Source of the DNA: Verrucomicrobiota bacterium
Lineage (GTDB): Bacteria; Verrucomicrobiota; Verrucomicrobiia; Limisphaerales; Palsa-1400
Assembly (NCBI GenBank): GCA_049510745.1
Contig: JBEKYR010000025.1
Span: 1,371 to 65,370 of the forward strand
Direction: 5' to 3'
Length of the DNA: 64,000 bases
A program made the translations under genes and the position numbers. Under the pieces are notes generated by a model. That model did not search any database and was not told the origin of the DNA. It saw only the letters and a list, made by a program, of their open reading frames with translations. Shown piece after piece: positions 1 through 64,000 of this stretch; positions within the stretch are counted from its first letter, which is position 1, and the number at the start of each line of letters is the position of its first letter.

Positions 1-808
1 GATAACACAGGTAATTCGGTGTCAGGGACGATAATGTGACGATGTTGCTGTTCGCCACCATCCATTCATAGACATCGTCATCATAACCATCGGCGATATA
101 AACGTTGCCAGTACCATCCACCCCAACACCCGATGGAGAATGCAATTCCGACGAGACCAGCGTTGTTACATTGCCACTGACTACGCTCCATTCTTTGATG
201 GCGTTATTACCTGAATCGGCAATGTAAACATTTCCCAACCGATCTACAGCGACAGTGTAGGGACCGCTCAACCCAGAGGAGACCAGTGTAGTCAGGGTGT
301 TGCTGGCTACCACCCACTTCCTGATAGCATTGTTGCCACTGTCAGCGATGTAAACATTGCCAGCTCCGTCTACTGCTACGCCATGCGGGTTCGATAATCC
401 CGAGGATACCAACGTCGTCAGAGATTGAGCGGGGACATACGTCGAACCAGCTTGGGTGATGGTGAGGATCTGGCCGCTAATGTCCAGGGTTGCAGAGCGG
501 GTCAGACCAGGATTGGCATCGAAACCAAACGCGACATTCGCGCTGCCGGTGCCACCCTGGCTGGCCGCGCTCAAATGCAACCAAGCAGCGTTTGCGCCGG
601 CCGTCCATGTGCCTGTTGCGGGCGACACCGCGAGTACTACGCTGTTGTTTCCGCCAGTTGGCCCAACCACAATCGAGGCCGTGCCCAGCGAATAAGTCAC
701 CGTTTGCGCCTGGGCAACCGTGAAACTCAACGATACCACTAGGGCACAACAATAGAAACAGCGTCGGACCTGATCGCGAAGACCGCCGAAGGGCGATTCG
801 GTGTTCAT
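1..808 (-). CDS. Secreted BACON-like + NHL-repeat beta-propeller protein (N-terminus present, C-terminal part runs off the window)
   Basis: Not in the ORF track because it has no stop inside the window. My reverse-strand translation from ATG at 808 (in-frame alternative at 820) gives MNTESPFGG..CFYCCALVVSLSFTVAQA (signal-like). This is followed by GTGSANVAFGFDANPGLTRSATLDISGQILTITQAG (BACON-like) and repeated NHL-type units GVAVDGAGNVYIADSGNNAIRKW / YTVAVDRLGNVYIADSGNNAIKEW / GVGVDGTGNVYIADG. Confidence 0.7.
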   Translation of the reverse strand, partial: MNTESPFGGLRDQVRRCFYCCALVVSLSFTVAQAQTVTYSLGTASIVVGPTGGNNSVVLAVSPATGTWTAGANAAWLHLSAASQGGTGSANVAFGFDANPGLTRSATLDISGQILTITQAGSTYVPAQSLTTLVSSGLSNPHGVAVDGAGNVYIADSGNNAIRKWVVASNTLTTLVSSGLSGPYTVAVDRLGNVYIADSGNNAIKEWSVVSGNVTTLVSSELHSPSGVGVDGTGNVYIADGYDDDVYEWMVANSNIVTLSSLTPNYLCY

Positions 809-879
809 TGTATTAGTCATTTCTGCCCCCAAGTAAGCGAGGCTTTAGCGACAAGCATTTGATACTGGGTGAATGTCCT

Positions 880-1032
880 ATTGCAAGACATTTATGTCAG
901 CGGTCACTCAAAACTGGTTGGTCCAACCGGCGGATTGCGCGTGAACTGGGTGTCCACCGGGAGACGGTGGGCAAGTGTCTGCTGCTGGCACGGTCAAAAC
1001 CAGCCATTTCGACCCCCCGGCTCCGATTCTGA
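880..1032 (+). pseudogene. IS21-like (IstA-type) transposase N-terminal HTH remnant
   Basis: The frame ending at TGA 1030-1032 reads ..LKTGWSNRRIARELGVHRETVGKCLLLARSKP. This matches the W-S-x-R-x-IAR-x-L-x-V-x-R-x-TV-x-K-x-L pattern of IstA N-termini. There is no plausible start and no catalytic domain follows. Confidence 0.3.
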
Positions 1033-1191
1033 CCCAGGTTCAAAACGGACGGTTTTTCGATGCTCTCCCTCAACCTCTCCATCACCACGGCCAACCCAGA
1101 CCAGCCTCTCCTCACCTTTCCATTCTCTTCAACCAGGTCATCTTGAGGCTTCAACCGGCCCTCATTTCAACCCGACGCTGACTGAAGCAGT

Positions 1192-1446
1192 TTAACCCCC
1201 TTCCACCCCCCTCACACCGCTCCCATCCACCCCAGGCAAATCATTTCTCAAAGCCACGTTGAACTCCTCCCTAATCAACGGCGCCACCACAGCCTTGAAC
1301 TCAGGGCGTTTGATGTCGGGCAACTCACGCTGCTTCAACAAACAGCGGAAAACAGCATACGCATCGGCCAATCTCAAAATCTCCCCAGGTTCGCTGGTCA
1401 GAAGATCATCAACGAACCTCCTCGCATTCCTCGCCGATTCGACCAT
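1192..1446 (-). CDS. Small hypothetical ORF; resembles the extreme C-terminal tail of P4-type phage/plasmid primases (possible remnant)
   Basis: 84-aa ORF with ATG at 1446. The pattern FVDDLL..EPG..L.LADAYAVFRCLLKQRELPDIKRPEFKAVVAPLIREEFNV..R......G.RG is reminiscent of primase C-terminal regions. It stands alone, with no helicase or primase domain upstream. Confidence 0.35.
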   Translation of the reverse strand: MVESARNARRFVDDLLTSEPGEILRLADAYAVFRCLLKQRELPDIKRPEFKAVVAPLIREEFNVALRNDLPGVDGSGVRGVEGG

Positions 1447-1454
1447 GCACCGGC

Positions 1455-1565
1455 TTTGACTGGGGGATCAAAACATCACGCTGAAGACCCTGGAACCCCT
1501 CTGCGACAGGTTCAAAGTTTCGGTGGGGAGATTTTTGAGGATTGAGCCGGGGCAATCTCGCAACC
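1455..1565. repeat. Intergenic repeat family A, copy 1 (core GAGGATTGAGCCGGnnCAATCTC)
   Basis: Shares the core ttgaggattgagccggggcaatctc, plus flanking ...aacccct..acag / ggatcaa blocks, with 2480-2560. The core can fold as GAGATT..AATCTC. Confidence 0.6.
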
Positions 1566-1606
1566 GAATTGATCGGATTTTGAACAGCCTCTCTGAAAAA
1601 GCACGG

Positions 1607-2365
1607 CTACAAATTGGCCTTCACCCATGCCGCCATCAATTCATTGGTTCCTGAGTTCCACGCTTTTTGATACAGCTTGCGGCTAACCTCCAGCCAATTC
1701 GTTCCTTCCACGTTCTCTGTGCCGCCTGCAGCCATATATTCTTCCCGCGTCGTGCTTTGAATCCGCGCATATTTGCCAACCCACGTAACATCATAGAGCG
1801 TCGCGGTTAACGACTTCTCAATCTGCCCAGGGGTGGGTTGCTTCTCGCTGCGATGGTCCACACCCTTGATCTTGACCGTGACACCGTCCCTAAAACAATA
1901 AACCTCGTTGATGCCGTTGGCCGGCAGAATATCCTCATAAACAATCCCCCGCACTGGAAATTGTCCACCCGATTGCCAAATGATGAAATCCGCCAGCTTT
2001 TTAAGATCATTGGTCGTGGCGGAACCTTTCACAGAGATACAGGCTTTGACCATCCAACGCGCCAAACGATGCGCATCCGGATCGAGCAAAATGACCACGG
2101 CGGTTTTATTTGTGTTGAGCGCCTTATCCAGCACGGAGTAAGTGCATTGCATAGTCGGAAAGCCTTCCCATCCAGACACCACCACTGGCTTTGGATTGGC
2201 TTCCATGTAACGCGCCTGTGCTAGTCGGGGAGCCAGTTCCGCCGCCAACTTTTCAATCATCGGCGACGAATTTGTGATGGACGCAATGTCCTCAGCTCTG
2301 GTTGTTAAGAGCATGGCCCAAACAGCCACGCCCACGAGCACGTATTTCAGGGTCCGCACCATCAT
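1607..2365 (-). CDS. Secreted hypothetical protein
   Basis: 252-aa ORF with ATG-ATG start. N-terminal signal peptide MMVRTLKYVLVGVAVWAMLLTTRAED. No family recognised. Confidence 0.7.
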   Translation of the reverse strand: MMVRTLKYVLVGVAVWAMLLTTRAEDIASITNSSPMIEKLAAELAPRLAQARYMEANPKPVVVSGWEGFPTMQCTYSVLDKALNTNKTAVVILLDPDAHRLARWMVKACISVKGSATTNDLKKLADFIIWQSGGQFPVRGIVYEDILPANGINEVYCFRDGVTVKIKGVDHRSEKQPTPGQIEKSLTATLYDVTWVGKYARIQSTTREEYMAAGGTENVEGTNWLEVSRKLYQKAWNSGTNELMAAWVKANL

Positions 2366-2479
2366 CTCTGATTTTGGCTAAATTCCGGCTTTTTGCGAGC
2401 CTTTTCCCCGACCCAATCTCAAACCTCAATGACCCTGCCGGCTGCGATGTTTAGTGCAGGACATTTTTTCGCCACACCA

Positions 2480-2560
2480 TTGAGGAAAGCGGATCAACCC
2501 CTACAGATGCTCGATCTCGGAGTTTGGAGGATTGAGCCGGACCAATCTCCTTTGTGCGGG
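2480..2560. repeat. Intergenic repeat family A, copy 2
   Basis: ggagtttggaggattgagccggaccaatctcc. Like copy 1, it lies upstream of a minus-strand start (2365 here, 1446 for copy 1). Confidence 0.6.
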
Positions 2561-2756
2561 AGGGTTGAGCTGATTGCGGACGAAAGGGGAATATTGCAGG
2601 ACTGGGCTGGGTTGGTGAGCGGGATGAATGGGGAATACCAAACCGCTTCCCCTGATCGTTCTTCAAAGCCTTCTCCATGACCTTGTCGCCTTGTCACCCC
2701 TTTCCAGTTAATGCACTTGTTTCATTAAAACAATCTGTCAAAATCCGGGAGCAAAC

Positions 2757-3000
2757 TTGCAGTCAAGGGCGGAACAGAACAAATTACACCCGGTTCAATG
2801 GACGCGCCGCTCGTTTTGCGCGCGGGCATTGGCTGGGACGGCGGTCGGGGTGGTGGCAAGGGCGCTGGAAGGTGCAAGTGAGGCGGAAGGCAACAGCCAG
2901 ACGGGTTTTATACTGGGAGATCTTCACGCGATGGAAGCAACGGCAGCGGCCTTTATGCAAAAGTCTCACCTGCCGGGGATGTCCGTCGCAATTGCAAGGA
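2757..3000 (+). pseudogene. Truncated serine hydrolase (beta-lactamase-family) N-terminal fragment with Tat-like signal
   Basis: The ORF at 2757..3041 reads ..TRRSFCARALAGTAVGVVA.. (twin-arginine signal), then DLHAMEATAAAFMQKSHLPGMSVAIARK, the typical segment preceding the SxxK motif. The ORF ends before any SxxK, where repeat family B begins. Confidence 0.4.
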
Positions 3001-3038
3001 AAACAAAAATGCGGTCGGCACGCTTCCTGCGTTGCTCA

Positions 3039-3130
3039 TAATTGCGTGTCTCACCAACCCGCGTGTGCGGTTTGGGCGGAGTCTGGATAAGCTCAATATC
3101 TGGACTCCGTTTCGTTTTTGCCCATGTCAC
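3039..3130. repeat. Intergenic repeat family B, copy 1 (about 90 bp, palindromic core CCAAnCCGCGTGTGCGGTTTGG)
   Basis: taattgcgtgtctcaccaacccgcgtgtgcggtttgggcggagtctggataagctcaatatctggactccgtttcgtttttgcc aligns with 3267-3362. Confidence 0.8.
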
Positions 3131-3266
3131 TCACGTGAAATGGGCATGGTTCCCGCCCTTCTCCCAATGACGTGTTTCACCGTGGCCTAAGCTGAATCCA
3201 AGGTTTTTCCCAACGGCGGCAGGGAAAGACCTAGTGGCGGGCAGGTCTCCCCGGGCGTATAGGGGT

Positions 3267-3362
3267 AATTGCGAGTCTCACCAAACCGCGTGTGCGGTTT
3301 GGGCGGGGTCCAGATATGCTCAATTCAACATTTGGACTCCGTTCCCTTTTTAGCCGTGTCGC
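3267..3362. repeat. Intergenic repeat family B, copy 2
   Basis: taattgcgagtctcaccaaaccgcgtgtgcggtttgggcggggtccagatatgctcaattcaacatttggactccgttccctttttagcc. The core hairpin is CCAAACCGC-gtgt-GCGGTTTGG. Confidence 0.8.
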
Positions 3363-3628
3363 CTTTCGTTCCATTGGGTTCCCCAGCGCGCTTGACGGCG
3401 GCGCCGTAGGCGCGGGCGCTGCGCGTGAGTGCCGCCAGTCGCGGCGGCTGAGAGCAACAGATGCACCGTCTGAAATCGTGAATGTTGGTTTAGTTAACTC
3501 TTGGCGGTTTAATTAACACTTTTGGCGGGCGAGATTTGGGCGGATGGCGGCAGGGTTTAAATTGCATCATGTTTGATTTCAGCAACTTACAGTGGATCCA
3601 TCCAACTCCGGGTTCCCTTGGCTCAAGA

Positions 3629-4006
3629 TCAGGAGTACTTGTTGAAAACCCGGTTCGGCGCTTGCACGTACGAGGAGCGGACGCGGCGCAAATTGAAAAG
3701 GGCTTGCTCCAGCAGGACTTTTTTCTCCTGCGCTCTGCGTTTGCGCGCGGCCAACAGCTCGCTGTGATGCGTCTCCAAGGCGAGCAGTTGGTTGACTTCG
3801 TCGCGGAACGGGTGCGTGTCGGCTTCGTCGGGGTTTTTCGCCCGCCATTGGGCAATGGCCTCGGCCAGCGGCGCTCTCAACTCGGCTTTCGACTCCTGGA
3901 TTTTTCCCAGGGCAGTCAGGTCGGCGGCGTGGATGGCCTCGCCTTCGGCATGGGTCTTCTCCAGCCACTGTTTGAGAATTGCGGCGATGCGCTGACGGGG
4001 TTCCAT
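3629..4006 (-). CDS. FlgN-like flagellar export chaperone (tentative)
   Basis: 125-aa helical ORF immediately downstream of fliS (3-nt gap). The assignment rests on size, helical character and position after flgM/fliS; I see no strong motif. Confidence 0.45.
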   Translation of the reverse strand: MEPRQRIAAILKQWLEKTHAEGEAIHAADLTALGKIQESKAELRAPLAEAIAQWRAKNPDEADTHPFRDEVNQLLALETHHSELLAARKRRAQEKKVLLEQALFNLRRVRSSYVQAPNRVFNKYS

Positions 4007-4009
4007 AGG

Positions 4010-4450
4010 TCAGGCGGCGGCGGCTTCGAGGGATTCCGTGGCGGTGGCGGCGCGGCTTTCGCCGCCGTTGTGGAGCATTTCGGCCCAGCTATCCCGCAAC
4101 ACGCGCAGGCGCATGATCGTCTCTTCGATCGGTTCCCGCTGCTTGCGGCGGTTGGCGTCGCGCAACCGGCAGTAGAAATAGTTGTAAAGGCGCCGGAAAT
4201 TGGCGGAAACCTCCCCGCCCGCCTCCATATTGAGGGTGGCGTTCATTTCGTGAATGATGGCCTGCGCCCGCAAAATGTTATTATTAATCGTCTGGTTGAA
4301 GGCCAGGGGGTCGGTGTGGCCAAAACCAGTCAGGGCCTTTTCCAGAAACCCAATCGCCCCATCGTAAAGCATCAGGACCAGTTGGCCGGGAGTGGCGGTT
4401 TGCGTGGCGACCCTCCGGTAGGATTCCCACGGCTTATTACGTTGCATCAT
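4010..4450 (-). CDS. fliS: Flagellar export chaperone FliS
   Basis: 146 aa. The segments ..TATPGQLVLMLYDGAIGFLEKA..NNNILRAQAIIHEMNATLNMEAGGEVSANFRRLYNYFYCRLRDAN...LRVLRDSWAEM follow the FliS pattern (LYDGai, GGEia.nL..LY.Y, lreaW). Confidence 0.85.
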   Translation of the reverse strand: MMQRNKPWESYRRVATQTATPGQLVLMLYDGAIGFLEKALTGFGHTDPLAFNQTINNNILRAQAIIHEMNATLNMEAGGEVSANFRRLYNYFYCRLRDANRRKQREPIEETIMRLRVLRDSWAEMLHNGGESRAATATESLEAAAA

Positions 4451-4471
4451 AAGAGGCTGTCGGTGAACAAC

Positions 4472-4741
4472 TTACTGATTTTCTGCGGACAGGCTTTTGG
4501 CCAATTGCCAGGACAACGCGGTGAGAGTGTCACCCGAAGGATAATTGGGGTCTGCGATAAGAGACTGGGCCCGCGCGACCATTTCAGGGCGGCTGGCGGG
4601 GGTGTTTTGCAAAGCTTGTTCCAAGGCCGAGGAGTTTGCAAGAGAGACGCGATCCGAAAGCATGTTGGGTGTGGGCGCGGTACGTTTTCCCCCAATGGCC
4701 CCGTTTACGCCCGTTGTGCTCAGATTTGTATTGATTTCCAT
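4472..4741 (-). CDS. flgM: Anti-sigma-28 factor FlgM-like protein
   Basis: 89 aa. DRVSLANSSALEQAL......RPEMVARAQSLIADPNYPSGDTLTALSWQLA resembles the FlgM C-terminal region (d.V.LS...ekV..ik.aI..G.Y.vd...iA.kl). Confidence 0.65.
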   Translation of the reverse strand: MEINTNLSTTGVNGAIGGKRTAPTPNMLSDRVSLANSSALEQALQNTPASRPEMVARAQSLIADPNYPSGDTLTALSWQLAKSLSAENQ

Positions 4742-4827
4742 ATTAACAACTCGTTGGACCTATCACGCGATTGTCTGCCACTTTTATATCGGCTGGCGGG
4801 CCAAAAACTTTAGGGCGGTTTCGCAAT

Positions 4828-5523
4828 CTATCTTCGCGGCAGGGTGGTCAAAAGGGCGTGCAATGTGTATTGGCCAAACCGGCTGGGCGAACTGAGGATG
4901 GCGTTGGGGTCCGGCAGCGGCGACTGGGTGGTGATATGCTCGGCTTCGTAAGCGCGGGCCGCGTTGGCCACCGCCCCGTCCCCGGCGTCGAAAACCTCGT
5001 TCGCCTGCCAGTAAATCACGTGGTCCTTGTTAAAAACGAGGGTCAATTTCCATCCCACCGCCACGGGCTGATAGGGTTGATAACGGGTCAACTGATTGAA
5101 GAAAACGGCATGACACCCGGTTTCCTCTTGCAGGCGATCAAAGAAATCGGGCGGCAATTGGTCTTCGGACTTCCAGACGCCCTGGCCGGTCCAACGGCGC
5201 AGTTGCTCGGGCGTGACCACAATCACCTCGAACCGCTTGGCCTTCTCCAATTCCGCCCGCAGCAGCGGTTGCAACGAATCCACTCCCGCCTGAAAGGTTT
5301 CCGTGGGCAACAGCGGCGCCATCGGCAGGAGCGCGACGCGTTTGACCTCGGGATCGAGCATCGGGCCTTTGCTGTAGATATTGGATGGCTGGTAGCGAGC
5401 TTCCAGGGGAAGACGGGCCGGGCGGGATTGGCAGCCCGACAACACCAAAGGCAGGGCCAGACCCGGCAAAAACCGGGCCAGCCAACGCCGGCGCGCTCGG
5501 AAAAGCTCGAACAATCCTGTCAT
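4828..5523 (-). CDS. Lipoprotein, unknown function
   Basis: The ORF track extends to 5682, but the internal ATG at 5523 gives MTGLFELFRARRRWLARFLPGLALPLVLSGCQS, a signal peptide with a lipobox (LSGC). Confidence 0.7.
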   Translation of the reverse strand: MTGLFELFRARRRWLARFLPGLALPLVLSGCQSRPARLPLEARYQPSNIYSKGPMLDPEVKRVALLPMAPLLPTETFQAGVDSLQPLLRAELEKAKRFEVIVVTPEQLRRWTGQGVWKSEDQLPPDFFDRLQEETGCHAVFFNQLTRYQPYQPVAVGWKLTLVFNKDHVIYWQANEVFDAGDGAVANAARAYEAEHITTQSPLPDPNAILSSPSRFGQYTLHALLTTLPRR

Positions 5524-5704
5524 TCTGCTCCCTAACATACACAATATCGGCGGAAGGGGGAGAAAACATAAGCCAAAAAAACCTGCCTTATACCAAAGAT
5601 CCGCGTTGCACAGGGTTTCCCGCCCCGGCGAGCCGTTGCGCATGGAAAGCGGCACGGCGCGGTTTCGCATTGTGCTCACCACAGGGCACTGGGAGTGACC
5701 TCTT

Positions 5705-6811
5705 TTACCGGCCCACCACGAGTATATCGAGGAATCCAGGCCCGCCGCGTCCCCCGCGCCGTTCGCCAGCCGGCCGTTCCGCGTTGGCCGGAGTATTGGT
5801 GGCGGGGGCGGTCCCGCCCGCGCTGGCCGCGGGAGCCGGCGCCCGCTCCGTGGCGATCAAAATAATCTGGTTCTTCTTCGTGTCCAACGTGCAGGTTTTG
5901 GCGCCCTGCTTGGTTTGCACGGTCTGTTCCACCTCAAAACTGGTCGGGCTGTTTTCCTTGATGATGGTCAGCGTGCCGTCGCGCTGGGAACTGAAGGCTT
6001 CCATGGTCTTGGGATTGAAACCGCCGCTATCGGTGCCGTTGCCGATGGGCAGGGTGGCGAGGATTTTTCCGTCGTCGGCGCTGAGGACGACGCACGTTGC
6101 CGGTTCGTGGCACATGGCGAAGAGAATGTGGTTCTTCACATCCAGACCAAGGCCGCCCGGCCCGCCGCCCTTGCCGGCCAGGTCGTAGTGCGCCGTCACC
6201 TTGAGAGTTTTGACGTCAACGACGGCGATGCTGTCTTTGTCCTCGAGGTCAACGTAAAGACGGCCCTGTTCGTCGCTGGCGGCTTGTTCCGGCGCGCCGC
6301 CCAGGTCAATCGTGCCGACGATGGAGCCGTCCTTGGGGTCGAGCAGCGTGGCGTTGGGCTGGCTGTGGCTGAAAACATAGACCCGTTCGGAGGCGGGTTC
6401 AAAGAGAATGCCGTCCGGCCGGCCTTGCACGGCGATTTTCTTAATCAGCGCCAGGGTCTCGGTATCAAACATGGTGACCGGGCCGCTGCTGCTGAAGCCG
6501 TGGTGGGACTTGGGGTCAACCGCAACGCCGTGCCCCCCCGCGTTGGTGATGGCGCCGACGGATTTGAGCGTGTCCAGGTCAAAGGCCAGGATCTGATTGC
6601 CGCGGGGCACATAAAGGCGGCGGCCCTCGCTGTCCGCATAGACGTAATCGATCCCGCCTGTGCCCATGGTTTGGGAGGAGTTGACGATCCTGTAAGGTTC
6701 CGCGGCTGCCGCGGTCTGGCTCGGTCCGATCGAGGCCGACATCCCTATTGCAGCCACAAACAAAACGCGTGAAAGATGATTTTGGCAGTTCATAGGGCGG
6801 CAATCTAACAT
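5705..6811 (-). CDS. YVTN-family beta-propeller repeat protein (secreted)
   Basis: 368 aa (alternative ATG at 6793 gives MNCQNHLSRVLFVAAIGMSASIG). Contains repeated blades of the type G.HGVAVDP... / RPDGILFEP..ERVYV / LGLDVKNHILFA. Confidence 0.8.
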   Translation of the reverse strand: MLDCRPMNCQNHLSRVLFVAAIGMSASIGPSQTAAAAEPYRIVNSSQTMGTGGIDYVYADSEGRRLYVPRGNQILAFDLDTLKSVGAITNAGGHGVAVDPKSHHGFSSSGPVTMFDTETLALIKKIAVQGRPDGILFEPASERVYVFSHSQPNATLLDPKDGSIVGTIDLGGAPEQAASDEQGRLYVDLEDKDSIAVVDVKTLKVTAHYDLAGKGGGPGGLGLDVKNHILFAMCHEPATCVVLSADDGKILATLPIGNGTDSGGFNPKTMEAFSSQRDGTLTIIKENSPTSFEVEQTVQTKQGAKTCTLDTKKNQIILIATERAPAPAASAGGTAPATNTPANAERPAGERRGGRGGPGFLDILVVGR

Positions 6812-6859
6812 AGGGTCATTAAAGAAACAATGACCCTGGCATGACAGTTTTGTAATGTA

Positions 6860-7087
6860 TCAGGTTGTCGGATGGCTCGTCCTGCCGGCAATCCAATCGA
6901 CCAGCAGAAAAGCGCAAACGAAGAAGGGGAAGACCCCATACAGGGTGTCGCTCGCCGAGTGAGAATGCCTGTCCACGGCCCTGAACACCGTCAGGCAGAA
7001 TAAAACAGCGAGAAAAGACACGATTGCGCCCGGAACTGACACCGGGACGTGGAACCAGCCGCAACGCTTGAACCATATTGTTTTCAT
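6860..7087 (-). CDS. Small two-TM membrane protein (hypothetical)
   Basis: 75 aa with two hydrophobic segments (AIVSFLAVLFCLTVF, VFPFFVCAFLLVDWI). No family recognised. Confidence 0.4.
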   Translation of the reverse strand: MKTIWFKRCGWFHVPVSVPGAIVSFLAVLFCLTVFRAVDRHSHSASDTLYGVFPFFVCAFLLVDWIAGRTSHPTT

Positions 7088-7230
7088 ACGTGTTTCTGAT
7101 GATGACGCGCTTCACTTTGTATTACAAAGTGAGTTCCGTCAAATCAAATCGCTCCCGCTCTCCCTGCCGGCCTCTCCACGCTGGATGGACAAATGGAAGA
7201 CCTTCGTTCACTATCGTTGCCATCAAGAAT

Positions 7231-9990
7231 ATGAGAACGTTTTGCCTCGCCTTCGTTTCGCTCTGTTGCCTCGGGTTTTCCGCCGCCTCGGTTGCGGGAA
7301 CGGATTTGAGCGCGGAGATCAACATCGCCAATAAAAAATTCGTCCTGTCCAACGGCTTGACCGTGCTGGTCCATGAAGACCACAAGGCTCCCATTGTCGC
7401 CGTCAATCTTTGGTACCACGTCGGCTCGAAAAATGAGCGGCCCGGCAAAACGGGCTTCGCGCACCTCTTCGAGCATCTCATGTTCACCGGCAGCCAGCAT
7501 CTGGGCACCGGGCACGATCAACGCGCCTTCTTCGAGGCCATGGAAAAAATCGGCGCGACCGATCTCAACGGCACGACCAGCGAAGACCGCACCGATTTTT
7601 TTGAGAACGTTCCCAAAAACGCCCTCGATGTCGCCCTCTGGATGGAATCCGACCGCATGGGCCACCTGCTCGAGTCTGTGGACCAACTCAAACTCGATGA
7701 ACAGCGCGGCGTCGTCCAAAATGAAAAGCGCCAGGGCGAGAACCAGCCTTACGGCGTCGTCGAGGAGTTGATGGTCAAGGCAACCGCGCCCGCCGGCCAT
7801 CCTTATTCCTGGACGGTGATCGGTTCGATGGAAGACCTCGACGCCGCGTCGCTGGACGATGTGCGCAACTGGTTCAAGACCTATTACGGCGCGGCCAACG
7901 TCGTCCTGGTGATCGCGGGTGATGTCGATACGGACGAGGCCGTGGCCAAGGCGCGGCAGTATTTTGAGAGCATCCCGTCCGGGCCGCCGGTGGCGCGTTT
8001 CACCAGTTGGATAGCGCCGATGACCGGGGTGCGGCGCCAAGTGGTTGGCGATCACGTTCCCCAGGCCCGCCTCTATGAAGTCTGGAACGCCCCGCCCTAC
8101 GGGGAATTGGACGCGACCCGGCTGGATTTGCTCAGCGACGTGTTGTCCGAAGGAAAATCTTCCCGCCTCTATAAACGGCTGGTCTATGACGAGCAGATCG
8201 CCACGGACGTTTCCGCTTACCTCGACGCCCGCGAAATCAACAGCCAGTTCGGCATCGTCGTCACCGTGCGGCCCGGACAAGACATCGACCGGGTGGAGCA
8301 GGCGGCGCGGGAGGAAGTGGCGCGGCTGCTCAAGAACGGTCCCACCCCGGACGAATTGCAGCGTGTCAAGACTCAATACTTCGCCCGCTTCAGCCGGGGC
8401 ATCGAGCGCATCGGCGGTTTTGGGGGCGTGTCGGATATTCTGGCCATGAACCAGACGTTTCGCGGCTCGCCGGATTATTACAAAACCGTCCTGGCCCAGG
8501 CGGGCGCCGCCACTGCGGCCGATCTGCGCGACGCCGGCCGGCGCTGGCTTTCCGACGGAGTTTATATCCTGCGCGTGCTGCCCTTTCCCAAATATGCCGC
8601 CGCCAAAGACGAGGTGGACCGGTCGCATTTGCCGCAACCGGGTCCCGCCCCGGAAGTGAATTTCCCCGAATTGCAGCGGGCCACCTTGGCCAACGGATTG
8701 AAAATCATCCTGGCCGAGCGGCACGGTGTTCCTTTGGTCCATGTCGATTTGCTGGTCGATGCCGGTTACGCCGCCGACCAATTCGCCGCGCCCGGCGCCG
8801 CCAGCCTGGCCATGGCGATGCTGGAGGAAGGCACCACCACGCGCTCGTCCCTGCAAATCAGCGATGAACTCGCGCGCCTCGGCGCCAACCTGGGCACGAG
8901 TTCCGACCTCGACACCAGCGCGGTCCATCTTTCCGCGTTGCGGCCCAATTTGGAGAAGTCGCTGGCGCTCTTCGCCGATGTCATCCTCCATCCTTCCTTT
9001 CCGGCGGCGGACTTCGACCGTCTGCAAAAGCAGCGCCTGGCGGAAATCCGCCGGGAGAAAACCGAGCCGCGCTCCATGGCCATGCGGCTCCTGCCCGGCC
9101 TGCTTTTCGGCCCGGACCATGCCTACGGCAACCCGCTGACCGGCTCCGGCACGGAGGACTCCGTGGCGAAAATGTCGCGCGGCGACATGGCGCGCTTCCA
9201 CCAATCGTGGTTCAAGCCCGGCCACGCCACCCTGGTCATTGTGGGCGATACGGACTTGAAGACGGTCGAGCCGCAATTGGAGAAACTCTTCGGCGCCTGG
9301 CAGCCCGGCGACGTTCCGCGCAAGAACATCGGGCCGGTCGCCGCCAGGGAGTCGTCCGCCCTTTACCTGGTGGATCGGCCCGGCTCGCTCCAATCGATGA
9401 TCATGGCGGCGGACATCGCGCCGCCCGCGGGCCAGCCGGGAGAAATCGCGCGCGAGACGCTCAACTCCGTTTTGGGCGGCACCTTCACCTCGCGCGTCAA
9501 CATGAATTTGCGCGAGGACAAACATTGGTCCTACGGCGCCCATACCCTGCTGGCGCGCGCGCGCGGCCCCAGCCCCTTCATCGCCTGGGCGCCGGTGCAG
9601 ACCGACAAGACCAGCCAGTCCATGGTCGAGCTGGACAAGGAACTGCGCAACATCCTGGAGCCGCAACCGGTGACCGAGGCGGAACTGGACACCGCCAAGA
9701 AAAGCCAGACCCTCGAACTGCCGGGCCGATGGGAAACCCAATCACGCGTGGCCGCTTCGATTGCCGAAATGGTCCGCTTCAACCTGCCCGACGATTATTT
9801 TGCGACCTACCCGGACAAAGTGCGCGCGCTGACGCAAAGCGAGGTTGAACAAACCGCCGCCGATGTCGTGCAACCTAGGCGCCTGGTCTGGGTGGTGGTT
9901 GGGGACCGGTCAAAAATCGAGGCCCCAATCCGCGCCCTGGGCTGGGGCCAACTCCACTGGCTCGATCCCGACGGCCGGCCGGTGGAGTAA
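7231..9990 (+). CDS. M16-family (pitrilysin/insulinase-like) zinc peptidase, double-unit
   Basis: Contains the HxxEH zinc motif (FAHLFEHLMFTGS). The ATG at 7231 gives signal peptide MRTFCLAFVSLCCLGFSAASVAG. The second half is an inactive M16 repeat. The ORF-track start at 7078 is an upstream extension. Confidence 0.9.
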   Translation: MRTFCLAFVSLCCLGFSAASVAGTDLSAEINIANKKFVLSNGLTVLVHEDHKAPIVAVNLWYHVGSKNERPGKTGFAHLFEHLMFTGSQHLGTGHDQRAFFEAMEKIGATDLNGTTSEDRTDFFENVPKNALDVALWMESDRMGHLLESVDQLKLDEQRGVVQNEKRQGENQPYGVVEELMVKATAPAGHPYSWTVIGSMEDLDAASLDDVRNWFKTYYGAANVVLVIAGDVDTDEAVAKARQYFESIPSGPPVARFTSWIAPMTGVRRQVVGDHVPQARLYEVWNAPPYGELDATRLDLLSDVLSEGKSSRLYKRLVYDEQIATDVSAYLDAREINSQFGIVVTVRPGQDIDRVEQAAREEVARLLKNGPTPDELQRVKTQYFARFSRGIERIGGFGGVSDILAMNQTFRGSPDYYKTVLAQAGAATAADLRDAGRRWLSDGVYILRVLPFPKYAAAKDEVDRSHLPQPGPAPEVNFPELQRATLANGLKIILAERHGVPLVHVDLLVDAGYAADQFAAPGAASLAMAMLEEGTTTRSSLQISDELARLGANLGTSSDLDTSAVHLSALRPNLEKSLALFADVILHPSFPAADFDRLQKQRLAEIRREKTEPRSMAMRLLPGLLFGPDHAYGNPLTGSGTEDSVAKMSRGDMARFHQSWFKPGHATLVIVGDTDLKTVEPQLEKLFGAWQPGDVPRKNIGPVAARESSALYLVDRPGSLQSMIMAADIAPPAGQPGEIARETLNSVLGGTFTSRVNMNLREDKHWSYGAHTLLARARGPSPFIAWAPVQTDKTSQSMVELDKELRNILEPQPVTEAELDTAKKSQTLELPGRWETQSRVAASIAEMVRFNLPDDYFATYPDKVRALTQSEVEQTAADVVQPRRLVWVVVGDRSKIEAPIRALGWGQLHWLDPDGRPVE

Positions 9991-10017
9991 GGAATCCCTC
10001 CGCCCCGTGGCCGGCGT

Positions 10018-10917
10018 TTAATTCCTCAATGTGTCCAGATACCGGAGGCTTTCGGGAATTTGCTGCTCGGAATCGGGCGATTCGTCTTCGATGAAATACC
10101 ATTTGACTCCCACGTTCTGGGCGGCGCGCAAAATCGCGGGCAAATCGAGCATGCCGGTTCCCATCGCCACGTCGTTCGTCACGTCGGAATGGCCGGTGAG
10201 CAAGCCCGTGGGCGTCCCTTTTCGCATATCTTTAACGTGCAACAGCTCCCAGCGGCCCGGATATTCGCCCAGTAATTTCACCGGGTCCTGGCCGGCGTGG
10301 ACGATCCAAAAAATGTCCATCTCGAATTTCACGTTTTCGGGATTGGTTCGTTGCACCAGCAAATCGAAGAGCGTGCCCTTGCCGGACGGCTGAAATTCGT
10401 AGCCATGCGTGTGATAGAAAAAGTGCATGTGGCGCCGGGCCGCCAAATCCCCCGCCCGGTTGAACACGTCAATGGCTTTGCGGCAGGCCGCCTCGTCGAA
10501 GGGGTCATTGTGCGGAATCCAGGCGCACCCCACATACACCAGGCCCAGGTCGGTCGCCTCATTCAGCACCGCTGCGGGGTCTTTGCTCCACTCCTCAAAG
10601 GAGAAATGGCCGCTGACGGGGTCCAGTCCCGCGGCATCCAACTTCTCTTTGAAAACCTTGGGCGGAAGGCCGTAGGTGCCGGCCAGTTCCACAAATCTCA
10701 CGCCCCAATTGCGCACCTCGGCCAGCGTGCCGGGCACGTCCTTGTCCAATTGGGCGCGCACACTGTAAAGTTGCACGCCCGCCACGCCCTTGAAGGGGGG
10801 CGGATGAAACAGAGCGCAGCCCGCCAGCAACCCGGCCAGGCCCAACGCCGCCAGTCCCGTGGCGCGCGCGGTGAAAATTCGACGAACGGAGGAGATCATG
10901 TTTTGTTGAGCTTTCAT
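10018..10917 (-). CDS. Sugar phosphate isomerase/epimerase (xylose-isomerase-like TIM barrel), lipoprotein signal
   Basis: 299 aa. The N-terminus ..GLAALGLAGLLAGC carries a lipobox. The TIM-barrel pattern includes VELAG, FFYHTHGYEF, FEMDIFW and WYFIEDE. Confidence 0.8.
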   Translation of the reverse strand: MKAQQNMISSVRRIFTARATGLAALGLAGLLAGCALFHPPPFKGVAGVQLYSVRAQLDKDVPGTLAEVRNWGVRFVELAGTYGLPPKVFKEKLDAAGLDPVSGHFSFEEWSKDPAAVLNEATDLGLVYVGCAWIPHNDPFDEAACRKAIDVFNRAGDLAARRHMHFFYHTHGYEFQPSGKGTLFDLLVQRTNPENVKFEMDIFWIVHAGQDPVKLLGEYPGRWELLHVKDMRKGTPTGLLTGHSDVTNDVAMGTGMLDLPAILRAAQNVGVKWYFIEDESPDSEQQIPESLRYLDTLRN

Positions 10918-10958
10918 TGCCGCTCATCATGCGGCCAACGCGCCGCCTTTGTCCATCA

Positions 10959-11723
10959 TTAACCTGTCCCCCGTCGCAAGAGCGCGCGGGCGCGGCGAAT
11001 CCACACCCGGTCCCGCTTGCGCTGATAGGCCGGGGCGTGGCGGTCGTCGTGGATCGCCGCCTGGAATTCCAGGCGGGCCAGGTCGCCCTTGTTTTCGGCC
11101 AGGTAAAGTTCGCCCAGTTGCACGCGGGCGCGGGCGTAGTCGTGTTCCTCCAGCACCTCCTGCCAGACGGCGATGGCCCCGGCCCGATCGCCGAGCAACT
11201 TGAGCGTTTCCGCGTAGGCCATGAGCGTATAACCGTAGTCGTGCTTGCGATTTTCGACGCAGACTTGATAAAGCAGCGTGCAGGCTTCCTCCGCTTTCTT
11301 CTGGCGCAGCAAACATTGGCCCATGTGAGCGCGGGCGTCGATGTCCTGCGGATCGCGCTCCAGCGAGGCGCGATAGCATTCCTCCGCTTTGGCCAGGTTT
11401 CCCTTTTGAAAATAAATGTCCCCCAACTCAAGGTAATGATGCGGCTTGTCCAGATTGTGAATCAGGACCTCCAATTCCTTGATGCGCTGCCGCTTGCCCG
11501 CGCCGGGCAACTCGAACCCTTGCGTCGCCGAGGGCGCGGCCCGATAGACCATCAAAAAGTAAAACAGCGCCGTCAGGCCGGGAAAAATCAGGATGAGCAG
11601 CGCCCACAGCCATTCCTCGCGCCGAATGGCATCGACCAGCATCCAGAGTTGGAACGCCGCCAGCGCCACCTCGAACGGGCTGCCGTGGAATGCCGACCAG
11701 TAAAAATTTAGAATGTAATTCAT
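10959..11723 (-). CDS. Membrane-anchored TPR-repeat protein
   Basis: The ATG at 11723 gives MNYILNFYWSAFHGSPFEVALAAFQLWMLVDAIRREEWLWALLILIFPGLTALFYFLMVY (two TM segments). TPR-like repeats follow (LGDIYFQKGNLAKAEECYRASLERDP, ...). Confidence 0.75.
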   Translation of the reverse strand: MNYILNFYWSAFHGSPFEVALAAFQLWMLVDAIRREEWLWALLILIFPGLTALFYFLMVYRAAPSATQGFELPGAGKRQRIKELEVLIHNLDKPHHYLELGDIYFQKGNLAKAEECYRASLERDPQDIDARAHMGQCLLRQKKAEEACTLLYQVCVENRKHDYGYTLMAYAETLKLLGDRAGAIAVWQEVLEEHDYARARVQLGELYLAENKGDLARLEFQAAIHDDRHAPAYQRKRDRVWIRRARALLRRGTG

Positions 11724-11764
11724 TGCCAATCGCCGGCCGGAAACGCCGGGAAAAAACTGGACGG

Positions 11765-12091
11765 CTAAAGAGGCGGGTTTGTCGCCGATTTCAAACAGCG
11801 CAAGATCGCTTCGGCTGTGAAGTGTTCCAGCCACAATCGCTCGCGCGTGGCCGTCGCCCATTCGTTTGGCTCGTTGCCATAAACCAGATCAATCGCGCGG
11901 ATGCTCTCCAACCTCTCTGCCATGTCCTTGCGCAACTGTCGCTCCGCATCCGGCATGTCGCGCATCACCGCCACGGAACGCGCCACAAACTCCGCGTCCA
12001 CCAGCCTCGGCCTCGCCGAATCACTGCGGGGAACATCGAAAGGATCGCGCGGCGGCGGGGCAAAGAGTTCCGGTTGCGCGGCGTCTTTCAT
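11765..12091 (-). CDS. Hypothetical 108-aa protein translationally coupled to the upstream RM gene
   Basis: The ATG at 12091..12089 overlaps the TGA stop (12090..12088) of the methyltransferase gene (ATGA). The product starts MKDAAQPELFAPPPRDPFDV...; no family recognised. Confidence 0.5.
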   Translation of the reverse strand: MKDAAQPELFAPPPRDPFDVPRSDSARPRLVDAEFVARSVAVMRDMPDAERQLRKDMAERLESIRAIDLVYGNEPNEWATATRERLWLEHFTAEAILRCLKSATNPPL

Positions 12092-15000
12092 GTTTTCCAA
12101 TCGAATGTTCCCGCCTTCACGCACAGGTAATTGGCATCCAATTCCGGCTGAAGGAGGATCAGCGCGGCGATGCGGCGGGCCATGTGTGTGACTTCGCGCG
12201 CTTCCTCCGGCGTCAGCGCGCGGCCGAGCAATGCAAATTCACGATAGCTCAACCACTTCTTGATCACCTGATAACCGCCGATGGTGTAGTCCCAGACATT
12301 TTCCGGCACATTACTCCAGCAAGCGAAGTCGTTCAGATAAATGTCATGCGTGGTTTGTCCCAGCGCGGCAACGGTTTCGTCCTGGGCGAAGGCGCGTGTT
12401 TGCATCTTGCCCTTGCCGGGCATCGTCACGCCTTTTTTGCCAGCGTGTCCCCAGCCAGCGGTTAGGGAAAGATTCAATATGTCGCGCGTCAACCGGGTAA
12501 CGACGGCAATCTTCACCAGTTCCGGGAAAACTTTTCCAGCAGTCACGCCGTCCACTGGCATTTCTGCGTCAAGCAACGCAGCAACTTGCTTGCCTAATTC
12601 GGCAGACGCAATTAAAACGGCTTTGGAATCCGGCAAGGGAATGCGTGGCCAATCCTGCTGGATGCCGTCAGCATTCTCTGCGAGATACGCCGGCGAATAT
12701 CCAATGGCCAGTGCGTGCATCCAAATCAATCCTGTCGTCTCCGCATCCGCATCAGGGTTTTTGATGCCGAGTTTCGCGAGATAAGCGCGAGCGGCGGGCG
12801 AAAGATTGGCAGTGAGTTTTTCTCCGCCAGTTTTGTAAGCCGGAGCGGCTTCGTGGAGGATGCTACCGAACTTACCATTGCCATCGTCTTCCTCCTTTTG
12901 CCTCTCTCGTTGCTTCAATCGAAATGGAAAAACCGATGCGTTGGGCGGCATCATGTGGTAGTCACAAAGAGTGCGGGCAACGGTTATAGGCGCCCCTTCC
13001 GGAGACTTTGCAGCTTTGAAGCGAGATACCACGGCGGGAGATCCAACGGCATAATTTGCCCAATAATCAGGACGTGGCTCACGCCAAAGCGGACGGGTTG
13101 GAGAATAGTAACACCATTGCGTGTCAAACGGCCTCATCGCAAAACGAACAACGCGAGTTTCATCGAATGATTCGACAGACAACAATAGTTTTCTAGCTTT
13201 CAGGGCGTCAAATCTCGGCACGTTACGGGTCAATCCTGTTCCGAGCTCGTGTAAAGCGGTCCATTCAACTTTTGGATCAAAATATTTTTTCATCCGCTCA
13301 ACAAGCGGTTCGCGTTCGATTGAAATCAGTGCTTTTCGACGATCTTCAGCAATCCCAGCAAACGGGCTTCGAAGCGAGAGTTCGGTGATTTTGGGCCAGC
13401 TCAAATAATGAGCGGCGATGTCAGTGGGTTTAAAACCGAACCAGTTTTCCTTTAGTGGTTCTGCTTGCTTGTATTGAACATTAAACTTTTTTTCTTTGAG
13501 ACTTTCGAGAAGATGGGCGCGCCGGTCAGCAGATTTGGCGTCGTTCAGGTCATCACGGAATAAGACAGATTTCTTTTGCTTCTTACCAGTTTTGACCCAA
13601 AGAGAAATGGCAACGCCTTGTTGAATTCCAGGCGAGAAACCTGCGAGAGCAAAGACAGTTTCACTTGTGCGTCCATCTGGCGCGTATTCGGAAATCTTCC
13701 GGTTGCCGTGCATATTCTCAATCCAAAAGCTGTCGAACGAATTGAGGAGATTCTGGCGGAGAACCACAAACGATGGGTCGCTGATCCATGAGTGGTTTGA
13801 AATGTAGCAGACAATTCCTTTGCCGGTTTTTTCGGCAATGCGCCGCTCTGCAATTCGAAAGAACCGAACGTAAAGCTCATCCAAATTGAACTTTTTAATA
13901 CCCCAGCCGCCTTTCTTAACGGGGTCAGACAGTTTGTAATGGCGCTCCATTACTCGCTGTCCGTGTTCATCAAATAAATCTTCCCCCGCCTTGTTTTTTT
14001 TCTGCGTCCAATAAATGCCTTTATAAATCTCCACCAGTCCCTGCTCTTCTTTTGGACTGACGCCCGCATAAGCATTGTAAGGCGGGTTGCCAAGGATGAC
14101 CAGAATCGGTTTTTCTTGCTTCACGTTGCCCGCACCTTTGCGCTCGGCTTCCAACTCTGGCCATTTCGCGAGCTGTGGATTGGCAATGTTCTCATCCCAC
14201 CCGCTGAGCGCGTTGGTCAGAAAAATTCCAGCCCGTTCGTTCTTGGAATCCTCGAGGGGCACAGAGAGATTTTGCAGGAGTAAACCCATTTGCAGATGGG
14301 CCACGACAAACGGCGCGGGCATGATTTCAAAACCGAAGACTCGTTTCTGCGCAGCCTCCTTAAGTTCGACATTGACCAAGGCATCCTCGCCTTTTTCTTC
14401 CGTGAGAGTTTGAGAAATTCTCCGCAACACCTCGACGAGATACGCACCGGTGCCGCAGCAGGGGTCGAGCACGAACACCCGCGGGTCGGCCAGGCCGTCG
14501 GCTATATCCAGTTCCTCGCGCAACGCAGTGTCCACGCGGGCGACCTGGTATTGCACGATCTCCGGCGGCGTGTACCAGACGCCGAGTTCCTTGCGCAGTT
14601 CGGGGTCGAAAGCCTCCAGGAACGGTTCGTAGAAATACTGGACTGCGTGGTCTTCGACGAACCGTTCAAAGAACGCGGCATGGTCAACGCGGTTAAGCGC
14701 GGCCGCCGTCCAATCGAGAACTTCCACCAGTTTGAGCGGGCCGAGTTTGGCTGGCGTGGCCACCTGGTCGAACAACGCGCTGATCATCGGCACATGGAGC
14801 GTCCACGCGGCGGATTTCCAATCGAAAGCATCCTTGCGTTGCGGCTTTTCCTTGCGCCAGAGAACCCACGCGGAAAACACGCCGTAGAAAAGGGTTTGCA
14901 CGAGCGTCGAGCGGAAGAAGTGTTCACCCTTCTCCGCCTCGAATTTCATGCCAAGGGCTTCTTCCAGCGCGCTGCGCACGGCGGCCAGTTGCGGCAAATC

Positions 15001-15627
15001 TTTGGCGGCTTCCACGCGCGAGCGGGCATCCCGCGCATACGAGGCGAGAAAGAAAGCGACGTCCTTGGGATTATTCAAAGGCGCGGCGTGGAGCATTACC
15101 CGCTTGAGGTATTCGGCAAAGCGTTCGCCAAGTTCATTGGCCGCTTTGCGCGGTTGCGCCGCAACCACCCAAAAGGATTTTTCGTCGGGCGCCAGTTGAA
15201 AGGATTCGAGCCGGAGCGGATTGCCGTTGTCGCCTCGTTTCAAAAGCAGAAAGCTGCGGTAATTCGTCACCAACACCTGCCCGTAATGCCTCACATAGTC
15301 GCCGACTTGTTTGCTCTCCGCCATGTCGTCAACCTCGGCCCCGGTGGATTTGACTTCAATGACACCGCGCGCTGGCAGCGGGATTCCGAGGAGCGGAGAT
15401 TCTTCGTTCGTGTTCTCCAGTTGATCGGGAGTGAACAGCCCGCCGTCCGGAAAACCCGCGCCGCTGTTCTTCGGGTGGATGAAGCAGAGGACTTTTGGTT
15501 TGAGCGTGTGACCGATGGCATTGAAGAGATTGGCCAGCGCGCCGTAGCCGGAAGTCTCCTCCGTCGCCGCGCCGGACGAACGAATGGCATGCAACTCATC
15601 GAGGTAGGTTTCGAGGGCGTTGCTCAT
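12088..15627 (-). CDS. Single-polypeptide Type IIG/IIL-like restriction-modification enzyme: N-terminal PD-(D/E)xK nuclease-like motif + gamma-class N6-adenine DNA methyltransferase + Type ISP-like C-terminal specificity domain
   Basis: 1179 aa. N-terminus has FPDGGLF...ARGVIEVKS (D...ExK). SAM-binding motif I is VLDPCCGTGAYL and catalytic motif IV is ILGNPPYNAY. The C-terminus has RPFDTQWCYY and YTIGGYQVIKKWLSYRE, as in Type ISP TRDs. There is no helicase domain. The gene contains visibly AT-richer stretches than its neighbours. Confidence 0.85.
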   Translation of the reverse strand: MSNALETYLDELHAIRSSGAATEETSGYGALANLFNAIGHTLKPKVLCFIHPKNSGAGFPDGGLFTPDQLENTNEESPLLGIPLPARGVIEVKSTGAEVDDMAESKQVGDYVRHYGQVLVTNYRSFLLLKRGDNGNPLRLESFQLAPDEKSFWVVAAQPRKAANELGERFAEYLKRVMLHAAPLNNPKDVAFFLASYARDARSRVEAAKDLPQLAAVRSALEEALGMKFEAEKGEHFFRSTLVQTLFYGVFSAWVLWRKEKPQRKDAFDWKSAAWTLHVPMISALFDQVATPAKLGPLKLVEVLDWTAAALNRVDHAAFFERFVEDHAVQYFYEPFLEAFDPELRKELGVWYTPPEIVQYQVARVDTALREELDIADGLADPRVFVLDPCCGTGAYLVEVLRRISQTLTEEKGEDALVNVELKEAAQKRVFGFEIMPAPFVVAHLQMGLLLQNLSVPLEDSKNERAGIFLTNALSGWDENIANPQLAKWPELEAERKGAGNVKQEKPILVILGNPPYNAYAGVSPKEEQGLVEIYKGIYWTQKKNKAGEDLFDEHGQRVMERHYKLSDPVKKGGWGIKKFNLDELYVRFFRIAERRIAEKTGKGIVCYISNHSWISDPSFVVLRQNLLNSFDSFWIENMHGNRKISEYAPDGRTSETVFALAGFSPGIQQGVAISLWVKTGKKQKKSVLFRDDLNDAKSADRRAHLLESLKEKKFNVQYKQAEPLKENWFGFKPTDIAAHYLSWPKITELSLRSPFAGIAEDRRKALISIEREPLVERMKKYFDPKVEWTALHELGTGLTRNVPRFDALKARKLLLSVESFDETRVVRFAMRPFDTQWCYYSPTRPLWREPRPDYWANYAVGSPAVVSRFKAAKSPEGAPITVARTLCDYHMMPPNASVFPFRLKQRERQKEEDDGNGKFGSILHEAAPAYKTGGEKLTANLSPAARAYLAKLGIKNPDADAETTGLIWMHALAIGYSPAYLAENADGIQQDWPRIPLPDSKAVLIASAELGKQVAALLDAEMPVDGVTAGKVFPELVKIAVVTRLTRDILNLSLTAGWGHAGKKGVTMPGKGKMQTRAFAQDETVAALGQTTHDIYLNDFACWSNVPENVWDYTIGGYQVIKKWLSYREFALLGRALTPEEAREVTHMARRIAALILLQPELDANYLCVKAGTFDWKT

Positions 15628-16277
15628 GACACCCCCAAATGATCCTCAAATCTCCGCTCCATGTCCAAGTGAAAGCGACTCGGCATGGCGCCACTTTGCG
15701 CGGAAAATCTCCCAGGGTCAATCCGCCTTCATCAGCGTCCGTTGCCCAAACACCGGCTCCGCTCGCCGCCTGCCCGGCCCCGGCATCCGGGCGCAAGTTC
15801 CATGTCTTTCCCGGTCCCTTTCCTGCATTCCTTGATCTTAATCGTAATCATAATCCTCTTTCCGTCCCCGTCCATCTCCTCCCAAAGAAAATCTCAAAAA
15901 AACTTACGAAAATACTTGCGCATACATAAACATGTGTTAGATTCTCGACGTGTGAGCACTCGCTGCTTTGACATAAAGTGCGGCCGCCCGGCAACAAACC
16001 TGCCCGCCTGCCGCAGGACGGACCGCACCGCCAAGCGGTCATCCCGGCAATTTGTTCTGGTCTGCGGGCCGCCAGCAATGGTGCCAGGTCCGCGCAGACC
16101 AGCCAAAGACGTTGACGGCCACACCGCTACGGAAGGCAGCCTATCCGCATGGAGCGTTGACGTTAAAGCCCAGCCCCGCACCGCTTCAAACGCAGACGCC
16201 ATGAACCGCCAGCACCGGAAACCGCTCCGAAAAGCTGTCAAAGAAGCCGGAATCAACCTGGAAGACGAAGCCAAAAA

Positions 16278-16340
16278 CCCGGACAAAACCGGACAAATCC
16301 GGCCAAATCCGGGTAAATCCGGCTAAATCGGGCCAAAAAA
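16278..16340. repeat. Six tandem 10-bp units CCGGnCAAAT (helically phased A-tracts) upstream of glyQS
   Basis: cccggacaaaa ccggacaaat ccggccaaat ccgggtaaat ccggctaaat cgggccaaaa, read directly from the sequence. Confidence 0.8.
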
Positions 16341-16505
16341 TGAAAATTGAAAAAATACCCGGATCCGCCGACAGCGATCAGTGACGACAAACCTCCTGAG
16401 CACCGCGCGATTGCGGCTTGCCCTCTGGCGGCGCTGACCCCTCGAGATGCGCCCCGGGCGTTGCCATTCCTTGACATCGCGCGGCTCTTTCAGAACACTT
16501 CGGCT

Positions 16506-18325
<1,820 letters not shown>

Positions 18326-18326
<1 letters not shown>

Positions 18327-18880
18327 TGTCAACGCAAACAGACGCTGCCGCGAAAGGGTGGGCGGCGGGAGCGCAGGATCCCCCGCTCAAGCGCGCCCCC
18401 ACGCTTTATGCCATTATCTTTTTCAAGCTGGTCAAGGGCATTCTCTTTCTCATTTTCGGCATCGTCTTGTATTTAAAGGCCTCGCATAATCTCTCCCAGG
18501 AGTGGGCGGACCTGCTCAAGACCGACTTTGTCGAGCGCCTTTTCCAAATTCTCAGAATCCACCCGGAAAACAAATTCCTGCAGCACATTGCCGACCAAAT
18601 CGCCGACCTGACCGAATCAAAAATCAAAGTGACCGCGGTGTTCACCGTGTTGTTTTCGCTCTTTCCGTTCGTCGAGGGCGCCGGACTCATCTTCCGCGCC
18701 AGTTGGGCGGGCTGGCTGGCCATTGGTGAATCGGCTTTCTTCGTGCCGATCGAGATTTACGAACTGGCCCGCCAATTCTCTGTCGGTTTGCTGCTGATCA
18801 CTCTGGTGAACATCCTCATCGTCTGGTATCTCTACGCCAACCGCGAGCGGCTCTTCCGCCATCATCATCATCATCATTGA
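18326..18880 (+). CDS. DUF2127-like membrane protein ending in a natural hexahistidine
   Basis: 184 aa with 4 predicted TM segments. The pattern LYAIIFFKLVKGILFLIFG...AGLIFRASWAGWLAIGESAFFVPIEIYEL is typical of DUF2127. The C-terminus is RLFRHHHHHH (catcatcatcatcatcat at 18860-18877). The start overlaps the glyQS stop (TAATG). Confidence 0.75.
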
Positions 18881-18882
18881 GG

Positions 18883-20004
18883 TCACCAAACCTCCACCGG
18901 GCCTTTCGGCGCGGGAATCCGCTCCCGCCGGGCCGCGTCCGCTTCCTGCATGAACGAGGCGCCCAGCGGCGCCGGACGAAAATTGGGCTTCAACTGGCCG
19001 TGGTCGTCCAGGAATTGCGCCCGCCATCGCCGGTAACTGTCAAGTATCTGATGAAACTCGGCCAGGCTGGACAAACTCACGATGCGCTGGTTGAACTCGC
19101 GGGCCGGCCCGAACTGTTTGGCATACCACGGCCCGACCTTTCGAAACAGGCGGCAACCGTGGGCTTCGCCAAACACCTGCGCCATCCACTCCAGGTGCCG
19201 GCACATCACCCGCACCCGCTCGTCAAAATCCGGTTCCGGCAACAACTCGCCCGTGCGCAGGTAGTGCGCCGTCTGCCGGAAAATCCACGGTTGATAAAAT
19301 GCGCCCCGCCCGATGCTCACTCCCGCGCAACCCGTCTCGTCCAACATTCTTTTGGCCGCCTGCGGCGTGGTCACATCGCCGTTGCCGATGACCGGAATTC
19401 GTCGCACCGCCTGCACCACCGCCCGGATGCCCGCCAGATTGACCCTGCCGCCGAAACCCTGCTCGCGCGTGCGGCCATGAACAAAAATGGCCGCCGCGCC
19501 CGCCTCTTCCAGGACACCCGCCAGAGCGGGCGCGGTTAAATTCGCCTCGTCCCATCCCAGGCGCATTTTGGCGGTGACGGGAATTTTGACCGCTTCGGCC
19601 ATGCCGCGCACCAGGCGCGCGCTTTTCTCCATTTCCGTCATCATCGCCGAGCCGCCGCCCACCCGGCACACTTTGCGCACCGGGCAGCCCATGTTGATAT
19701 CGACGGACGAAACGCCGATCGATTCGAGATACACCGCCGCGTCGCGCATTTCCCCGGGGACCGAGCCGAAGAGTTGGACGGCCAGGGGCCGGTCGGCCGG
19801 GCAGGTTTCGATCAGTTTGAGGGCCTTTGGATTCTTCTCCAGGAGCGAGCGGGCGTTGACCAGATCGGTGGTGGCCAGGTCCAGTCCGCCGATTTCGCGC
19901 AGCGTCAGCCGGAAGGGCAGGTTGGTGTAACCCGCCAGCGGCGAAAGAAACAAGTTCGACTTTAATTCCAGCGAGCCGATTTGCACCCGCCCAGTTAAGC
20001 ACAA
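18883..20004 (-). CDS. dus: tRNA-dihydrouridine synthase (Dus family)
   Basis: Contains LFLSPLAGYTNLPFR, VDINMGCPVRKVCRVGGGSAMM and VHGRTREQ. The start is non-ATG: TTG at 20004, or GTG at 19986 giving MQIGSLELK. Confidence 0.85.
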   Translation of the reverse strand: MCLTGRVQIGSLELKSNLFLSPLAGYTNLPFRLTLREIGGLDLATTDLVNARSLLEKNPKALKLIETCPADRPLAVQLFGSVPGEMRDAAVYLESIGVSSVDINMGCPVRKVCRVGGGSAMMTEMEKSARLVRGMAEAVKIPVTAKMRLGWDEANLTAPALAGVLEEAGAAAIFVHGRTREQGFGGRVNLAGIRAVVQAVRRIPVIGNGDVTTPQAAKRMLDETGCAGVSIGRGAFYQPWIFRQTAHYLRTGELLPEPDFDERVRVMCRHLEWMAQVFGEAHGCRLFRKVGPWYAKQFGPAREFNQRIVSLSSLAEFHQILDSYRRWRAQFLDDHGQLKPNFRPAPLGASFMQEADAARRERIPAPKGPVEVW

Positions 20005-20038
20005 ACCGGGCCGGATGTCGCTCTTGTTTTAGCCCGCC

Positions 20039-21037
20039 TCAGCCATGCCAACTGCGCTCGCGGTTCTGCGTCGTTTTAAGAACCTCATTCGCCACCGCCA
20101 CGTCCTCGGCAATCTGAAAGTCGAACATGCCAACGGCAACGAAATCGGCGCCGTTTTGGAACGCATGGCGGAACCCTGCCTTGGGATCGATGGCGCCCGC
20201 CGCCAACACCTTGTAGGCGATCCAGGGGCGCGGCAGGTCATCCATGTAAGCGATCGTCTCCTTGGGGTCCATGCACCAGTAATTGTCCACGCCGTAATTA
20301 TCGATCACCTCCTGGAGCTGGTCGGGCCGGCGCTTGGACCAATAGTTGGTATCGTGCAGGGTCTTCATGTAAAAATCCGGCGCCACACCGGCCTGCTCGA
20401 CTGCCTTCTCGACCGCCTTGACCGTTCGCAGCTCGTGGGCCGCAACGCCGGCGACGAGGCCTTGCGCCTTGATCATCGACAGCAACTGGCCAATCAACTT
20501 CACGTCGCCGTCCCGCGTCCAGGCATCGCTCAGGTTGCCGACCAGAAAGGCGCCCACCGCGCCGGCGTCCTTGGCCCGTTGCACCTCGTTTTTGAGGTCG
20601 TCCTTGCCCGGGCTGATTTGAGCCAGGTACTGAATGCGGCCTCCGCGCGCGCGATATTTCCCGTAAAGGCTCACCGCCTGCGCGTCGCCCGGATAGAGAA
20701 TCATGGTGTTGATGCCGTGCTGCTCGCAGAGGGACCAGGTTTCCATGATCTTCTCTTCGGTGAAATAGTGCTTGAGCAACGAGGAGACGTAAATTAGGTC
20801 GCGGCTATGAGCATAGCCGTTGATGAGATTGCCGCCGCAGATCAGCCGGCTGATCTTGACGGTGCCAAGCGTGCCGGTGGGCAGGGTGGCCTTGGAGGAA
20901 GGGGCGGCCGGGGGCGGCGCGGCGGCGCTCTCCTGGCCTGCCAGCGCGTATTCCTCCAGGCTCATGATGAGCGGGGCCGACAAACTGGCCGCCGCGGTTT
21001 TCTTCAGGAAGCTTCTACGATTGGACTTGGCGTTCAT
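20039..21037 (-). CDS. Tat-signal periplasmic protein of unknown function
   Basis: The ATG at 21037 gives MNAKSNRRSFLKKTAAASLSAPL (twin-arginine motif). The remainder has no family I recognise. Confidence 0.7.
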   Translation of the reverse strand: MNAKSNRRSFLKKTAAASLSAPLIMSLEEYALAGQESAAAPPPAAPSSKATLPTGTLGTVKISRLICGGNLINGYAHSRDLIYVSSLLKHYFTEEKIMETWSLCEQHGINTMILYPGDAQAVSLYGKYRARGGRIQYLAQISPGKDDLKNEVQRAKDAGAVGAFLVGNLSDAWTRDGDVKLIGQLLSMIKAQGLVAGVAAHELRTVKAVEKAVEQAGVAPDFYMKTLHDTNYWSKRRPDQLQEVIDNYGVDNYWCMDPKETIAYMDDLPRPWIAYKVLAAGAIDPKAGFRHAFQNGADFVAVGMFDFQIAEDVAVANEVLKTTQNRERSWHG

Positions 21038-21306
21038 AATTAAAGCGTTAACCCGTCCGTCATGCAATCGGCCGGTGGCGGCGGAACGCCCTGGCAAAGC
21101 AATACTCCGCGCTCCGCCGCGTCGTCACTGGCCCGCGACGCGGTCGCTCATTGAGCATCTTGATTAGCGCGCCTTAAGTCAAATCAAAACAAACGGCTCG
21201 AAAAACTCAAAATCCGCCTGCCGGCCGGCGCAGCAATGAGACCCCGGCGAGGAGAATTCTCCCGAAAAAGCGCCCGATGGCGGCGGATGGCGAACGAAAT
21301 TTCATT

Positions 21307-22713
21307 TTATTTCGCGATTGCATTCACGGCGGTCAACGGGATCGCGCTGGCCGGCTGATCGAGTTCGAGCGCGATGACGGTGTCCGTGTCGCTGCGGTGG
21401 TCCGGCGGCACGGAAATCTCAATACCGTGCTCTGTTTGCGTGAAGGCGGCCTCGCCTCCGGTCAGCGCCGATGCGCGCACGATCTTCGCCGGAATCGCCG
21501 GCAACGGGATTTTGTCTCCCGGCAATTTCAGGATGTGAAGGTAAATGGTCTTGTCACGATGAGTTGAAGCCCCGTAGTCGCCGGGCAGGAACGGTCCGCC
21601 GCGCGTGCCGTAGATGCTCCCGCCATTTTTGGCGAGCCATTCACCGATCTCGCGCAAGCGTTGGACTTGCGGCGGATCAATCTGGCCGTCCGGCCTCATG
21701 CCGATGTTCAACAGCAGATTGCCGTCGCGCCCCGCGACTTTGGCCAGCAATTGGATGCAATCCCGCAACGGCTTGACCGGCTTGTTTGGCTGCCAGCCCC
21801 ACGCGCCCGCCAGCGTCGTGCAAAGTTCCCACGGCTGCTGGTCATCAAATTTGCCCACCGCATTGTCACCTTCGCGGGAATGAAAGTCTTCCGGCATGTC
21901 GGCGCGGCCATTAACGATGGCTTGCGGCTGGCGGCGGCGGAGCATCGCATACACCTGATCGTGCTGCCAACTGAACCCGCCGTGGTAATGTTGATCCTTG
22001 GGACGTTTCTTCCACTCTGCGCCGCCCAGCCAGTCCCCGCCAAAGTTCAGCCAGTCGGCCTCGCCGCCGTCAAACCACAGCACATCCAGCTTGCCGTAAT
22101 TGGACAGCAATTCCTCCATCTGCCGATGGTACTGGCCGCACATCGCCTCCGCGCTCTGGCGCTGCAAGTCCGGAAAGAAGAATCCGGGAAAACGCCAGTC
22201 GAGCGGCGAATAATAAAACCCGACGCGCAAGCCCGCCTTGCGAACGGCCGCCGCGTATTCCGCCACCAAATCGCGGTGGGCGGCGGTTTTGACGCTCGTG
22301 AAGTCGTTGCCCTTGTCATCGAAGAGGCAGAAGCCGTCGTGATGGCGCGTCGTCAGCACCATATATTTCATCCCGGCAGCCTTGGCGGTTTCCGCCCAGG
22401 CGTTGGGATCAAAATTGGTGGGATTAAACTGGCCGGCCAGCCTGGCATATTCCTCGACGGGAATCTGCTCGTTCCATTGCACCCACTCACCGCGTCCGGG
22501 GATGGAATAAAGACCGAAGTGAATAAACATGCCGAAGCGGGCCTCACGCCACCACGCCATCCGCGCGTCACGCTGCCCGGGCGTTTCGGTGAAGGATTCG
22601 GCGTGATCCGTCCCTGTAACGCCGGCGGCCGGCGAAGAGTTTTCAGCGCGCGACGACATTGCGGCGGCCATTGCCGCAAGGGCAATCCATTTCAAAGTCG
22701 AGTGGAGCATCAT
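21307..22713 (-). CDS. Alpha-L-fucosidase (GH29)
   Basis: Has a signal peptide, then WWREARFGMFIHFGLYSIPGRGEWV...YMVLTTRHHDGFCLFD, which is characteristic of GH29. Confidence 0.9.
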   Translation of the reverse strand: MMLHSTLKWIALAAMAAAMSSRAENSSPAAGVTGTDHAESFTETPGQRDARMAWWREARFGMFIHFGLYSIPGRGEWVQWNEQIPVEEYARLAGQFNPTNFDPNAWAETAKAAGMKYMVLTTRHHDGFCLFDDKGNDFTSVKTAAHRDLVAEYAAAVRKAGLRVGFYYSPLDWRFPGFFFPDLQRQSAEAMCGQYHRQMEELLSNYGKLDVLWFDGGEADWLNFGGDWLGGAEWKKRPKDQHYHGGFSWQHDQVYAMLRRRQPQAIVNGRADMPEDFHSREGDNAVGKFDDQQPWELCTTLAGAWGWQPNKPVKPLRDCIQLLAKVAGRDGNLLLNIGMRPDGQIDPPQVQRLREIGEWLAKNGGSIYGTRGGPFLPGDYGASTHRDKTIYLHILKLPGDKIPLPAIPAKIVRASALTGGEAAFTQTEHGIEISVPPDHRSDTDTVIALELDQPASAIPLTAVNAIAK

Positions 22714-22781
22714 TTTTTCATTGTTGTTTTTTTATCTGAAATTCTCAACCACCATTTCAACGTGCGTGAGGCTACTGGAAT

Positions 22782-22930
22782 TCAACCGTCATGCGCTTGA
22801 ACGGCGTTTGCCGACACATTTACGAACTTGAGGATGACGTCACCCGTGCCGGTGTTTTTGACGCACGAGGCCGCAAATGTTTTTTGAAAATCTTCGCCGG
22901 CCGATGCCGAGGCTGAGACGGCAAAAGGAC
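22782..22930 (-). pseudogene. Possible C-terminal remnant of a glycoside hydrolase beta-sandwich domain
   Basis: The tail of ORF 22782..23483 reads ..FAVSASASAGEDFQKTFAASCVKNTGTGDVILKFVNVS.., like the C-terminal domains of arabinofuranosidase-type GHs. It is truncated on both sides. Weak call. Confidence 0.25.
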
Positions 22931-23038
22931 GAATCAATGACCCGCTGGCGGAGCGCCCGGAGCGCAGCCTGCTTTTCCCGATGTGATGAGTATTACCATT
23001 TTTATTTGCAGGGCCAAACCCTTTTTCAGGAAAAATCC

Positions 23039-26000
23039 TCAGTTCTCCGGCCCGCCGGAAGTGAACATGCCGGGCAAACGGTATTTCGGGTAGTATTTCA
23101 CTCCTCCGCCTTGGCCGTCGAAGGGCATTTGCAGGCCGGTTTGAGTATCGACGATCACCTCTGTCTGGCTGATTCCCTTGGGAGCCCACCAGGGTCGGAT
23201 GAACGTGATCGACTTCATCTGGTATCTGTCCGTGGCCGGTATGACGTAAGGCTTCGCCTTCAGCCCCTCCGCCGGGCCTGGCAGTCTTTGAAACCACTTC
23301 AAGTAATGGTCCACTATGCTCTTGTCTGTTGGACACAGGGTCTTGTACCATTTGACAAAGTCCGCCGCGCGCCATTCCTTGTTGAGTCTCTTGGTTTCGT
23401 TTTGCATCCGGTTGTAATTTCTCACCGCCCACTGATAGACAATCGCCAGTCCTTGATAGGCATAGACCACGTCGCAGCCCCATTCCTTTTCCATATACTT
23501 GATCGCCTCATCCGAGCCTTTCCCATAAGGATCGATTCTGTCGGTGGGATTGTCGCCGGCGTACTGATAAAGGTTCAGCCCATCAACATACCCGGCCGAA
23601 TCGCGCTGCAAAAACCGGCCCTTGTTGGCGTCGTAACCGCGTGTCCGGTAATGATACAGGCCCGCCTCCTCGTCCAGCTCGCGGCTCGTGAACAGATAGG
23701 GATTCCCGACCGGGCTGTGCGGTGTGCCCCAGGCATTGAGCGGCAGCGGGTTGTAGGACGCGTCCAAAACGGTGACCTCGCCGTAGGCGTCATAACTGTA
23801 GCGTTCAACCACATTGCCGGTGGGATCGGTGAGCGCCTCCGGACTCCCAAGCGAGTTCGCGTGGTAGTAGTAACTGTCTCCCCCGCGATCCATCGTCAGG
23901 ACATCGTCCAGGTAATTGCTGCCGTAAGTATAGGTGGCCTGGGTCGCGGCGCTGGCATCCTGTTCCTCGATATTTCGGTCGGCATCGTAGAAAAAGACGT
24001 TGGTCGAAGGCGTGCCGGCAGGGTCTGCGATCTGGATAATGCGGCGGTCCAAGGCATCGTAGAAATAGCGGCCCACCTGGGCGGAGTCGCTCTTCCGTAT
24101 CACCGAAGTAAGCCGGTTTTCCATATCGTAGCCGTAAGTATAACTTCCATCGTCGGCCAGATTGCCGTCAGCGTCGTAGGTGAGCGTCTGAGCGTTAATG
24201 GTTTGGATCTCGTTGGCGGCGCTATGGGTCCGCGTTTGCGTGACAAGATTGCTGACCAGGGAGGACCAATTGCCCAGCGCATCCAGGGTCCAGGTCTTGG
24301 CGATGATGGGCGATGGAATGTTGCCGCCGGAAATGGCGCCGACATCATACTGGACAAGCCGGTTGATGGCGTCATAGGCGTAGGTTTCGGAATCCGCGGG
24401 GGCGTGCTGCTTTAACTCGGAACTTTTGTTGCCCTCGCTGTCGTAGGTATAGGCAAAACCGGCGATGAGAGAAGCGCCCTCATCATGGGCGAGATTGGTG
24501 ACCCAATTGTTGGGATTGTAACTGTAGGTTGCCGCCGTGGTGTTGCGATTAGTCCGCGTCACCAGATTGTTGGCCGTATCATATGTATATTGGGCGACAA
24601 ACGGCGCCAGGCCGTCATCCACCTCCGCCAACCGCCCGCGAAGGTCCGTGTGTTCGGTGATCACCCTGCCCCCCGGATAAGTCATGGTGCGGGTGCCTCC
24701 TGGCACGTTGTAAACGTAGGTGACCGACTCGCCATTCTGGGTGGCGCCGACCACGCGGCCTGCCCCGTCATAGGCAAAGGTGTTTGACCAAGTGCTGCGC
24801 GCCGCGGTGATGAGACGACCGCCCAGGTCGTAACCAAACTGGTCGGCTGGATCCGTGGAATAGCTCCGGTTCGTCATGTAGTAAAAATCGTTGTACTGCC
24901 AGGTGGTGGTGCGGCCCTCCTGGTCAACGCGCGAAATGAGATTTCCCACCGCGTCATACGTGTACGTCCGCGTGTCGGCGGGCGTATCGGGATACGTTTC
25001 CTTGATCCGGCGGTCAAGGGCGTCATAGCTATAAGTCGTCGTGTGGCCATTGGCATCGGTGACGGAAGTCACGTTGCCGACGGCGTCGTAAGCGGTGGAG
25101 CTGGTGTGGCCGAGGGCGTCAGTAACGCTCACCTGTCGATTTATGCCATCGTAGGCGAAGGTGGTCGTATGGCCATCGCGGTCGGTCCGTGAAATGACGT
25201 TGTCAACAGGATCGTAAACCGTGACAGTGGTGTGGCCCAGGGGGTCGATGGTCTCGACGACGCGGTTGAGGGAGTCATAGATATTCGTGCTGGTGTTGCC
25301 CAGCCCGTCAACGGTTTCAATCACATTGCCATCGGCGTCGTAAGCGGTCCTGCTGACGGAACCGAGCGCGTCGTCCGTCTCAATGGCGCGATTGGCGGGA
25401 TCGTAAACCGTGGTCGTGGTGTTGCCGCGCGGGTCAATGGTTTCGATGACATTGCCCGCCGCGTCATAAACAGTCGTCGTGGTGTCCCCGGTGGGATCGA
25501 CCGTCGAGACGCGGCGATCCAGCGCGTCATAACTATAGGTGGTCGTGTTGCCGTTTGGATCCGTGGTTGCTATGACGTTATTGTCGGCATCATAGACGGT
25601 GGTGGTGACGGCGTCCGAAGGGGTAACCACATCGGTCACGCCGCCGGATTTGCGGATCGTTTGAACCAGGCGATTTAACTCGTCATAATTATAGTAGGTG
25701 ATCTTTCCGTCGCCGTCGATCATCTCTGTAACAAGGGCCGAGCCAGCCGTGGCTCCGCAGCACGGCGGGCCGGCCGTGTTGGCGTAGTCGTAGGTGGTGG
25801 TGTCCCCGAGAGCGTCGGTTTGGGTGATCTTCCGGTTCAAGGCATCATAAGTGTAAGTGGTCGCATGGCCGTTGGCGTCGGTTGTGCTCGTCACATTGCC
25901 CACGCCGTCATAAGCGGTGGCGGAGACATTCCCCAGCGCGTCGGTGGTGCGGATCAGGCGGTTCTGCGTGTCATAGGTGAAGGAGGTCGAGTGGCCGTTT

Positions 26001-27772
26001 GGATCCGTTTGGGTAATGACGTTGTTGTTGGCGTCGTAGGCGCTGCTGGTAATGCCCCCCAACGCATTGGTCGTGCGGATGAGGCGGTCACGGATGTCGT
26101 AAGCATAAGAGGTGCTGTTGGTGTTGGGATCCGTGACGCGAATGCGATCATTGTCCGCATCGTATTGATAAGAGGTGACATGCCCCATCGGATCGGTCAT
26201 GGACGTCATCCGGTTGCGTCCATCGTAGTGGTAGGTGGTCGTGTTTCCGCGGGGGTCGGTCGTGCTGATCTGGTTTCCCACGGCGTCGTATTGGTAGGTC
26301 GTGACGTTGCCGAGGGCGTCGGTCATGTTGGTGCGGTCGCCCATCGCGTCGTACTTGAAAGTGGTCGTGTAGCCCCGCTGATCGGTTTGCGTCAGAACGT
26401 TGCCACGGCTGTCGTAAGTCATCCGTTGCGTCTGACCGAGGGGATCCGTGGTGTTGGTGCGGTTCCCCGAACCATCGTATTGATAGGTGGTGACGCGTCC
26501 GTTGGGGTCGGTCATGCTGGTGATCTGGTTGTAAATCGGCTCGTAGGTGTAAGTGGTCACATTGCCCAGCGCGTCGGTCATCCGGATGCGGTTGCCCTCG
26601 CCATCGTATTGATACCTGGTCACGTTGCCGTTGGCGTCCGTCATGGTCGAAACCTCCAACGACCCGGGATCGTATTGGTAGCGCGTCGCGCTGCCGTCAG
26701 GAGCAATGGTGTTGGTTGGGTAGCCGTTGGTATCATACTGGTATTTCCAGACGTTCCCGCGGCCGTCGGTCTGCTGGCTGGTGGAAGGGGTATAGACTCG
26801 CTCCTGCGACCCGGCCAGGGTGCTGGATGAGGTCGCCCAGTTATTCGGGTTGAACAGGGAGAATAAGCTGCCGGACGAGCTATCCTTGATGCCGACCGGC
26901 AGGTTGGCTTGATATTGATAGGTGTAGAGCCGCCCGTCGCCATCCGTTTTTGTCGCGATCTGGTTCAGGGCGTTGTAGGTGTAAGTCGTAACCTTGCCGG
27001 TGGGGTCGGTGACGGAAGCCAGGCGGCGGCCTGTGCTGTCGTAGGCAAAAGTGGTGACGCGACCGAGAGGGTCGGTTTCCTTTGTCATCAGCCCCGAGGC
27101 GTTGTACGTAAACTGGAGGGAACGCCCGTAAGTGTCGGTGACGCTCGCCAGGTTGCCGCCGGCGTAGGCCAGGGTGGTGACGTTGGTGTTCCGGTCGGTG
27201 ATGCTTTGCAGTCGATAGACCGGGCCGCCCACCTGAAAGGGGGCGCCGGAGACAATCGCGAAGCGGTAGCTGGTTTTATTCTTGGTGGTCAGGGTGAACG
27301 AGCCGTCGAAGTTCTTGACCAGCGTCTCAAAATAGCCCGTGTCGGAGGAATAGGCGCCGCCGGGTCCGGCCGTGAATTTCTCGGTCCGGCCATCGCCGTC
27401 CATGCGAAACATGCTGCCCACTTGCGAGAAGAGGAATGCGTTGTAGGAATGGGTCCATCCGTAGCCGAGAACGGTGTCCACCAAAGCATGCGAGCTGTCG
27501 GCATTGTAGGAATTGTAAGTCAGAGCGAGGTCAAGCGTCGGCGCGCTGGAACTCTGCACGGTGGTGATCGGGAGGATTTCCCGGTCGTTGCCTTCGGTCA
27601 GCCCGACGCCCGCCTTTCCACCGGTGTAAGAATTGGGCGCGCCGCACTCGGCGCATAAACTGGGACGCTCTCCGCCAATATAATTGGCCAAAGCGACAGG
27701 GGTGATGGCCGCCAGCGTCAGCAAAAACAAAAGGTCATGGCGGCAACGGCTCAATGATATTCGCGTGCTCAT
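23039..27772 (-). CDS. RHS/YD-repeat polymorphic toxin with signal peptide and unassigned C-terminal toxin tip
   Basis: 1577 aa with dozens of YD repeats (..TYTYDALNR.., ..YQYDGSGN..). The RHS core end is YYYHANSLGSPEALTD...GLYHYRTRGYDANKGRFLQRD...YQYAGDNPTDRIDPYG. About 160 aa of unrelated sequence follow it. Confidence 0.9.
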   Translation of the reverse strand: MSTRISLSRCRHDLLFLLTLAAITPVALANYIGGERPSLCAECGAPNSYTGGKAGVGLTEGNDREILPITTVQSSSAPTLDLALTYNSYNADSSHALVDTVLGYGWTHSYNAFLFSQVGSMFRMDGDGRTEKFTAGPGGAYSSDTGYFETLVKNFDGSFTLTTKNKTSYRFAIVSGAPFQVGGPVYRLQSITDRNTNVTTLAYAGGNLASVTDTYGRSLQFTYNASGLMTKETDPLGRVTTFAYDSTGRRLASVTDPTGKVTTYTYNALNQIATKTDGDGRLYTYQYQANLPVGIKDSSSGSLFSLFNPNNWATSSSTLAGSQERVYTPSTSQQTDGRGNVWKYQYDTNGYPTNTIAPDGSATRYQYDPGSLEVSTMTDANGNVTRYQYDGEGNRIRMTDALGNVTTYTYEPIYNQITSMTDPNGRVTTYQYDGSGNRTNTTDPLGQTQRMTYDSRGNVLTQTDQRGYTTTFKYDAMGDRTNMTDALGNVTTYQYDAVGNQISTTDPRGNTTTYHYDGRNRMTSMTDPMGHVTSYQYDADNDRIRVTDPNTNSTSYAYDIRDRLIRTTNALGGITSSAYDANNNVITQTDPNGHSTSFTYDTQNRLIRTTDALGNVSATAYDGVGNVTSTTDANGHATTYTYDALNRKITQTDALGDTTTYDYANTAGPPCCGATAGSALVTEMIDGDGKITYYNYDELNRLVQTIRKSGGVTDVVTPSDAVTTTVYDADNNVIATTDPNGNTTTYSYDALDRRVSTVDPTGDTTTTVYDAAGNVIETIDPRGNTTTTVYDPANRAIETDDALGSVSRTAYDADGNVIETVDGLGNTSTNIYDSLNRVVETIDPLGHTTVTVYDPVDNVISRTDRDGHTTTFAYDGINRQVSVTDALGHTSSTAYDAVGNVTSVTDANGHTTTYSYDALDRRIKETYPDTPADTRTYTYDAVGNLISRVDQEGRTTTWQYNDFYYMTNRSYSTDPADQFGYDLGGRLITAARSTWSNTFAYDGAGRVVGATQNGESVTYVYNVPGGTRTMTYPGGRVITEHTDLRGRLAEVDDGLAPFVAQYTYDTANNLVTRTNRNTTAATYSYNPNNWVTNLAHDEGASLIAGFAYTYDSEGNKSSELKQHAPADSETYAYDAINRLVQYDVGAISGGNIPSPIIAKTWTLDALGNWSSLVSNLVTQTRTHSAANEIQTINAQTLTYDADGNLADDGSYTYGYDMENRLTSVIRKSDSAQVGRYFYDALDRRIIQIADPAGTPSTNVFFYDADRNIEEQDASAATQATYTYGSNYLDDVLTMDRGGDSYYYHANSLGSPEALTDPTGNVVERYSYDAYGEVTVLDASYNPLPLNAWGTPHSPVGNPYLFTSRELDEEAGLYHYRTRGYDANKGRFLQRDSAGYVDGLNLYQYAGDNPTDRIDPYGKGSDEAIKYMEKEWGCDVVYAYQGLAIVYQWAVRNYNRMQNETKRLNKEWRAADFVKWYKTLCPTDKSIVDHYLKWFQRLPGPAEGLKAKPYVIPATDRYQMKSITFIRPWWAPKGISQTEVIVDTQTGLQMPFDGQGGGVKYYPKYRLPGMFTSGGPEN

Positions 27773-27859
27773 AATGCTGCAATGTCGTTAATCCCTCATA
27801 AACGCCGGGGGCCGGCCCAACGCGCCGGCGCGGCAAGCACCGAAACTCAGTGCTAAAGT

Positions 27860-28618
27860 CTAAAGTCCATCGACCGCCGCCGGCAACTTGCGCCCCCATC
27901 GGGCGGCGGCGGCCAGGGAAGCCCAGCCGAGCAGCAGCAAGGCAAAAGTCCCAACCTTGTCCGGCGCGGCGGTGTAGGCTGATTGTTCCGTGTCCAATTC
28001 GAGGAACAGGTCGTGCGTTCCATCGGTCAGCGAGACGGCGCCGGTCAGCGCCGGGCTTTGGATGTCAATTGCTGACTGGCCGGGAGTCGCGCTGACCACG
28101 TCACTAAAGAAGAGAACGGTTTGACCGTCCACCAGAAGATTGAACGAGTCGTCACTGTAAAGCACATTGCCCGACAAATCCGCCAAGGCCGTCAGACTGG
28201 AGGCGATCGCGGCGCTAAAGGTCACAGACTGAGGTCCCCCGGAAGTCGTAAAGGAGGATTCAAATGTGCTCTGGGCCGTGGTGTAGCCAAACTCATTAAA
28301 TCCGCCTGGGAGTGTCACTGCGCCCTGGACTTCCCCGGAAAGGCCCGAAACGTCGGCATTTGGAGCCGCGCCCGAACTGGCGGCGCTGGCGTAAAGCACG
28401 CTGGCGCTGCTCGTTCCGAAATCTATTCCTCCATCCGTGCTGGCGGCAAGCGCATAGGAACTCAACGACCAATCGACGGGCCATGAAATACCTGACCCGG
28501 TTAGGCTGAGACTTTCCAAACTCAGACTGCCCGTCGCCGTGGTTTGAGCGCTGGCGGAAAACACCGGCACAAAGCCCGACGCGGCCAAAAAGATCGCCAA
28601 ATAATTGACCTTCATCAT
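27860..28618 (-). CDS. Secreted Ser/Thr/Ala-rich protein with PEP-CTERM-like sorting tail
   Basis: Signal peptide MMKVNYLAIFLAASGFVPVFSASAQ. The C-terminus APDKVGTFALLLLGWASLAAAARWGRK has the form P-D/E-x motif, TM helix, basic tail. It lies 87 bp upstream of the RHS start on the same strand. Confidence 0.75.
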   Translation of the reverse strand: MMKVNYLAIFLAASGFVPVFSASAQTTATGSLSLESLSLTGSGISWPVDWSLSSYALAASTDGGIDFGTSSASVLYASAASSGAAPNADVSGLSGEVQGAVTLPGGFNEFGYTTAQSTFESSFTTSGGPQSVTFSAAIASSLTALADLSGNVLYSDDSFNLLVDGQTVLFFSDVVSATPGQSAIDIQSPALTGAVSLTDGTHDLFLELDTEQSAYTAAPDKVGTFALLLLGWASLAAAARWGRKLPAAVDGL

Positions 28619-28918
28619 AAAGGCATTTCTCTCAATTTAAGCGGTTCGACCTGTTTTTCGGTCTAGTTTACTAATGGAATCCATTAGCAGGAGGCGTGCC
28701 GTTTTTTTGACAAACCGGGCCAAGTGTCACTGACGATTCACAACCAACTTATAGTGAATCACTTGTCCATTAAAAAAAACTGCGCGGGAACGAATTCCGC
28801 CGGCCATTAGTTCATGGAAGTGTAAATGTTTCCGACGGCTCAAGCGCGCGTATCAAGACGAAAACGGAGAAAGTATTTGTACCAAACGAACTTATGACGT
28901 GTTAATGCTGCCTAATCC

Positions 28919-28943
28919 AAAAGTCGGGAAACCGACGTTTTTT
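28919..28943. terminator. Possible bidirectional intrinsic terminator
   Basis: aaaaGTCGGgaaaCCGACgtttttt: a 5-bp GC-rich stem with GAAA loop, an A-run to the left and a T-run to the right. It lies about 50 bp downstream of the VOC-gene stop. Confidence 0.4.
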
Positions 28944-28995
28944 GCCCCACATCCAGGTCCGCCTTGGCCGGCAAGAGGTCGGGGCGCCGCTGGCG

Positions 28996-29763
28996 TTACG
29001 GTTTGTCGAGCGGCCGCGTCAACGACCAGTGGGTATGGATGATGCGCCAACCGTCCGGGGTGCGCCGGTACATCTCGGTGCAATTCCACCGATGAGCCTG
29101 CCCCTCAGCATGGCCGGCGAAGTTGTACGTCAGCACTGCCGCCCCGCCACAGAGTTGCACCCGGGGATTTAACAGTTCGTAGGAATCGATATGGATTTGG
29201 CCGCGTATCGTCTCATACCGTGCGGTCAATGCTTCGAGGCCATCCACACGGCGTTCCAGCGTGTTATCAAAATAGCCGACCTCCGGAGCGGAAATCTCCA
29301 GAAACCCGGACGGATCGCCCTTGCCCCAGCGGTCCAGCGCCGCCCGCTCCATGGCGACGAGCGTGGTGGCGTCCTGCTCTTCCGTCGTCGTATTCTGTCC
29401 GCAGGTTCCGTCCGCCCGCCGGTGAAGGATCACGGTGTTGCCATCGGGGTCGCGCACCTCCACGGCCCAACAGACCCCGTAGTCGCGGGGTTCGCTGACA
29501 ACACTCACGCCTTTCTTCTTCAGCTCATCGTAAGCCGCGTGGATGTCCTCCACGGCCAGAGCGATCCGGCCGCCGGCAATCTCGCCGGGAAGTTTGGCGC
29601 CTCCGTGCAACGAGAGCGTCACCTGGCCGCAGTTGAACTCGGCCCATTGCGATTCTTCGCCGTAAATCTCCTGCGGCAGGCCGAGTGTGTCGCGGTAGAA
29701 CCGCGCGGCAGCGGCCAGGTCGGAAACTCGGAACATGACGAAATCAGTGCCACGAATTTTCAT
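28996..29763 (-). CDS. VOC (glyoxalase/bleomycin-resistance fold) domain fused to a SnoaL/DUF4440-like domain
   Basis: The ATG at 29763 gives MKIRGTDFVMFRVSDLAAAARFYRDTLGL...RDPDGNTVILH (VOC). This is followed by ..LVAMERAALDRWGKGDP...WNCTEMYRRTPDGWRIIHTHWS (NTF2-like). The ORF-track start at 29916 is an extension. Confidence 0.8.
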   Translation of the reverse strand: MKIRGTDFVMFRVSDLAAAARFYRDTLGLPQEIYGEESQWAEFNCGQVTLSLHGGAKLPGEIAGGRIALAVEDIHAAYDELKKKGVSVVSEPRDYGVCWAVEVRDPDGNTVILHRRADGTCGQNTTTEEQDATTLVAMERAALDRWGKGDPSGFLEISAPEVGYFDNTLERRVDGLEALTARYETIRGQIHIDSYELLNPRVQLCGGAAVLTYNFAGHAEGQAHRWNCTEMYRRTPDGWRIIHTHWSLTRPLDKP

Positions 29764-29780
29764 TTTCTTCCTCCTCCGGC

Positions 29781-29950
29781 TCAGGCTGTTTGCAGCACCA
29801 GCGTGATGGCGCGGTGAATCCGCTCCCAAATCGCCGTCTCTTCTTCCAGTTGCCTGCGCCCCGCGCGGGTCAGCGAATAAAATTTCGCCCGGCGGTTGTT
29901 GTCCGATTTCCCCCACTCCGCCGTGATCCAGCCCTTCTCCTCCATGCGGT
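29781..29950 (-). pseudogene. PadR-family transcriptional regulator, N-terminally truncated remnant
   Basis: My translation gives ..SSGLVLYRMEEKGWITAEWGKSDNNRRAKFYSLTRAGRRQLEEETAIWERIHRAITLVLQTA* with the stop at 29783-29781. The N-terminal wHTH helices are missing; the dapA-like gene's 3' end occupies that position. Confidence 0.5.
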
Positions 29951-29956
29951 AAAGAA

Positions 29957-30868
29957 CTAAGCCCGAAGAACCTTCAACGCCTTCCGCAGGCGGGCGCGTT
30001 CCGCGGCGGTGGGAATTAGCAGCGGGCGGCGCGGCGGGCCAACCGGCTGGCCGGCCAAACCGCAGGCGGCTTTGACGAACTGCGTGTATTTGCCGCCGCC
30101 TTCCATCAACTCCAGCAGAGGCAGCATCCCGAAAAACAGCTTTTGCGCCGCCGCCCAGTTCTTCCGAACCACCGTCAACTCATAAAGCTTCGCATGAGCC
30201 TTGGGCAGCACGTTGACCACGCCCCCGATCCAGCCGACGGCGCCCACCATCAGGCTTTCCAAGGCAATCGTGTCGCAGCCGCAGAAGACGCCCAGGCGGT
30301 CTCCGCATCGGCGGAGCAGCTCCGTGATGCGCGCCATCTCGCCGGTGCTTTCCTTGACGTAGCGGAGGTTGCTCAATCCGGCCAGGCGCTCGATAAACTC
30401 GGGCGGCATGTCCACGCCCGTGCGGCCCGGATAATTATAGAGGACGATAGGAATCCCGATGGCGTTGTTGACCGCGCGGAAATGAGCGAACAGCTCCTCC
30501 GGTCGCGGCAGCGAGTAATAGGGCGCGGCCAGCATCACCCCGTCGCAGCCAAGCTGCTCGGCCTGTCGCGCATAGGCGATGACGTCGCGGGTCGAGCCGG
30601 CGTTGGCGCCGGCTACCACCGGGACCCGTCCGGCGGCGGCTTCGATGGTGCCCCGCAGCACGCGCTCGCGCTCGGCGGCGGAGAGGGCGTAATACTCGCC
30701 GGTGCTGCCCAAAGGAATGAGGCCGTGAACACCCTCCCGGACCAGGTAATCGGTGAAATCGGCCAACCGGGGAAAATCGATTTCCTCGCTGGCCTTCATG
30801 GGGGTGACCGTCGCGGCGAAGACGCCCCGGAAGGCGCCGCGGTTTGTTTTGTGAGAACTCGTTTTCAA
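29957..30868 (-). CDS. DapA/DHDPS-family enzyme (probably a 2-keto-3-deoxy-sugar-acid aldolase or dehydratase)
   Basis: Contains FRGVFAATVTPMKASEEIDFPRLADFTDYLVREGVHGLIPLGSTGEY. TTG start at 30868 preceded by GAGGAA. Confidence 0.85.
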   Translation of the reverse strand: MKTSSHKTNRGAFRGVFAATVTPMKASEEIDFPRLADFTDYLVREGVHGLIPLGSTGEYYALSAAERERVLRGTIEAAAGRVPVVAGANAGSTRDVIAYARQAEQLGCDGVMLAAPYYSLPRPEELFAHFRAVNNAIGIPIVLYNYPGRTGVDMPPEFIERLAGLSNLRYVKESTGEMARITELLRRCGDRLGVFCGCDTIALESLMVGAVGWIGGVVNVLPKAHAKLYELTVVRKNWAAAQKLFFGMLPLLELMEGGGKYTQFVKAACGLAGQPVGPPRRPLLIPTAAERARLRKALKVLRA

Positions 30869-30878
30869 TTGGGATTCC

Positions 30879-32396
30879 TCATTTTTGCGTCGCTTCCGCC
30901 AACTGCATCCAGATGGTCTTCAGCTCGGTGTACTGGTAATGCGCAAAAACAGACTTGTCCCGGCCGAAGAACCCGGATTGCTTGAATCCGCCAAAGGGCG
31001 TGGCGGCGTCGCCCTCCGAGAAACAGTTGACCGAAACGGTGCCGGCGCGCAGGGCGCGGGCCACCCGATGGGCGCGGCTGACGTTCTGCGTATAAACCGA
31101 CGCCGTCAGGCCGTACGAGGTGTCGTTGGCCAGGGCGATGGCTTCCTCTTCGCTGTCGAAGGAGAGCACTGAGAGGACCGGGCCAAAAATCTCCTCCCGG
31201 GCGATGCGCATGGAGGGCTTGACCTGGTCGAAGATGGTGGCTTCGACGAAATAGCCGCCGGTTTTGAGCAAAGTGCGTTGGCCGCCCAGCGCCAGGCGGG
31301 CGCCTTCCTTCTTTCCGCTCTCGATGTAATCAAGCACCTTCTTCAGATGGGTTTCCTCGATCATCGGGCCGATTTTGGTGGCCGGATCGAGCGGGTCGCC
31401 CACAATCCATTCCTTGCTCACCTCCAGCATCTTTGCCAGAAGCTTGTCTTTGAGCTTGCGATGGACGATGAGCCGCGAGCCGGAACTGCAGTTCTCACCC
31501 ATGTTCCAGAACACGCAGTTGACGGCTTGCCGCGCCACCTCATCCAGGTCTCCCGCGTCTTCCAGCACGACCTGCGGATTCTTCCCGCCCAGTTCGAGCA
31601 CGACCCGCTTGAGATTGGATTCCGCGGCGTAGTTCAGGAGCTGGCGCCCCACCTCGGTCGAGCCGGTGAACGCGACCGCGTCCACGTCCATGTGCCGGCA
31701 GAGCGCGGCGCCGATGACTGCGCCGTTGCCGGGCACGATGTTGAGGACACCCTCGGGAAGGCCGGCTTCGGCGGCGATTTCCGCCAGGCGCAGAGCGCTC
31801 AAGGAGGTCTGGCGCGCCGGCTTGACGACGACGCTATTGCCCGTGGCCAGGATGGGGCCGAGCTTCCAGCCGGCCATCTGGACGGGGAAATTCCAGGGCA
31901 GGATGGCGCCCACCACGCCCAGCGGTTCGCGGACAATCATGGCGACATTGCCCGGGCCGGTGGGGGCGACCTTCTCATATTCCTTGTCGATCGCTTCGGC
32001 GTGCCAGCGGAAACAATTCACGGTATCGGGCACGTCCATGGTCAGGCAATCGGCGATCGGTTTGCCGGCATCGAGGCAGTCCAGCAGAGCCAGTTCGTCG
32101 AGGTTCTTCTCCAGCAAGTCCGCAAAATGAAGCAGCACGCGCTTTCGTTCCGCCGGGGAGCGTCTGGCCCAAACCCCTTTGTCAAAAGAGCGTCGCGCGG
32201 CCTTGACGGCCTTGTCCACATCCGCGCTCTCGCAGGAGGCGATTTTGGCCAGCGGCTGGCCGGTGGCGGGATTGATCGAAACGTAAGTCTGGCCGGAAGC
32301 GGCCTCGACGAATTGGCCGTCGATGAAGGCCCGGGTGCGAAACCTGAGTTTGGCGGCCGCGGCTTTGATGGCTTTGGGTTCGAGTTTAAGGCTCAT
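30879..32396 (-). CDS. NAD(P)-dependent aldehyde dehydrogenase
   Basis: The ATG at 32396 gives MSLKLEPKAIK...FIDGQFVEA. Also present: FTGSTEVGR and the ELGGKNP..NMGENCSSGSR catalytic region. The ORF-track extension to 32672 reads through the tRNA fragment (..SSALPTELS..) and is spurious. Confidence 0.9.
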   Translation of the reverse strand: MSLKLEPKAIKAAAAKLRFRTRAFIDGQFVEAASGQTYVSINPATGQPLAKIASCESADVDKAVKAARRSFDKGVWARRSPAERKRVLLHFADLLEKNLDELALLDCLDAGKPIADCLTMDVPDTVNCFRWHAEAIDKEYEKVAPTGPGNVAMIVREPLGVVGAILPWNFPVQMAGWKLGPILATGNSVVVKPARQTSLSALRLAEIAAEAGLPEGVLNIVPGNGAVIGAALCRHMDVDAVAFTGSTEVGRQLLNYAAESNLKRVVLELGGKNPQVVLEDAGDLDEVARQAVNCVFWNMGENCSSGSRLIVHRKLKDKLLAKMLEVSKEWIVGDPLDPATKIGPMIEETHLKKVLDYIESGKKEGARLALGGQRTLLKTGGYFVEATIFDQVKPSMRIAREEIFGPVLSVLSFDSEEEAIALANDTSYGLTASVYTQNVSRAHRVARALRAGTVSVNCFSEGDAATPFGGFKQSGFFGRDKSVFAHYQYTELKTIWMQLAEATQK

Positions 32397-32563
32397 AAAG
32401 TAATTGGGTTGCCAAGCACGAGCGCAGCCTGCCAGAAAACCCGCCCAAGTCAACCAGTTTGGAAAAGTCCATCCGGGCCGCTTTTTAAGGGCCTGCATTT
32501 CCGTGGCCGCTTGTGGCATTGTGGCGGCGTGTTGCAGCGGATATTCGGTGCTGCAATGGTGTT

Positions 32564-32604
32564 GGCAGGATAGCTCAGTTGGTAAAGCAGAGGACTGAAA
32601 ATCC
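32564..32604 (+). tRNA. Truncated tRNA-Phe(GAA), 5' half only (copy 1)
   Basis: GGCAGGATAGCTCAGTTGGTAAAGCAGAGGACTGAAAATCC covers the acceptor 5' strand, D-arm, anticodon stem 5' strand and loop CTGAAAA. Similarity stops in the 3' strand of the anticodon stem. No T-arm or acceptor 3' strand follows. Confidence 0.8.
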
Positions 32605-32791
32605 GATAACACATTTTTTGCTGTCATTTGCATTGTCGTGCAATCGCTGATTTCCCTCGTAACCAGACCCAAGCTGATGCTTTCTCCTTTGGCCGGTTTT
32701 GGCCATGCTATGCCATAAAAACTCGTTCAGGGATGCAAAAAGGGATACAAAGAAACTCGTATTGACACAGCCGGAGCCGCATCCGGACGCC

Positions 32792-33214
32792 TCAAGGAGT
32801 AATGAGTTGAACGTCTGGAAAATAGGTTTTAACGCGATCCGGGTCGCGCGTGACGAGCTTCATTCCGTCGGCCTTGGCATGAGCGCCTATCAGGAAGTCC
32901 GGGAGAGGAACGCGGTTTTCAGTTTTCCGTCCGTCTTTCTTCAATCGGTCCAAGTAGATGGCAAATGCCGTTGCGGCCGGAATCGCTGCTGAAATTGGCA
33001 AGGGCGCCAGCTTCAGACCCAAGCCTTCGAGCAAAGCGGGGACAGCGTCCCGGTTTTCGGCGCGCACCGACGCCTCGCTACCGACGATGGTGTTCACAGC
33101 GCCTCCTTCGCCGCCTTCCTGAACCGCCGCCGCAATCTGGCGCTTGGCCCAATCGTGAAACGGGCTGTCGGGATCGCGGGCATCAATGACAACGCTGCTG
33201 TCAAACAGAATCAC
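32792..33214 (-). CDS. vapC: PIN-domain toxin VapC
   Basis: 140 aa. ILFDSSVVIDARD...PLPDFLIGAHAKADGMKLVTRDPD is PIN-like. The GTG start overlaps the antitoxin stop (GTGA). Confidence 0.85.
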   Translation of the reverse strand: MILFDSSVVIDARDPDSPFHDWAKRQIAAAVQEGGEGGAVNTIVGSEASVRAENRDAVPALLEGLGLKLAPLPISAAIPAATAFAIYLDRLKKDGRKTENRVPLPDFLIGAHAKADGMKLVTRDPDRVKTYFPDVQLITP

Positions 33215-33459
33215 CGGGTCTCCTTTTTGATTTCATCCCAGCTTTTCGTAAACCGAAGCGGACTGCTTTCAATTGCGGCCATTGCCTCGGCGAAGGTCGG
33301 TCTGCGACGGGGCAGTTCCACCTTCCGCAGCAGAACCTCGTTCTCGCCGAGGACTTCCGGTTCGTAATAGTCGCCGGGCCGGAGCACGGAAAGCTCAATT
33401 CGATGCGCCTCATCTACTTTTACAGCGTTCACGAGAGCAATCTTCCACCAAAGCGGCAT
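33211..33459 (-). CDS. AbrB/SpoVT-type antitoxin (VapB-like)
   Basis: The ATG at 33459 gives MPLWWKIALVNAVKVDEAHRIELSVLRPGDYYEPEVLGENEVLLRKVE.., a looped-hinge-helix-like fold. It has a 4-nt overlap with vapC. Confidence 0.75.
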   Translation of the reverse strand: MPLWWKIALVNAVKVDEAHRIELSVLRPGDYYEPEVLGENEVLLRKVELPRRRPTFAEAMAAIESSPLRFTKSWDEIKKETR

Positions 33460-33464
33460 TGTTT

Positions 33465-33720
33465 TCAAGCCCGTCCTTGCCGACAAATCGACCCGGCGCG
33501 AGAGCGGCGGCTGAATGGTAAGGCGATTGATCGGGGGCCAATTCGCGTCCTGCCGGCGGCTTGTTTCATCTCGGCGACGCGGCAGCCGGTGAAACTCAAA
33601 AATTGCACCCGGCCGTCGGCGAACGTGCCGACTTCCGCTTTGGGCTTCCGCAACTCCTTGAGTTTGTCCGGGAGCCGTGCCTTGGCCGCTGAAAATACGT
33701 CCGTGTCCAAACTTGCGCAA
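33465..33720 (-). pseudogene. Tyrosine recombinase (integrase) remnant, frameshifted
   Basis: ORF 33465..33710 contains ..FLSFTGCRVAEMKQ.., matching the integrase TG-x-R-x-x-E box I region. A neighbouring frame continues with ..NRLTIQPP... It is only about 80 codons long and sits next to tRNA fragment copy 2. Confidence 0.4.
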
Positions 33721-33768
33721 ACGGGCTTGCCATTAACCTTACAACGTGCATAGTATGAACGCGGGTCA

Positions 33769-33810
<42 letters not shown>

Positions 33811-33936
33811 AAAAGGCTATGTAAGCATAGGTTTAACTGCGTTCGGGTGCGTTAAGCAGTACGGGAGCTATCCAATTGATATTCAGGACTTAGCATAGTT
33901 TTTCAGACCTTTTCCATCGTAAAAGCTAGAATTCTC

Positions 33937-33961
33937 AAAAGAATAACACTGTTATTCTTTT
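33937..33961. terminator. Perfect 11-bp hairpin AAAAGAATAAC-act-GTTATTCTTTT (bidirectional terminator-like)
   Basis: Read directly from the sequence, in an AT-rich non-coding stretch to the right of tRNA fragment 2. Confidence 0.4.
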
Positions 33962-34041
33962 GCCGGGGAATACAAGGTAGCAGTCTGGAGCCTCACTGGC
34001 GGCCAGCTTAAAGGAGCGCAAGTTGCTTTCGGTTCGGCTCG

Positions 34042-34311
34042 GTGCTGATCTTCCCGGCCGAAGACTCTCTGGTGGTTGTGCGTCAGCGGCTGGAAGGCAT
34101 CGCTGCGACCGCGCAGATGCCCTTTGCCTCCCTGCCGGTGGAAGTCGTTACCGACCCTTCGCTTCGGCTGGATACCCCAACCGACCGCTCACGCCTCTGC
34201 CACACAGTCCAACAACTCCGGCCCATGCTGCTGATCTTGGACCCACTGATCCGCCTGCACCGGGTGGATGAAAACGACGCCACCAGATCGCCGCGCTGCT
34301 CTCTTAGTTGA
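34042..34311 (+). pseudogene. AAA_25/RepA-like (RecA-fold primase-helicase) fragment
   Basis: MLIFPAEDSLVVVRQRLEGIA...LRPMLLILDPLIRLHRVDENDA matches the Walker-B-distal part of island-borne AAA_25 ATPases (..lvilDPl.rlh..dEN.a). It lacks the Walker A region and the C-terminus. Confidence 0.5.
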
Positions 34312-34354
34312 GCAGGCGTTCTTTGAGACTGGTCATTTGTTCAATACACTAAAT

Positions 34355-34387
34355 GAGCACGATAAACATGTCACGTTTATCGTGCTC
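34355..34387. repeat. Perfect 13-bp inverted repeat GAGCACGATAAAC-atgtcac-GTTTATCGTGCTC
   Basis: Read directly from the sequence. No T-run follows. It lies in an AT-rich gap between gene fragments. Confidence 0.7.
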
Positions 34388-34606
34388 AATATGAGAATTA
34401 TGTCGGTTTCAAGTTTTGCCAAGTGGCTTTAGGTGTGGCGCATTGAGCCAGATATCCAGGATCTGCCAAACAGGACAGGCAATTTGCTAACTTTTGGCCC
34501 TGCCGCTAATCCCCACAAGCAATTTTGGAAATGGAGCCGAATTCACTTGAAATATTTGTAATAGCGCCTCGAAGGGGGGTGCGGGAAACGAAGAGATTAC
34601 GAGTAA

Positions 34607-34750
34607 AAGTCGCAGCTTCCACTCCCCGAGTCCGCCAGCAGCGACAAGATCGTGACCCGCCCCGAAAAGGACTTGTTTCCGACGCCGAAGGAAATTGACC
34701 TCGATTGTTCCTGCCAGGACCGGGCTGATCTGTGCAAGCATGTGGCAGCT
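34607..34750 (+). pseudogene. SWIM zinc-finger protein fragment
   Basis: My translation gives ..KDLFPTPKEIDLDCSCQDRADLCKHVAAHF.., the CxC-x(n)-CxH SWIM signature. It has no start codon and diverges right after the motif. Confidence 0.5.
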
Positions 34751-34754
34751 CACT

Positions 34755-34871
34755 TTTCAATGGTTTCGGCATTATTTCATTTCCCACGCGGTCATGGCTG
34801 GGATTGATTATAAGACGATCGCCTATTGCCGCCGCAGAGAGCCTGATTTAACCTCGGGGAGAGATAAGTGA
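34755..34871 (+). pseudogene. Tyrosine recombinase C-terminal fragment fused behind the SWIM fragment
   Basis: ..FRHYFISHAVMAGIDYKTIAYCRRREPDLTSGRDK* matches the integrase box II region (R-H-x-F-x-S...aG.d..tIa). The catalytic Tyr region is absent. Confidence 0.5.
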
Positions 34872-35152
34872 TTCGAACGCGCTGCTCGCGCACTGGTTGC
34901 CACATTGGCACTCAGCAAAAAGACGGGATTGTCGGCGGCCCCGAAATGCCGGTTACCTTAGACCGCATTTTTTCAAGCAGGCAGATTCTCACTGAAGGAA
35001 GGGGGCACAAATTCCTGCATCGTTTGTCCATTGGTCAACGGTTCCAACAATACTCCGACAAAGCCGAAGTGGCGTCTCAAAAACTGCGAAAGTTCACTTT
35101 CCAGAAGTGGGGACTTAATCCCAAAGCCGGACTTTATTCGACGCCCCAGGGG

Positions 35153-35980
35153 CTAGAGCGCTTGAATCTCAACTTGGATGTGTTCGGGTTCAGTCCGGTC
35201 AGCCGACACCGTTATGATGTGAGTCGACACGTTGCTCGTCTGCATAGGCCGAGGCCGCAACTTGTCGCTGAAGACCACGTGGCAATGGCGGGCCAAGACG
35301 CGAGTCTTCTCTTGGAATTCAGGCAGTTGTGCCCAGCCTCCATTCAGAATAATGAGCGTTCCATTGCTGTTGCTCATCCGCGGCCACGCCTTGGCGAATT
35401 CCTCGTGCAACTTCTGGGTGTGCAAAAGGTTGTCGAAGTACCGCAAGTTGGGGACAGGGACAAACCAGTCCGGCGCGTGGGAGTCCAAACCTAGAACCTC
35501 CCGACGTTTGGTGGAGAGGAGCCGGCAGGAATGCCCAAGGGCCGTCACCAGGAAGGTAACCAACGTCTCACGCTCCCCCTGCACCAAGGTGAGGCCCTCC
35601 GTTTTTGCAATAATAGTTTTCAGGCAGCTCACGTTGACCCGGTCGTGCGAAAGCCGCGGATGTTCCACCACGGGACGGCAGCGGCAGAAGTCGGGGTCGT
35701 TGAGAATGTGGTGTCGCAGAGATGCTGGCAACATCTCCAACATACGGAGCAGCGCTTCCGGGGAGGGTTGCCCATCGCCATTGAGCCAGTTGCCCAGCGT
35801 GCTCTTCGGCTCTCCGATCACCTCGAACCACTCTTCATATTTCAGCGCACGCCCGGAAATCCCGTCGATCGCAGTCCGAAGGCGGCGCAGCAACAGGGTT
35901 CCACGTTGCAGCCCCGGTCCATATTTCCAGGGGAGTTTTGTGTCGGGGGCAGGAGTGCTTTGTGCAGACGATTTTTTCAT
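35153..35980 (-). CDS. Hypothetical protein with N-terminal HTH-like segment
   Basis: The ATG at 35980 gives MKKSSAQSTPAPDTK.. followed by LRRLRTAIDGISGRALKYEEWFEVIGEPKSTLGNWLNGDGQPSPEALLRMLEML (XRE-like HTH). The C-terminal part (GLTLVQGERETLVTFLVTALG ... TLIILNGGW) looks like a degenerate P-loop fold. The ORF-track start at 36490 is an extension. Confidence 0.6.
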   Translation of the reverse strand: MKKSSAQSTPAPDTKLPWKYGPGLQRGTLLLRRLRTAIDGISGRALKYEEWFEVIGEPKSTLGNWLNGDGQPSPEALLRMLEMLPASLRHHILNDPDFCRCRPVVEHPRLSHDRVNVSCLKTIIAKTEGLTLVQGERETLVTFLVTALGHSCRLLSTKRREVLGLDSHAPDWFVPVPNLRYFDNLLHTQKLHEEFAKAWPRMSNSNGTLIILNGGWAQLPEFQEKTRVLARHCHVVFSDKLRPRPMQTSNVSTHIITVSADRTEPEHIQVEIQAL

Positions 35981-36554
35981 GTTTTCGTGTTTGATGGCAA
36001 ACTCGGCCGGAGCGGCGAGGGCATGCCGGATGGCTCCAAGCGTCCGAAAAATGGGAATAATTCCAGATTTTGGGATAAAAACGTCTGTATTGGGAAAAGA
36101 CTTTCGCTCCCGCGCGTTCGGGGGTGAGATGCCCGCATGCAGGAGGCATGGAAACAACAGAACCAGAGAGAAAGGCCCAACCCGGAAACGGCCTCCTTGG
36201 CGCGGCATGAACTGGCCCTGAGGACCAAACCGCAGCGAGATTCCAAGCTCTTGACAGCCCTCGTCGTCGAGCAGTTCCGGCCCGCGCTCCACCAAGGCGC
36301 GCAGGAGCTTTGCCAGGCTGCCTCTGGGCCATGGATTATGAGGGACGATGTTGCCCGGCGCCTCGGCGGGAGAGATGACGGCCGTTTTATAGGCTACAGC
36401 CGCGACTGGATGGAGGTCCGGGCTCACCCCCGGACCAAAGACCCTGTTCCCGGAAGGATACGTTATAAAAGGGCCAAGTCTGGCGGCCACCGAAGATCCT
36501 GTGTGCCAGATTTAAAGGCCCAGCTTGAGGAATAATTTGGTCCACGCGTAATTC

Positions 36555-37253
36555 ATGCACCACAACCAAGTTTTAGCTGTCCTTCAGCAACACGGCTTTG
36601 CCGAAGGACGCCTGATCGCGATGTCGAAAAGCAGCTACTGCAAGCGGCACCGCAGCCACTTTGTTGTTTTCAATGCCCAGGTTTGCAGCCTCGGTGGTCG
36701 AGTGCTCAAGCAGGCAGACCTGGACTTGGACTTGGACGCGGAGAAGCTCACTGCGGCAGCGCGCGCCGTGGGAGAAAACCTCTTCGTGCTCTTCGAGAAC
36801 GATCCAAGTCCTTTTTGGGAATCCGGTTCGATACCGATGTCCCAGGTCCTGCGGGACGCGGTCTGGTGGACGCGGATCCATCGGCAGGACGAGGACCTCT
36901 TTCTCCCCATGAATTCTGGTCCCCTGAAGAGAAAGCGGGTTCGATTACGTTGCAGCATGGGCCGTTGGCAAAACCAGCCAGCCTATTCTGTGGACTTGTG
37001 GGACAATCCGGACTGGGGGAGCGGTCGCAACATGTCCGGCGCGGTCGTTCAGGTGTTGGGAAACCCGCCCAGGAGGGGTCTTAGGCCGACGGAGAAAGAT
37101 GAGGTTTTCACCGCCGAAACCTCCAAGGGCCGGGGTCGCCCTGTGCGTCCTGTGTTTTACCACCGCGTCGGATTGCTGGACTATGTTTGGTTCAGTCACG
37201 GCGCCGCCGTCCCGGCGATCTTGTATGACCACACGGTTCGACTGTTGGATTAG
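36555..37253 (+). CDS. Hypothetical protein (232 aa)
   Basis: ATG-initiated ORF, divergent from 35153..35980 and upstream of the metallophosphoesterase. No motif recognised. Confidence 0.55.
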   Translation: MHHNQVLAVLQQHGFAEGRLIAMSKSSYCKRHRSHFVVFNAQVCSLGGRVLKQADLDLDLDAEKLTAAARAVGENLFVLFENDPSPFWESGSIPMSQVLRDAVWWTRIHRQDEDLFLPMNSGPLKRKRVRLRCSMGRWQNQPAYSVDLWDNPDWGSGRNMSGAVVQVLGNPPRRGLRPTEKDEVFTAETSKGRGRPVRPVFYHRVGLLDYVWFSHGAAVPAILYDHTVRLLD

Positions 37254-37459
37254 GTAAGATTCACGAGGCACAGGGATAGTTCGGCTATACATTTGCGCCA
37301 GGCAGGCGAAGTCGTAGGACTGTTTTGGCCATGTGGTATTTCTGCGCCGGAAGTTCTTGCCCATGCGCGTCGGCGGTTGTTCCGACAATTTGCAAAAAGC
37401 ACAGAGGCCGTGGAGAATCCTCGCTGAGTTGTGGACGATATGCTCACAGGAAACCCAAC

Positions 37460-38281
37460 GTGAAGAGTGAAAAATCAATTCGTGTCCGAGTGCTCACAGC
37501 CGCCGACATGCACCAATCCTGGCTGCACTATGGGAGCCTTTCTTTGGCCACGCAAGCACATCGGCCTGATGTCGTGGCCATCATTGGAGACGCCCTCGAT
37601 GCATTTCCAATAAGTTCCAAGCGCCAGTTCACCGCGGCCGGGTGCGCGAAAATCCTGGCTGAACTTCCGGTCGAGCATGTTCTTTTCGTACGCGGGAATC
37701 ACGAAGACAGTAATTGGACACAATTTGTGTCCGCCTGGCCGCACGAACGCCGCAAATTAACCGCCCTTTACGGGACCGCCTGCACGATTGGCCCGCTGGT
37801 CATCGTTGGCTTTCCATGCATGACTGGATCGGAGTTTCATTGGTGCGCTCATCTCCCAGCCGACAGCAACGACATGGCATTATGTCCCGCTTCCAGCCGC
37901 GAACCTTTGCCTGCCGACCCGGAGGCATGGCTGCCAGGACTCATGCGCCGTCTCGGGTCGGCGGGCAGGACGCTCTGGCTCATGCATGAAAGCCTCGTGG
38001 GGCTGCCGCTGGCGCATCCGCGCGTATTCAACCCTGGGTGGATAGATGCCGTTGAGCATTATTCACCAAAGCTAACATTAAGCGGCCACGACCACCACAG
38101 CCCTCTAGCCAACGGTGCCTGGCACGTCCTTTTCGAAAAAACCAGGTGTATTAACGTCGGCCAGGCAGAAACGGCCTTTCATTATGCCGTCTTGGATTTT
38201 GAATTTGAAGAGTCCGCTCCTTCCCAGCCATCGAAGGTCATCGTGCGGGCGTTCCCGTGGGGAGAGGAGGTTATTATCTGA
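37460..38281 (+). CDS. Calcineurin-like metallophosphoesterase
   Basis: All MPE motifs are present: LTAADMH (DxH), IIGDALD (GD), VRGNHED (GNHE), LMHE and LSGHDHH (GHxH). GTG at 37460, preceded by AGGAAA, is a plausible start. The ORF-track ATG at 37325 adds a Cys-rich, non-MPE leader. Confidence 0.8.
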   Translation: MKSEKSIRVRVLTAADMHQSWLHYGSLSLATQAHRPDVVAIIGDALDAFPISSKRQFTAAGCAKILAELPVEHVLFVRGNHEDSNWTQFVSAWPHERRKLTALYGTACTIGPLVIVGFPCMTGSEFHWCAHLPADSNDMALCPASSREPLPADPEAWLPGLMRRLGSAGRTLWLMHESLVGLPLAHPRVFNPGWIDAVEHYSPKLTLSGHDHHSPLANGAWHVLFEKTRCINVGQAETAFHYAVLDFEFEESAPSQPSKVIVRAFPWGEEVII

Positions 38282-38478
38282 GGGCTGGCAAACCGCCTGC
38301 TCCTAACGCACACAAGGGGGAAGCTCTGGAGTGCCAACGTAAGTGAAGCTATGAAACAGGATTACAGCGATGTACACGAACGCTCGCCAAGGCTCAAGGC
38401 GATCAAGTGGGGAGCGCCGAAGGGGCACGCCGCAGCCGTCACGGCGGTTGAACAGTCTTCCGCCATCGGGAAAGATGT

Positions 38479-38706
38479 ATGAGCAAAAGACTTGAAGAGA
38501 TAGCGGTCGGGGATTTTGTCTCGCGCCGGTTGGGAGGAGTTCCCATACCTATGCGGTTGAAAGTGACCGAGGTGACAGCGGATCGCATTATTTGCGCCGG
38601 CGGCTGGGAGTTTGATCGCCAGACTGGGGCGGAGATCGACGAAGATCTCGGTTGGAACCCCGGTCGTGTTACCGGTTCCTTTATCGAACCAGAACCAGAG
38701 CCATGA
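38479..38706 (+). CDS. Small hypothetical protein (75 aa)
   Basis: ATG ORF MSKRLEEIAVGDFVSRRLGGVPIPMRLKVTEVTADRIICAGGWEFDRQTGAEIDEDLGW.. No family recognised. Confidence 0.45.
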   Translation: MSKRLEEIAVGDFVSRRLGGVPIPMRLKVTEVTADRIICAGGWEFDRQTGAEIDEDLGWNPGRVTGSFIEPEPEP

Positions 38707-38773
38707 GGTCTATTCCCCGCCCAGCACAAAAAGTGGGTTTGACTCTCCAGGATTCGTAGGCATCCTTGCCCTA

Positions 38774-39118
38774 ATGAATTCACTTTCTGATCTTACAGTA
38801 GTTGAGTTGCGACGAGTAATCGTGATCAAGGAGCAAATTGAGTCGTTACAGAAACAACTTGAAGCTTTGGCCGGGGAAGCCGGCGAGGCCAGACCAACCG
38901 AAGCTCCCGCTCCCGCCAAGCGCAAACTGTCCGCCGTCCATCGGCGCAAACTTGTAAAGGCCCTGGCGAAGGCGCGGAAAGCACGTTGGGCAAAGGCAAA
39001 AGCGGCCAAGACTGCCACGGCTCCGAAGAAGCGGCGTATAAGCGCCAAGGGCCGCGCAGCTTTGTCGGCCGCTGCGAAGGCGCGGTGGGCCAAATTCCGG
39101 GCGGCGAAAGCTGCCTAA
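38774..39118 (+). CDS. Small basic protein with coiled-coil N-terminus and two (K/A)ARWAK repeats
   Basis: The ATG at 38774 gives MNSLSDLTVVELRRVIVIKEQIESLQKQLEAL.., then KLSAVHRRKLVKALAKARKARWAKAKAAK and RISAKGRAALSAAAKARWAKFRAAKAA. Confidence 0.6.
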   Translation: MNSLSDLTVVELRRVIVIKEQIESLQKQLEALAGEAGEARPTEAPAPAKRKLSAVHRRKLVKALAKARKARWAKAKAAKTATAPKKRRISAKGRAALSAAAKARWAKFRAAKAA

Positions 39119-39580
39119 AGCTGGGGGCCGGTTCAGACGTTTTTCTCGGCCCATTGGCATCATCCCCAGGTGCCACTTGCCAGATTTCGCGGCGTGGAAA
39201 GCAGGGCCACCCGTTGAGTGCCAGGTACCGCGGTTGCCGCCGACATGGAAACCCTCAACATAGCGGGACAGGAATTTTAGCGAGTCCTCCCGGCGCAAGG
39301 TGTCGTTGGGAAACAGAAAGACGCCGAGCCCCAATCGTGTCAGTCAATCCGACTTCAAATAATGATGCGCCAATGCCGAGGACACGCCTAATTTCCGCGA
39401 CTGCCGACTGTCAAAAGGGTTTCCCGGGGGAAAGCGCTTTGCAGGGTTTTGATTGATTTGTGGCGGATAGTTGAAGCCATGCTTGAACTATTCATCCTAA
39501 AGCAATCCTGAGGCGAAATCATTCTGAACGGAATCGTGGCCCAACGATCCAACCCCTCCACGGTGGTCCTGCCGCGGCAA

Positions 39581-40069
39581 TCACTTCGTCGGCTGCCGGA
39601 CTTCCAATTTTGGCCGCCGATGCGTCTTGTCGTCCGCAACAAACTCAATCCTCATTCCCCAGCCGGCATAGGTGCAGACCAGGCGGCCAAATTCACGCCA
39701 TGTCAGCTCTTTGTCGTCCACAATGATGACCGGCTCTCTCTCCCCTTCCGCAGCGTCATCAATAAGGCACCGAAGGACATCTCCCCTTGCAGTCCATTGA
39801 TCGGAGTCAGCGTGATATTCGATTTGCGGCTGGCCCAGGGGAATTTCGACAACAACGTGTTTGTATTCGGCCGCCAATTGAGCCTGCGCCCGGAGCGAGT
39901 CGTTATACAGATCCACAATCTCCTGATCAGTCATCTCAACAACCTGCGGGCCGATTTGAAAGTGGGTCGTGGCGTAAGCCGGGTCTTTGTATTGAATGAC
40001 AGCCGTATCCCCTTCCCGGGTGATAATGACCTCATCAAGGCTGGTAACGATGGGACGGAATTTTCTCAT
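39581..40069 (-). CDS. Hypothetical protein (162 aa)
   Basis: The ATG at 40069 gives MRKFRPIVTSLDEVIITREGDTAVIQYKDPAYATTHFQ.. The ORF-track start at 40213 is an extension. Confidence 0.55.
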   Translation of the reverse strand: MRKFRPIVTSLDEVIITREGDTAVIQYKDPAYATTHFQIGPQVVEMTDQEIVDLYNDSLRAQAQLAAEYKHVVVEIPLGQPQIEYHADSDQWTARGDVLRCLIDDAAEGEREPVIIVDDKELTWREFGRLVCTYAGWGMRIEFVADDKTHRRPKLEVRQPTK

Positions 40070-40202
40070 TCGAGTCTGCAGTTCACGGAGAGGTAATAGC
40101 ACCGCGCCGAGTGAAATGAAATCAAAAAAACAAATCCCCGCACCGACGTTGAAATCAAGTTGCGCTGGCTGGCGGGACAAAGCCAATATCAGGACCATCG
40201 CT

Positions 40203-40604
40203 ATGAACAACACAGACGATCACCGCTGGGACTTGTGCGAAGGGGATAAAGGCTACTTGCCCGAATGTGAAGACGCCTTCGAGAAAAAACTTGAAGAATG
40301 GCGGGCGCGGAATTGGATGGATTGGCTCGGTCAACAACTAACCTTTCCATTCCTCGTAACGCGCGAAGAGGATGAGGACGATGCTTATTTCTCTGCCGGC
40401 GCAGCCAAATCCCCCTTCCGCCTGGGCCACAAAATGGAGGTGCTGGCGCTGGCTGAAGAGGAGGTTGACATGGGTGTCATGGTCACGGTTAGGGAAAAGG
40501 GACAAACCGGATGCGTTCCTTTGGCCGATGTGGAGGTGAAACCCAAATCGGACAAGAATTTCTGGCCCGTCAAAGAATACGTGGTCTGGTTTGCCAACCG
40601 CTAA
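40203..40604 (+). CDS. Acidic hypothetical protein (133 aa)
   Basis: The ATG at 40203 gives MNNTDDHRWDLCEGDKGYLPECEDAFEKKLEEWRARNWMDWLGQQLTFPFLV...VPLADVEVKPKSDKNFWPVKEYVVWFANR. Confidence 0.6.
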   Translation: MNNTDDHRWDLCEGDKGYLPECEDAFEKKLEEWRARNWMDWLGQQLTFPFLVTREEDEDDAYFSAGAAKSPFRLGHKMEVLALAEEEVDMGVMVTVREKGQTGCVPLADVEVKPKSDKNFWPVKEYVVWFANR

Positions 40605-40765
40605 CAGTGAGTGGGTAAACGACTGCAACCGCGTTTGAATTTCTTGCCGCTGCAGGTTTGGCAGCAAGACGTCCGCTTTCCGCGGATCGTGACCCCGAAT
40701 TCCCTCAACACACCTGAAAACTGATGGCGTACCGGGTGAGGCGGATTGTATGCTTTGTGCGTCAT
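40601..40765 (-). CDS. Micro-ORF (54 aa) ending in a SEC-C-like metal-binding motif
   Basis: MTHKAYNPPHPVRHQFSGVLREFGVTIRGKRTSCCQTCSGKKFKRGCSRLPTHC, to be compared with the SEC-C motif CPCGSGKK(Y/F)KxCC. It overlaps neighbouring genes at both ends, so it is uncertain. Confidence 0.35.
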   Translation of the reverse strand: MTHKAYNPPHPVRHQFSGVLREFGVTIRGKRTSCCQTCSGKKFKRGCSRLPTHC

Positions 40766-42620
40766 GTCATATTCCCTGGCATTGTCGCCCGGGGGACATT
40801 TATTTGTCGAACCGGACGACCAAGCTGAACCGAAACTCAGCCACGCGACTGCTGCGCGCCTGACTGAGGCTTTCAGCGCCTCGCTCGCGCGCGGTTTGGA
40901 AACGCTGGTGTCGGAGTTCTTGCATGAACCACTGCCGCCCACCTTCGTATTTTGGCGTGGCGTTGCCCAACGACTCTTCATCTCGCTTTGTCACAACCCG
41001 AATTTGCAGGATGCTTCCACGATTACGATTTCCAAGCCGGCGGAGGCCGAGTGGTCCGCGCTGGCGGAAGGGGCACCGCCGATGAGGGGCCTGGAGTATT
41101 TGAATGGCGCAGTCCTGGCAAGATTGTGGGACGAGCTGGATGCTCATGTTCGTGCCGCCATCGCCCAAGCCCCGGGCGGAGCGGTGGCGTACCTGAAGAA
41201 CTGCAACCCGGTCTGGAATGCGGTTGGACGCGTCACTTTTCATCTGGCGGAGAACAAGCGCAACCCGGCGTATCCCTTTGCTTTCCTGGCCACCTACACC
41301 CATCGCATTTCCGAGCAGGGGAAAGTTCAGCATCTGCCGTTGGGCCGCGCTTTGGAAGAATATGCAGGGGCGAAGAATCGTGCCGCGCTGGCCGCGTTAT
41401 TGTCGCCGGTGCAGCGGGCGGCGGAACAGAGCAAACTGGCCCGCGAGTTGTTGGACTCATGCGCGATTTTTCATCCGCAAGTTTGGCGGCCCCACCAGGC
41501 GTTTTCGTTTCTGCAAAATATTCCTTTTTCCGAGCAAAGCGGCCTGGTGGTCCGGATTCCGGATTGGTGGAAGGCGGGGCGGCCACCCCGGCCGCAGGTG
41601 ACTGTGCGGATTGGCGAAGCCAAGGGAAACCTGCTCGGCGCTGATAGTTTGCTGGACTTCAAAGTGCAAATGTCGTTGGAAGGCGAGCCCCTGACGGAAT
41701 CGGAACTAAAGGCCATCCTGCAATCGGCCAGCGGTTTGGTGTTGCTCAAGGGCAAGTGGGTCGAGGTGGACCGGGACAAACTCCAGGAGGTCATGGATCA
41801 CTGGAAAAAGGTTGAGGCCGCTGGCGGCCCGGGCAGGATGCCACTGCTCGAAGGCCTGCGCCTTCTTTCCGGCTTCGAGGGCAGTCAAGCCGGCCAACCG
41901 GAGGCGGAAGCGGCGCGCGCGGCGTGGTCGAGCGTCGTGGCCGGAGGCGCCCTGAAGAAGTTGTTGGAGGAGATGCAGCAACCGGAGGTTTCCGCCGAGT
42001 CAGACCCGGGCCAGGATTTGCAGGCGACGTTGCGGCCGTATCAGCGCCAAGGCGCGCATTGGCTCTGGTTCATGAACCGGCTGGGACTGGGGGCCTGCCT
42101 GGCGGATGACATGGGTCTTGGCAAAACCATCCAAGTTCTATCCCTCCTGCTGGTGCTCAAGCGCCGACGAATCCAGCCGCCGCCTGCCGCCAGCGAGATC
42201 GGGGCAAGCCTCCTGATTGTGCCAGCCTCGCTTATTGCCAACTGGAAAGCCGAGATTCAGAAGTTTGCGCCTTCGCTGTCGGTGTTCTACGCCCATCCGG
42301 CGGAAACTCCCGCCGACGAACTTACCAGGACGGGGAAAGACCCGGCCAAAGCGCTGGAGCGCAGGGACCTTGTCATCATAAGTTACTCGATGGCCATTCG
42401 GCTGGCCTGGCTGAAGGAAGTCAATTGGAGCCTGGCCGTTCTGGACGAGGCGCAGGCGATAAAAAATCCGGGCGCGCGCCAGAGCCGGGCGGTGAGAGAA
42501 CTGCGCTGCCGGCACCGGATTGCGCTGAGCGGCACGCCGATTGAGAACCGGCTTTCGGATTTGTGGTCGCTCTTCGACTTCCTCTGTCCCGGCCTGCTGG
42601 GCGGCGCACGGGAGTTCGCG
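40764..42620 (+). pseudogene. SNF2-family helicase, C-terminally truncated (SNF2-associated N-domain + helicase motifs I-III only)
   Basis: Contains LRPYQRQGAHWLWFMNRLGLGACLADDMGLGKTIQ (motifs I/Ia), LAVLDEAQAIKNP (DEAQ box) and ALSGTPIENRLSDLWSLFDFLCPGLLG (motif III). After about 42610 the frame becomes low-complexity basic sequence, and no helicase C-terminal domain exists. Confidence 0.75.
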
Positions 42621-42639
42621 GCCTCCGGCCCCGCCGTCG

Positions 42640-42798
42640 ACGCCGGTGCCCAAGCGCGGATCGCAGCAGAAGCAAAAGACCGTGCGCAGATCAAGCGTCG
42701 CGATACGGGCAAGACTCGTGGCCGCCGCCAGGGCAAGATGGGCCAAGATCAAGAAACAGCAGCACGACAGCAAAGGCAACCAAGGCGGGCTAACTTGA
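42640..42798 (+). pseudogene. Fragment of an ARWAK-repeat protein gene abutting the SNF2 truncation point
   Basis: The alternative frame (ORF 42541..42798) reads ..RRSSVAIRARLVAAARARWAKIKKQQ.., paralogous to the C-terminus of 38774..39118. Confidence 0.35.
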
Positions 42799-43005
42799 GT
42801 GGGGATCGAGGCGTGCCGATGAGAAAAAGATCCGGTGCTCACAGGGGTTCCACTCCGATTATTTGTGTGCCGCCCAAATGAGAGGCAGTGGCAAGCCGTG
42901 CAGATTCGCGCTCGATTTCGCGGGCGCTTACCTCGATGTGCCACCGGAGTTTCCTGATGAAACTTGGGCTGCGTGCGAAGCTGAAAAGCTCGATCCATTT
43001 CCTGC

Positions 43006-44358
43006 TTAAATTTCTTCTTCGCCATCGGCCTGCCCGGCATCTTGCAAAGGGTTGAAGCCATTCCTGGCCATCTCGGCTTGGGACTCGTAGATCTCTGAGC
43101 CAGTACCCTCGTCTCGGGCGAGTTCCTGAGCAACGTACTCGACTTCCCCTTCATCGCCACTCTCGATGGTATCGATGATCATCTGGACGCTCTTCCGAAT
43201 AATGTCGATGGTGTTGTGCAGCCACATGTTGAGCATCTCGTTGGTCTTCGGCGCCGATTCCAGAACCATGAGGGCATCTGCCTCCAACTGCCTGGCCGCG
43301 GCGATGGCTTCGTCGTGTTCACCAGCCTTGACCAGTTGGATCAGCCGGAGAAGTTTGGGCCGCAGGTTGTGCTGCTTGATAAACTCTGTCGTTTCCTTGG
43401 GCACCACGGCGTTGTAGAGGTCGTTTCGCTTCACCGCTGGAGGCACCTGCTTGGCGGGGCTGAATCGCCCGTGGTCGATGCTCATGCTGCGCCCCGAATT
43501 CTTCTGGATGTATTTTTGGGCCAGGCTGTCGGCGATCTGGTTGTCGTTGCGGCTGATTTTTGTCAGATCATAGAGGTACGTTTTGCGCATCTTGCGGAGG
43601 AACACGCAGTAGGATTGCATCTTGTCCTTGGCGTGCCAGAGGCCGGCGATCTGCTTGGTGACGAGTTGAGAGTCAGAGAACGTCTGAACAGGCGCCTTGG
43701 GCTGAATCTCCGCAGGGTAGGCGTCCTCCAACACGAGCCTATTGAGGCGGGCCAGTGTCATACCCTGGGGGTTTTGATCCAGGAGTTGCTGCGTAGCGGG
43801 CCGCAAAGCGATCCCCGAAAGCATCAGGGCGTTGTAGATGGGCTGGCCGTGGATGATGGCGTTGAGCTCTGTAGCGAGGCTCCCTTTGAAGGCATCGAGT
43901 TCAGGGCCTGGTTCTGTGTTGGCTGGGGCGCGCTTTACCGCATTGTGCAGCTTTGCGCTGAAGAAAGCCGATATTTCGTCCGTCGGCGATCTGAATTTTT
44001 CCACCAACGGCGCCACGTTCTTGATGTCCGCGCCGGTGATGGTCGCAGGGGTGGCCAAGGTGGGTTGTGGATAAACTTCCTGTAAGATCCGGAGCCCGCA
44101 CTTCAAAGCCAGGTATTCCGCCTCGTTGCAGGTGCCGTGGCCGACGAACATGTGCTCTGCGAACAGGCACTGATCACGCTGGCGAGCAAAGAGGCCGATG
44201 TGCATGGCGCCGGGGTTCTCACATAGCCCATCCACATAAAGTCGGATCGGCTCTCCCTCCTCCAGGGAGACGCTGTACTCTGTTTTGACGCGTGCGACAA
44301 CGGTCTGGATTGCTTCATCGATGTTGGTAGTTTGCGGTTTGTTTTCTGTTGTGTTCAT
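43006..44358 (-). CDS. RNase H-fold (RNase HI/RVT_3-like) protein with a large internal insertion and an acidic helical C-terminal extension
   Basis: The ATG at 44358 gives MNTTENK... RNase H blocks: IRLYVDGLCENPGAMHIGLF (D), GHGTCNEAEYLALKCGLRILQE (E), then roughly 125-140 extra residues (counted by hand), then FSDSQLVTKQIAGLWHAKD (D) and ISRNDNQIADSLAQ (D). About 165 further residues follow, ending ..DAGQADGEEEI. Confidence 0.7.
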   Translation of the reverse strand: MNTTENKPQTTNIDEAIQTVVARVKTEYSVSLEEGEPIRLYVDGLCENPGAMHIGLFARQRDQCLFAEHMFVGHGTCNEAEYLALKCGLRILQEVYPQPTLATPATITGADIKNVAPLVEKFRSPTDEISAFFSAKLHNAVKRAPANTEPGPELDAFKGSLATELNAIIHGQPIYNALMLSGIALRPATQQLLDQNPQGMTLARLNRLVLEDAYPAEIQPKAPVQTFSDSQLVTKQIAGLWHAKDKMQSYCVFLRKMRKTYLYDLTKISRNDNQIADSLAQKYIQKNSGRSMSIDHGRFSPAKQVPPAVKRNDLYNAVVPKETTEFIKQHNLRPKLLRLIQLVKAGEHDEAIAAARQLEADALMVLESAPKTNEMLNMWLHNTIDIIRKSVQMIIDTIESGDEGEVEYVAQELARDEGTGSEIYESQAEMARNGFNPLQDAGQADGEEEI

Positions 44359-44404
44359 GCCGTCAACAGTGAGTGAGCGGAGATCCTTGTTTTCCTTGTT
44401 GTGG

Positions 44405-44989
44405 CTAAAGCTGGGGTAGGGACTCGGTCGAGAATTGCTGATCCAAGTCTGTCCAACCTGGGTGAAAATCCGGCCAATAGGAGACACGCTTCAGCGGCCT
44501 CTGGAACAAGTGTGAGTCGAACCGGAGGAGCCGGTGCATCTGGTGCATGGCCAGCCCATCCAGGCTCAGTTGCCTCTCGATTTCGCGGCCGGTGAGTGAA
44601 ATCAATCCCGCGCGGTCGCCATTGGTTCGGAAAGCGACATGGTTCATCAGGTTGACGATGCCCGCCTGCCAATCCAGCTGCTGGTGATAATAGGAGCGCA
44701 TGATCTCCGGCCCCAGATCGCACTCGGATTGGCTCAACTGGTTGGCCAGCCGAAGATTCCCACCCAGCCAAGAGTGAGTCAGGTGAGTGGAAAGCGGATA
44801 AGTCTTGAAATTCGGGTCCTTGGACAACTCCATGATGAGCCGCATAAAGTTGGTGTAGAAGGGCTCGATGCGCTGGAAGTAATTGAAGCCGCGGACGGCA
44901 GCGTGCTCCGTCGATAAGGTGTAGCACGACAAGTCCCCAGGCTTATCCAGCTCCATCTTCCAGTGGGTCATTACGATGGCCAGCACCAT
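44405..44989 (-). CDS. Hypothetical protein (194 aa), middle gene of the cassette
   Basis: ATG at 44989 lies 3 nt after the stop of the upstream ORF (TAG 44995..44993). No family recognised. Confidence 0.6.
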   Translation of the reverse strand: MVLAIVMTHWKMELDKPGDLSCYTLSTEHAAVRGFNYFQRIEPFYTNFMRLIMELSKDPNFKTYPLSTHLTHSWLGGNLRLANQLSQSECDLGPEIMRSYYHQQLDWQAGIVNLMNHVAFRTNGDRAGLISLTGREIERQLSLDGLAMHQMHRLLRFDSHLFQRPLKRVSYWPDFHPGWTDLDQQFSTESLPQL

Positions 44990-44992
44990 CGG

Positions 44993-45734
44993 CTACAGTT
45001 CCACCGGAAGCTGAAAAGGCAGGCCATCGTGAGTAACCGCGCCGCGCAGCAGGCACGTGGCGCCCTCAAACCCGTCGCGGTCCATCATCATCTCATCCTT
45101 GAGCTTCGGATCCAGCGTGGCGTAAACGCAACTCTCGCTGTGGCGCGCGACGACCCGCCGGCCGCTCGGCAACAGCATGGCCCCAGTCTCATGGTCATGA
45201 AGAGTGAAGTCCTCCATGGAGTTGGCGGCTGCTCTGAAGGGGTAGCCGTAAAAGCGATCCCCGTTGCCGAAGCGCGCTAGCACGCGCCAGGGGTCGGGTT
45301 CGCAGTCCACGCACGGGTAGGCAAACCCGCCGGTGGCCGGCAGGATGTCGGCAAAGATGGGCGCGGGAACGTCAGCCAGGCCGCCCAACTGAGCATCCGG
45401 ATATATATAGCGCGCCGGGAACAATTGCACGGGGCCCAAGCCGCGGGCGAGCGATCCCAGGAACAAAAACACCTTTTCGAGTTGAATGTGGGGTGCCAGG
45501 GCGAAGCCGATCTGGGGCAGGCCGACGATCAGCGTCGTGTTGACCCCTTGGAGTGTCTTGGGCTTGAGATCCTGCCAAAGCTGGTGGTGGTAGCGCAGGT
45601 GTGGCGGGCGTTTATCCCGAGCCAGGTGGCCTGAGACGGCGACTGGAGCCAGGGCACATGGAGGAGAGACGCATGTTCGGCCGGCAGTGGGACCATCTGT
45701 GGAAGCTGGTGCGCCAGGCCAAGCCTGGTTGATC
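44993..45734 (-). CDS. Hypothetical protein, apparently 5'-truncated or interrupted by the group II intron
   Basis: ORF 44993..45940 is open across the intron 5' end. Its only ATGs upstream of residue 240 (45769, 45757) lie inside intron sequence. The part outside the intron is about 247 codons. No family recognised. Confidence 0.5.
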
Positions 45735-46184
45735 GTGCGAACTGAAAGGTGAGCCATGTAAATGTCCATGAAACATGAAGCGACCCGCACTGCGACGGCG
45801 GCAACGTCGGCGCAGAAGCTGCGGGAAGCGCGCGCCGAGCTGTAGCGAAAGCGAACCGAAATGAGCCTCGTTACACTAAGTGAAGGTGGCCAGTTTGTCA
45901 GAGATAATGAAGCCAGCACGCTGGTCGAAGACATGGACACATGCGGGCCAGCGACCTTCCGGGGTCAAAGCGGACAGCGCGAGCGCCAAAGGATCAATCA
46001 AGGAACCTGGGAGGCCCACGTACGGAGGCAGGGAGTCGGGGGCCAATTTCGTTTGGCAATCCATAACCGGGCGGGACTGGGCGTGGGAGTCGGAAGGGCC
46101 CGTAGTAGCGGGGAAGCGAGTAATGATCGTGGAGCCAAGGGGCCCTAATGCAGAACGAGCCGAGTCAGAGGAAGGAAGAGCCGA

Positions 46185-47549
46185 TTGAGTAGCACAAACT
46201 ATTCCAGAACGGAACAAGCGGAGTGGATGCGCGAGCGGGCGCAAGTCCGTCAGAGTCTGATACTGCCGCCGCCCCTCTTTCAACTGAGACAGAAGCTGGG
46301 CCAAAAGGCCAAACAGGAACCCAAGTATCGGTTCTACACGCTCTATGGGCGCATCTGTGAGAGGCAGACGCTCGTGGCGGCTTGGGACCAGGTGCGAGCC
46401 AATGGCGGCGCCCCTGGCGTAGATGGGATGAGTATAGAAGGGGTGGAAAAGTCCGAAGGCGGGCTGGAACGGTTTCTCAACGAGATCGAGACGGAACTGC
46501 GCCGGAAGACTTACCGCCCCAAGCCGGTCAAGCGGGTATATATCCCCAAGGCCAATGGGAAACTGAGACCGCTGGGCATACCGACGGTACGCGACCGGGT
46601 CGTCCAGATGGCGGCATTGCTGATTCTGGAGCCGATCTTTGAAGCGGACTTCGAGGAATGTTCCTACGGGTTTCGGCCGGGGCGCTCGGCGCACTTGGCG
46701 TTGCGGGAAATCCAAGAACATCTGCAAGCCGGTTACTGCGCGGTGTATGATGCAGACCTCAAGGGCTACTTCGATACGATACCGCACGACAAGCTCATGG
46801 CGTGCGTGCGGATGAGAGTGGTGGACCGGTCGGTGCTGCGCCTGATACGGATGTGGCTGGAAGCTCCGGTGGTGGAGAAGAAGGACGGAGGCCCGCCCAC
46901 AGTCAAGCGCAACGACCGGGGGACACCGCAGGGCGGAGTCATTTCGCCCCTGCTGGCCAACATTTACCTGCACTGGTTCGACACAGCGTTTCATCGTGCC
47001 GACGGGCCCGCCCAATGGGCCAAGGCCAAGTTGGTGCGGTATGCGGACGACTTTGTCGTGCTGGCGCGGTATCAAAGCCAGCAGCTACGAGGTTTCATTG
47101 AGGCCAAGCTGGAAGGGTGGCTGGGACTGACGGTGAACCGGGCAAAGACGCGCGTGGTGGAATTGAAAGAACCCAAGGCCAGCCTGGACTTTCTGGGCTA
47201 CACCTTTGGGTTCAACCGAGACCTTCACGGCGGAGGGCACCGGTATCTGAACCTGGAACCATCGGCCAAGGCGCTGGCCCGCGAGCGGGAGGCGTTGCGG
47301 CAGATGACCGGGCCGGAACAGTGCTTCACGCCATTGCCCGAACTTATTAAGAGGATCAACCGGCACCTGCGAGGATGGGGGAAGTATTTCAGTCTGGGGT
47401 ATCCGCGCAAGGCGCGTCGGCACATCAACTCGTATGTTCGGCAACGGCTGACGTATCATCTCCAGCGCAGGAGTCAGCGCGGCTACCGCCCGCCAGCGGG
47501 GTCGAGCTTCTACGACCATCTCAACCGAATGGGGTTAATTTACCTGTGA
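46185..47549 (+). CDS. Group II intron reverse transcriptase/maturase (no En domain)
   Basis: Contains [74 protein letters not shown] (YADD) and the X domain [13 protein letters not shown]. There is no HNH tail. The track start is TTG at 46185; the first ATG is at 46227. Confidence 0.9.
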
Positions 47550-47574
47550 ATGCCTGCGGCGACAGACTGCATGA

Positions 47575-47607
47575 GAGCCGGATGCGGAAAAGCCGCACGT
47601 CCGGTTC
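47575..47607 (+). ncRNA. Group II intron domain V
   Basis: GAGCCGGATGCGGAAAAGCCGCACGTCCGGTTC folds with the AGC catalytic triad at nt 2-4, a 2-nt AC bulge on the 3' strand and an A-rich terminal loop. Confidence 0.85.
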
Positions 47608-47669
47608 GACGAGGGGGAGGGGAGCGGCGGTCATTGACCTTCGGGCCTTTCAACCCGTGCTTTCCCTCT

Positions 47670-47960
47670 CTACTCTACTGTGTCGCATCTAATTTTTGGT
47701 TGGTATCTCCACTCCCTAAGAGCTTCGGGGAAGTTGCCAGTCACCGAAGCTGTCATGCAGGCCTGGATATCCAATCCATCGGGAAGCTGAAAGTCGGTCA
47801 AGGTCTTGGCGCGCGTGAGGGGAATGGCGCAATTGAGCACCTGCCGGTTCTTGCCAAGCACTTGAAGACATTTGGAAAATGCGTTTTCGGTGTGCTCGGC
47901 GCCCGGGAGTGAAATCGCGTCCCATCGTTCTGGAAGTTTTTCATTTTGTTGCGTCATCAT
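47670..47960 (-). CDS. Hypothetical N-terminal ORF whose stop lies in the intron 3' terminus (possible 5' half of the interrupted gene)
   Basis: The ATG-ATG at 47960/47957 gives MMTQQNEKLPERWDAISLPGAEHTENAFSKCLQVLGKNRQVLNCAIPLTRAKTLTDFQLPDGLDIQ... The TAG at 47672..47670 lies within or at the predicted intron end. Confidence 0.4.
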   Translation of the reverse strand: MMTQQNEKLPERWDAISLPGAEHTENAFSKCLQVLGKNRQVLNCAIPLTRAKTLTDFQLPDGLDIQACMTASVTGNFPEALREWRYQPKIRCDTVE

Positions 47961-47968
47961 GTTTCTGC

Positions 47969-48047
47969 GAGAGGTGAAGGGCGTGCAGACAGGACGGCGC
48001 CAGCCCTCCGCCGTCAAGGACGGTCGGGTGGGGAACCATGAGGAAAC
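47969..48047. repeat. Repeat family C, copy 1 (about 80 bp)
   Basis: gagaggtgaagggcgtgcagacaggacggcgccagccctccgccgtcaaggacggtcgggtggggaaccatgaggaaa. Confidence 0.8.
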
Positions 48048-48247
48048 GACCCTTGGTGTTGTCAATTCTGTCCGCATGTTGTCAAGTATGCGTTTGGCGT
48101 AAGCCATGTGCATGTCACACCAGCCGACGAGGTTCCTCTTCCTGCCTCGCAGGCTGTGAACGGGGGAAAATCTGCTGGGTCCAGGCGTGCAGCTCGGATC
48201 CGAACGACTTCAGGCTGACAAGTTTCGGCGAAAATCAATGGCTCTGG

Positions 48248-48385
48248 GAGAGGTGAAGGGCGTGCAGACAGAACGGCACCGGCCCTACGCCGCCAAGGAG
48301 GTCGGGTGGTTAACGAAATCCGTGAGTCAAGGCGCTGGAAAATCTTAATTGTCGTTCGCCAGTTGGGTGGGGAACCCTGAAGAAA
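48248..48385. repeat. Repeat family C, copy 2, carrying a roughly 55-bp insertion (48310-48363) flanked by GGGTGG
   Basis: gagaggtgaagggcgtgcagacagaacggcaccggccctacgccgccaaggaggtcgggtgg [ttaacg...cgccagt] tgggtggggaaccctgaagaaa. About 90 percent identity to copy 1 outside the insertion, by eye. Confidence 0.8.
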
Positions 48386-48682
48386 TACGCACAACGCAGG
48401 GCCATTCCTGAGCATCAGGTGATGGTAGTTCGCGCCCTAACAAAGCCGGCTCATTGAGCAGGCCACTGTTCGCCAATGGTCATGTACCCGGCTACGCGGC
48501 CCCGCTGTCCGGACCCTTTGGAGGTTTCGGAGTGGATTTACGCTGACCCCTCCTTTCGGATGCGGGACGTGTATGAGTGTCATCCGAAGGAAGACCCCCG
48601 GCAGGAGCACTTGGCATTTTGGTGGCGTTTGATTTCAGAATTCAGACTTGCACAAATCCTCAAATAAGTTGAGGATATGTGT

Positions 48683-49252
48683 ATGCCGAAGAAAAACGAT
48701 CCTTTCGCTGCTCTGATGACGGTCGCGCAAGACCAGCAAGGCTACTTTACCACCAAGCAGGCCATTGAGGCAGGGTACGCGGACAACACACACCCGTATC
48801 ACGTCCATGCGGGGAATTGGGAGCGCGTGTGCCGTGGCATCTACCGGATGGCGCATTTTCCGCCGCCAGAGGACGGGGAAATGATGGCCTGGCTGCTCTG
48901 GTCACGCGGACGGGATGAAAAGCCGGTGGCCGCGATGTCGCACCAAACCGCCCTCAGCCTGTTCGAGTTGGGTGATTTCAACCCGGCCAAAGTTCACATG
49001 AGCGTTCCAAAAACATTTCGTCGAAACAGCCCGACTCCCAAAGCGGTCGTGCTGCACCGGGCGACACTGGCACCCACCGAGGTCACGAGACTGCGCGGCC
49101 TGATGGTATGCCGCCCGCTGCGGGCGCTGTCTGACCTGGCCAGCACCAACCCTGACGCGGTCGCCAAAGCGCGGCGTTTAATCAAGCGTAAAGCGCCCGC
49201 CGGCGCGCGCGAAAGTGCGGGCCGGAGCCAGTCCCGACACGTCGGTTCGTAG
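48683..49252 (+). CDS. AbiEi-family antitoxin/transcriptional regulator (orphan; no AbiEii toxin gene follows)
   Basis: MPKKNDPFAALMTVAQDQQGYFTTKQAIEAGYADNTHPYHVHAGNWERVCRGIYRMAHFP...MSHQTALSLFELGD..VHMSVP...VVLHRATL...VCRPLRALSDL follows the AbiEi_4 pattern. GAGGA lies 7 nt upstream of ATG 48683; the track start is 48677. Confidence 0.7.
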   Translation: MPKKNDPFAALMTVAQDQQGYFTTKQAIEAGYADNTHPYHVHAGNWERVCRGIYRMAHFPPPEDGEMMAWLLWSRGRDEKPVAAMSHQTALSLFELGDFNPAKVHMSVPKTFRRNSPTPKAVVLHRATLAPTEVTRLRGLMVCRPLRALSDLASTNPDAVAKARRLIKRKAPAGARESAGRSQSRHVGS

Positions 49253-49337
49253 CGGGAAAGTCGATTATATTGCGCCTGCACTTCAAACTGAGGCCGCGGG
49301 ATGGCTCTGAGGCTCCGCGCGGAGGCAAGTCGGAATC

Positions 49338-50858
49338 TTACGGGATGGAAATCGAATGGTTGTGTGTCGGTTCCTTGCCGACAAGGTTGGCTGCGTCGCC
49401 CATCGCAATGGGGCTATTGCTCAGCCCGATGGCCGTGTGCTTGGGATGCAGGTATTCGGAGAAAGCGGCGCCAGGGTGTGCCCCATTGCCCACAAAGGCC
49501 AGATTGGCTGAAGCATTGGGTTCCTTGGTAATAATGTCCTGGAAAGACAGCGGTTTGCCCCTGCGTGCCATCATTTTGCGAACCCCGGCCAAAGGCATCG
49601 TGGCGCTGGCCAGGTAGTTCATAACGGCGGTATTGGTGCCCATCACCCATTCCGTTACGCCGCGCAGTTGGAAGTCTTTGACCATATCCACCACGGTTTG
49701 GTCGGCCAGTCGGGGATCTGCCAGGTCCAGAGCATTGACGAACCAGCCAGTGGCGGTGGCCCAATAACCACCGTTCTGATACGTGTCCTTGGCACAAGCT
49801 AAGTCCCAATACTGGCCGGCGGGAAGATGGCGGATCTGCCCACATTGCACGATCTCGCGGTAATGTCCTTTGAAATAGTTCGCGATCGTGCGGGCTTGTG
49901 CTGGCGTGGCCACCTCCAGGTAGATTGCGAAAGCTGAACCCCAAATATCTGGCTGTTTGCAAAAAGCCGTGGCCGCGCGAAACAGCCCGATTTTCTCATC
50001 CCAGAACGTCTCGCGAATCGCTGGCGCTAATCGATCGGCCTCGGTCCGCCAGCGCTTCGCGTCGTCGGAGCGCTTTCCTGCGTCCAAAAGGTCGGCCAAC
50101 TGGCGGCAGGCCTGGACGTAGAGCAGAGAGCAGAACAACTCATCACCCTGCTTGCGCACTGAATCGGTGAAGCCGTAAGGGCATCGGTCCCAGCCCTCTG
50201 GCTTGATGTAAACCAAGCCGGTGTTGGGGTTGCGCGGCGTTGCGCCCATCGTTTTAACGAGCTTGTCGAGGATCTGGTCCAAGAGCTTGCCGTCCTTTGT
50301 CTTTTGATAAGTGCACCACGCCACCTCCACGGTAAATTGGGAGCCGTCCGCGACGGGATTGTCTCCCATGCGGCCGTAGCCGGGCATGTAGATCGGCCGA
50401 CCGCTGAACATCACGCAATCGACACCAGCCCCATCTTCGCGCAACGCATCGATGAACACGCGGCACGAGTCAGTCAGTTCCTTGTCACTGAAGGCGTCGG
50501 CGCACCCTTCAAGCATGTAAGCATAATCGCGCAGCCAAAAAGCTTCGTAGCCGGCTCCAGCCTGCGGTGGAAACGCGGCCACACCGTTCGGCATTTCGCG
50601 GCGACTAGCTTTGATCATTGTTCTCGCTTTTATTTCCAGCCAGCGAACTGCGTCAAGCAGCGACTGCTCAGTCAAAGTGCGCTCGGCGCTGGTGTCCAAG
50701 CGTTCAGTGGCCGCCAGGCTCTGAGTCTGGGGCGTGTCCTTGGATTGAAAAACGAGCGCATGGGCGGATTCGACTACTGCCGGAAGCGGCGGCTCCGCCG
50801 CTAAGTGAGCCGCCAGGAAGCCGAGCGTCAGCGCAGGAATGAGTCGGTGGTCAGACAT
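49338..50858 (-). CDS. Secreted (alpha/alpha)6-barrel glycosidase-like protein
   Basis: 506 aa with a signal peptide. FWLRDYAYMLEG, NGGYWATATGWF and related motifs are typical of six-hairpin glycosidases. The family is not resolved. Confidence 0.65.
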   Translation of the reverse strand: MSDHRLIPALTLGFLAAHLAAEPPLPAVVESAHALVFQSKDTPQTQSLAATERLDTSAERTLTEQSLLDAVRWLEIKARTMIKASRREMPNGVAAFPPQAGAGYEAFWLRDYAYMLEGCADAFSDKELTDSCRVFIDALREDGAGVDCVMFSGRPIYMPGYGRMGDNPVADGSQFTVEVAWCTYQKTKDGKLLDQILDKLVKTMGATPRNPNTGLVYIKPEGWDRCPYGFTDSVRKQGDELFCSLLYVQACRQLADLLDAGKRSDDAKRWRTEADRLAPAIRETFWDEKIGLFRAATAFCKQPDIWGSAFAIYLEVATPAQARTIANYFKGHYREIVQCGQIRHLPAGQYWDLACAKDTYQNGGYWATATGWFVNALDLADPRLADQTVVDMVKDFQLRGVTEWVMGTNTAVMNYLASATMPLAGVRKMMARRGKPLSFQDIITKEPNASANLAFVGNGAHPGAAFSEYLHPKHTAIGLSNSPIAMGDAANLVGKEPTHNHSISIP

Positions 50859-51074
50859 TATGAACGTTGGTTGTAGTCCGATAATCAGGATCCGCCGGCA
50901 TTTTCATGGAAGCCTTGCCGTCCGAACTTGGGGCAGCGGCAACGCATGTGGATGGCCTCGGTCTCCTGACCCAAGACGGTGGCGGACGTTGGTCCAAGCG
51001 CTTCGCGCCGGACTTTGCGTCGCTGCCGCCGGATTGCAGTTTACCAACTCCAACATGCGGGCGAGGAAGGGCGG

Positions 51075-52079
51075 CTATTGGGAGCCCGCCGTTGAACCCG
51101 ATTTTAATGCGCTGCAATTGAACGGCGTTAGCGCTGTTTGATCGAAATCCCACTGTTTGTTGATCACTGGCGCGAGAATACGCTGGATCTCGGCTACCAA
51201 GGCAGGGTCGTACGGTTCCTCATGCCACGCAACGTTACGGCGGACAGACTCGGAACGGGAGCTGCTGAATAGGGTGGTTGGGAGATGCGGGTGTTGGCTG
51301 GAGAATTGAAGAGCGAGCTTGCTGATCGGGGCTCCGTGCTGGTCACAGAACACACTAGCGCGACGAAACAGGCTGCGGTCCGCCTCAGAGGCTGGATGCC
51401 AATGAGGGGCTTCTCGCCCGGTGAGAAGGCCGCTGGCAAACGGCGAACCGTTGATAATGCCGATATTCTTTTGCCGCGCCAGAGGAAGCAACTCAATCAT
51501 CCGAAGGTCCGCTAACGTCCAGTGATTATGGACCAGCGCGGCATCGATCGGCTCTTCCCGAAAGATGCGAAGCCACAGTTCCATCGGATAAATGCCGCAG
51601 CTCACATTGCCAATCCTGCCTTCTCGCTTCAGTTCCAGCAGCGTCGCTACGCCTTCGGTCAGCGCCCATTTAACGTGCTTGCGATGTTCGTATTCAAAGT
51701 CGTGAAGGTGGACAATGTCGAAGTAATCGGCGCCCAAGCGACGAGCGCTCTCGTCGAGCGAGGCGCGAATTCGAGTGCATGAGTAATCAAACGTGTCCTC
51801 GCCGTAACTGCCAGGTTGAGTGTGCTTGCCGACTTTGGTGGAGAGGTAATAGCGGTCACGCGGGATGCCTTCAAGCGCCTTTCCCAACACCGTTTCGGCC
51901 CGATCGCCCCCATAGGCAGGCGACACATCAAAGTAATTGATGCCCAAATCCAGCGCAGTGTGGACGGCGCGAATGCCTTCCGCTTCGTCCACCTGGCCAT
52001 AGACGCCGCCCAGCGCGGACGCGCCGAAGCTTAAACAAGAAACCTTCAAACCGGTTTTGCCGAGGAGATTGTATTTCAT
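51075..52079 (-). CDS. Aldo/keto reductase (candidate L-fucose / aldose 1-dehydrogenase)
   Basis: Contains MKYNLLGKTGLKVSCLSFGASALGGVYG..GINYFDVSPAYGGDRAETVLGKAL. Confidence 0.9.
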   Translation of the reverse strand: MKYNLLGKTGLKVSCLSFGASALGGVYGQVDEAEGIRAVHTALDLGINYFDVSPAYGGDRAETVLGKALEGIPRDRYYLSTKVGKHTQPGSYGEDTFDYSCTRIRASLDESARRLGADYFDIVHLHDFEYEHRKHVKWALTEGVATLLELKREGRIGNVSCGIYPMELWLRIFREEPIDAALVHNHWTLADLRMIELLPLARQKNIGIINGSPFASGLLTGREAPHWHPASEADRSLFRRASVFCDQHGAPISKLALQFSSQHPHLPTTLFSSSRSESVRRNVAWHEEPYDPALVAEIQRILAPVINKQWDFDQTALTPFNCSALKSGSTAGSQ

Positions 52080-52136
52080 GGGGCGATGGCTGAACTGATT
52101 CCAAGGGGTCTTCCGTGCGTGTGAGTTTGTTTGGGC

Positions 52137-52577
52137 CTACTTTTTCTTCTTTCGCGGTGATGGTTTTTCGAGATACCACCGCCCGTCGGTGCCGGAAATC
52201 AACAAGACGTTGGCATAGGCCGTGAAATCCCCCGTGCGGATGATCGTTTTCACGTCCCGACTGCGCGTTTTGAATTCCGAGTGGGGAATAACCTCGACTG
52301 CGACGTTGTCGCCGAACGACTTGGCGACTTTGTCGAAGTGCGTGGGATTGTGCTCCCGAGTCTCTCGCGCCATCACGATTTTTTCCACGGAGTGGACCTT
52401 CCGCAGCTCCGCCAGCACGTCGAGCACTCGCGGAACCCCCTGCGACAACGCGATGTCGATCAGTTCCACTTGGTCCGGACACGGAAACCCCGCATCGACC
52501 ACCATCAAGGCATCCATGTGCCCTTGGCGATTGAGGGCAGAATCGATCTGCCCGTTTATCATTCCTACTTCCTTCAT
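52137..52577 (-). CDS. RbsD/FucU-family sugar mutarotase (pyranase)
   Basis: INGQIDSALNRQGHMDALMVVDAGFPCP...IIRTGDFTAYANVLLISG matches the RbsD/FucU pattern. Confidence 0.85.
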   Translation of the reverse strand: MKEVGMINGQIDSALNRQGHMDALMVVDAGFPCPDQVELIDIALSQGVPRVLDVLAELRKVHSVEKIVMARETREHNPTHFDKVAKSFGDNVAVEVIPHSEFKTRSRDVKTIIRTGDFTAYANVLLISGTDGRWYLEKPSPRKKKK

Positions 52578-52632
52578 AATAATTCCAGTATCATCGTTTG
52601 ATGGACTCCCGTTTCACACACTGCGCCCGGCA

Positions 52633-53802
52633 TCAAAACCTGACGGTGGTTTCAAGCGTCACCTTATGATGCTTTTCCCAGGAAGACTTGAATCGTGCAT
52701 AATCAGCCCTGGTTTCGAAGACCTGGCTGTCATTCCATAAAACGCGCCAGTCGCCATCGGCTTCCGGCCAGAGGAAAACCTGCCCCCAAATCAGCCGGTT
52801 ATTCGCGTCGATCCCCGGATGCGCCGGCGTGCCATCGCCAGAGATTCGCAGCATCTGCTCCGGGGTAAGCAGGTCCTCCACCGCCGCCTTGAGATTCTCC
52901 AACATCCAATCGGAGCGAGTGGACATGGCCACATATCCGCCACTCTTCTTCTCGCGCTGGGCGGCCCAGTTGAGGCAGACGCGCGCAGGGGCGACCCCGA
53001 GCTCACGGGCGATCTCCTGGACCACCGGGTCCATCATGTCTGCGCGATGTTCCTTGAACGTATCCCGCGCCGGCCGGCGGGGAGACCCCAGCGACATATA
53101 GCCGGTGCAGACAATCCCTTCCGATTCAAAATACCGCCTCAATTCCGTCTGCTGGAACAACGGATGCATTTCCATCTGGTTGAGGACGGGGCGCTCGGCT
53201 TTTGAAACATCCCGGAGGAGAAGCCGCATCGTGGCCAAGGTGTGATTCGACGTGCCGATATCTACGACCTTCCCAGCCTTCTTGAGACGCACAATCTCGC
53301 TCCACATTTCCATGAATTGTTCGTGGATATAGGGCACAGCGTCAGGGTTGCGGTGCTCGCCCGTGCAGCCGGGCTTATGCACGTTCGGCCATGGCCAGTG
53401 GTTGAGGTACAGATCAATCTTGTCCACGCCGAGCGCTTTGAGCGTCGCATCCAGGGCGGGGGCCACGTCTTTGGCGGCCATGTGGCCATTCCAAAGCTTC
53501 CCGGTTATGAAAAGCTCTTTGGAAGAGGAGATATGGCCCGCGCGGATCGCTCCGCGGATCGCTTCGCCCACCACCGCCTCGTTCTCGTAGGCGCGCGCCG
53601 TGTCCAGGTGGCGCCAGCCCAACCGGATCGCCTCAAGCGTGGCGTCCTTCATGTGGGCCTGCGCCCAATCGGAATGAAACGTGCCAAACGCAGCCACGGG
53701 CATCATCACGCCACTGGCCAGCTTGACCTTATGAACGGTTTCCGGGCCGATCCCCTTCAGACTTCGGTCGAAACAAACCTGCTCGATCTCTGAACTCTTC
53801 AT
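52633..53802 (-). CDS. Aldo/keto reductase with about 80-aa C-terminal extension
   Basis: Contains GWRHLDTARAYENEAVVGEAI...LFITGKLWN...IDLYLNHWP. The track start at 53808 is GTG; ATG at 53802 gives MKSSEIEQ. Confidence 0.85.
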   Translation of the reverse strand: MKSSEIEQVCFDRSLKGIGPETVHKVKLASGVMMPVAAFGTFHSDWAQAHMKDATLEAIRLGWRHLDTARAYENEAVVGEAIRGAIRAGHISSSKELFITGKLWNGHMAAKDVAPALDATLKALGVDKIDLYLNHWPWPNVHKPGCTGEHRNPDAVPYIHEQFMEMWSEIVRLKKAGKVVDIGTSNHTLATMRLLLRDVSKAERPVLNQMEMHPLFQQTELRRYFESEGIVCTGYMSLGSPRRPARDTFKEHRADMMDPVVQEIARELGVAPARVCLNWAAQREKKSGGYVAMSTRSDWMLENLKAAVEDLLTPEQMLRISGDGTPAHPGIDANNRLIWGQVFLWPEADGDWRVLWNDSQVFETRADYARFKSSWEKHHKVTLETTVRF

Positions 53803-53807
53803 AGTCA

Positions 53808-54770
53808 CTACTGAACTCCTTTATTTGTGTTGTTGATATTGTTTGTACGGTCACGCCCCCGGGTCTCCGCAAAGGCGTCTGCCAGTTCTTTGGGCAGGAG
53901 AGGCACCGCGCCGGCTTGCGAACAAACGAAAGCCGCCACGCGGTTGGCCAGTTCCTGGAGCCGGGTCAGTTCCAGGCCGCGGAGGCACCCGACCGTGACG
54001 GCCGCGGTGAAGGCGTCGCCGGCCCCGACGGTGTCAACCACGTTTGCCGGGCAACCCGGATGGCTTTCATCCCCTGCGGCCGAGAGCAGCCGGCTGCCCT
54101 GCTCTCCCCGGGTGTAAACCACCAGGTCCAAGTCGAACCGCTTGCGGAGGGCCCGCAACCGGTCGGTTTCGTTCCCCGCCAGGCCGAGGATCTCTGCCAA
54201 CACCGGCAACTCCGCATCATTGAGTTTCAAAACATCGGCCAGTTCCAGCGAGTCAATAATGACTGGGGCGGAAATGAAAGGAGGCCTGAGGTTGATATCG
54301 AAAACCTTCAAACAGCCCGGGCGTAGCGCGCACAGGAAACTGCCGATCCCCTCCCGACTACGCGGATCACGCTGCGCCAGGGAGCCAAAAACCACGGCGT
54401 CGGCCTCGCCCGCCAACTTTTCCCGCCCGGCGTCCATCGTTATAGCGTCCCATGCCGCCGGGGCGCGGATGGTGAAAGTCGGCACGCCAGAGGCGTCCAA
54501 TTGCACGTCCACCAAACCCGTCGGAAGATCGGGTCGCACTCTCACGCCGGTGGGGTCCACCCCCAGCACCTGCAACCGCCGTCGGATCTCCCAGCCGTCC
54601 GCGTCATCGCCCACCTCGCTGACAATCGCCCCGCGAGCCCCCAACTGGACGGCGTGAGCCACCACGTTGAGCGAAGCCCCGCCGATCGCCTTGCCGGAAG
54701 GCAACAGGTCCCACAGCACCTCGCCGATGCCGACACAGAGCGGGCGCGATCTGGGTAACTCAGTTGACAT
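53808..54770 (-). CDS. PfkB-family carbohydrate kinase
   Basis: Contains LCVGIGEVLWDLLPSG (N-terminal GG-like region) and VVDTVGAGDAFTAAV (ATP/anion-hole motif). Confidence 0.9.
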   Translation of the reverse strand: MSTELPRSRPLCVGIGEVLWDLLPSGKAIGGASLNVVAHAVQLGARGAIVSEVGDDADGWEIRRRLQVLGVDPTGVRVRPDLPTGLVDVQLDASGVPTFTIRAPAAWDAITMDAGREKLAGEADAVVFGSLAQRDPRSREGIGSFLCALRPGCLKVFDINLRPPFISAPVIIDSLELADVLKLNDAELPVLAEILGLAGNETDRLRALRKRFDLDLVVYTRGEQGSRLLSAAGDESHPGCPANVVDTVGAGDAFTAAVTVGCLRGLELTRLQELANRVAAFVCSQAGAVPLLPKELADAFAETRGRDRTNNINNTNKGVQ

Positions 54771-55782
54771 CGATCATGACCTTCAAGGTGTTGCCGGCTT
54801 GCTGCTCGATGAACCGATACGCCTCGGCATACTGTTCGAAAGCGAAATGGCCGGTAATCAGTGGTCCCGTCAATACCGCTCCCGAGGCAATCCACCGCAG
54901 CGCCTGCTCGTAATCCTCATGTTTGTACATGAGGGTGCCAACCAGGCTTAGCTCGCGGTCACCGACGATCGACATGTCCACCCGCGGACGGTCGCCAAAC
55001 ACCCCCACCACCACGATCCGACCGCCCTTTCCGATGGTCTGGATGGCGTCATCCAGCGCCGACTCGGCGCCCACCGCTTCGAAGGCGACGTCAAACCCCT
55101 CCGGGCCAAATGCCCGCTTCACCGCATCCGGCAGTTTCTCTTTGCCCACGTTGCAAGTATGGGCCACGCCGCAGGCCCGCGCTTTTTCCAAACGGAACTC
55201 GCTCAGGTCGGTAATCAAGACGTTCCTGGCGCCCCGGCAACGCGCCGCCTGGGCCACCAAGTTGCCGATGGTTCCCGCGCCGAGCACGACCACATTGCGG
55301 CCGCTCAAGTCACCGGCCCGGCCGGTGGAATGTGCGGCCACCGCCGCCGGTTCGACCAGAGCCCCCTGTTCGTAGGTCAGGGTGTCGGGCAGAACCACCA
55401 GTCGGTCCGCCGGAACCACAAAGAGATCCTGGGCGCAGCCCGGAGCCTGAAACCCCTCCACCTTGAGGCTATTGCAGGTATTATAATCCCCGCGCCGACA
55501 GGGGTCGCAAGTGCCGCAGACCACTTGGGGCCGCGCGGTCGCCTTCATGCCGGGTTTCAGGCGCTCCACACCCGGCCCCACGGCCTCCACGGTCCCGCTG
55601 TATTCGTGCCCCTGTATCACGGGATACGGGGTGAAGGGATGCTTGCCGTGCCACACGTGAATATCCGAGCCACAGACCCCAATGCGCCGTATGCGCAACA
55701 ACACCTGCCCGGGACCCGGCGCCGGGGCAGCCGCCTCCCGAAACTCAATGTGTCCGGGCTTGGTCATAATCGCTTGTCTCAT
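54760..55782 (-). CDS. Zinc-dependent medium-chain dehydrogenase (sorbitol/threonine/idonate DH-like)
   Basis: Contains GVCGSDIHVWHGKHP..GHEYSG, the CGTCDPCRRGDYNTC structural Zn site and the GAGTIG Rossmann motif. Confidence 0.9.
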   Translation of the reverse strand: MRQAIMTKPGHIEFREAAAPAPGPGQVLLRIRRIGVCGSDIHVWHGKHPFTPYPVIQGHEYSGTVEAVGPGVERLKPGMKATARPQVVCGTCDPCRRGDYNTCNSLKVEGFQAPGCAQDLFVVPADRLVVLPDTLTYEQGALVEPAAVAAHSTGRAGDLSGRNVVVLGAGTIGNLVAQAARCRGARNVLITDLSEFRLEKARACGVAHTCNVGKEKLPDAVKRAFGPEGFDVAFEAVGAESALDDAIQTIGKGGRIVVVGVFGDRPRVDMSIVGDRELSLVGTLMYKHEDYEQALRWIASGAVLTGPLITGHFAFEQYAEAYRFIEQQAGNTLKVMIDVN

Positions 55783-55848
55783 ATTCTTAGTCCTTTGTTG
55801 TCTCTGTTCTTTGTTCTAAATCGTTTCCGTTATGATCGCCGGTTATGA

Positions 55849-57543
55849 TTAGCGCAGGATCGTATAGAGCACGCCGACGGTGGCGACCAGGATCACCGCC
55901 ACAAGGCGCGGATCACTGGCGCCGGCGAAGCGGCCTTTGAGGAATGACAGCGGATGATCCCAGCAGACTTTGGCGACTTCCTGCGGATTCATGGCCGGGG
56001 TCAGCAGGCTGGTGATGAGGTAAATCACCACGCACAGCACGGCGATGATCGGCCCGACCAGCATGAACGGAATCCCAAGTCCTTGCGCCGGGTCGGTGAC
56101 CAGTCCGCCAAAACCGTCGTGAGCCCGGCCGTTCAGAAGCATTTTTCCGATGCCCGGCATATCCAGCACGAAGTAAATTCCACCAATGATCGAGCCAGCG
56201 TAAAGCGTCGTCATGGCCGCCTGCCAGGTGCCGCGTTTCCACAGCACGCCGAGCACGAACACAGTCGTCACCGCTGGCGCGAAGGTCATCGGGATCTTGT
56301 TGATCGCCTCGAAGATCGTGCCGAACTGGTTGCCTTGCGTGGACCAGAGCATCGCGAGCAGCATAATTGCTCCCGTGGTGATCCGCCCGATGATGACCAC
56401 GCGCTCGTCCGGCATTTCGGGCCGCTGACGCTTCACAATGTCCAGGGAGATGATGGTGGCGCAACTGTTCAACGCCGCCGCCATGCAACTCATCAACGCG
56501 GCCGCCATGCAGGCCGCCAGCAGACCCTTGAGCCCAATCGGCACGAGGTGATTGATCAGCGCCGGCAGCATCGTGTTGTAGTCGGGCGTGTTCGTGCCGG
56601 CGACATTCGCCAGATGGAACGCGCCTTTCTGCCAGAGCACGTAGCCGATCACACCGGGGAACACCATGAGGAACACCGGAGTGATTTTGAGAAACCCGGC
56701 AAAGAGCGCGCCGTTCTGCGCCGCCGTCAGGCTCTTCGCCCCAAGCACACGCTGCACATGCGTTTGGTCAGCGCACCAATACCAGATGCCGAGAATCGGA
56801 TACCCAAGCAGCACGCCGAGCCAGGAATACTCACTCAAGTGTCCGTGCGCATCCACCACCGGATGCAGCATGTGCAACTGACCGGGCATCACCGCGGCCT
56901 TGAACGAGGCCAGGTCATGGACGCCCACCGAAGGCAAGGCTTGCAGGCCGAGAGTCGTGACGAGTATGGCGCCACCGAGCAGCAGGCAGACCTGGATGTT
57001 CTCGGTCATGACCACCGCCTTCAGTCCGCCCAGGGCCGTGTAGGTCACGGTGAAAAGGGACAGCACAATGATCGTGGCATACATCGGCACGCCGAGAAAA
57101 CTTTCAAACACCTTCGCGGCGGCAAACAAACTGATGCCGATATGAATCAGCAGCGCGCCGAGCAGGCCGATGCACGCCAGAAACGTCCGCGCCGACGGGC
57201 AATAACGCCGCTCCATGAATTCCGGCAGCGTCTTGACCCGCGAGGTGATGTAGAACGGCGCGAAGATCAGAGCCAATAAAATCAAAGTGAAGCACGCCAT
57301 CCATTCGAAGTTGCCGATGACCATGCCGTCCTTCGCGCCGCCAGCGGCAAGGCCGACGAGATGGATGGTTGAGATGTTCGAGGTGAAGATTGCCGCGCCC
57401 ACGGTGAACCAGTTCAGCGAGTGACCGGCCAGAAAATACTGCTCCGAATTGGAATGACGACGGTAGCCGATCCAGATGCCAAACGCTGTGATGCCGACCA
57501 AGTAGATGGCGATGACCACCACATCAATCATGGATATATTCAT
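55849..57543 (-). CDS. Sodium:solute symporter (SSS family)
   Basis: 564 aa with about 13-14 TM segments. The N-terminus YFLAGHSLNWFTVGAAIFTSNIST is typical of SSS/SGLT transporters. Confidence 0.9.
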   Translation of the reverse strand: MNISMIDVVVIAIYLVGITAFGIWIGYRRHSNSEQYFLAGHSLNWFTVGAAIFTSNISTIHLVGLAAGGAKDGMVIGNFEWMACFTLILLALIFAPFYITSRVKTLPEFMERRYCPSARTFLACIGLLGALLIHIGISLFAAAKVFESFLGVPMYATIIVLSLFTVTYTALGGLKAVVMTENIQVCLLLGGAILVTTLGLQALPSVGVHDLASFKAAVMPGQLHMLHPVVDAHGHLSEYSWLGVLLGYPILGIWYWCADQTHVQRVLGAKSLTAAQNGALFAGFLKITPVFLMVFPGVIGYVLWQKGAFHLANVAGTNTPDYNTMLPALINHLVPIGLKGLLAACMAAALMSCMAAALNSCATIISLDIVKRQRPEMPDERVVIIGRITTGAIMLLAMLWSTQGNQFGTIFEAINKIPMTFAPAVTTVFVLGVLWKRGTWQAAMTTLYAGSIIGGIYFVLDMPGIGKMLLNGRAHDGFGGLVTDPAQGLGIPFMLVGPIIAVLCVVIYLITSLLTPAMNPQEVAKVCWDHPLSFLKGRFAGASDPRLVAVILVATVGVLYTILR

Positions 57544-57549
57544 AATGGG

Positions 57550-58617
57550 TCAGTTCCCGGCAATTTCTATCTGGACTTTCAAGGCGTGGCTCTTGTCCGC
57601 CGCCAACCGCAACGCCTGGCCGGCGTCCGCGAGCGGCAAGACGCCCGTGAGGAGCGGACGCAAATCAATCCGGTTCGCTGCAATGAGGCGGATGGCCTCG
57701 TCGAAGACGTCCCCGTAACGCATTGAGCCGATGAAATTGATTTCGCGGTTCATCAGTTGATTGGCCGGCAGCGGAATGTCGTCCGTGCCGAGCGTGCCGA
57801 TCTGCACAATTGTGCCGCCGGGCCGCACGAGGTCAAACGCCTGCCGCAATGCGGGTTTCGCCCCGGAGGCCTCAAAAATCACGTCGAAGCCGTCACCAGC
57901 GATTTCACGGACCTGCTCCGCCAAATGCGCCACCGAAGGGTCGAGCGCAACATCCGCGCCGAGCTGGCTTGCTGTTTTGCGGCGCGTCGCCACGATGTCG
58001 CTCAACGCCACCGGCGCCGCGCCGAAGGTTCGAGCGGTCATCGCCACGAGCAAACCAATCGGTCCGCCACCGGCCACCAGCACGCGTTTGCCCGAAATGG
58101 CGCCGGCGCGTTTGACCGCGTGCAGCGCCACGGCAAAGGGCTCAATCATGGCGCCGAGCGAGTCGTCCATCCCGGCGGGCAACGCGTGGCATTGATCCGA
58201 ACGCACCATCACAAATTCCGCAAACGCGCCGTCCGTCGGCGGCTTGGTGCTGGCGCTTCCCAGCATGATGATCTTCCGGCAAAGATTGGGACGGCCCCCT
58301 TTGCAGTATTCACAAAAGCCGCAAGAACGCGCCGGGTTCACCGTGACGCGCGCGCCTGTCTTCACCACATCCACCCCGTCCGCCAGAGCCGCGACTTCGG
58401 CGGTGAACTCGTGGCCGAGGATGAACGGGCGCGTCGGCACGAACGCCGCGCAATAGCCGTGCTCGAAGTAATGCAGGTCCGAGCCGCAGATGCCCGCGCG
58501 CCGCACGCGCAGTAAAACCATTCCCGGCTTCAGCTCCGGCAGCGGCTGCGGTTCGATTTTGATTTCTTTCGCGCCGTGCAGCACGGCGGCAGTCATGGTG
58601 GAGTTCATTTTCATCAT
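57550..58617 (-). CDS. Zinc-dependent medium-chain dehydrogenase (L-idonate 5-DH-like)
   Basis: Contains GICGSDLHYFEHG..GHEFTA, CGFCEYCKGGRPNLC and GGGPIG. ATG at 58617 overlaps the upstream stop (TGATG); the track start at 58620 is TTG. Confidence 0.9.
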   Translation of the reverse strand: MMKMNSTMTAAVLHGAKEIKIEPQPLPELKPGMVLLRVRRAGICGSDLHYFEHGYCAAFVPTRPFILGHEFTAEVAALADGVDVVKTGARVTVNPARSCGFCEYCKGGRPNLCRKIIMLGSASTKPPTDGAFAEFVMVRSDQCHALPAGMDDSLGAMIEPFAVALHAVKRAGAISGKRVLVAGGGPIGLLVAMTARTFGAAPVALSDIVATRRKTASQLGADVALDPSVAHLAEQVREIAGDGFDVIFEASGAKPALRQAFDLVRPGGTIVQIGTLGTDDIPLPANQLMNREINFIGSMRYGDVFDEAIRLIAANRIDLRPLLTGVLPLADAGQALRLAADKSHALKVQIEIAGN

Positions 58618-59450
58618 CAATCAAGACCGTAGAAACTGGCACAATTCCCGCCGAGAATCTGCGCGCGAACTTCCGCGGGAAATTTCCGAACGTAGTCAGT
58701 TACGATGCCCATCGTCGCCGCGTATTCTCCGGACAACGTGCATACCGGCCAGTCCGAACCAATCATCACGCGATTCGTGCCAAACGCCTCGATGACGATG
58801 TCCAGGTAGCGGCGGAAATCTTCGGGCCGCCATTGTTTCCATCGGGCCTCGGTGACCAACCCGGAGAGTTTGCAGAAGACGTTCGGCAAAGCCGCCAACC
58901 GGCGCAGGTCCTCGCGCCACGGCGACACCTGCCCGTCGCGGATGGCCGGCTTGGCTATGTGATCGAGCACGAACGGCTGTTGGGGAAATTCCGCCACCAA
59001 TTTTATCGCCACCGGCAGATGCTTGGGGAACAAGAGCAGGTCGTAAGTCAGATCGAACTCGCGCAACTGCCCAATGCCGCGCTGAAATTCCGGCTGCAGC
59101 ATGAAATTATCGTCGGGTTCATCGTGGACGACGTGCCGGACGCCAACCAGTTTCTGATGCCGCAAAAATGTTTCCAGTTGCGCGCCGAGTTCCGGCGACC
59201 GCAAGTCCACCCAGCCCACCACGCCCTTGATGAAGTCGTGCGCGTCTGACAACTGAAGCAGCCACTCGGTTTCCTCGACCATCTGCCGTGCCTGCACAGC
59301 AATACCGCCGTCAAACCCTACGGCTTGGAGCAGTGGCTTGAGTTCATCCGGCAAATAGTCGCGCCGCAGGACGGCCATCTGGTCCGTCATCCAGACCTGA
59401 TGAGCCGGATTGTAGCGCCAAAAATGCTGGTGTGAGTCAAGGCAAATCAC
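58617..59450 (-). CDS. Amidohydrolase_2-family lactonase (L-fucono-1,5-lactonase-like)
   Basis: The N-terminus (V/M)ICLDSHQHFWRYNP is the hallmark of this lactonase group. ..VLDHIAKP..IGSDWPV.. is also present. The GTG start overlaps the upstream stop (GTGA). Confidence 0.8.
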   Translation of the reverse strand: MICLDSHQHFWRYNPAHQVWMTDQMAVLRRDYLPDELKPLLQAVGFDGGIAVQARQMVEETEWLLQLSDAHDFIKGVVGWVDLRSPELGAQLETFLRHQKLVGVRHVVHDEPDDNFMLQPEFQRGIGQLREFDLTYDLLLFPKHLPVAIKLVAEFPQQPFVLDHIAKPAIRDGQVSPWREDLRRLAALPNVFCKLSGLVTEARWKQWRPEDFRRYLDIVIEAFGTNRVMIGSDWPVCTLSGEYAATMGIVTDYVRKFPAEVRAQILGGNCASFYGLD

Positions 59451-60487
59451 TTTCCATTCTTTCCAAGGGCGCTCAGCTCGCCCTTATAAACCGCCAGCCG
59501 AATGTCGTCGGCTGGCTGATCAAAGTAGCCTTCGGGGCCGTAGTACATAAAGTAAAGGCCGTCCGTCACTTTCAGAATAAACGCGTCGTGGCACTGCATC
59601 ACCTGGGGGTTCTGCAACTGCCAACGCAGGCCATCCTGCGAGGTGGCGAAGCCGGTCCAACACCCCGAGCAGCCCGGGCGGACAAACTTGCCAAAATACA
59701 TGAACCACTGGCCGCCATCCTGGAATACATGCGGGAATTTGTACATGGTGTTCGTATAGGGCAAGCCCGCAATGTGGACGGGCTGGGCGCCTGCAAAATC
59801 AAAGTTGGTCTCGTTGGGCGACTGGGCGCAGTACAGTCCCTGCGGTTCGTAATGTCTATCCCAGTAGTACATGAAATAGCGCCCGCTCTTCTGGTCGTGA
59901 ACAACGTGATCATCCTCCACCCGGCCTAGGTGACTTAACCGACATTGCTTCACAAAATGCACGCCATCCCTTGAAGTTGCGTAACCCCACTCGCACACGT
60001 CATCCCCGCTGCTGCCACCATACCACATCTTAAACATGCCATCCTCGTAGATAACGAATGGGTCCCAAGTTCCGTTATAGTCCCAATCGTTGCCGGTTCC
60101 TCTTGGCAGCACTGGATTTGCTGGATCTTTCGTCCAATGCACGCCTTCACGCGAAAGCGCGTGCCCAATCTGAATAACGCCAAGACCGTTAGGTTTGCCA
60201 GCGGCCCAACCTTCGTAGTACAGGTGGTACCAATCGCCAACTCTCACCACTGTCATCGTCTCGATGGCGCCAGCATCCCAGGAACCTGACGAGCCGGGAG
60301 ACAGAATGGGGTTGTTCGTATAGTCCCGCCATGCTCCTGGCGAGCACCATCCGACAGCCTCGCGGGCGGCCCGTACCGCAGCGGTTTCCTGGCCCCAAGC
60401 TGACCAACACAGAAGAGTGACGACGAATGTCACTGTCGCGCGGAGGAGCACTAACTCACCTCGCAAAAGAGCTTGTTTCTTTGTCAC
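59447..60487 (-). CDS. Secreted five-bladed beta-propeller glycoside hydrolase-like protein (GH43/32/130-type fold)
   Basis: GTG start with signal-like N-terminus. Blades: WDAGAIETMTVVRVGDWYHLYYEGW, IGHALSREGVHWTKDPANPVL, GTWDPFVIYEDGMFKMWYGG, GYATSRDGVHFVKQ. It is a close paralog of the N-terminal domain of the next gene. Confidence 0.7.
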   Translation of the reverse strand: MTKKQALLRGELVLLRATVTFVVTLLCWSAWGQETAAVRAAREAVGWCSPGAWRDYTNNPILSPGSSGSWDAGAIETMTVVRVGDWYHLYYEGWAAGKPNGLGVIQIGHALSREGVHWTKDPANPVLPRGTGNDWDYNGTWDPFVIYEDGMFKMWYGGSSGDDVCEWGYATSRDGVHFVKQCRLSHLGRVEDDHVVHDQKSGRYFMYYWDRHYEPQGLYCAQSPNETNFDFAGAQPVHIAGLPYTNTMYKFPHVFQDGGQWFMYFGKFVRPGCSGCWTGFATSQDGLRWQLQNPQVMQCHDAFILKVTDGLYFMYYGPEGYFDQPADDIRLAVYKGELSALGKNGK

Positions 60488-60546
60488 GTTGCTTTAGTAT
60501 ATTTACGCCGCAGGTCAATCTGCGCTTGGATGTTCGGCCTCATCTA

Positions 60547-63500
60547 TTAACTCCTTAATCGGTAGAACATCGAACGGTTTGTAATGGGCAGAGTCGCCGG
60601 GCTGTTTGTCGCGCCAGGAATATCCACCCAGCTCGCGTTGTTTAATGACTGGAGGATCTCTTGGAGCATAAAACCAGTTGTCTTCCATGAGATAATGATC
60701 TCATTGCCAGATCGGCTGATCGAAAGCTCCGGGGGTGGGACCAGAGCTGCCGCATAATGCTCTTGAATACGGGCGGACGAAAGGACGTTGGTGTAAATGG
60801 CAAAATCAGCAATCAGGCCGTTGTAAGGTGGATCTCCGCCATCAGTTTGCACGCCAATAGCGCCGGCATCCAGAGACACTGGGACCGTTGTTGTCGTGTA
60901 ATCGTTGGTGCTCCAGGGATCCCCGTTGAGATACAGGGTCGCGGTGCTCGCCGTAGCATCATAAACCACCGCCACGTGAGTCCATTGGCCTGGGGCAATT
61001 GCTGGGCTGCCGGGATAATTTACATCGTAAGGCGGCGTTGCGACAGTGAACCGTATGCTGCCGCCGTTGACAAGAAGATGCACAATGCCGGTATGCCACT
61101 GGTCCACGGTGTAAATCGCATCCGCTCCGGAGAGCTGGCTAGGCTTGATCCAGACCTCGAATGTGGCTTGGTTGTCACCACTGCCGCCCAAGCTGTTAGC
61201 AGCAGCCAAAGCCGGCACCGCGACAAAGCTGGCGTTGGGGCCGCTGAACCCGACCGCCTTCCCCAGGCCAGGTGTCGCGCTGGGATTGCCCAGAGAAACG
61301 TTGTGGTAAATGCCGGTGTTGCCATTGCCAGAGGAGTCAACCGCCGCCGTCGCCCCGATACTCTCCCCAAACCGATAATACACAACCGGATGGTCCGCTA
61401 TGACCGAATCCGCGTAGGTCGGCCCTGGCGGCTCCACCAAGAGGAGCGCGGTGCGGGTGGTCGCCGGTATTGCACCGACCGCTGTCACAACGCAATCAAA
61501 GTGCGTCCCGTTATTGGCGAGTGTCAGTGCCGGGGTGATATAGACCGCGTTCGTTGCTCCAGCGATGTTCACGCCGTTCGTCTGCCATTGGTAATTCAGC
61601 AAATAGTTGGTCAAGCCAACAACAGTCGCGCCCGTTGTAAAGATGGCAGTGCCGCCCGCATACCCGCCTGCATCCTGGGGTTCACTTGTGATGATTACAT
61701 ATACGGGCGGGCCACTAGCTAGCGCCGCTGCGTAATGCTCCTGGATGCGGGCGGCTGAAAGCGCGTTGGTGTAAATGGCAAATTCATCAATCAACCCATC
61801 GTAGAATCGCCCACCGCTAAACTCCCCAATCCAGCCAGCCTCAAAATCGGCTGGGCCGGCGCTCGTGTAAATATTGGTGCCCACCGGCGCCCCATTGATG
61901 TACATGGTCACATTGGACGCTGTGTCGTCGTAAACCGCCGCCACGTGAGCCCACTGGCCTGCCGAAATTGAGGGACTGAAAAAATCCACATCCGTTGGCG
62001 TGTTGCCGTTCACACTAAACCGTATGTCGTTGGCTGCCCAACAATGAAGATGCACCGCGCCGAGCTGCCACGGGACAGCATAAATCGCTTCAGGTCCATT
62101 CAGCGCTTGGGGCTGGATCCAAGCCTCCATCGTAAAGCGGTCGTTGCCTTTTCCCCCCAAGCTGAGTGCGCCACTCAACACCGGCATGGTTACGAAGCTG
62201 TTCGAACCGTTGAATCCGGCCGCCTGCCCGAGGTCCGCTGCCGCGCTGGGGTTGCCCAGAGAAACGTTGTTGTAAACGCCGTTCTTACCCGCGCCTGAAG
62301 AGTCAACCGCCGTCGTCGCGCCAGCGCCCTCCTCAAAGCGATAATACACGACCGGATGGTCCGCTATGACCGAATCCGCGTAGCTCGTCCCCGGCGGTGC
62401 CACCAAGAGGAGCGCGGTGCGGGTTATTGCATTTGTTGCGCCAGTCGCCGACACGACACAATCATAGAGCGTGCCATTGTTGGCCAGCGTCAGCGTCGGC
62501 GTCGTATAAACCGGATTGGTTGCTCCAGTGATGTTCACTCCATTCGTCTGCCATTGGTAACTCAGCGCACTGTTTGTGCCAACGAGAGCCGCGCCCGCCA
62601 TGAAGGCAGCCGTCCCGCCCACAGATACGACCGCGTCCTGCGGCTGGTTTGTGATGACGACACATGGAATCACATTGTAAAAGGCCAGCCGTATGTCGTC
62701 GGCTGGCTGGTCAAATAAGCCGTCCGGGCCATAGTACATAATGTAAAGGTTGTTTGTCATAGGCAAGACAAACGCGTCGTGACATTGTATCATCTGAGGG
62801 TTTTGCAGCTGCCAGTTCAACCCATCTTGCGACGTGGCGTAGCCAGTCCAACACCCTGCACAACCGGGGCGGATAAACTCGCCAAAATACATGAACCACT
62901 GGCTGCCATACTTGAACACATTCGGGAATTTGTACATCGTTGTGGTATAGGGCAGACCCGCAATGTGGATGGGCTGAGCCCCTGCGAAATCAAAGTTGGT
63001 CTCGTCGGGCGACTGAGCGCAGTACAATCCCTCCGGTTCGTACTGCCTGTTCCAGTAGTACATGAAATAACGCCCGCTGGCCGCGTCATGAACAACGTGG
63101 TCATCCTCGCACGTCCCCAGGTGGCTTAATTGCCCATGCTCCACAAAATGCACTCCGTCTGTGGAGGTCGCATATCCCCAATCACCAGCATTCCCTCCAT
63201 GCCAAAGTTTGAACAGGCCATCCTCGTAGATGACGGAGGGATCCCACGTTCCGGCCGCATCCCAATCGTTGGCGCTCGCTGGCAGAACCGGATTGGCCGG
63301 GTCCTTTACCCAATGCACGCCGTCAAGCGAAGTCGCGTGCCCAATTGCGATGGCGCCGAGGCCGTCATAATTGCCTACCGCCCAGGCTTCATAGTACATG
63401 TGCCACCAATTCCCAACTTTTACCACCGTCATCGTCTCCAGCGCGCCAGCGTCCCAGGCTGACGGACCGGGGGAAAGAAGCGGGTTATTCGTATAGGGCT

Positions 63501-63633
63501 GCCACGCGGCGATACCTAAAAACGGGTCAACGGACTGCTGGCCGCAAGCGGACCAGCACAACATGTAAAGCGCACACGTGACCGCCGCCTCACAGAGCAA
63601 AGAACCAACACGCAAACAATACTTGATTTTCAT
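60547..63633 (-). CDS. Large secreted multidomain protein: beta-propeller GH-like domain + 2 x (Ig-like + LamG/concanavalin-like) modules + C-terminal beta-sandwich
   Basis: The ATG at 63633 gives signal MKIKYCLRVGSLLCEAAVTCALYMLCWSACG. The propeller is paralogous to 59447..60487. An internal repeat of about 300 aa is present (..YQWQTNGVNI(T/A)GATN..YADSVIADHPVVYYRF..VDSSG.G..G.Y.NVSLGNPSA..). The tail is ..ISWKTTGFMLQ...MFYRLRS. Confidence 0.8.
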   Translation of the reverse strand: MKIKYCLRVGSLLCEAAVTCALYMLCWSACGQQSVDPFLGIAAWQPYTNNPLLSPGPSAWDAGALETMTVVKVGNWWHMYYEAWAVGNYDGLGAIAIGHATSLDGVHWVKDPANPVLPASANDWDAAGTWDPSVIYEDGLFKLWHGGNAGDWGYATSTDGVHFVEHGQLSHLGTCEDDHVVHDAASGRYFMYYWNRQYEPEGLYCAQSPDETNFDFAGAQPIHIAGLPYTTTMYKFPNVFKYGSQWFMYFGEFIRPGCAGCWTGYATSQDGLNWQLQNPQMIQCHDAFVLPMTNNLYIMYYGPDGLFDQPADDIRLAFYNVIPCVVITNQPQDAVVSVGGTAAFMAGAALVGTNSALSYQWQTNGVNITGATNPVYTTPTLTLANNGTLYDCVVSATGATNAITRTALLLVAPPGTSYADSVIADHPVVYYRFEEGAGATTAVDSSGAGKNGVYNNVSLGNPSAAADLGQAAGFNGSNSFVTMPVLSGALSLGGKGNDRFTMEAWIQPQALNGPEAIYAVPWQLGAVHLHCWAANDIRFSVNGNTPTDVDFFSPSISAGQWAHVAAVYDDTASNVTMYINGAPVGTNIYTSAGPADFEAGWIGEFSGGRFYDGLIDEFAIYTNALSAARIQEHYAAALASGPPVYVIITSEPQDAGGYAGGTAIFTTGATVVGLTNYLLNYQWQTNGVNIAGATNAVYITPALTLANNGTHFDCVVTAVGAIPATTRTALLLVEPPGPTYADSVIADHPVVYYRFGESIGATAAVDSSGNGNTGIYHNVSLGNPSATPGLGKAVGFSGPNASFVAVPALAAANSLGGSGDNQATFEVWIKPSQLSGADAIYTVDQWHTGIVHLLVNGGSIRFTVATPPYDVNYPGSPAIAPGQWTHVAVVYDATASTATLYLNGDPWSTNDYTTTTVPVSLDAGAIGVQTDGGDPPYNGLIADFAIYTNVLSSARIQEHYAAALVPPPELSISRSGNEIIISWKTTGFMLQEILQSLNNASWVDIPGATNSPATLPITNRSMFYRLRS

Positions 63634-63777
63634 AAAAAACTCTTCTGCGGCTTCGATATCGCCACAGAGCGACTCCCCCCTCGCAGCCTTTCGCCTTTCC
63701 ACCAACCTGCAAAACTGAACCAAAGAACTCGATGCAAGCTGTTTATCATGTCCTCCAGCAATGACACCGAAAGCTCC

Positions 63778-64000
63778 TTAAGGGTTGAAATAGACTCGTT
63801 TCATTTTCGTCCACCCTTTGGCGCCGGAAAGCGGTATTTGCAGCGGATCGCATACTTTTAGCCATTCGATGTTGCGCGGTTCCGCGTCCAGCTTGGCCAT
63901 GTCCCCATCGAAATCGTCGCCAGTATATTCCCAATAACCAAACTCGTACCATTTGTCGTCAATTTGCTGCATGAAAATCGAAAAATTATGCATGTGGTAT
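63778..64000 (-). CDS. rhaM: L-rhamnose mutarotase (RhaM family), N-terminus beyond window
   Basis: ..HNFSIFMQQIDDKWYEFGYWEYTGDDFDGDMAKLDAEPRNIEWLKVCDPLQIPL...GWTKMKRVYF matches the RhaM pattern. The reading frame stays open to the window edge (..YHM..). Confidence 0.7.
   Translation of the reverse strand, partial: YHMHNFSIFMQQIDDKWYEFGYWEYTGDDFDGDMAKLDAEPRNIEWLKVCDPLQIPLSGAKGWTKMKRVYFNP

Follow-up and report, generated by a model that had tools for sequence, protein, structure and literature searches.

At this locus, three unknown genes seem to form a compact operon; what is actually there is the debris of one gene followed by one intact gene. The locus thus holds two genes, a gene of about 530 codons (hereafter AB), which is a pseudogene here, and then an RNase H-like gene (C). 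Very likely we see here a displaced copy, now in decay, of the two genes that open an operon conserved in a Verrucomicrobiota lineage; the first of them has died through three lesions while C remained intact. The locus lies in the window, by which we mean the whole stretch of 64,000 nucleotides that was analysed. The first-pass annotation had described three minus-strand genes, A, B and C, packed like an operon and preceded by a far-side open reading frame (ORF). These ORFs exist, and the JGI gene calls on the source contig give the same five pieces, but A and B are not separate genes, since an in-frame TAG replaces a glutamine codon between them; the proposed three-gene module comes down to two genes. 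What happened in the window is otherwise ordinary, namely the insertion of a retroelement and the decay of a pseudogene within an accessory island.

Features of the AB-C locus, listed in the direction of transcription of AB
Feature	Position	Strand	Remarks
AB upstream leader/promoter region	47961..48110	-	conserved in part with sequences upstream of copies L010, L012, L014 and L015 (alignment)
AB pseudogene, 5' piece	47679..47960	-	codons 1-94, MMTQQNEK...KIRCDT; ends at the intron insertion point
Complete group II intron	45709..47678	+	1970 nt, GTGCG...CTAC; antisense to AB; no target-site duplication
Intron-encoded protein	46227..47549	+	reverse transcriptase (RT) + maturase; ORF open from TTG at 46185, ATG at 46227
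AB codons ~95-133	45604..45708	-	QLPQMVPLPAEH...WLGINARH; true frame, differs from the frame of ORF A
AB frameshift	45599..45603	-	2-nt insertion in a CACAC run
AB codons ~134-334 (ORF A proper)	44996..45598	-	85% identity to P0002
In-frame amber codon TAG	44993..44995	-	stands where Gln335 is invariant
AB codons 336-530 (ORF B)	44405..44992	-	natural TAG stop at 44405-44407
Gene C, intact	43006..44358	-	450 aa; within ORF 43006..44487
Helical module in C	43696..44064	-	123 aa; in-frame in the RNase H core, aa 99-221

The pieces of AB belong to a single gene

By searching with the joined sequence, we found 183 uncurated homologs of AB, nearly all of which are 510-540 aa long and align over 97-100% of the query. 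Because these homologs of about 530 aa cover both A and B, the two are one gene, and the far-side ORF, A and B are all its debris. The 530-aa relative P0002 aligns from residue 7 to 530 with the repaired window sequence at 78-85% identity, with one frame switch and one internal stop. As had been noted, the far-side ORF (minus strand, 47670..48113) begins with ATG-ATG at 47960 and stops within the intron, while ORF A (44993..45940) has its sole start codons inside the intron; ORF B occupies 44405..44989. The prediction that the two pieces flanking the intron form one gene was also borne out: once 45709..47678 is removed, residues 7-133 of P0002 match one frame across the junction (tblastn), and the DNA of the 5' piece is collinear with loci L001 and L009. 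Upstream of AB, we also observed that the segment 47959-48046, which belongs to the leader region, is repeated at 48238-48299 and 48362-48385.

The intron and its exact ends

The element that splits AB is a group II intron on the opposite strand, as the first-pass annotation had recognized. Its domains D1-D4 match Rfam RF02005 at 45745-45974 (74.1 bits, gathering score 49) and its domain V/VI matches RF00029 at 47573-47678 (48.3 bits, gathering score 40). The encoded protein matches Pfam RVT_1 (E=7.9e-36) and GIIM (E=6.7e-11), and no endonuclease domain was detected in it with Pfam. Three observations bear on its ends. First, bases 45708 and 47679 of the window are adjacent in L001 and L009, which represent empty sites. 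Second, six other copies of the intron (L043-L046, L049 and L054), collected by a protein-guided metagenome scan, match the window copy from exactly GTGCGCCAGG to exactly CTACTCTAC and lose similarity beyond these points. The GTGCG at 45709, which fits the 5' GUGYG start of group II introns, forms the first shared bases in five of these six copies, L054 having GTACA. Third, the upstream flanks of the other copies carry similar short motifs, which the target in AB (...ATCTGTGGAAGCTG/TG, the slash marking the insertion point) resembles. An exact-pattern metagenome scan for the 5' region of the intron gave no match.

A second GTGCG at 45735 had been taken as the intron start, a position also suggested by the Rfam D1-D4 model beginning at 45745. 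We rejected this start, and with it the idea that the 26-nt hairpin in between is a co-mobilized exon, because these 26 nt are present in all other copies, whose divergence starts only upstream of 45709. In silico, we deleted each combination of the starts 45709 and 45735 with the ends 47673, 47678, 47679, 47683 and 47688. Several of the alternative junctions leave open frames, but only the deletion of 45709..47678 reproduces the sequence of the homologs. Removing 45735..47673 (1939 nt, 1 mod 3) does leave one open frame as proposed; the in-frame fusion is nevertheless a coincidence, as the resulting junction puts 36 codons into a false frame, over a stretch where relatives read QLPQM...INARH. 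With its real ends the intron measures 2 mod 3 and gives a junction out of frame with ORF A, an outcome that the first-pass annotation had itself named beforehand as speaking against its model. The correction matters since the in-frame junction obtained from guessed ends made a tempting misreading.

Five close full-length relatives of the intron-encoded protein, from peat and soil metagenomes, are 85-91% identical to it, and most of the other relatives that we kept are 62-70% identical. The intron is putatively self-splicing and mobile, its ORF being intact and several of its copies lying at distinct metagenome sites. The window copy, L044 and L046 carry about 28-34 nt more in domain VI than the copies without this extra segment.

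Three lesions make AB a pseudogene, probably a recent one

Compared with intact homologs that are under selection, AB carries three disabling lesions, the intron, a 2-nt insertion and an amber codon. We propose that the first is the work of a mobile group II intron, which entered the strand opposite AB by reverse splicing, so that translation would end after 94 native and two intron-encoded codons, 96 in total. Since the intron is antisense, the AB transcript cannot lose it, as follows from established splicing chemistry. The second lesion would shift the frame 36 codons downstream of the intron insertion point. Here, DNA comparison shows that L001 and L009 read CAC and then directly CTT/TTG, the frame switch falls at His133 in the alignment with P0002 (tblastn), and the piece between intron and frameshift is 88.9% identical to residues 98-133 of L001. 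The third lesion, CAG to TAG, would end the frame at codon 335. The window reads VEL-stop-PMVLAIV against VEMQPLVLAVV in relatives, Q335 is invariant in 38 AB sequences, and beyond it the alignment to P0002 (tblastn) runs on in the same frame through the natural stop. Judged from the sequence, the apparent boundary between A and B is this amber codon.

One may ask whether the frameshift and the stop codon are errors of what is, after all, a metagenome assembly, the former lying in a short CACAC repeat, or whether they are bypassed by recoding, which would leave the intron as the sole disruption. We consider this hardly credible. The exact aberrant 258-aa ORF, identical on three contigs, can arise only where the intron junction is combined with both the frame shift and the TAG, so the lesions are real and not assembly errors. 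As TAG is also the normal terminator of AB, there is no sign of TAG recoding, and the relatives carry no recoding signal at either site.

The dN/dS of the repaired AB against L001, L009 and L010 is 0.11-0.15, similar to the 0.10-0.16 found between pairs of intact copies, which suggests that the decay is recent. Thus AB in the window is a pseudogene, and probably a young one. The suggestion that the intron inactivates or modulates the gene holds as far as disruption goes, but mere modulation does not fit with a frameshift and a nonsense codon in addition.

AB defines a protein family without detected relatives

The statement that A and B resemble no family stands for curated libraries, although the 183 uncurated homologs show that a family exists. 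AB gave no match in Pfam, NCBIfam, PADLOC or PHROGs, nor in profile and sequence searches of the PDB, and among 1.84 billion representatives searched by profile, only the AB family itself came up. Its AlphaFold model, although confident, has no fold neighbour in the PDB or BFVD (Foldseek, best TM <0.1). The family is confined to Verrucomicrobiota metagenome-assembled genomes (MAGs) from peat and soil, and its members are under purifying selection (dN/dS ~0.1). Four AB fragments with fusion partners (P0121, P0160, P0218 and P0201) are probably disrupted copies, and the partners are uninformative on the function of AB. It is this family, strongly conserved over about 530 aa, normally encoded just ahead of a divergent RNase H gene and confidently modelled with no sequence or fold relative found, that makes the locus of wider interest. 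Intact relatives such as the L001 pair suit experiments, whereas the window copy does not.

Gene C encodes a divergent RNase H-like protein

As the first-pass annotation held, C keeps the four acidic positions of RNase H: the carboxylates D43, E81, D229 and D277 (DEDD) are invariant in 43 homologs and align to the RNase HI motifs. The type-1 RNase H core is formed by residues ~35-98 and 222-285 and is followed by a helical C-terminal region of about 165 aa. C passes the Pfam RVT_3 threshold (E=6e-8, 33.1 against 21.6), but reaches only 19-34 bits with the NCBIfam RNase HI models, whose equivalog cut-offs are 140-326. Being so far below these cut-offs, C is a divergent relative rather than an orthologue of a named RNase HI. 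Along its whole length it shares 69% identity with the neighbour gene in L001. By comparing its AlphaFold model (pLDDT 84) with Foldseek, we found the LC11, Halobacterium and Sulfolobus RNases HI and the N-domain of Rv2228c (targets 4h8k, 3u3g, 4e19, 3aly, 3hst and 2ehg), all with probability 1.0 and TM (target) of 0.67-0.80; the C-terminal extension had no structural match. If it is still transcribed, the predicted and most likely role of C is to cut the RNA strand in RNA/DNA hybrids. A point against our preferred reading, in which C is the intact gene of a decaying pair, is that C could be silent. As a working guess from their conserved adjacency, AB might be a partner or regulator of this nuclease in nucleic-acid processing.

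The helical module inserted in the core of C is missing from the majority of its homologs, which have 320 aa. In the same lineage, it also occurs inside further proteins, among them the RNA polymerase beta' subunit, sigma factors and integrases. The module is a well-folded helical domain of about 115-125 aa (AlphaFold, pLDDT >90), its copies are only 30-55% identical, and we saw neither terminal repeats nor target duplications at them. It may have spread by ordinary domain shuffling. A literature search on this in-frame module gave nothing relevant, and its recurrence across proteins of the lineage may merit a study of its own.

Genomic context of AB and C

AB is followed by C in 12 other loci (L001, L004-L008, L015, L019, L020, L021, L023 and L034), with 46-125 nt between them. 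The expected co-occurrence in other genomes is therefore found, but between AB and C, since A and B are one gene and not neighbours. The conserved arrangement is a five-gene operon, AB-C-x-y-GspF-like, whose last, GspF/PilC-like gene adjoins infC. A GspF-like (T2SSF) gene lies downstream in L001, L004, L005, L007, L019 and L023, counted among loci whose downstream flank is long enough; it is preceded by a gene of ~93-130 aa and, except in L019, by one of ~310 aa, inside which the L006 sequence ends. The window holds AB and C only, with none of x, y and the GspF-like gene. Many AB copies, moreover, occur without C (L002, L003, L009, L010, L012, L014, L022 and L024-L031), and the link between AB and C is not obligatory.

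The surroundings in the window have the look of an accessory island, with a truncated SNF2 gene (frames of its out-of-frame remnants read by eye), an AbiEi-like gene and an integrase fragment. This part of the mobile/defence-type island proposed for the locus stands; a relation to a known defence family does not, as no match was obtained at E<=1 in PADLOC-DB 2.0 for the joined A, for B or for C. Moreover, the conserved context in relatives is the operon by infC, not a defence island. We found no evidence that demonstrates a defence function of the locus.

These surroundings, the open frame left by deleting 45735..47673, and solo AB copies elsewhere that often adjoin recombinases (integrases or serine recombinases) and often lie near SNF2/Wadjet-type genes could favour a functional three-gene defence-type system, in which the intron reversibly switches off or modulates A and its precise removal restores A in frame. 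Such a system is very improbable and in structural terms refuted: the true intron ends are others, the frameshift and amber codon persist after exact removal, every full-length relative has A and B as one protein, an antisense intron cannot be spliced from the AB mRNA, and PADLOC matches none of A, B and C.

A different proposal keeps two genes and takes AB-C as a nucleic-acid-targeting pair, acting in defence or against mobile elements and inactivated here, that would combine a novel sensor with an effector of the RNase H type. Their conserved, closely spaced adjacency and the complete catalytic DEDD of C would fit, as would the defence-type neighbours of some AB loci (ThiF/Multi_ubiq and PDDEXK in L004, JetC/JetD in L024, PLD-SNF2 in L009). 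Yet PADLOC and PHROGs show no relation, the canonical pair sits at a conserved position in the operon by infC, which is unusual for defence genes, and outside this operon AB is usually without C. We judge this proposal improbable.

AB could also be the single gene of a self-dispersing unit of ~1.75 kb, either a transposase of a new kind or a cassette that neighbouring recombinases move, of which the window copy would be dead and would have carried C along by chance. Several MAGs hold multiple AB copies (three in MFD00008.bin.2.151, three in SPRUCE 528 and five in SPRUCE 325). Within a genome, these copies are 88-94% identical at the DNA level, an identity limited to the gene plus ~55-155 nt upstream and 6-55 nt downstream, with ends that vary between pairs. 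Many truncated AB fragments and short contigs ending in AB, and the recombinases beside solo copies, point in the same direction. Conversely, boundary alignments revealed no terminal inverted repeats or target duplications, only a weak direct similarity of 11-13 nt in one clade; no transposase or recombinase resembles the predicted fold; AB belongs to an operon that is inherited vertically, and it diverges in step with its neighbours; purifying selection acts on its paralogs as on ordinary genes; and the copies found in different MAGs could be paralogs of old date instead of recent transpositions. Taken together, we regard such a unit as unlikely. The broader idea that AB founds a protein family whose fold is new, disperses as a genetic unit in Verrucomicrobiota and works with a specialized RNase H-like nuclease is likewise unlikely; it draws on the multiple copies per genome, the sharp blocks of identity about the size of the gene, and the frequent position next to integrases and serine recombinases. 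If true, it would mean a mobile element of a new type, or a new module that acts in defence or against mobile elements, and the window copy would have been killed by a competing retroelement. The decaying copy of the first two operon genes remains our preferred reading.

Comparison with known systems

C resembles the group of LC11-RNase H1, the Sulfolobus tokodaii and Halobacterium RNases HI and Rv2228c in its fold, its DEDD residues and its sequence-level matches. Unlike LC11/Sto-like RNases HI, it has a conserved C-terminal extension and, in its own clade, the 123-aa module between helix A and strand 4.

Rickettsia palindromic elements are selfish in-frame insertions in protein genes. The module is like them in being a conserved peptide present in many unrelated proteins of one lineage, essential ones included, but differs in being a folded helical domain of ~115-125 aa with copies only 30-55% identical.

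The intron is similar to ORF-containing bacterial group II introns that lack an endonuclease, such as RmInt1 of Sinorhizobium meliloti. It shares with them the 5' GTGCG and 3' ...AC ends, the Rfam matches for D1-D4 and D5/D6, an RT-maturase protein encoded by domain IV, a precise insertion that duplicates no target sequence, and, in all copies, short exon motifs conserved ahead of the site. Endonuclease-less introns insert in either gene strand, with a bias set by replication (PMC4075523). A literature search on intron pseudogenes in Verrucomicrobia gave nothing relevant. Finally, the outcome in AB recalls a targetron knock-out, with an intron on the non-coding strand, a truncated gene and a host transcript unable to remove the insertion. 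Unlike such a knock-out, it is a natural event, and the AB gene carries two further lesions.

Three predicted ORFs and a reverse transcriptase resolve into one interrupted gene

All ORFs of the first-pass annotation were found in the window and agree with the source project's gene calls at the locus, namely a 96-aa piece followed by 258-aa, 194-aa and 450-aa ORFs, with a 440-aa reverse transcriptase on the opposite strand. That annotation had treated A and B as separate genes of a candidate undescribed three-gene module. By using joined A as a query, we retrieved 183 proteins, nearly all of 510-540 aa (query coverage 97-100%), and these homologs run on through all of B. We also aligned a 530-aa relative (P0002) by tblastn to the window minus strand with 45709..47678 deleted. 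Its residues 7-133 matched in a single frame (78% identity) and residues 133-530 in a different frame (85% identity), with one in-frame stop at the relatives' Gln335. A, B and the far-side ORF are thus pieces of a single gene, hereafter AB.

Then, we determined the ends of the intron, which had been placed at 45735..47673. First, in the related loci L001 and L009, the counterparts of window positions 45708 and 47679 are neighbouring bases with no intron between. On the gene strand, L001 reads ...GCCGAGCCA/CAGCTTCCGCAG at the insertion site (slash) and the window ...TGCGACACA/CAGCTTCCACAG. Second, a protein-guided scan found numerous intron relatives in metagenomes, and we compared the five closest copies reaching a given end (L043-L046 for the 5' end, also L047 for the 3' end) and two 68%-identical ones (L049, L054). 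Their exact common sequence runs from GTGCGCCAGGCCAAGCCTGG to CCTACTCTAC; beyond it the copies diverge save for short exon motifs, upstream ATCYGTG followed after ~3-5 nt by a 4-nt motif ending in YG (mostly ATCYG), and downstream TG. The empty sites together with the limits common to the other copies thus delimit, by comparison, an intron of 1970 nt (2 mod 3) at 45709..47678. Given this start, the GTGCG at 45735, considered as an alternative start, is internal to the intron. Deleting 45735..47673 does join two open frames, as had been predicted, but the resulting frame reads INQAWPGAPAST..., unlike all relatives. Across the junction every relative reads QLPQM...WLGINARH, and the window encodes the same stretch in another frame. 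We also noticed that the domain VI region (47618-47650) carries an extra ~28-34 nt in the window intron, L044 and L046 that is absent in L043, L045 and L047.

The intron-encoded protein contains RVT_1 and GIIM; an endonuclease domain was not detected. An endonuclease-less RT-maturase intron has inserted exactly, antisense to AB, at a site like its other targets, and reverse splicing would have brought it there. Introns without the endonuclease, RmInt1 among them, can enter genes on either strand, with a bias that depends on the replication strand (PMC4075523). Because the intron is antisense, it is not removable from AB mRNA, so that the AB product would be truncated to 94 native codons, or 96 counting two encoded by the intron.

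Features of the locus and its surroundings (positions on the + strand of the window)
Feature	Position	Strand	Details
Type ISP-like restriction-modification protein	12088-15627	-	N6_Mtase + Type_ISP_C
RHS-repeat protein	23039-27772	-	1577 aa
Tyrosine integrase fragment, C-terminal catalytic region	34587-34826	+	38% identity to L003 integrase aa 444-519, E=7e-9
SNF2-family helicase gene, apparently truncated	40746-42881	+	DUF3670 + SNF2-rel_dom
Gene C, RNase H-like	43006-44358	-	
Inserted module of C	43696-44064	-	
AB frameshift site (CACAC run)	45599-45603	-	
Group II intron domains I-IV	45745-45974	+	Rfam, RF02005
Group II intron domain V/VI	47573-47678	+	Rfam
Intron target in AB			ATCTGTGGAAGCTG/TG
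AB leader	47959-48046		
Leader repeats	48238-48299, 48362-48385		87-88% identity
AbiEi_4-type antitoxin/regulator gene	48677-49252	+	
Glycoside hydrolase	49338-50858	-	

AB carries further lesions of probably recent origin

Two additional lesions were found in AB. The frameshift is a 2-nt insertion within a CACAC run: the gene strand reads AACGCCCGCCACACCTGCGC in the window, while L001 and L009 go from ...CGCCAC directly to CTT/TTG. The nonsense codon lies in GTGGAACTGTAGCCGATGGTG, giving VEL*PMV where relatives have VEMQPLV. As AB naturally terminates with TAG, recoding at the internal amber codon is unlikely. The exact aberrant 258-aa ORF, which requires the intron junction, the shifted frame and the amber codon, is on record from three contigs, and this counts against an assembly error. 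The repaired window AB has a dN/dS of 0.11-0.15 against L001, L009 and L010, the same range as intact copies against each other, which points to an inactivation that is recent relative to these divergences. The frameshift and amber codon would have arisen before or after the intron, under relaxed selection.

AB is an uncharacterised family with a conserved gene neighbourhood

AB had no match in Pfam, NCBIfam, PADLOC or PHROG, and a 38-sequence profile found no sequence relative in the PDB. Against 1.84 billion cluster representatives, the AB profile recovered the AB family itself as the sole full-length cluster, plus fragments. An AlphaFold2 model built from the family alignment was confident (pLDDT 89.7, pTM 0.92), and Foldseek found no match for it in PDB or BFVD (best TM <0.1). 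The AB family is truly uncharacterised, and the searches turned up no fold relative for it. Among species-representative genomes, it occurs mostly in MAGs labelled Verrucomicrobiota/Verrucomicrobiae/Limisphaerales, from peat, palsa and sediment according to record titles; the few matches in MAGs of other phyla are probably mis-binned.

In L001, L004-L006, L007, L019 and L023, AB belongs to an array conserved in Verrucomicrobiota, co-directional except for its upstream divergent gene: a divergent ~800-aa orphan, AB, C, a ~93-130-aa gene, a ~310-aa gene (no match in L019) and a T2SSF (GspF/PilC-like) gene, often followed by infC and a second ~800-aa orphan. The two orphans flank the array on the opposite strand, and almost all proteins of the array (L001 5431-16932; equivalents in L004, L007, L019 and L023) lack a Pfam match. 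AB divergence parallels that of its array neighbours, a pattern compatible with vertical inheritance. Only AB and C are present in the window, as in L015, and DNA similarity to L001 ends 3 nt past the stop codon of C. Together, these limits mark the window copy as a displaced duplicate of part of the operon, namely its first two genes.

Several MAGs hold multiple AB loci (3 in MFD00008.bin.2.151, 3 in SPRUCE 528, 5 in SPRUCE 325, 2 in AMR_MDS_1537), many truncated. Same-genome copies share 88-94% DNA identity, limited to the gene with about 55-155 nt upstream and 6-55 nt downstream, and paralogs are under purifying selection (L010/L012 dN/dS 0.09). Among 150 ORFs within 5 kb of 20 AB copies lacking C, several of them truncated, the top families were Phage_integrase (4), Resolvase (4), SNF2-rel_dom and Helicase_C (4 each) and Recombinase (3); transposases occurred singly, and at most 6 helicase-type ORFs matched PADLOC models (DrmD, DrmA, BrxH and similar). 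This distribution is suggestive of a mobile AB, but no terminal inverted repeats or target duplications were found around it, which leaves mobility unproven. In truncated copies (L032, L033, L035, L036, L038, L039, L040), 5' halves end and 3' halves begin at aa ~241-262, a clustering suggestive of a hotspot for repeated insertion or recombination inside AB. In L032, moreover, a 5'-truncated AB (8493-9362, aa 241-530) has 85 nt upstream of it, and oriented the same way, part of a distinct group II intron protein (7568-8407; 47% identical, aa 35-327). An intron may thus have become associated with an AB copy a second time, independently, or this may be junk beside junk.

The window copy lies in an accessory region

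In the window, AB-C is flanked by an apparently truncated SNF2 gene on one side and an AbiEi-like gene on the other. The SNF2 domain covers only profile positions 1-190 of 290 with no Helicase_C downstream, and the ORF tail, which stops 124 nt short of the 3' end of C, resembles out-of-frame sequence. As the ORF next to the AbiEi_4 gene is a glycoside hydrolase, there is no obvious adjacent AbiEii toxin partner. The leader that directly precedes the AB start codon recurs ~280-340 nt further upstream, which may reflect either duplication of a regulatory region or what is left of a second AB 5' end. The tyrosine integrase fragment fits the integrase debris described earlier. The Type ISP-like and RHS genes are 15-30 kb from the cassette, amid housekeeping genes (e.g. 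class II tRNA synthetase, M16 peptidase, aldehyde dehydrogenase).

The first-pass annotation had placed the cassette in a mobile/defence-type island. No positive evidence of a role in defence emerged. The observations of that annotation are confirmed in part, and its interpretation is supported in part. The local feature is an ordinary one, a pseudogene hit by a retroelement that lies in an accessory region beside a gene for a divergent RNase H, and a new system here is quite improbable.

C is an intact, divergent RNase H-type gene

C carries no lesions and shares 69% identity, along its entire length, with the gene next to AB in L001. It passes Pfam RVT_3 and aligns with Halobacterium and LC11 RNase H1. 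Its model (pLDDT 84) matches LC11-RNase H1, Halobacterium and Sulfolobus RNase HI and the Rv2228c N-domain with probability 1.0. The four catalytic residues reported as retained are indeed present (D43, E81, D229, D277) and invariant in 43 family members. If C is transcribed, its predicted activity is that of an RNase H-type nuclease. Any function proposed for AB, and its putative coupling to C, would have to be read from their conserved adjacency.

A 123-aa insertion (aa 99-221) is confined to the clade containing the window copy, L001 and L015, most homologs being ~320 aa. This helical module of ~115-125 aa, without a Pfam family, ends in ...LARLNRLLLEDAYPxE and recurs in-frame, internally or terminally, in unrelated proteins (>200 matches). 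It is also present at L003:4465-6129 (aa ~175-297) and at the N-terminus of L028:6403-9651. Among its hosts are an RNA polymerase beta' fragment (P0392), sigma-54 (P0405), an ECF sigma factor (P0371), DUF1080 proteins (P0339, P0335, P0359) and also tyrosine integrases, of which the one in L003 carries it and the L031 ortholog does not. The module may represent a promiscuous domain, or else a selfish insertion made in-frame long ago.

Compared with known enzymes, C scores far under the equivalog thresholds of NCBIfam RNase HI, and differs from RNase HI relatives by an extension without a structural match, a conserved helical stretch of ~165 aa.
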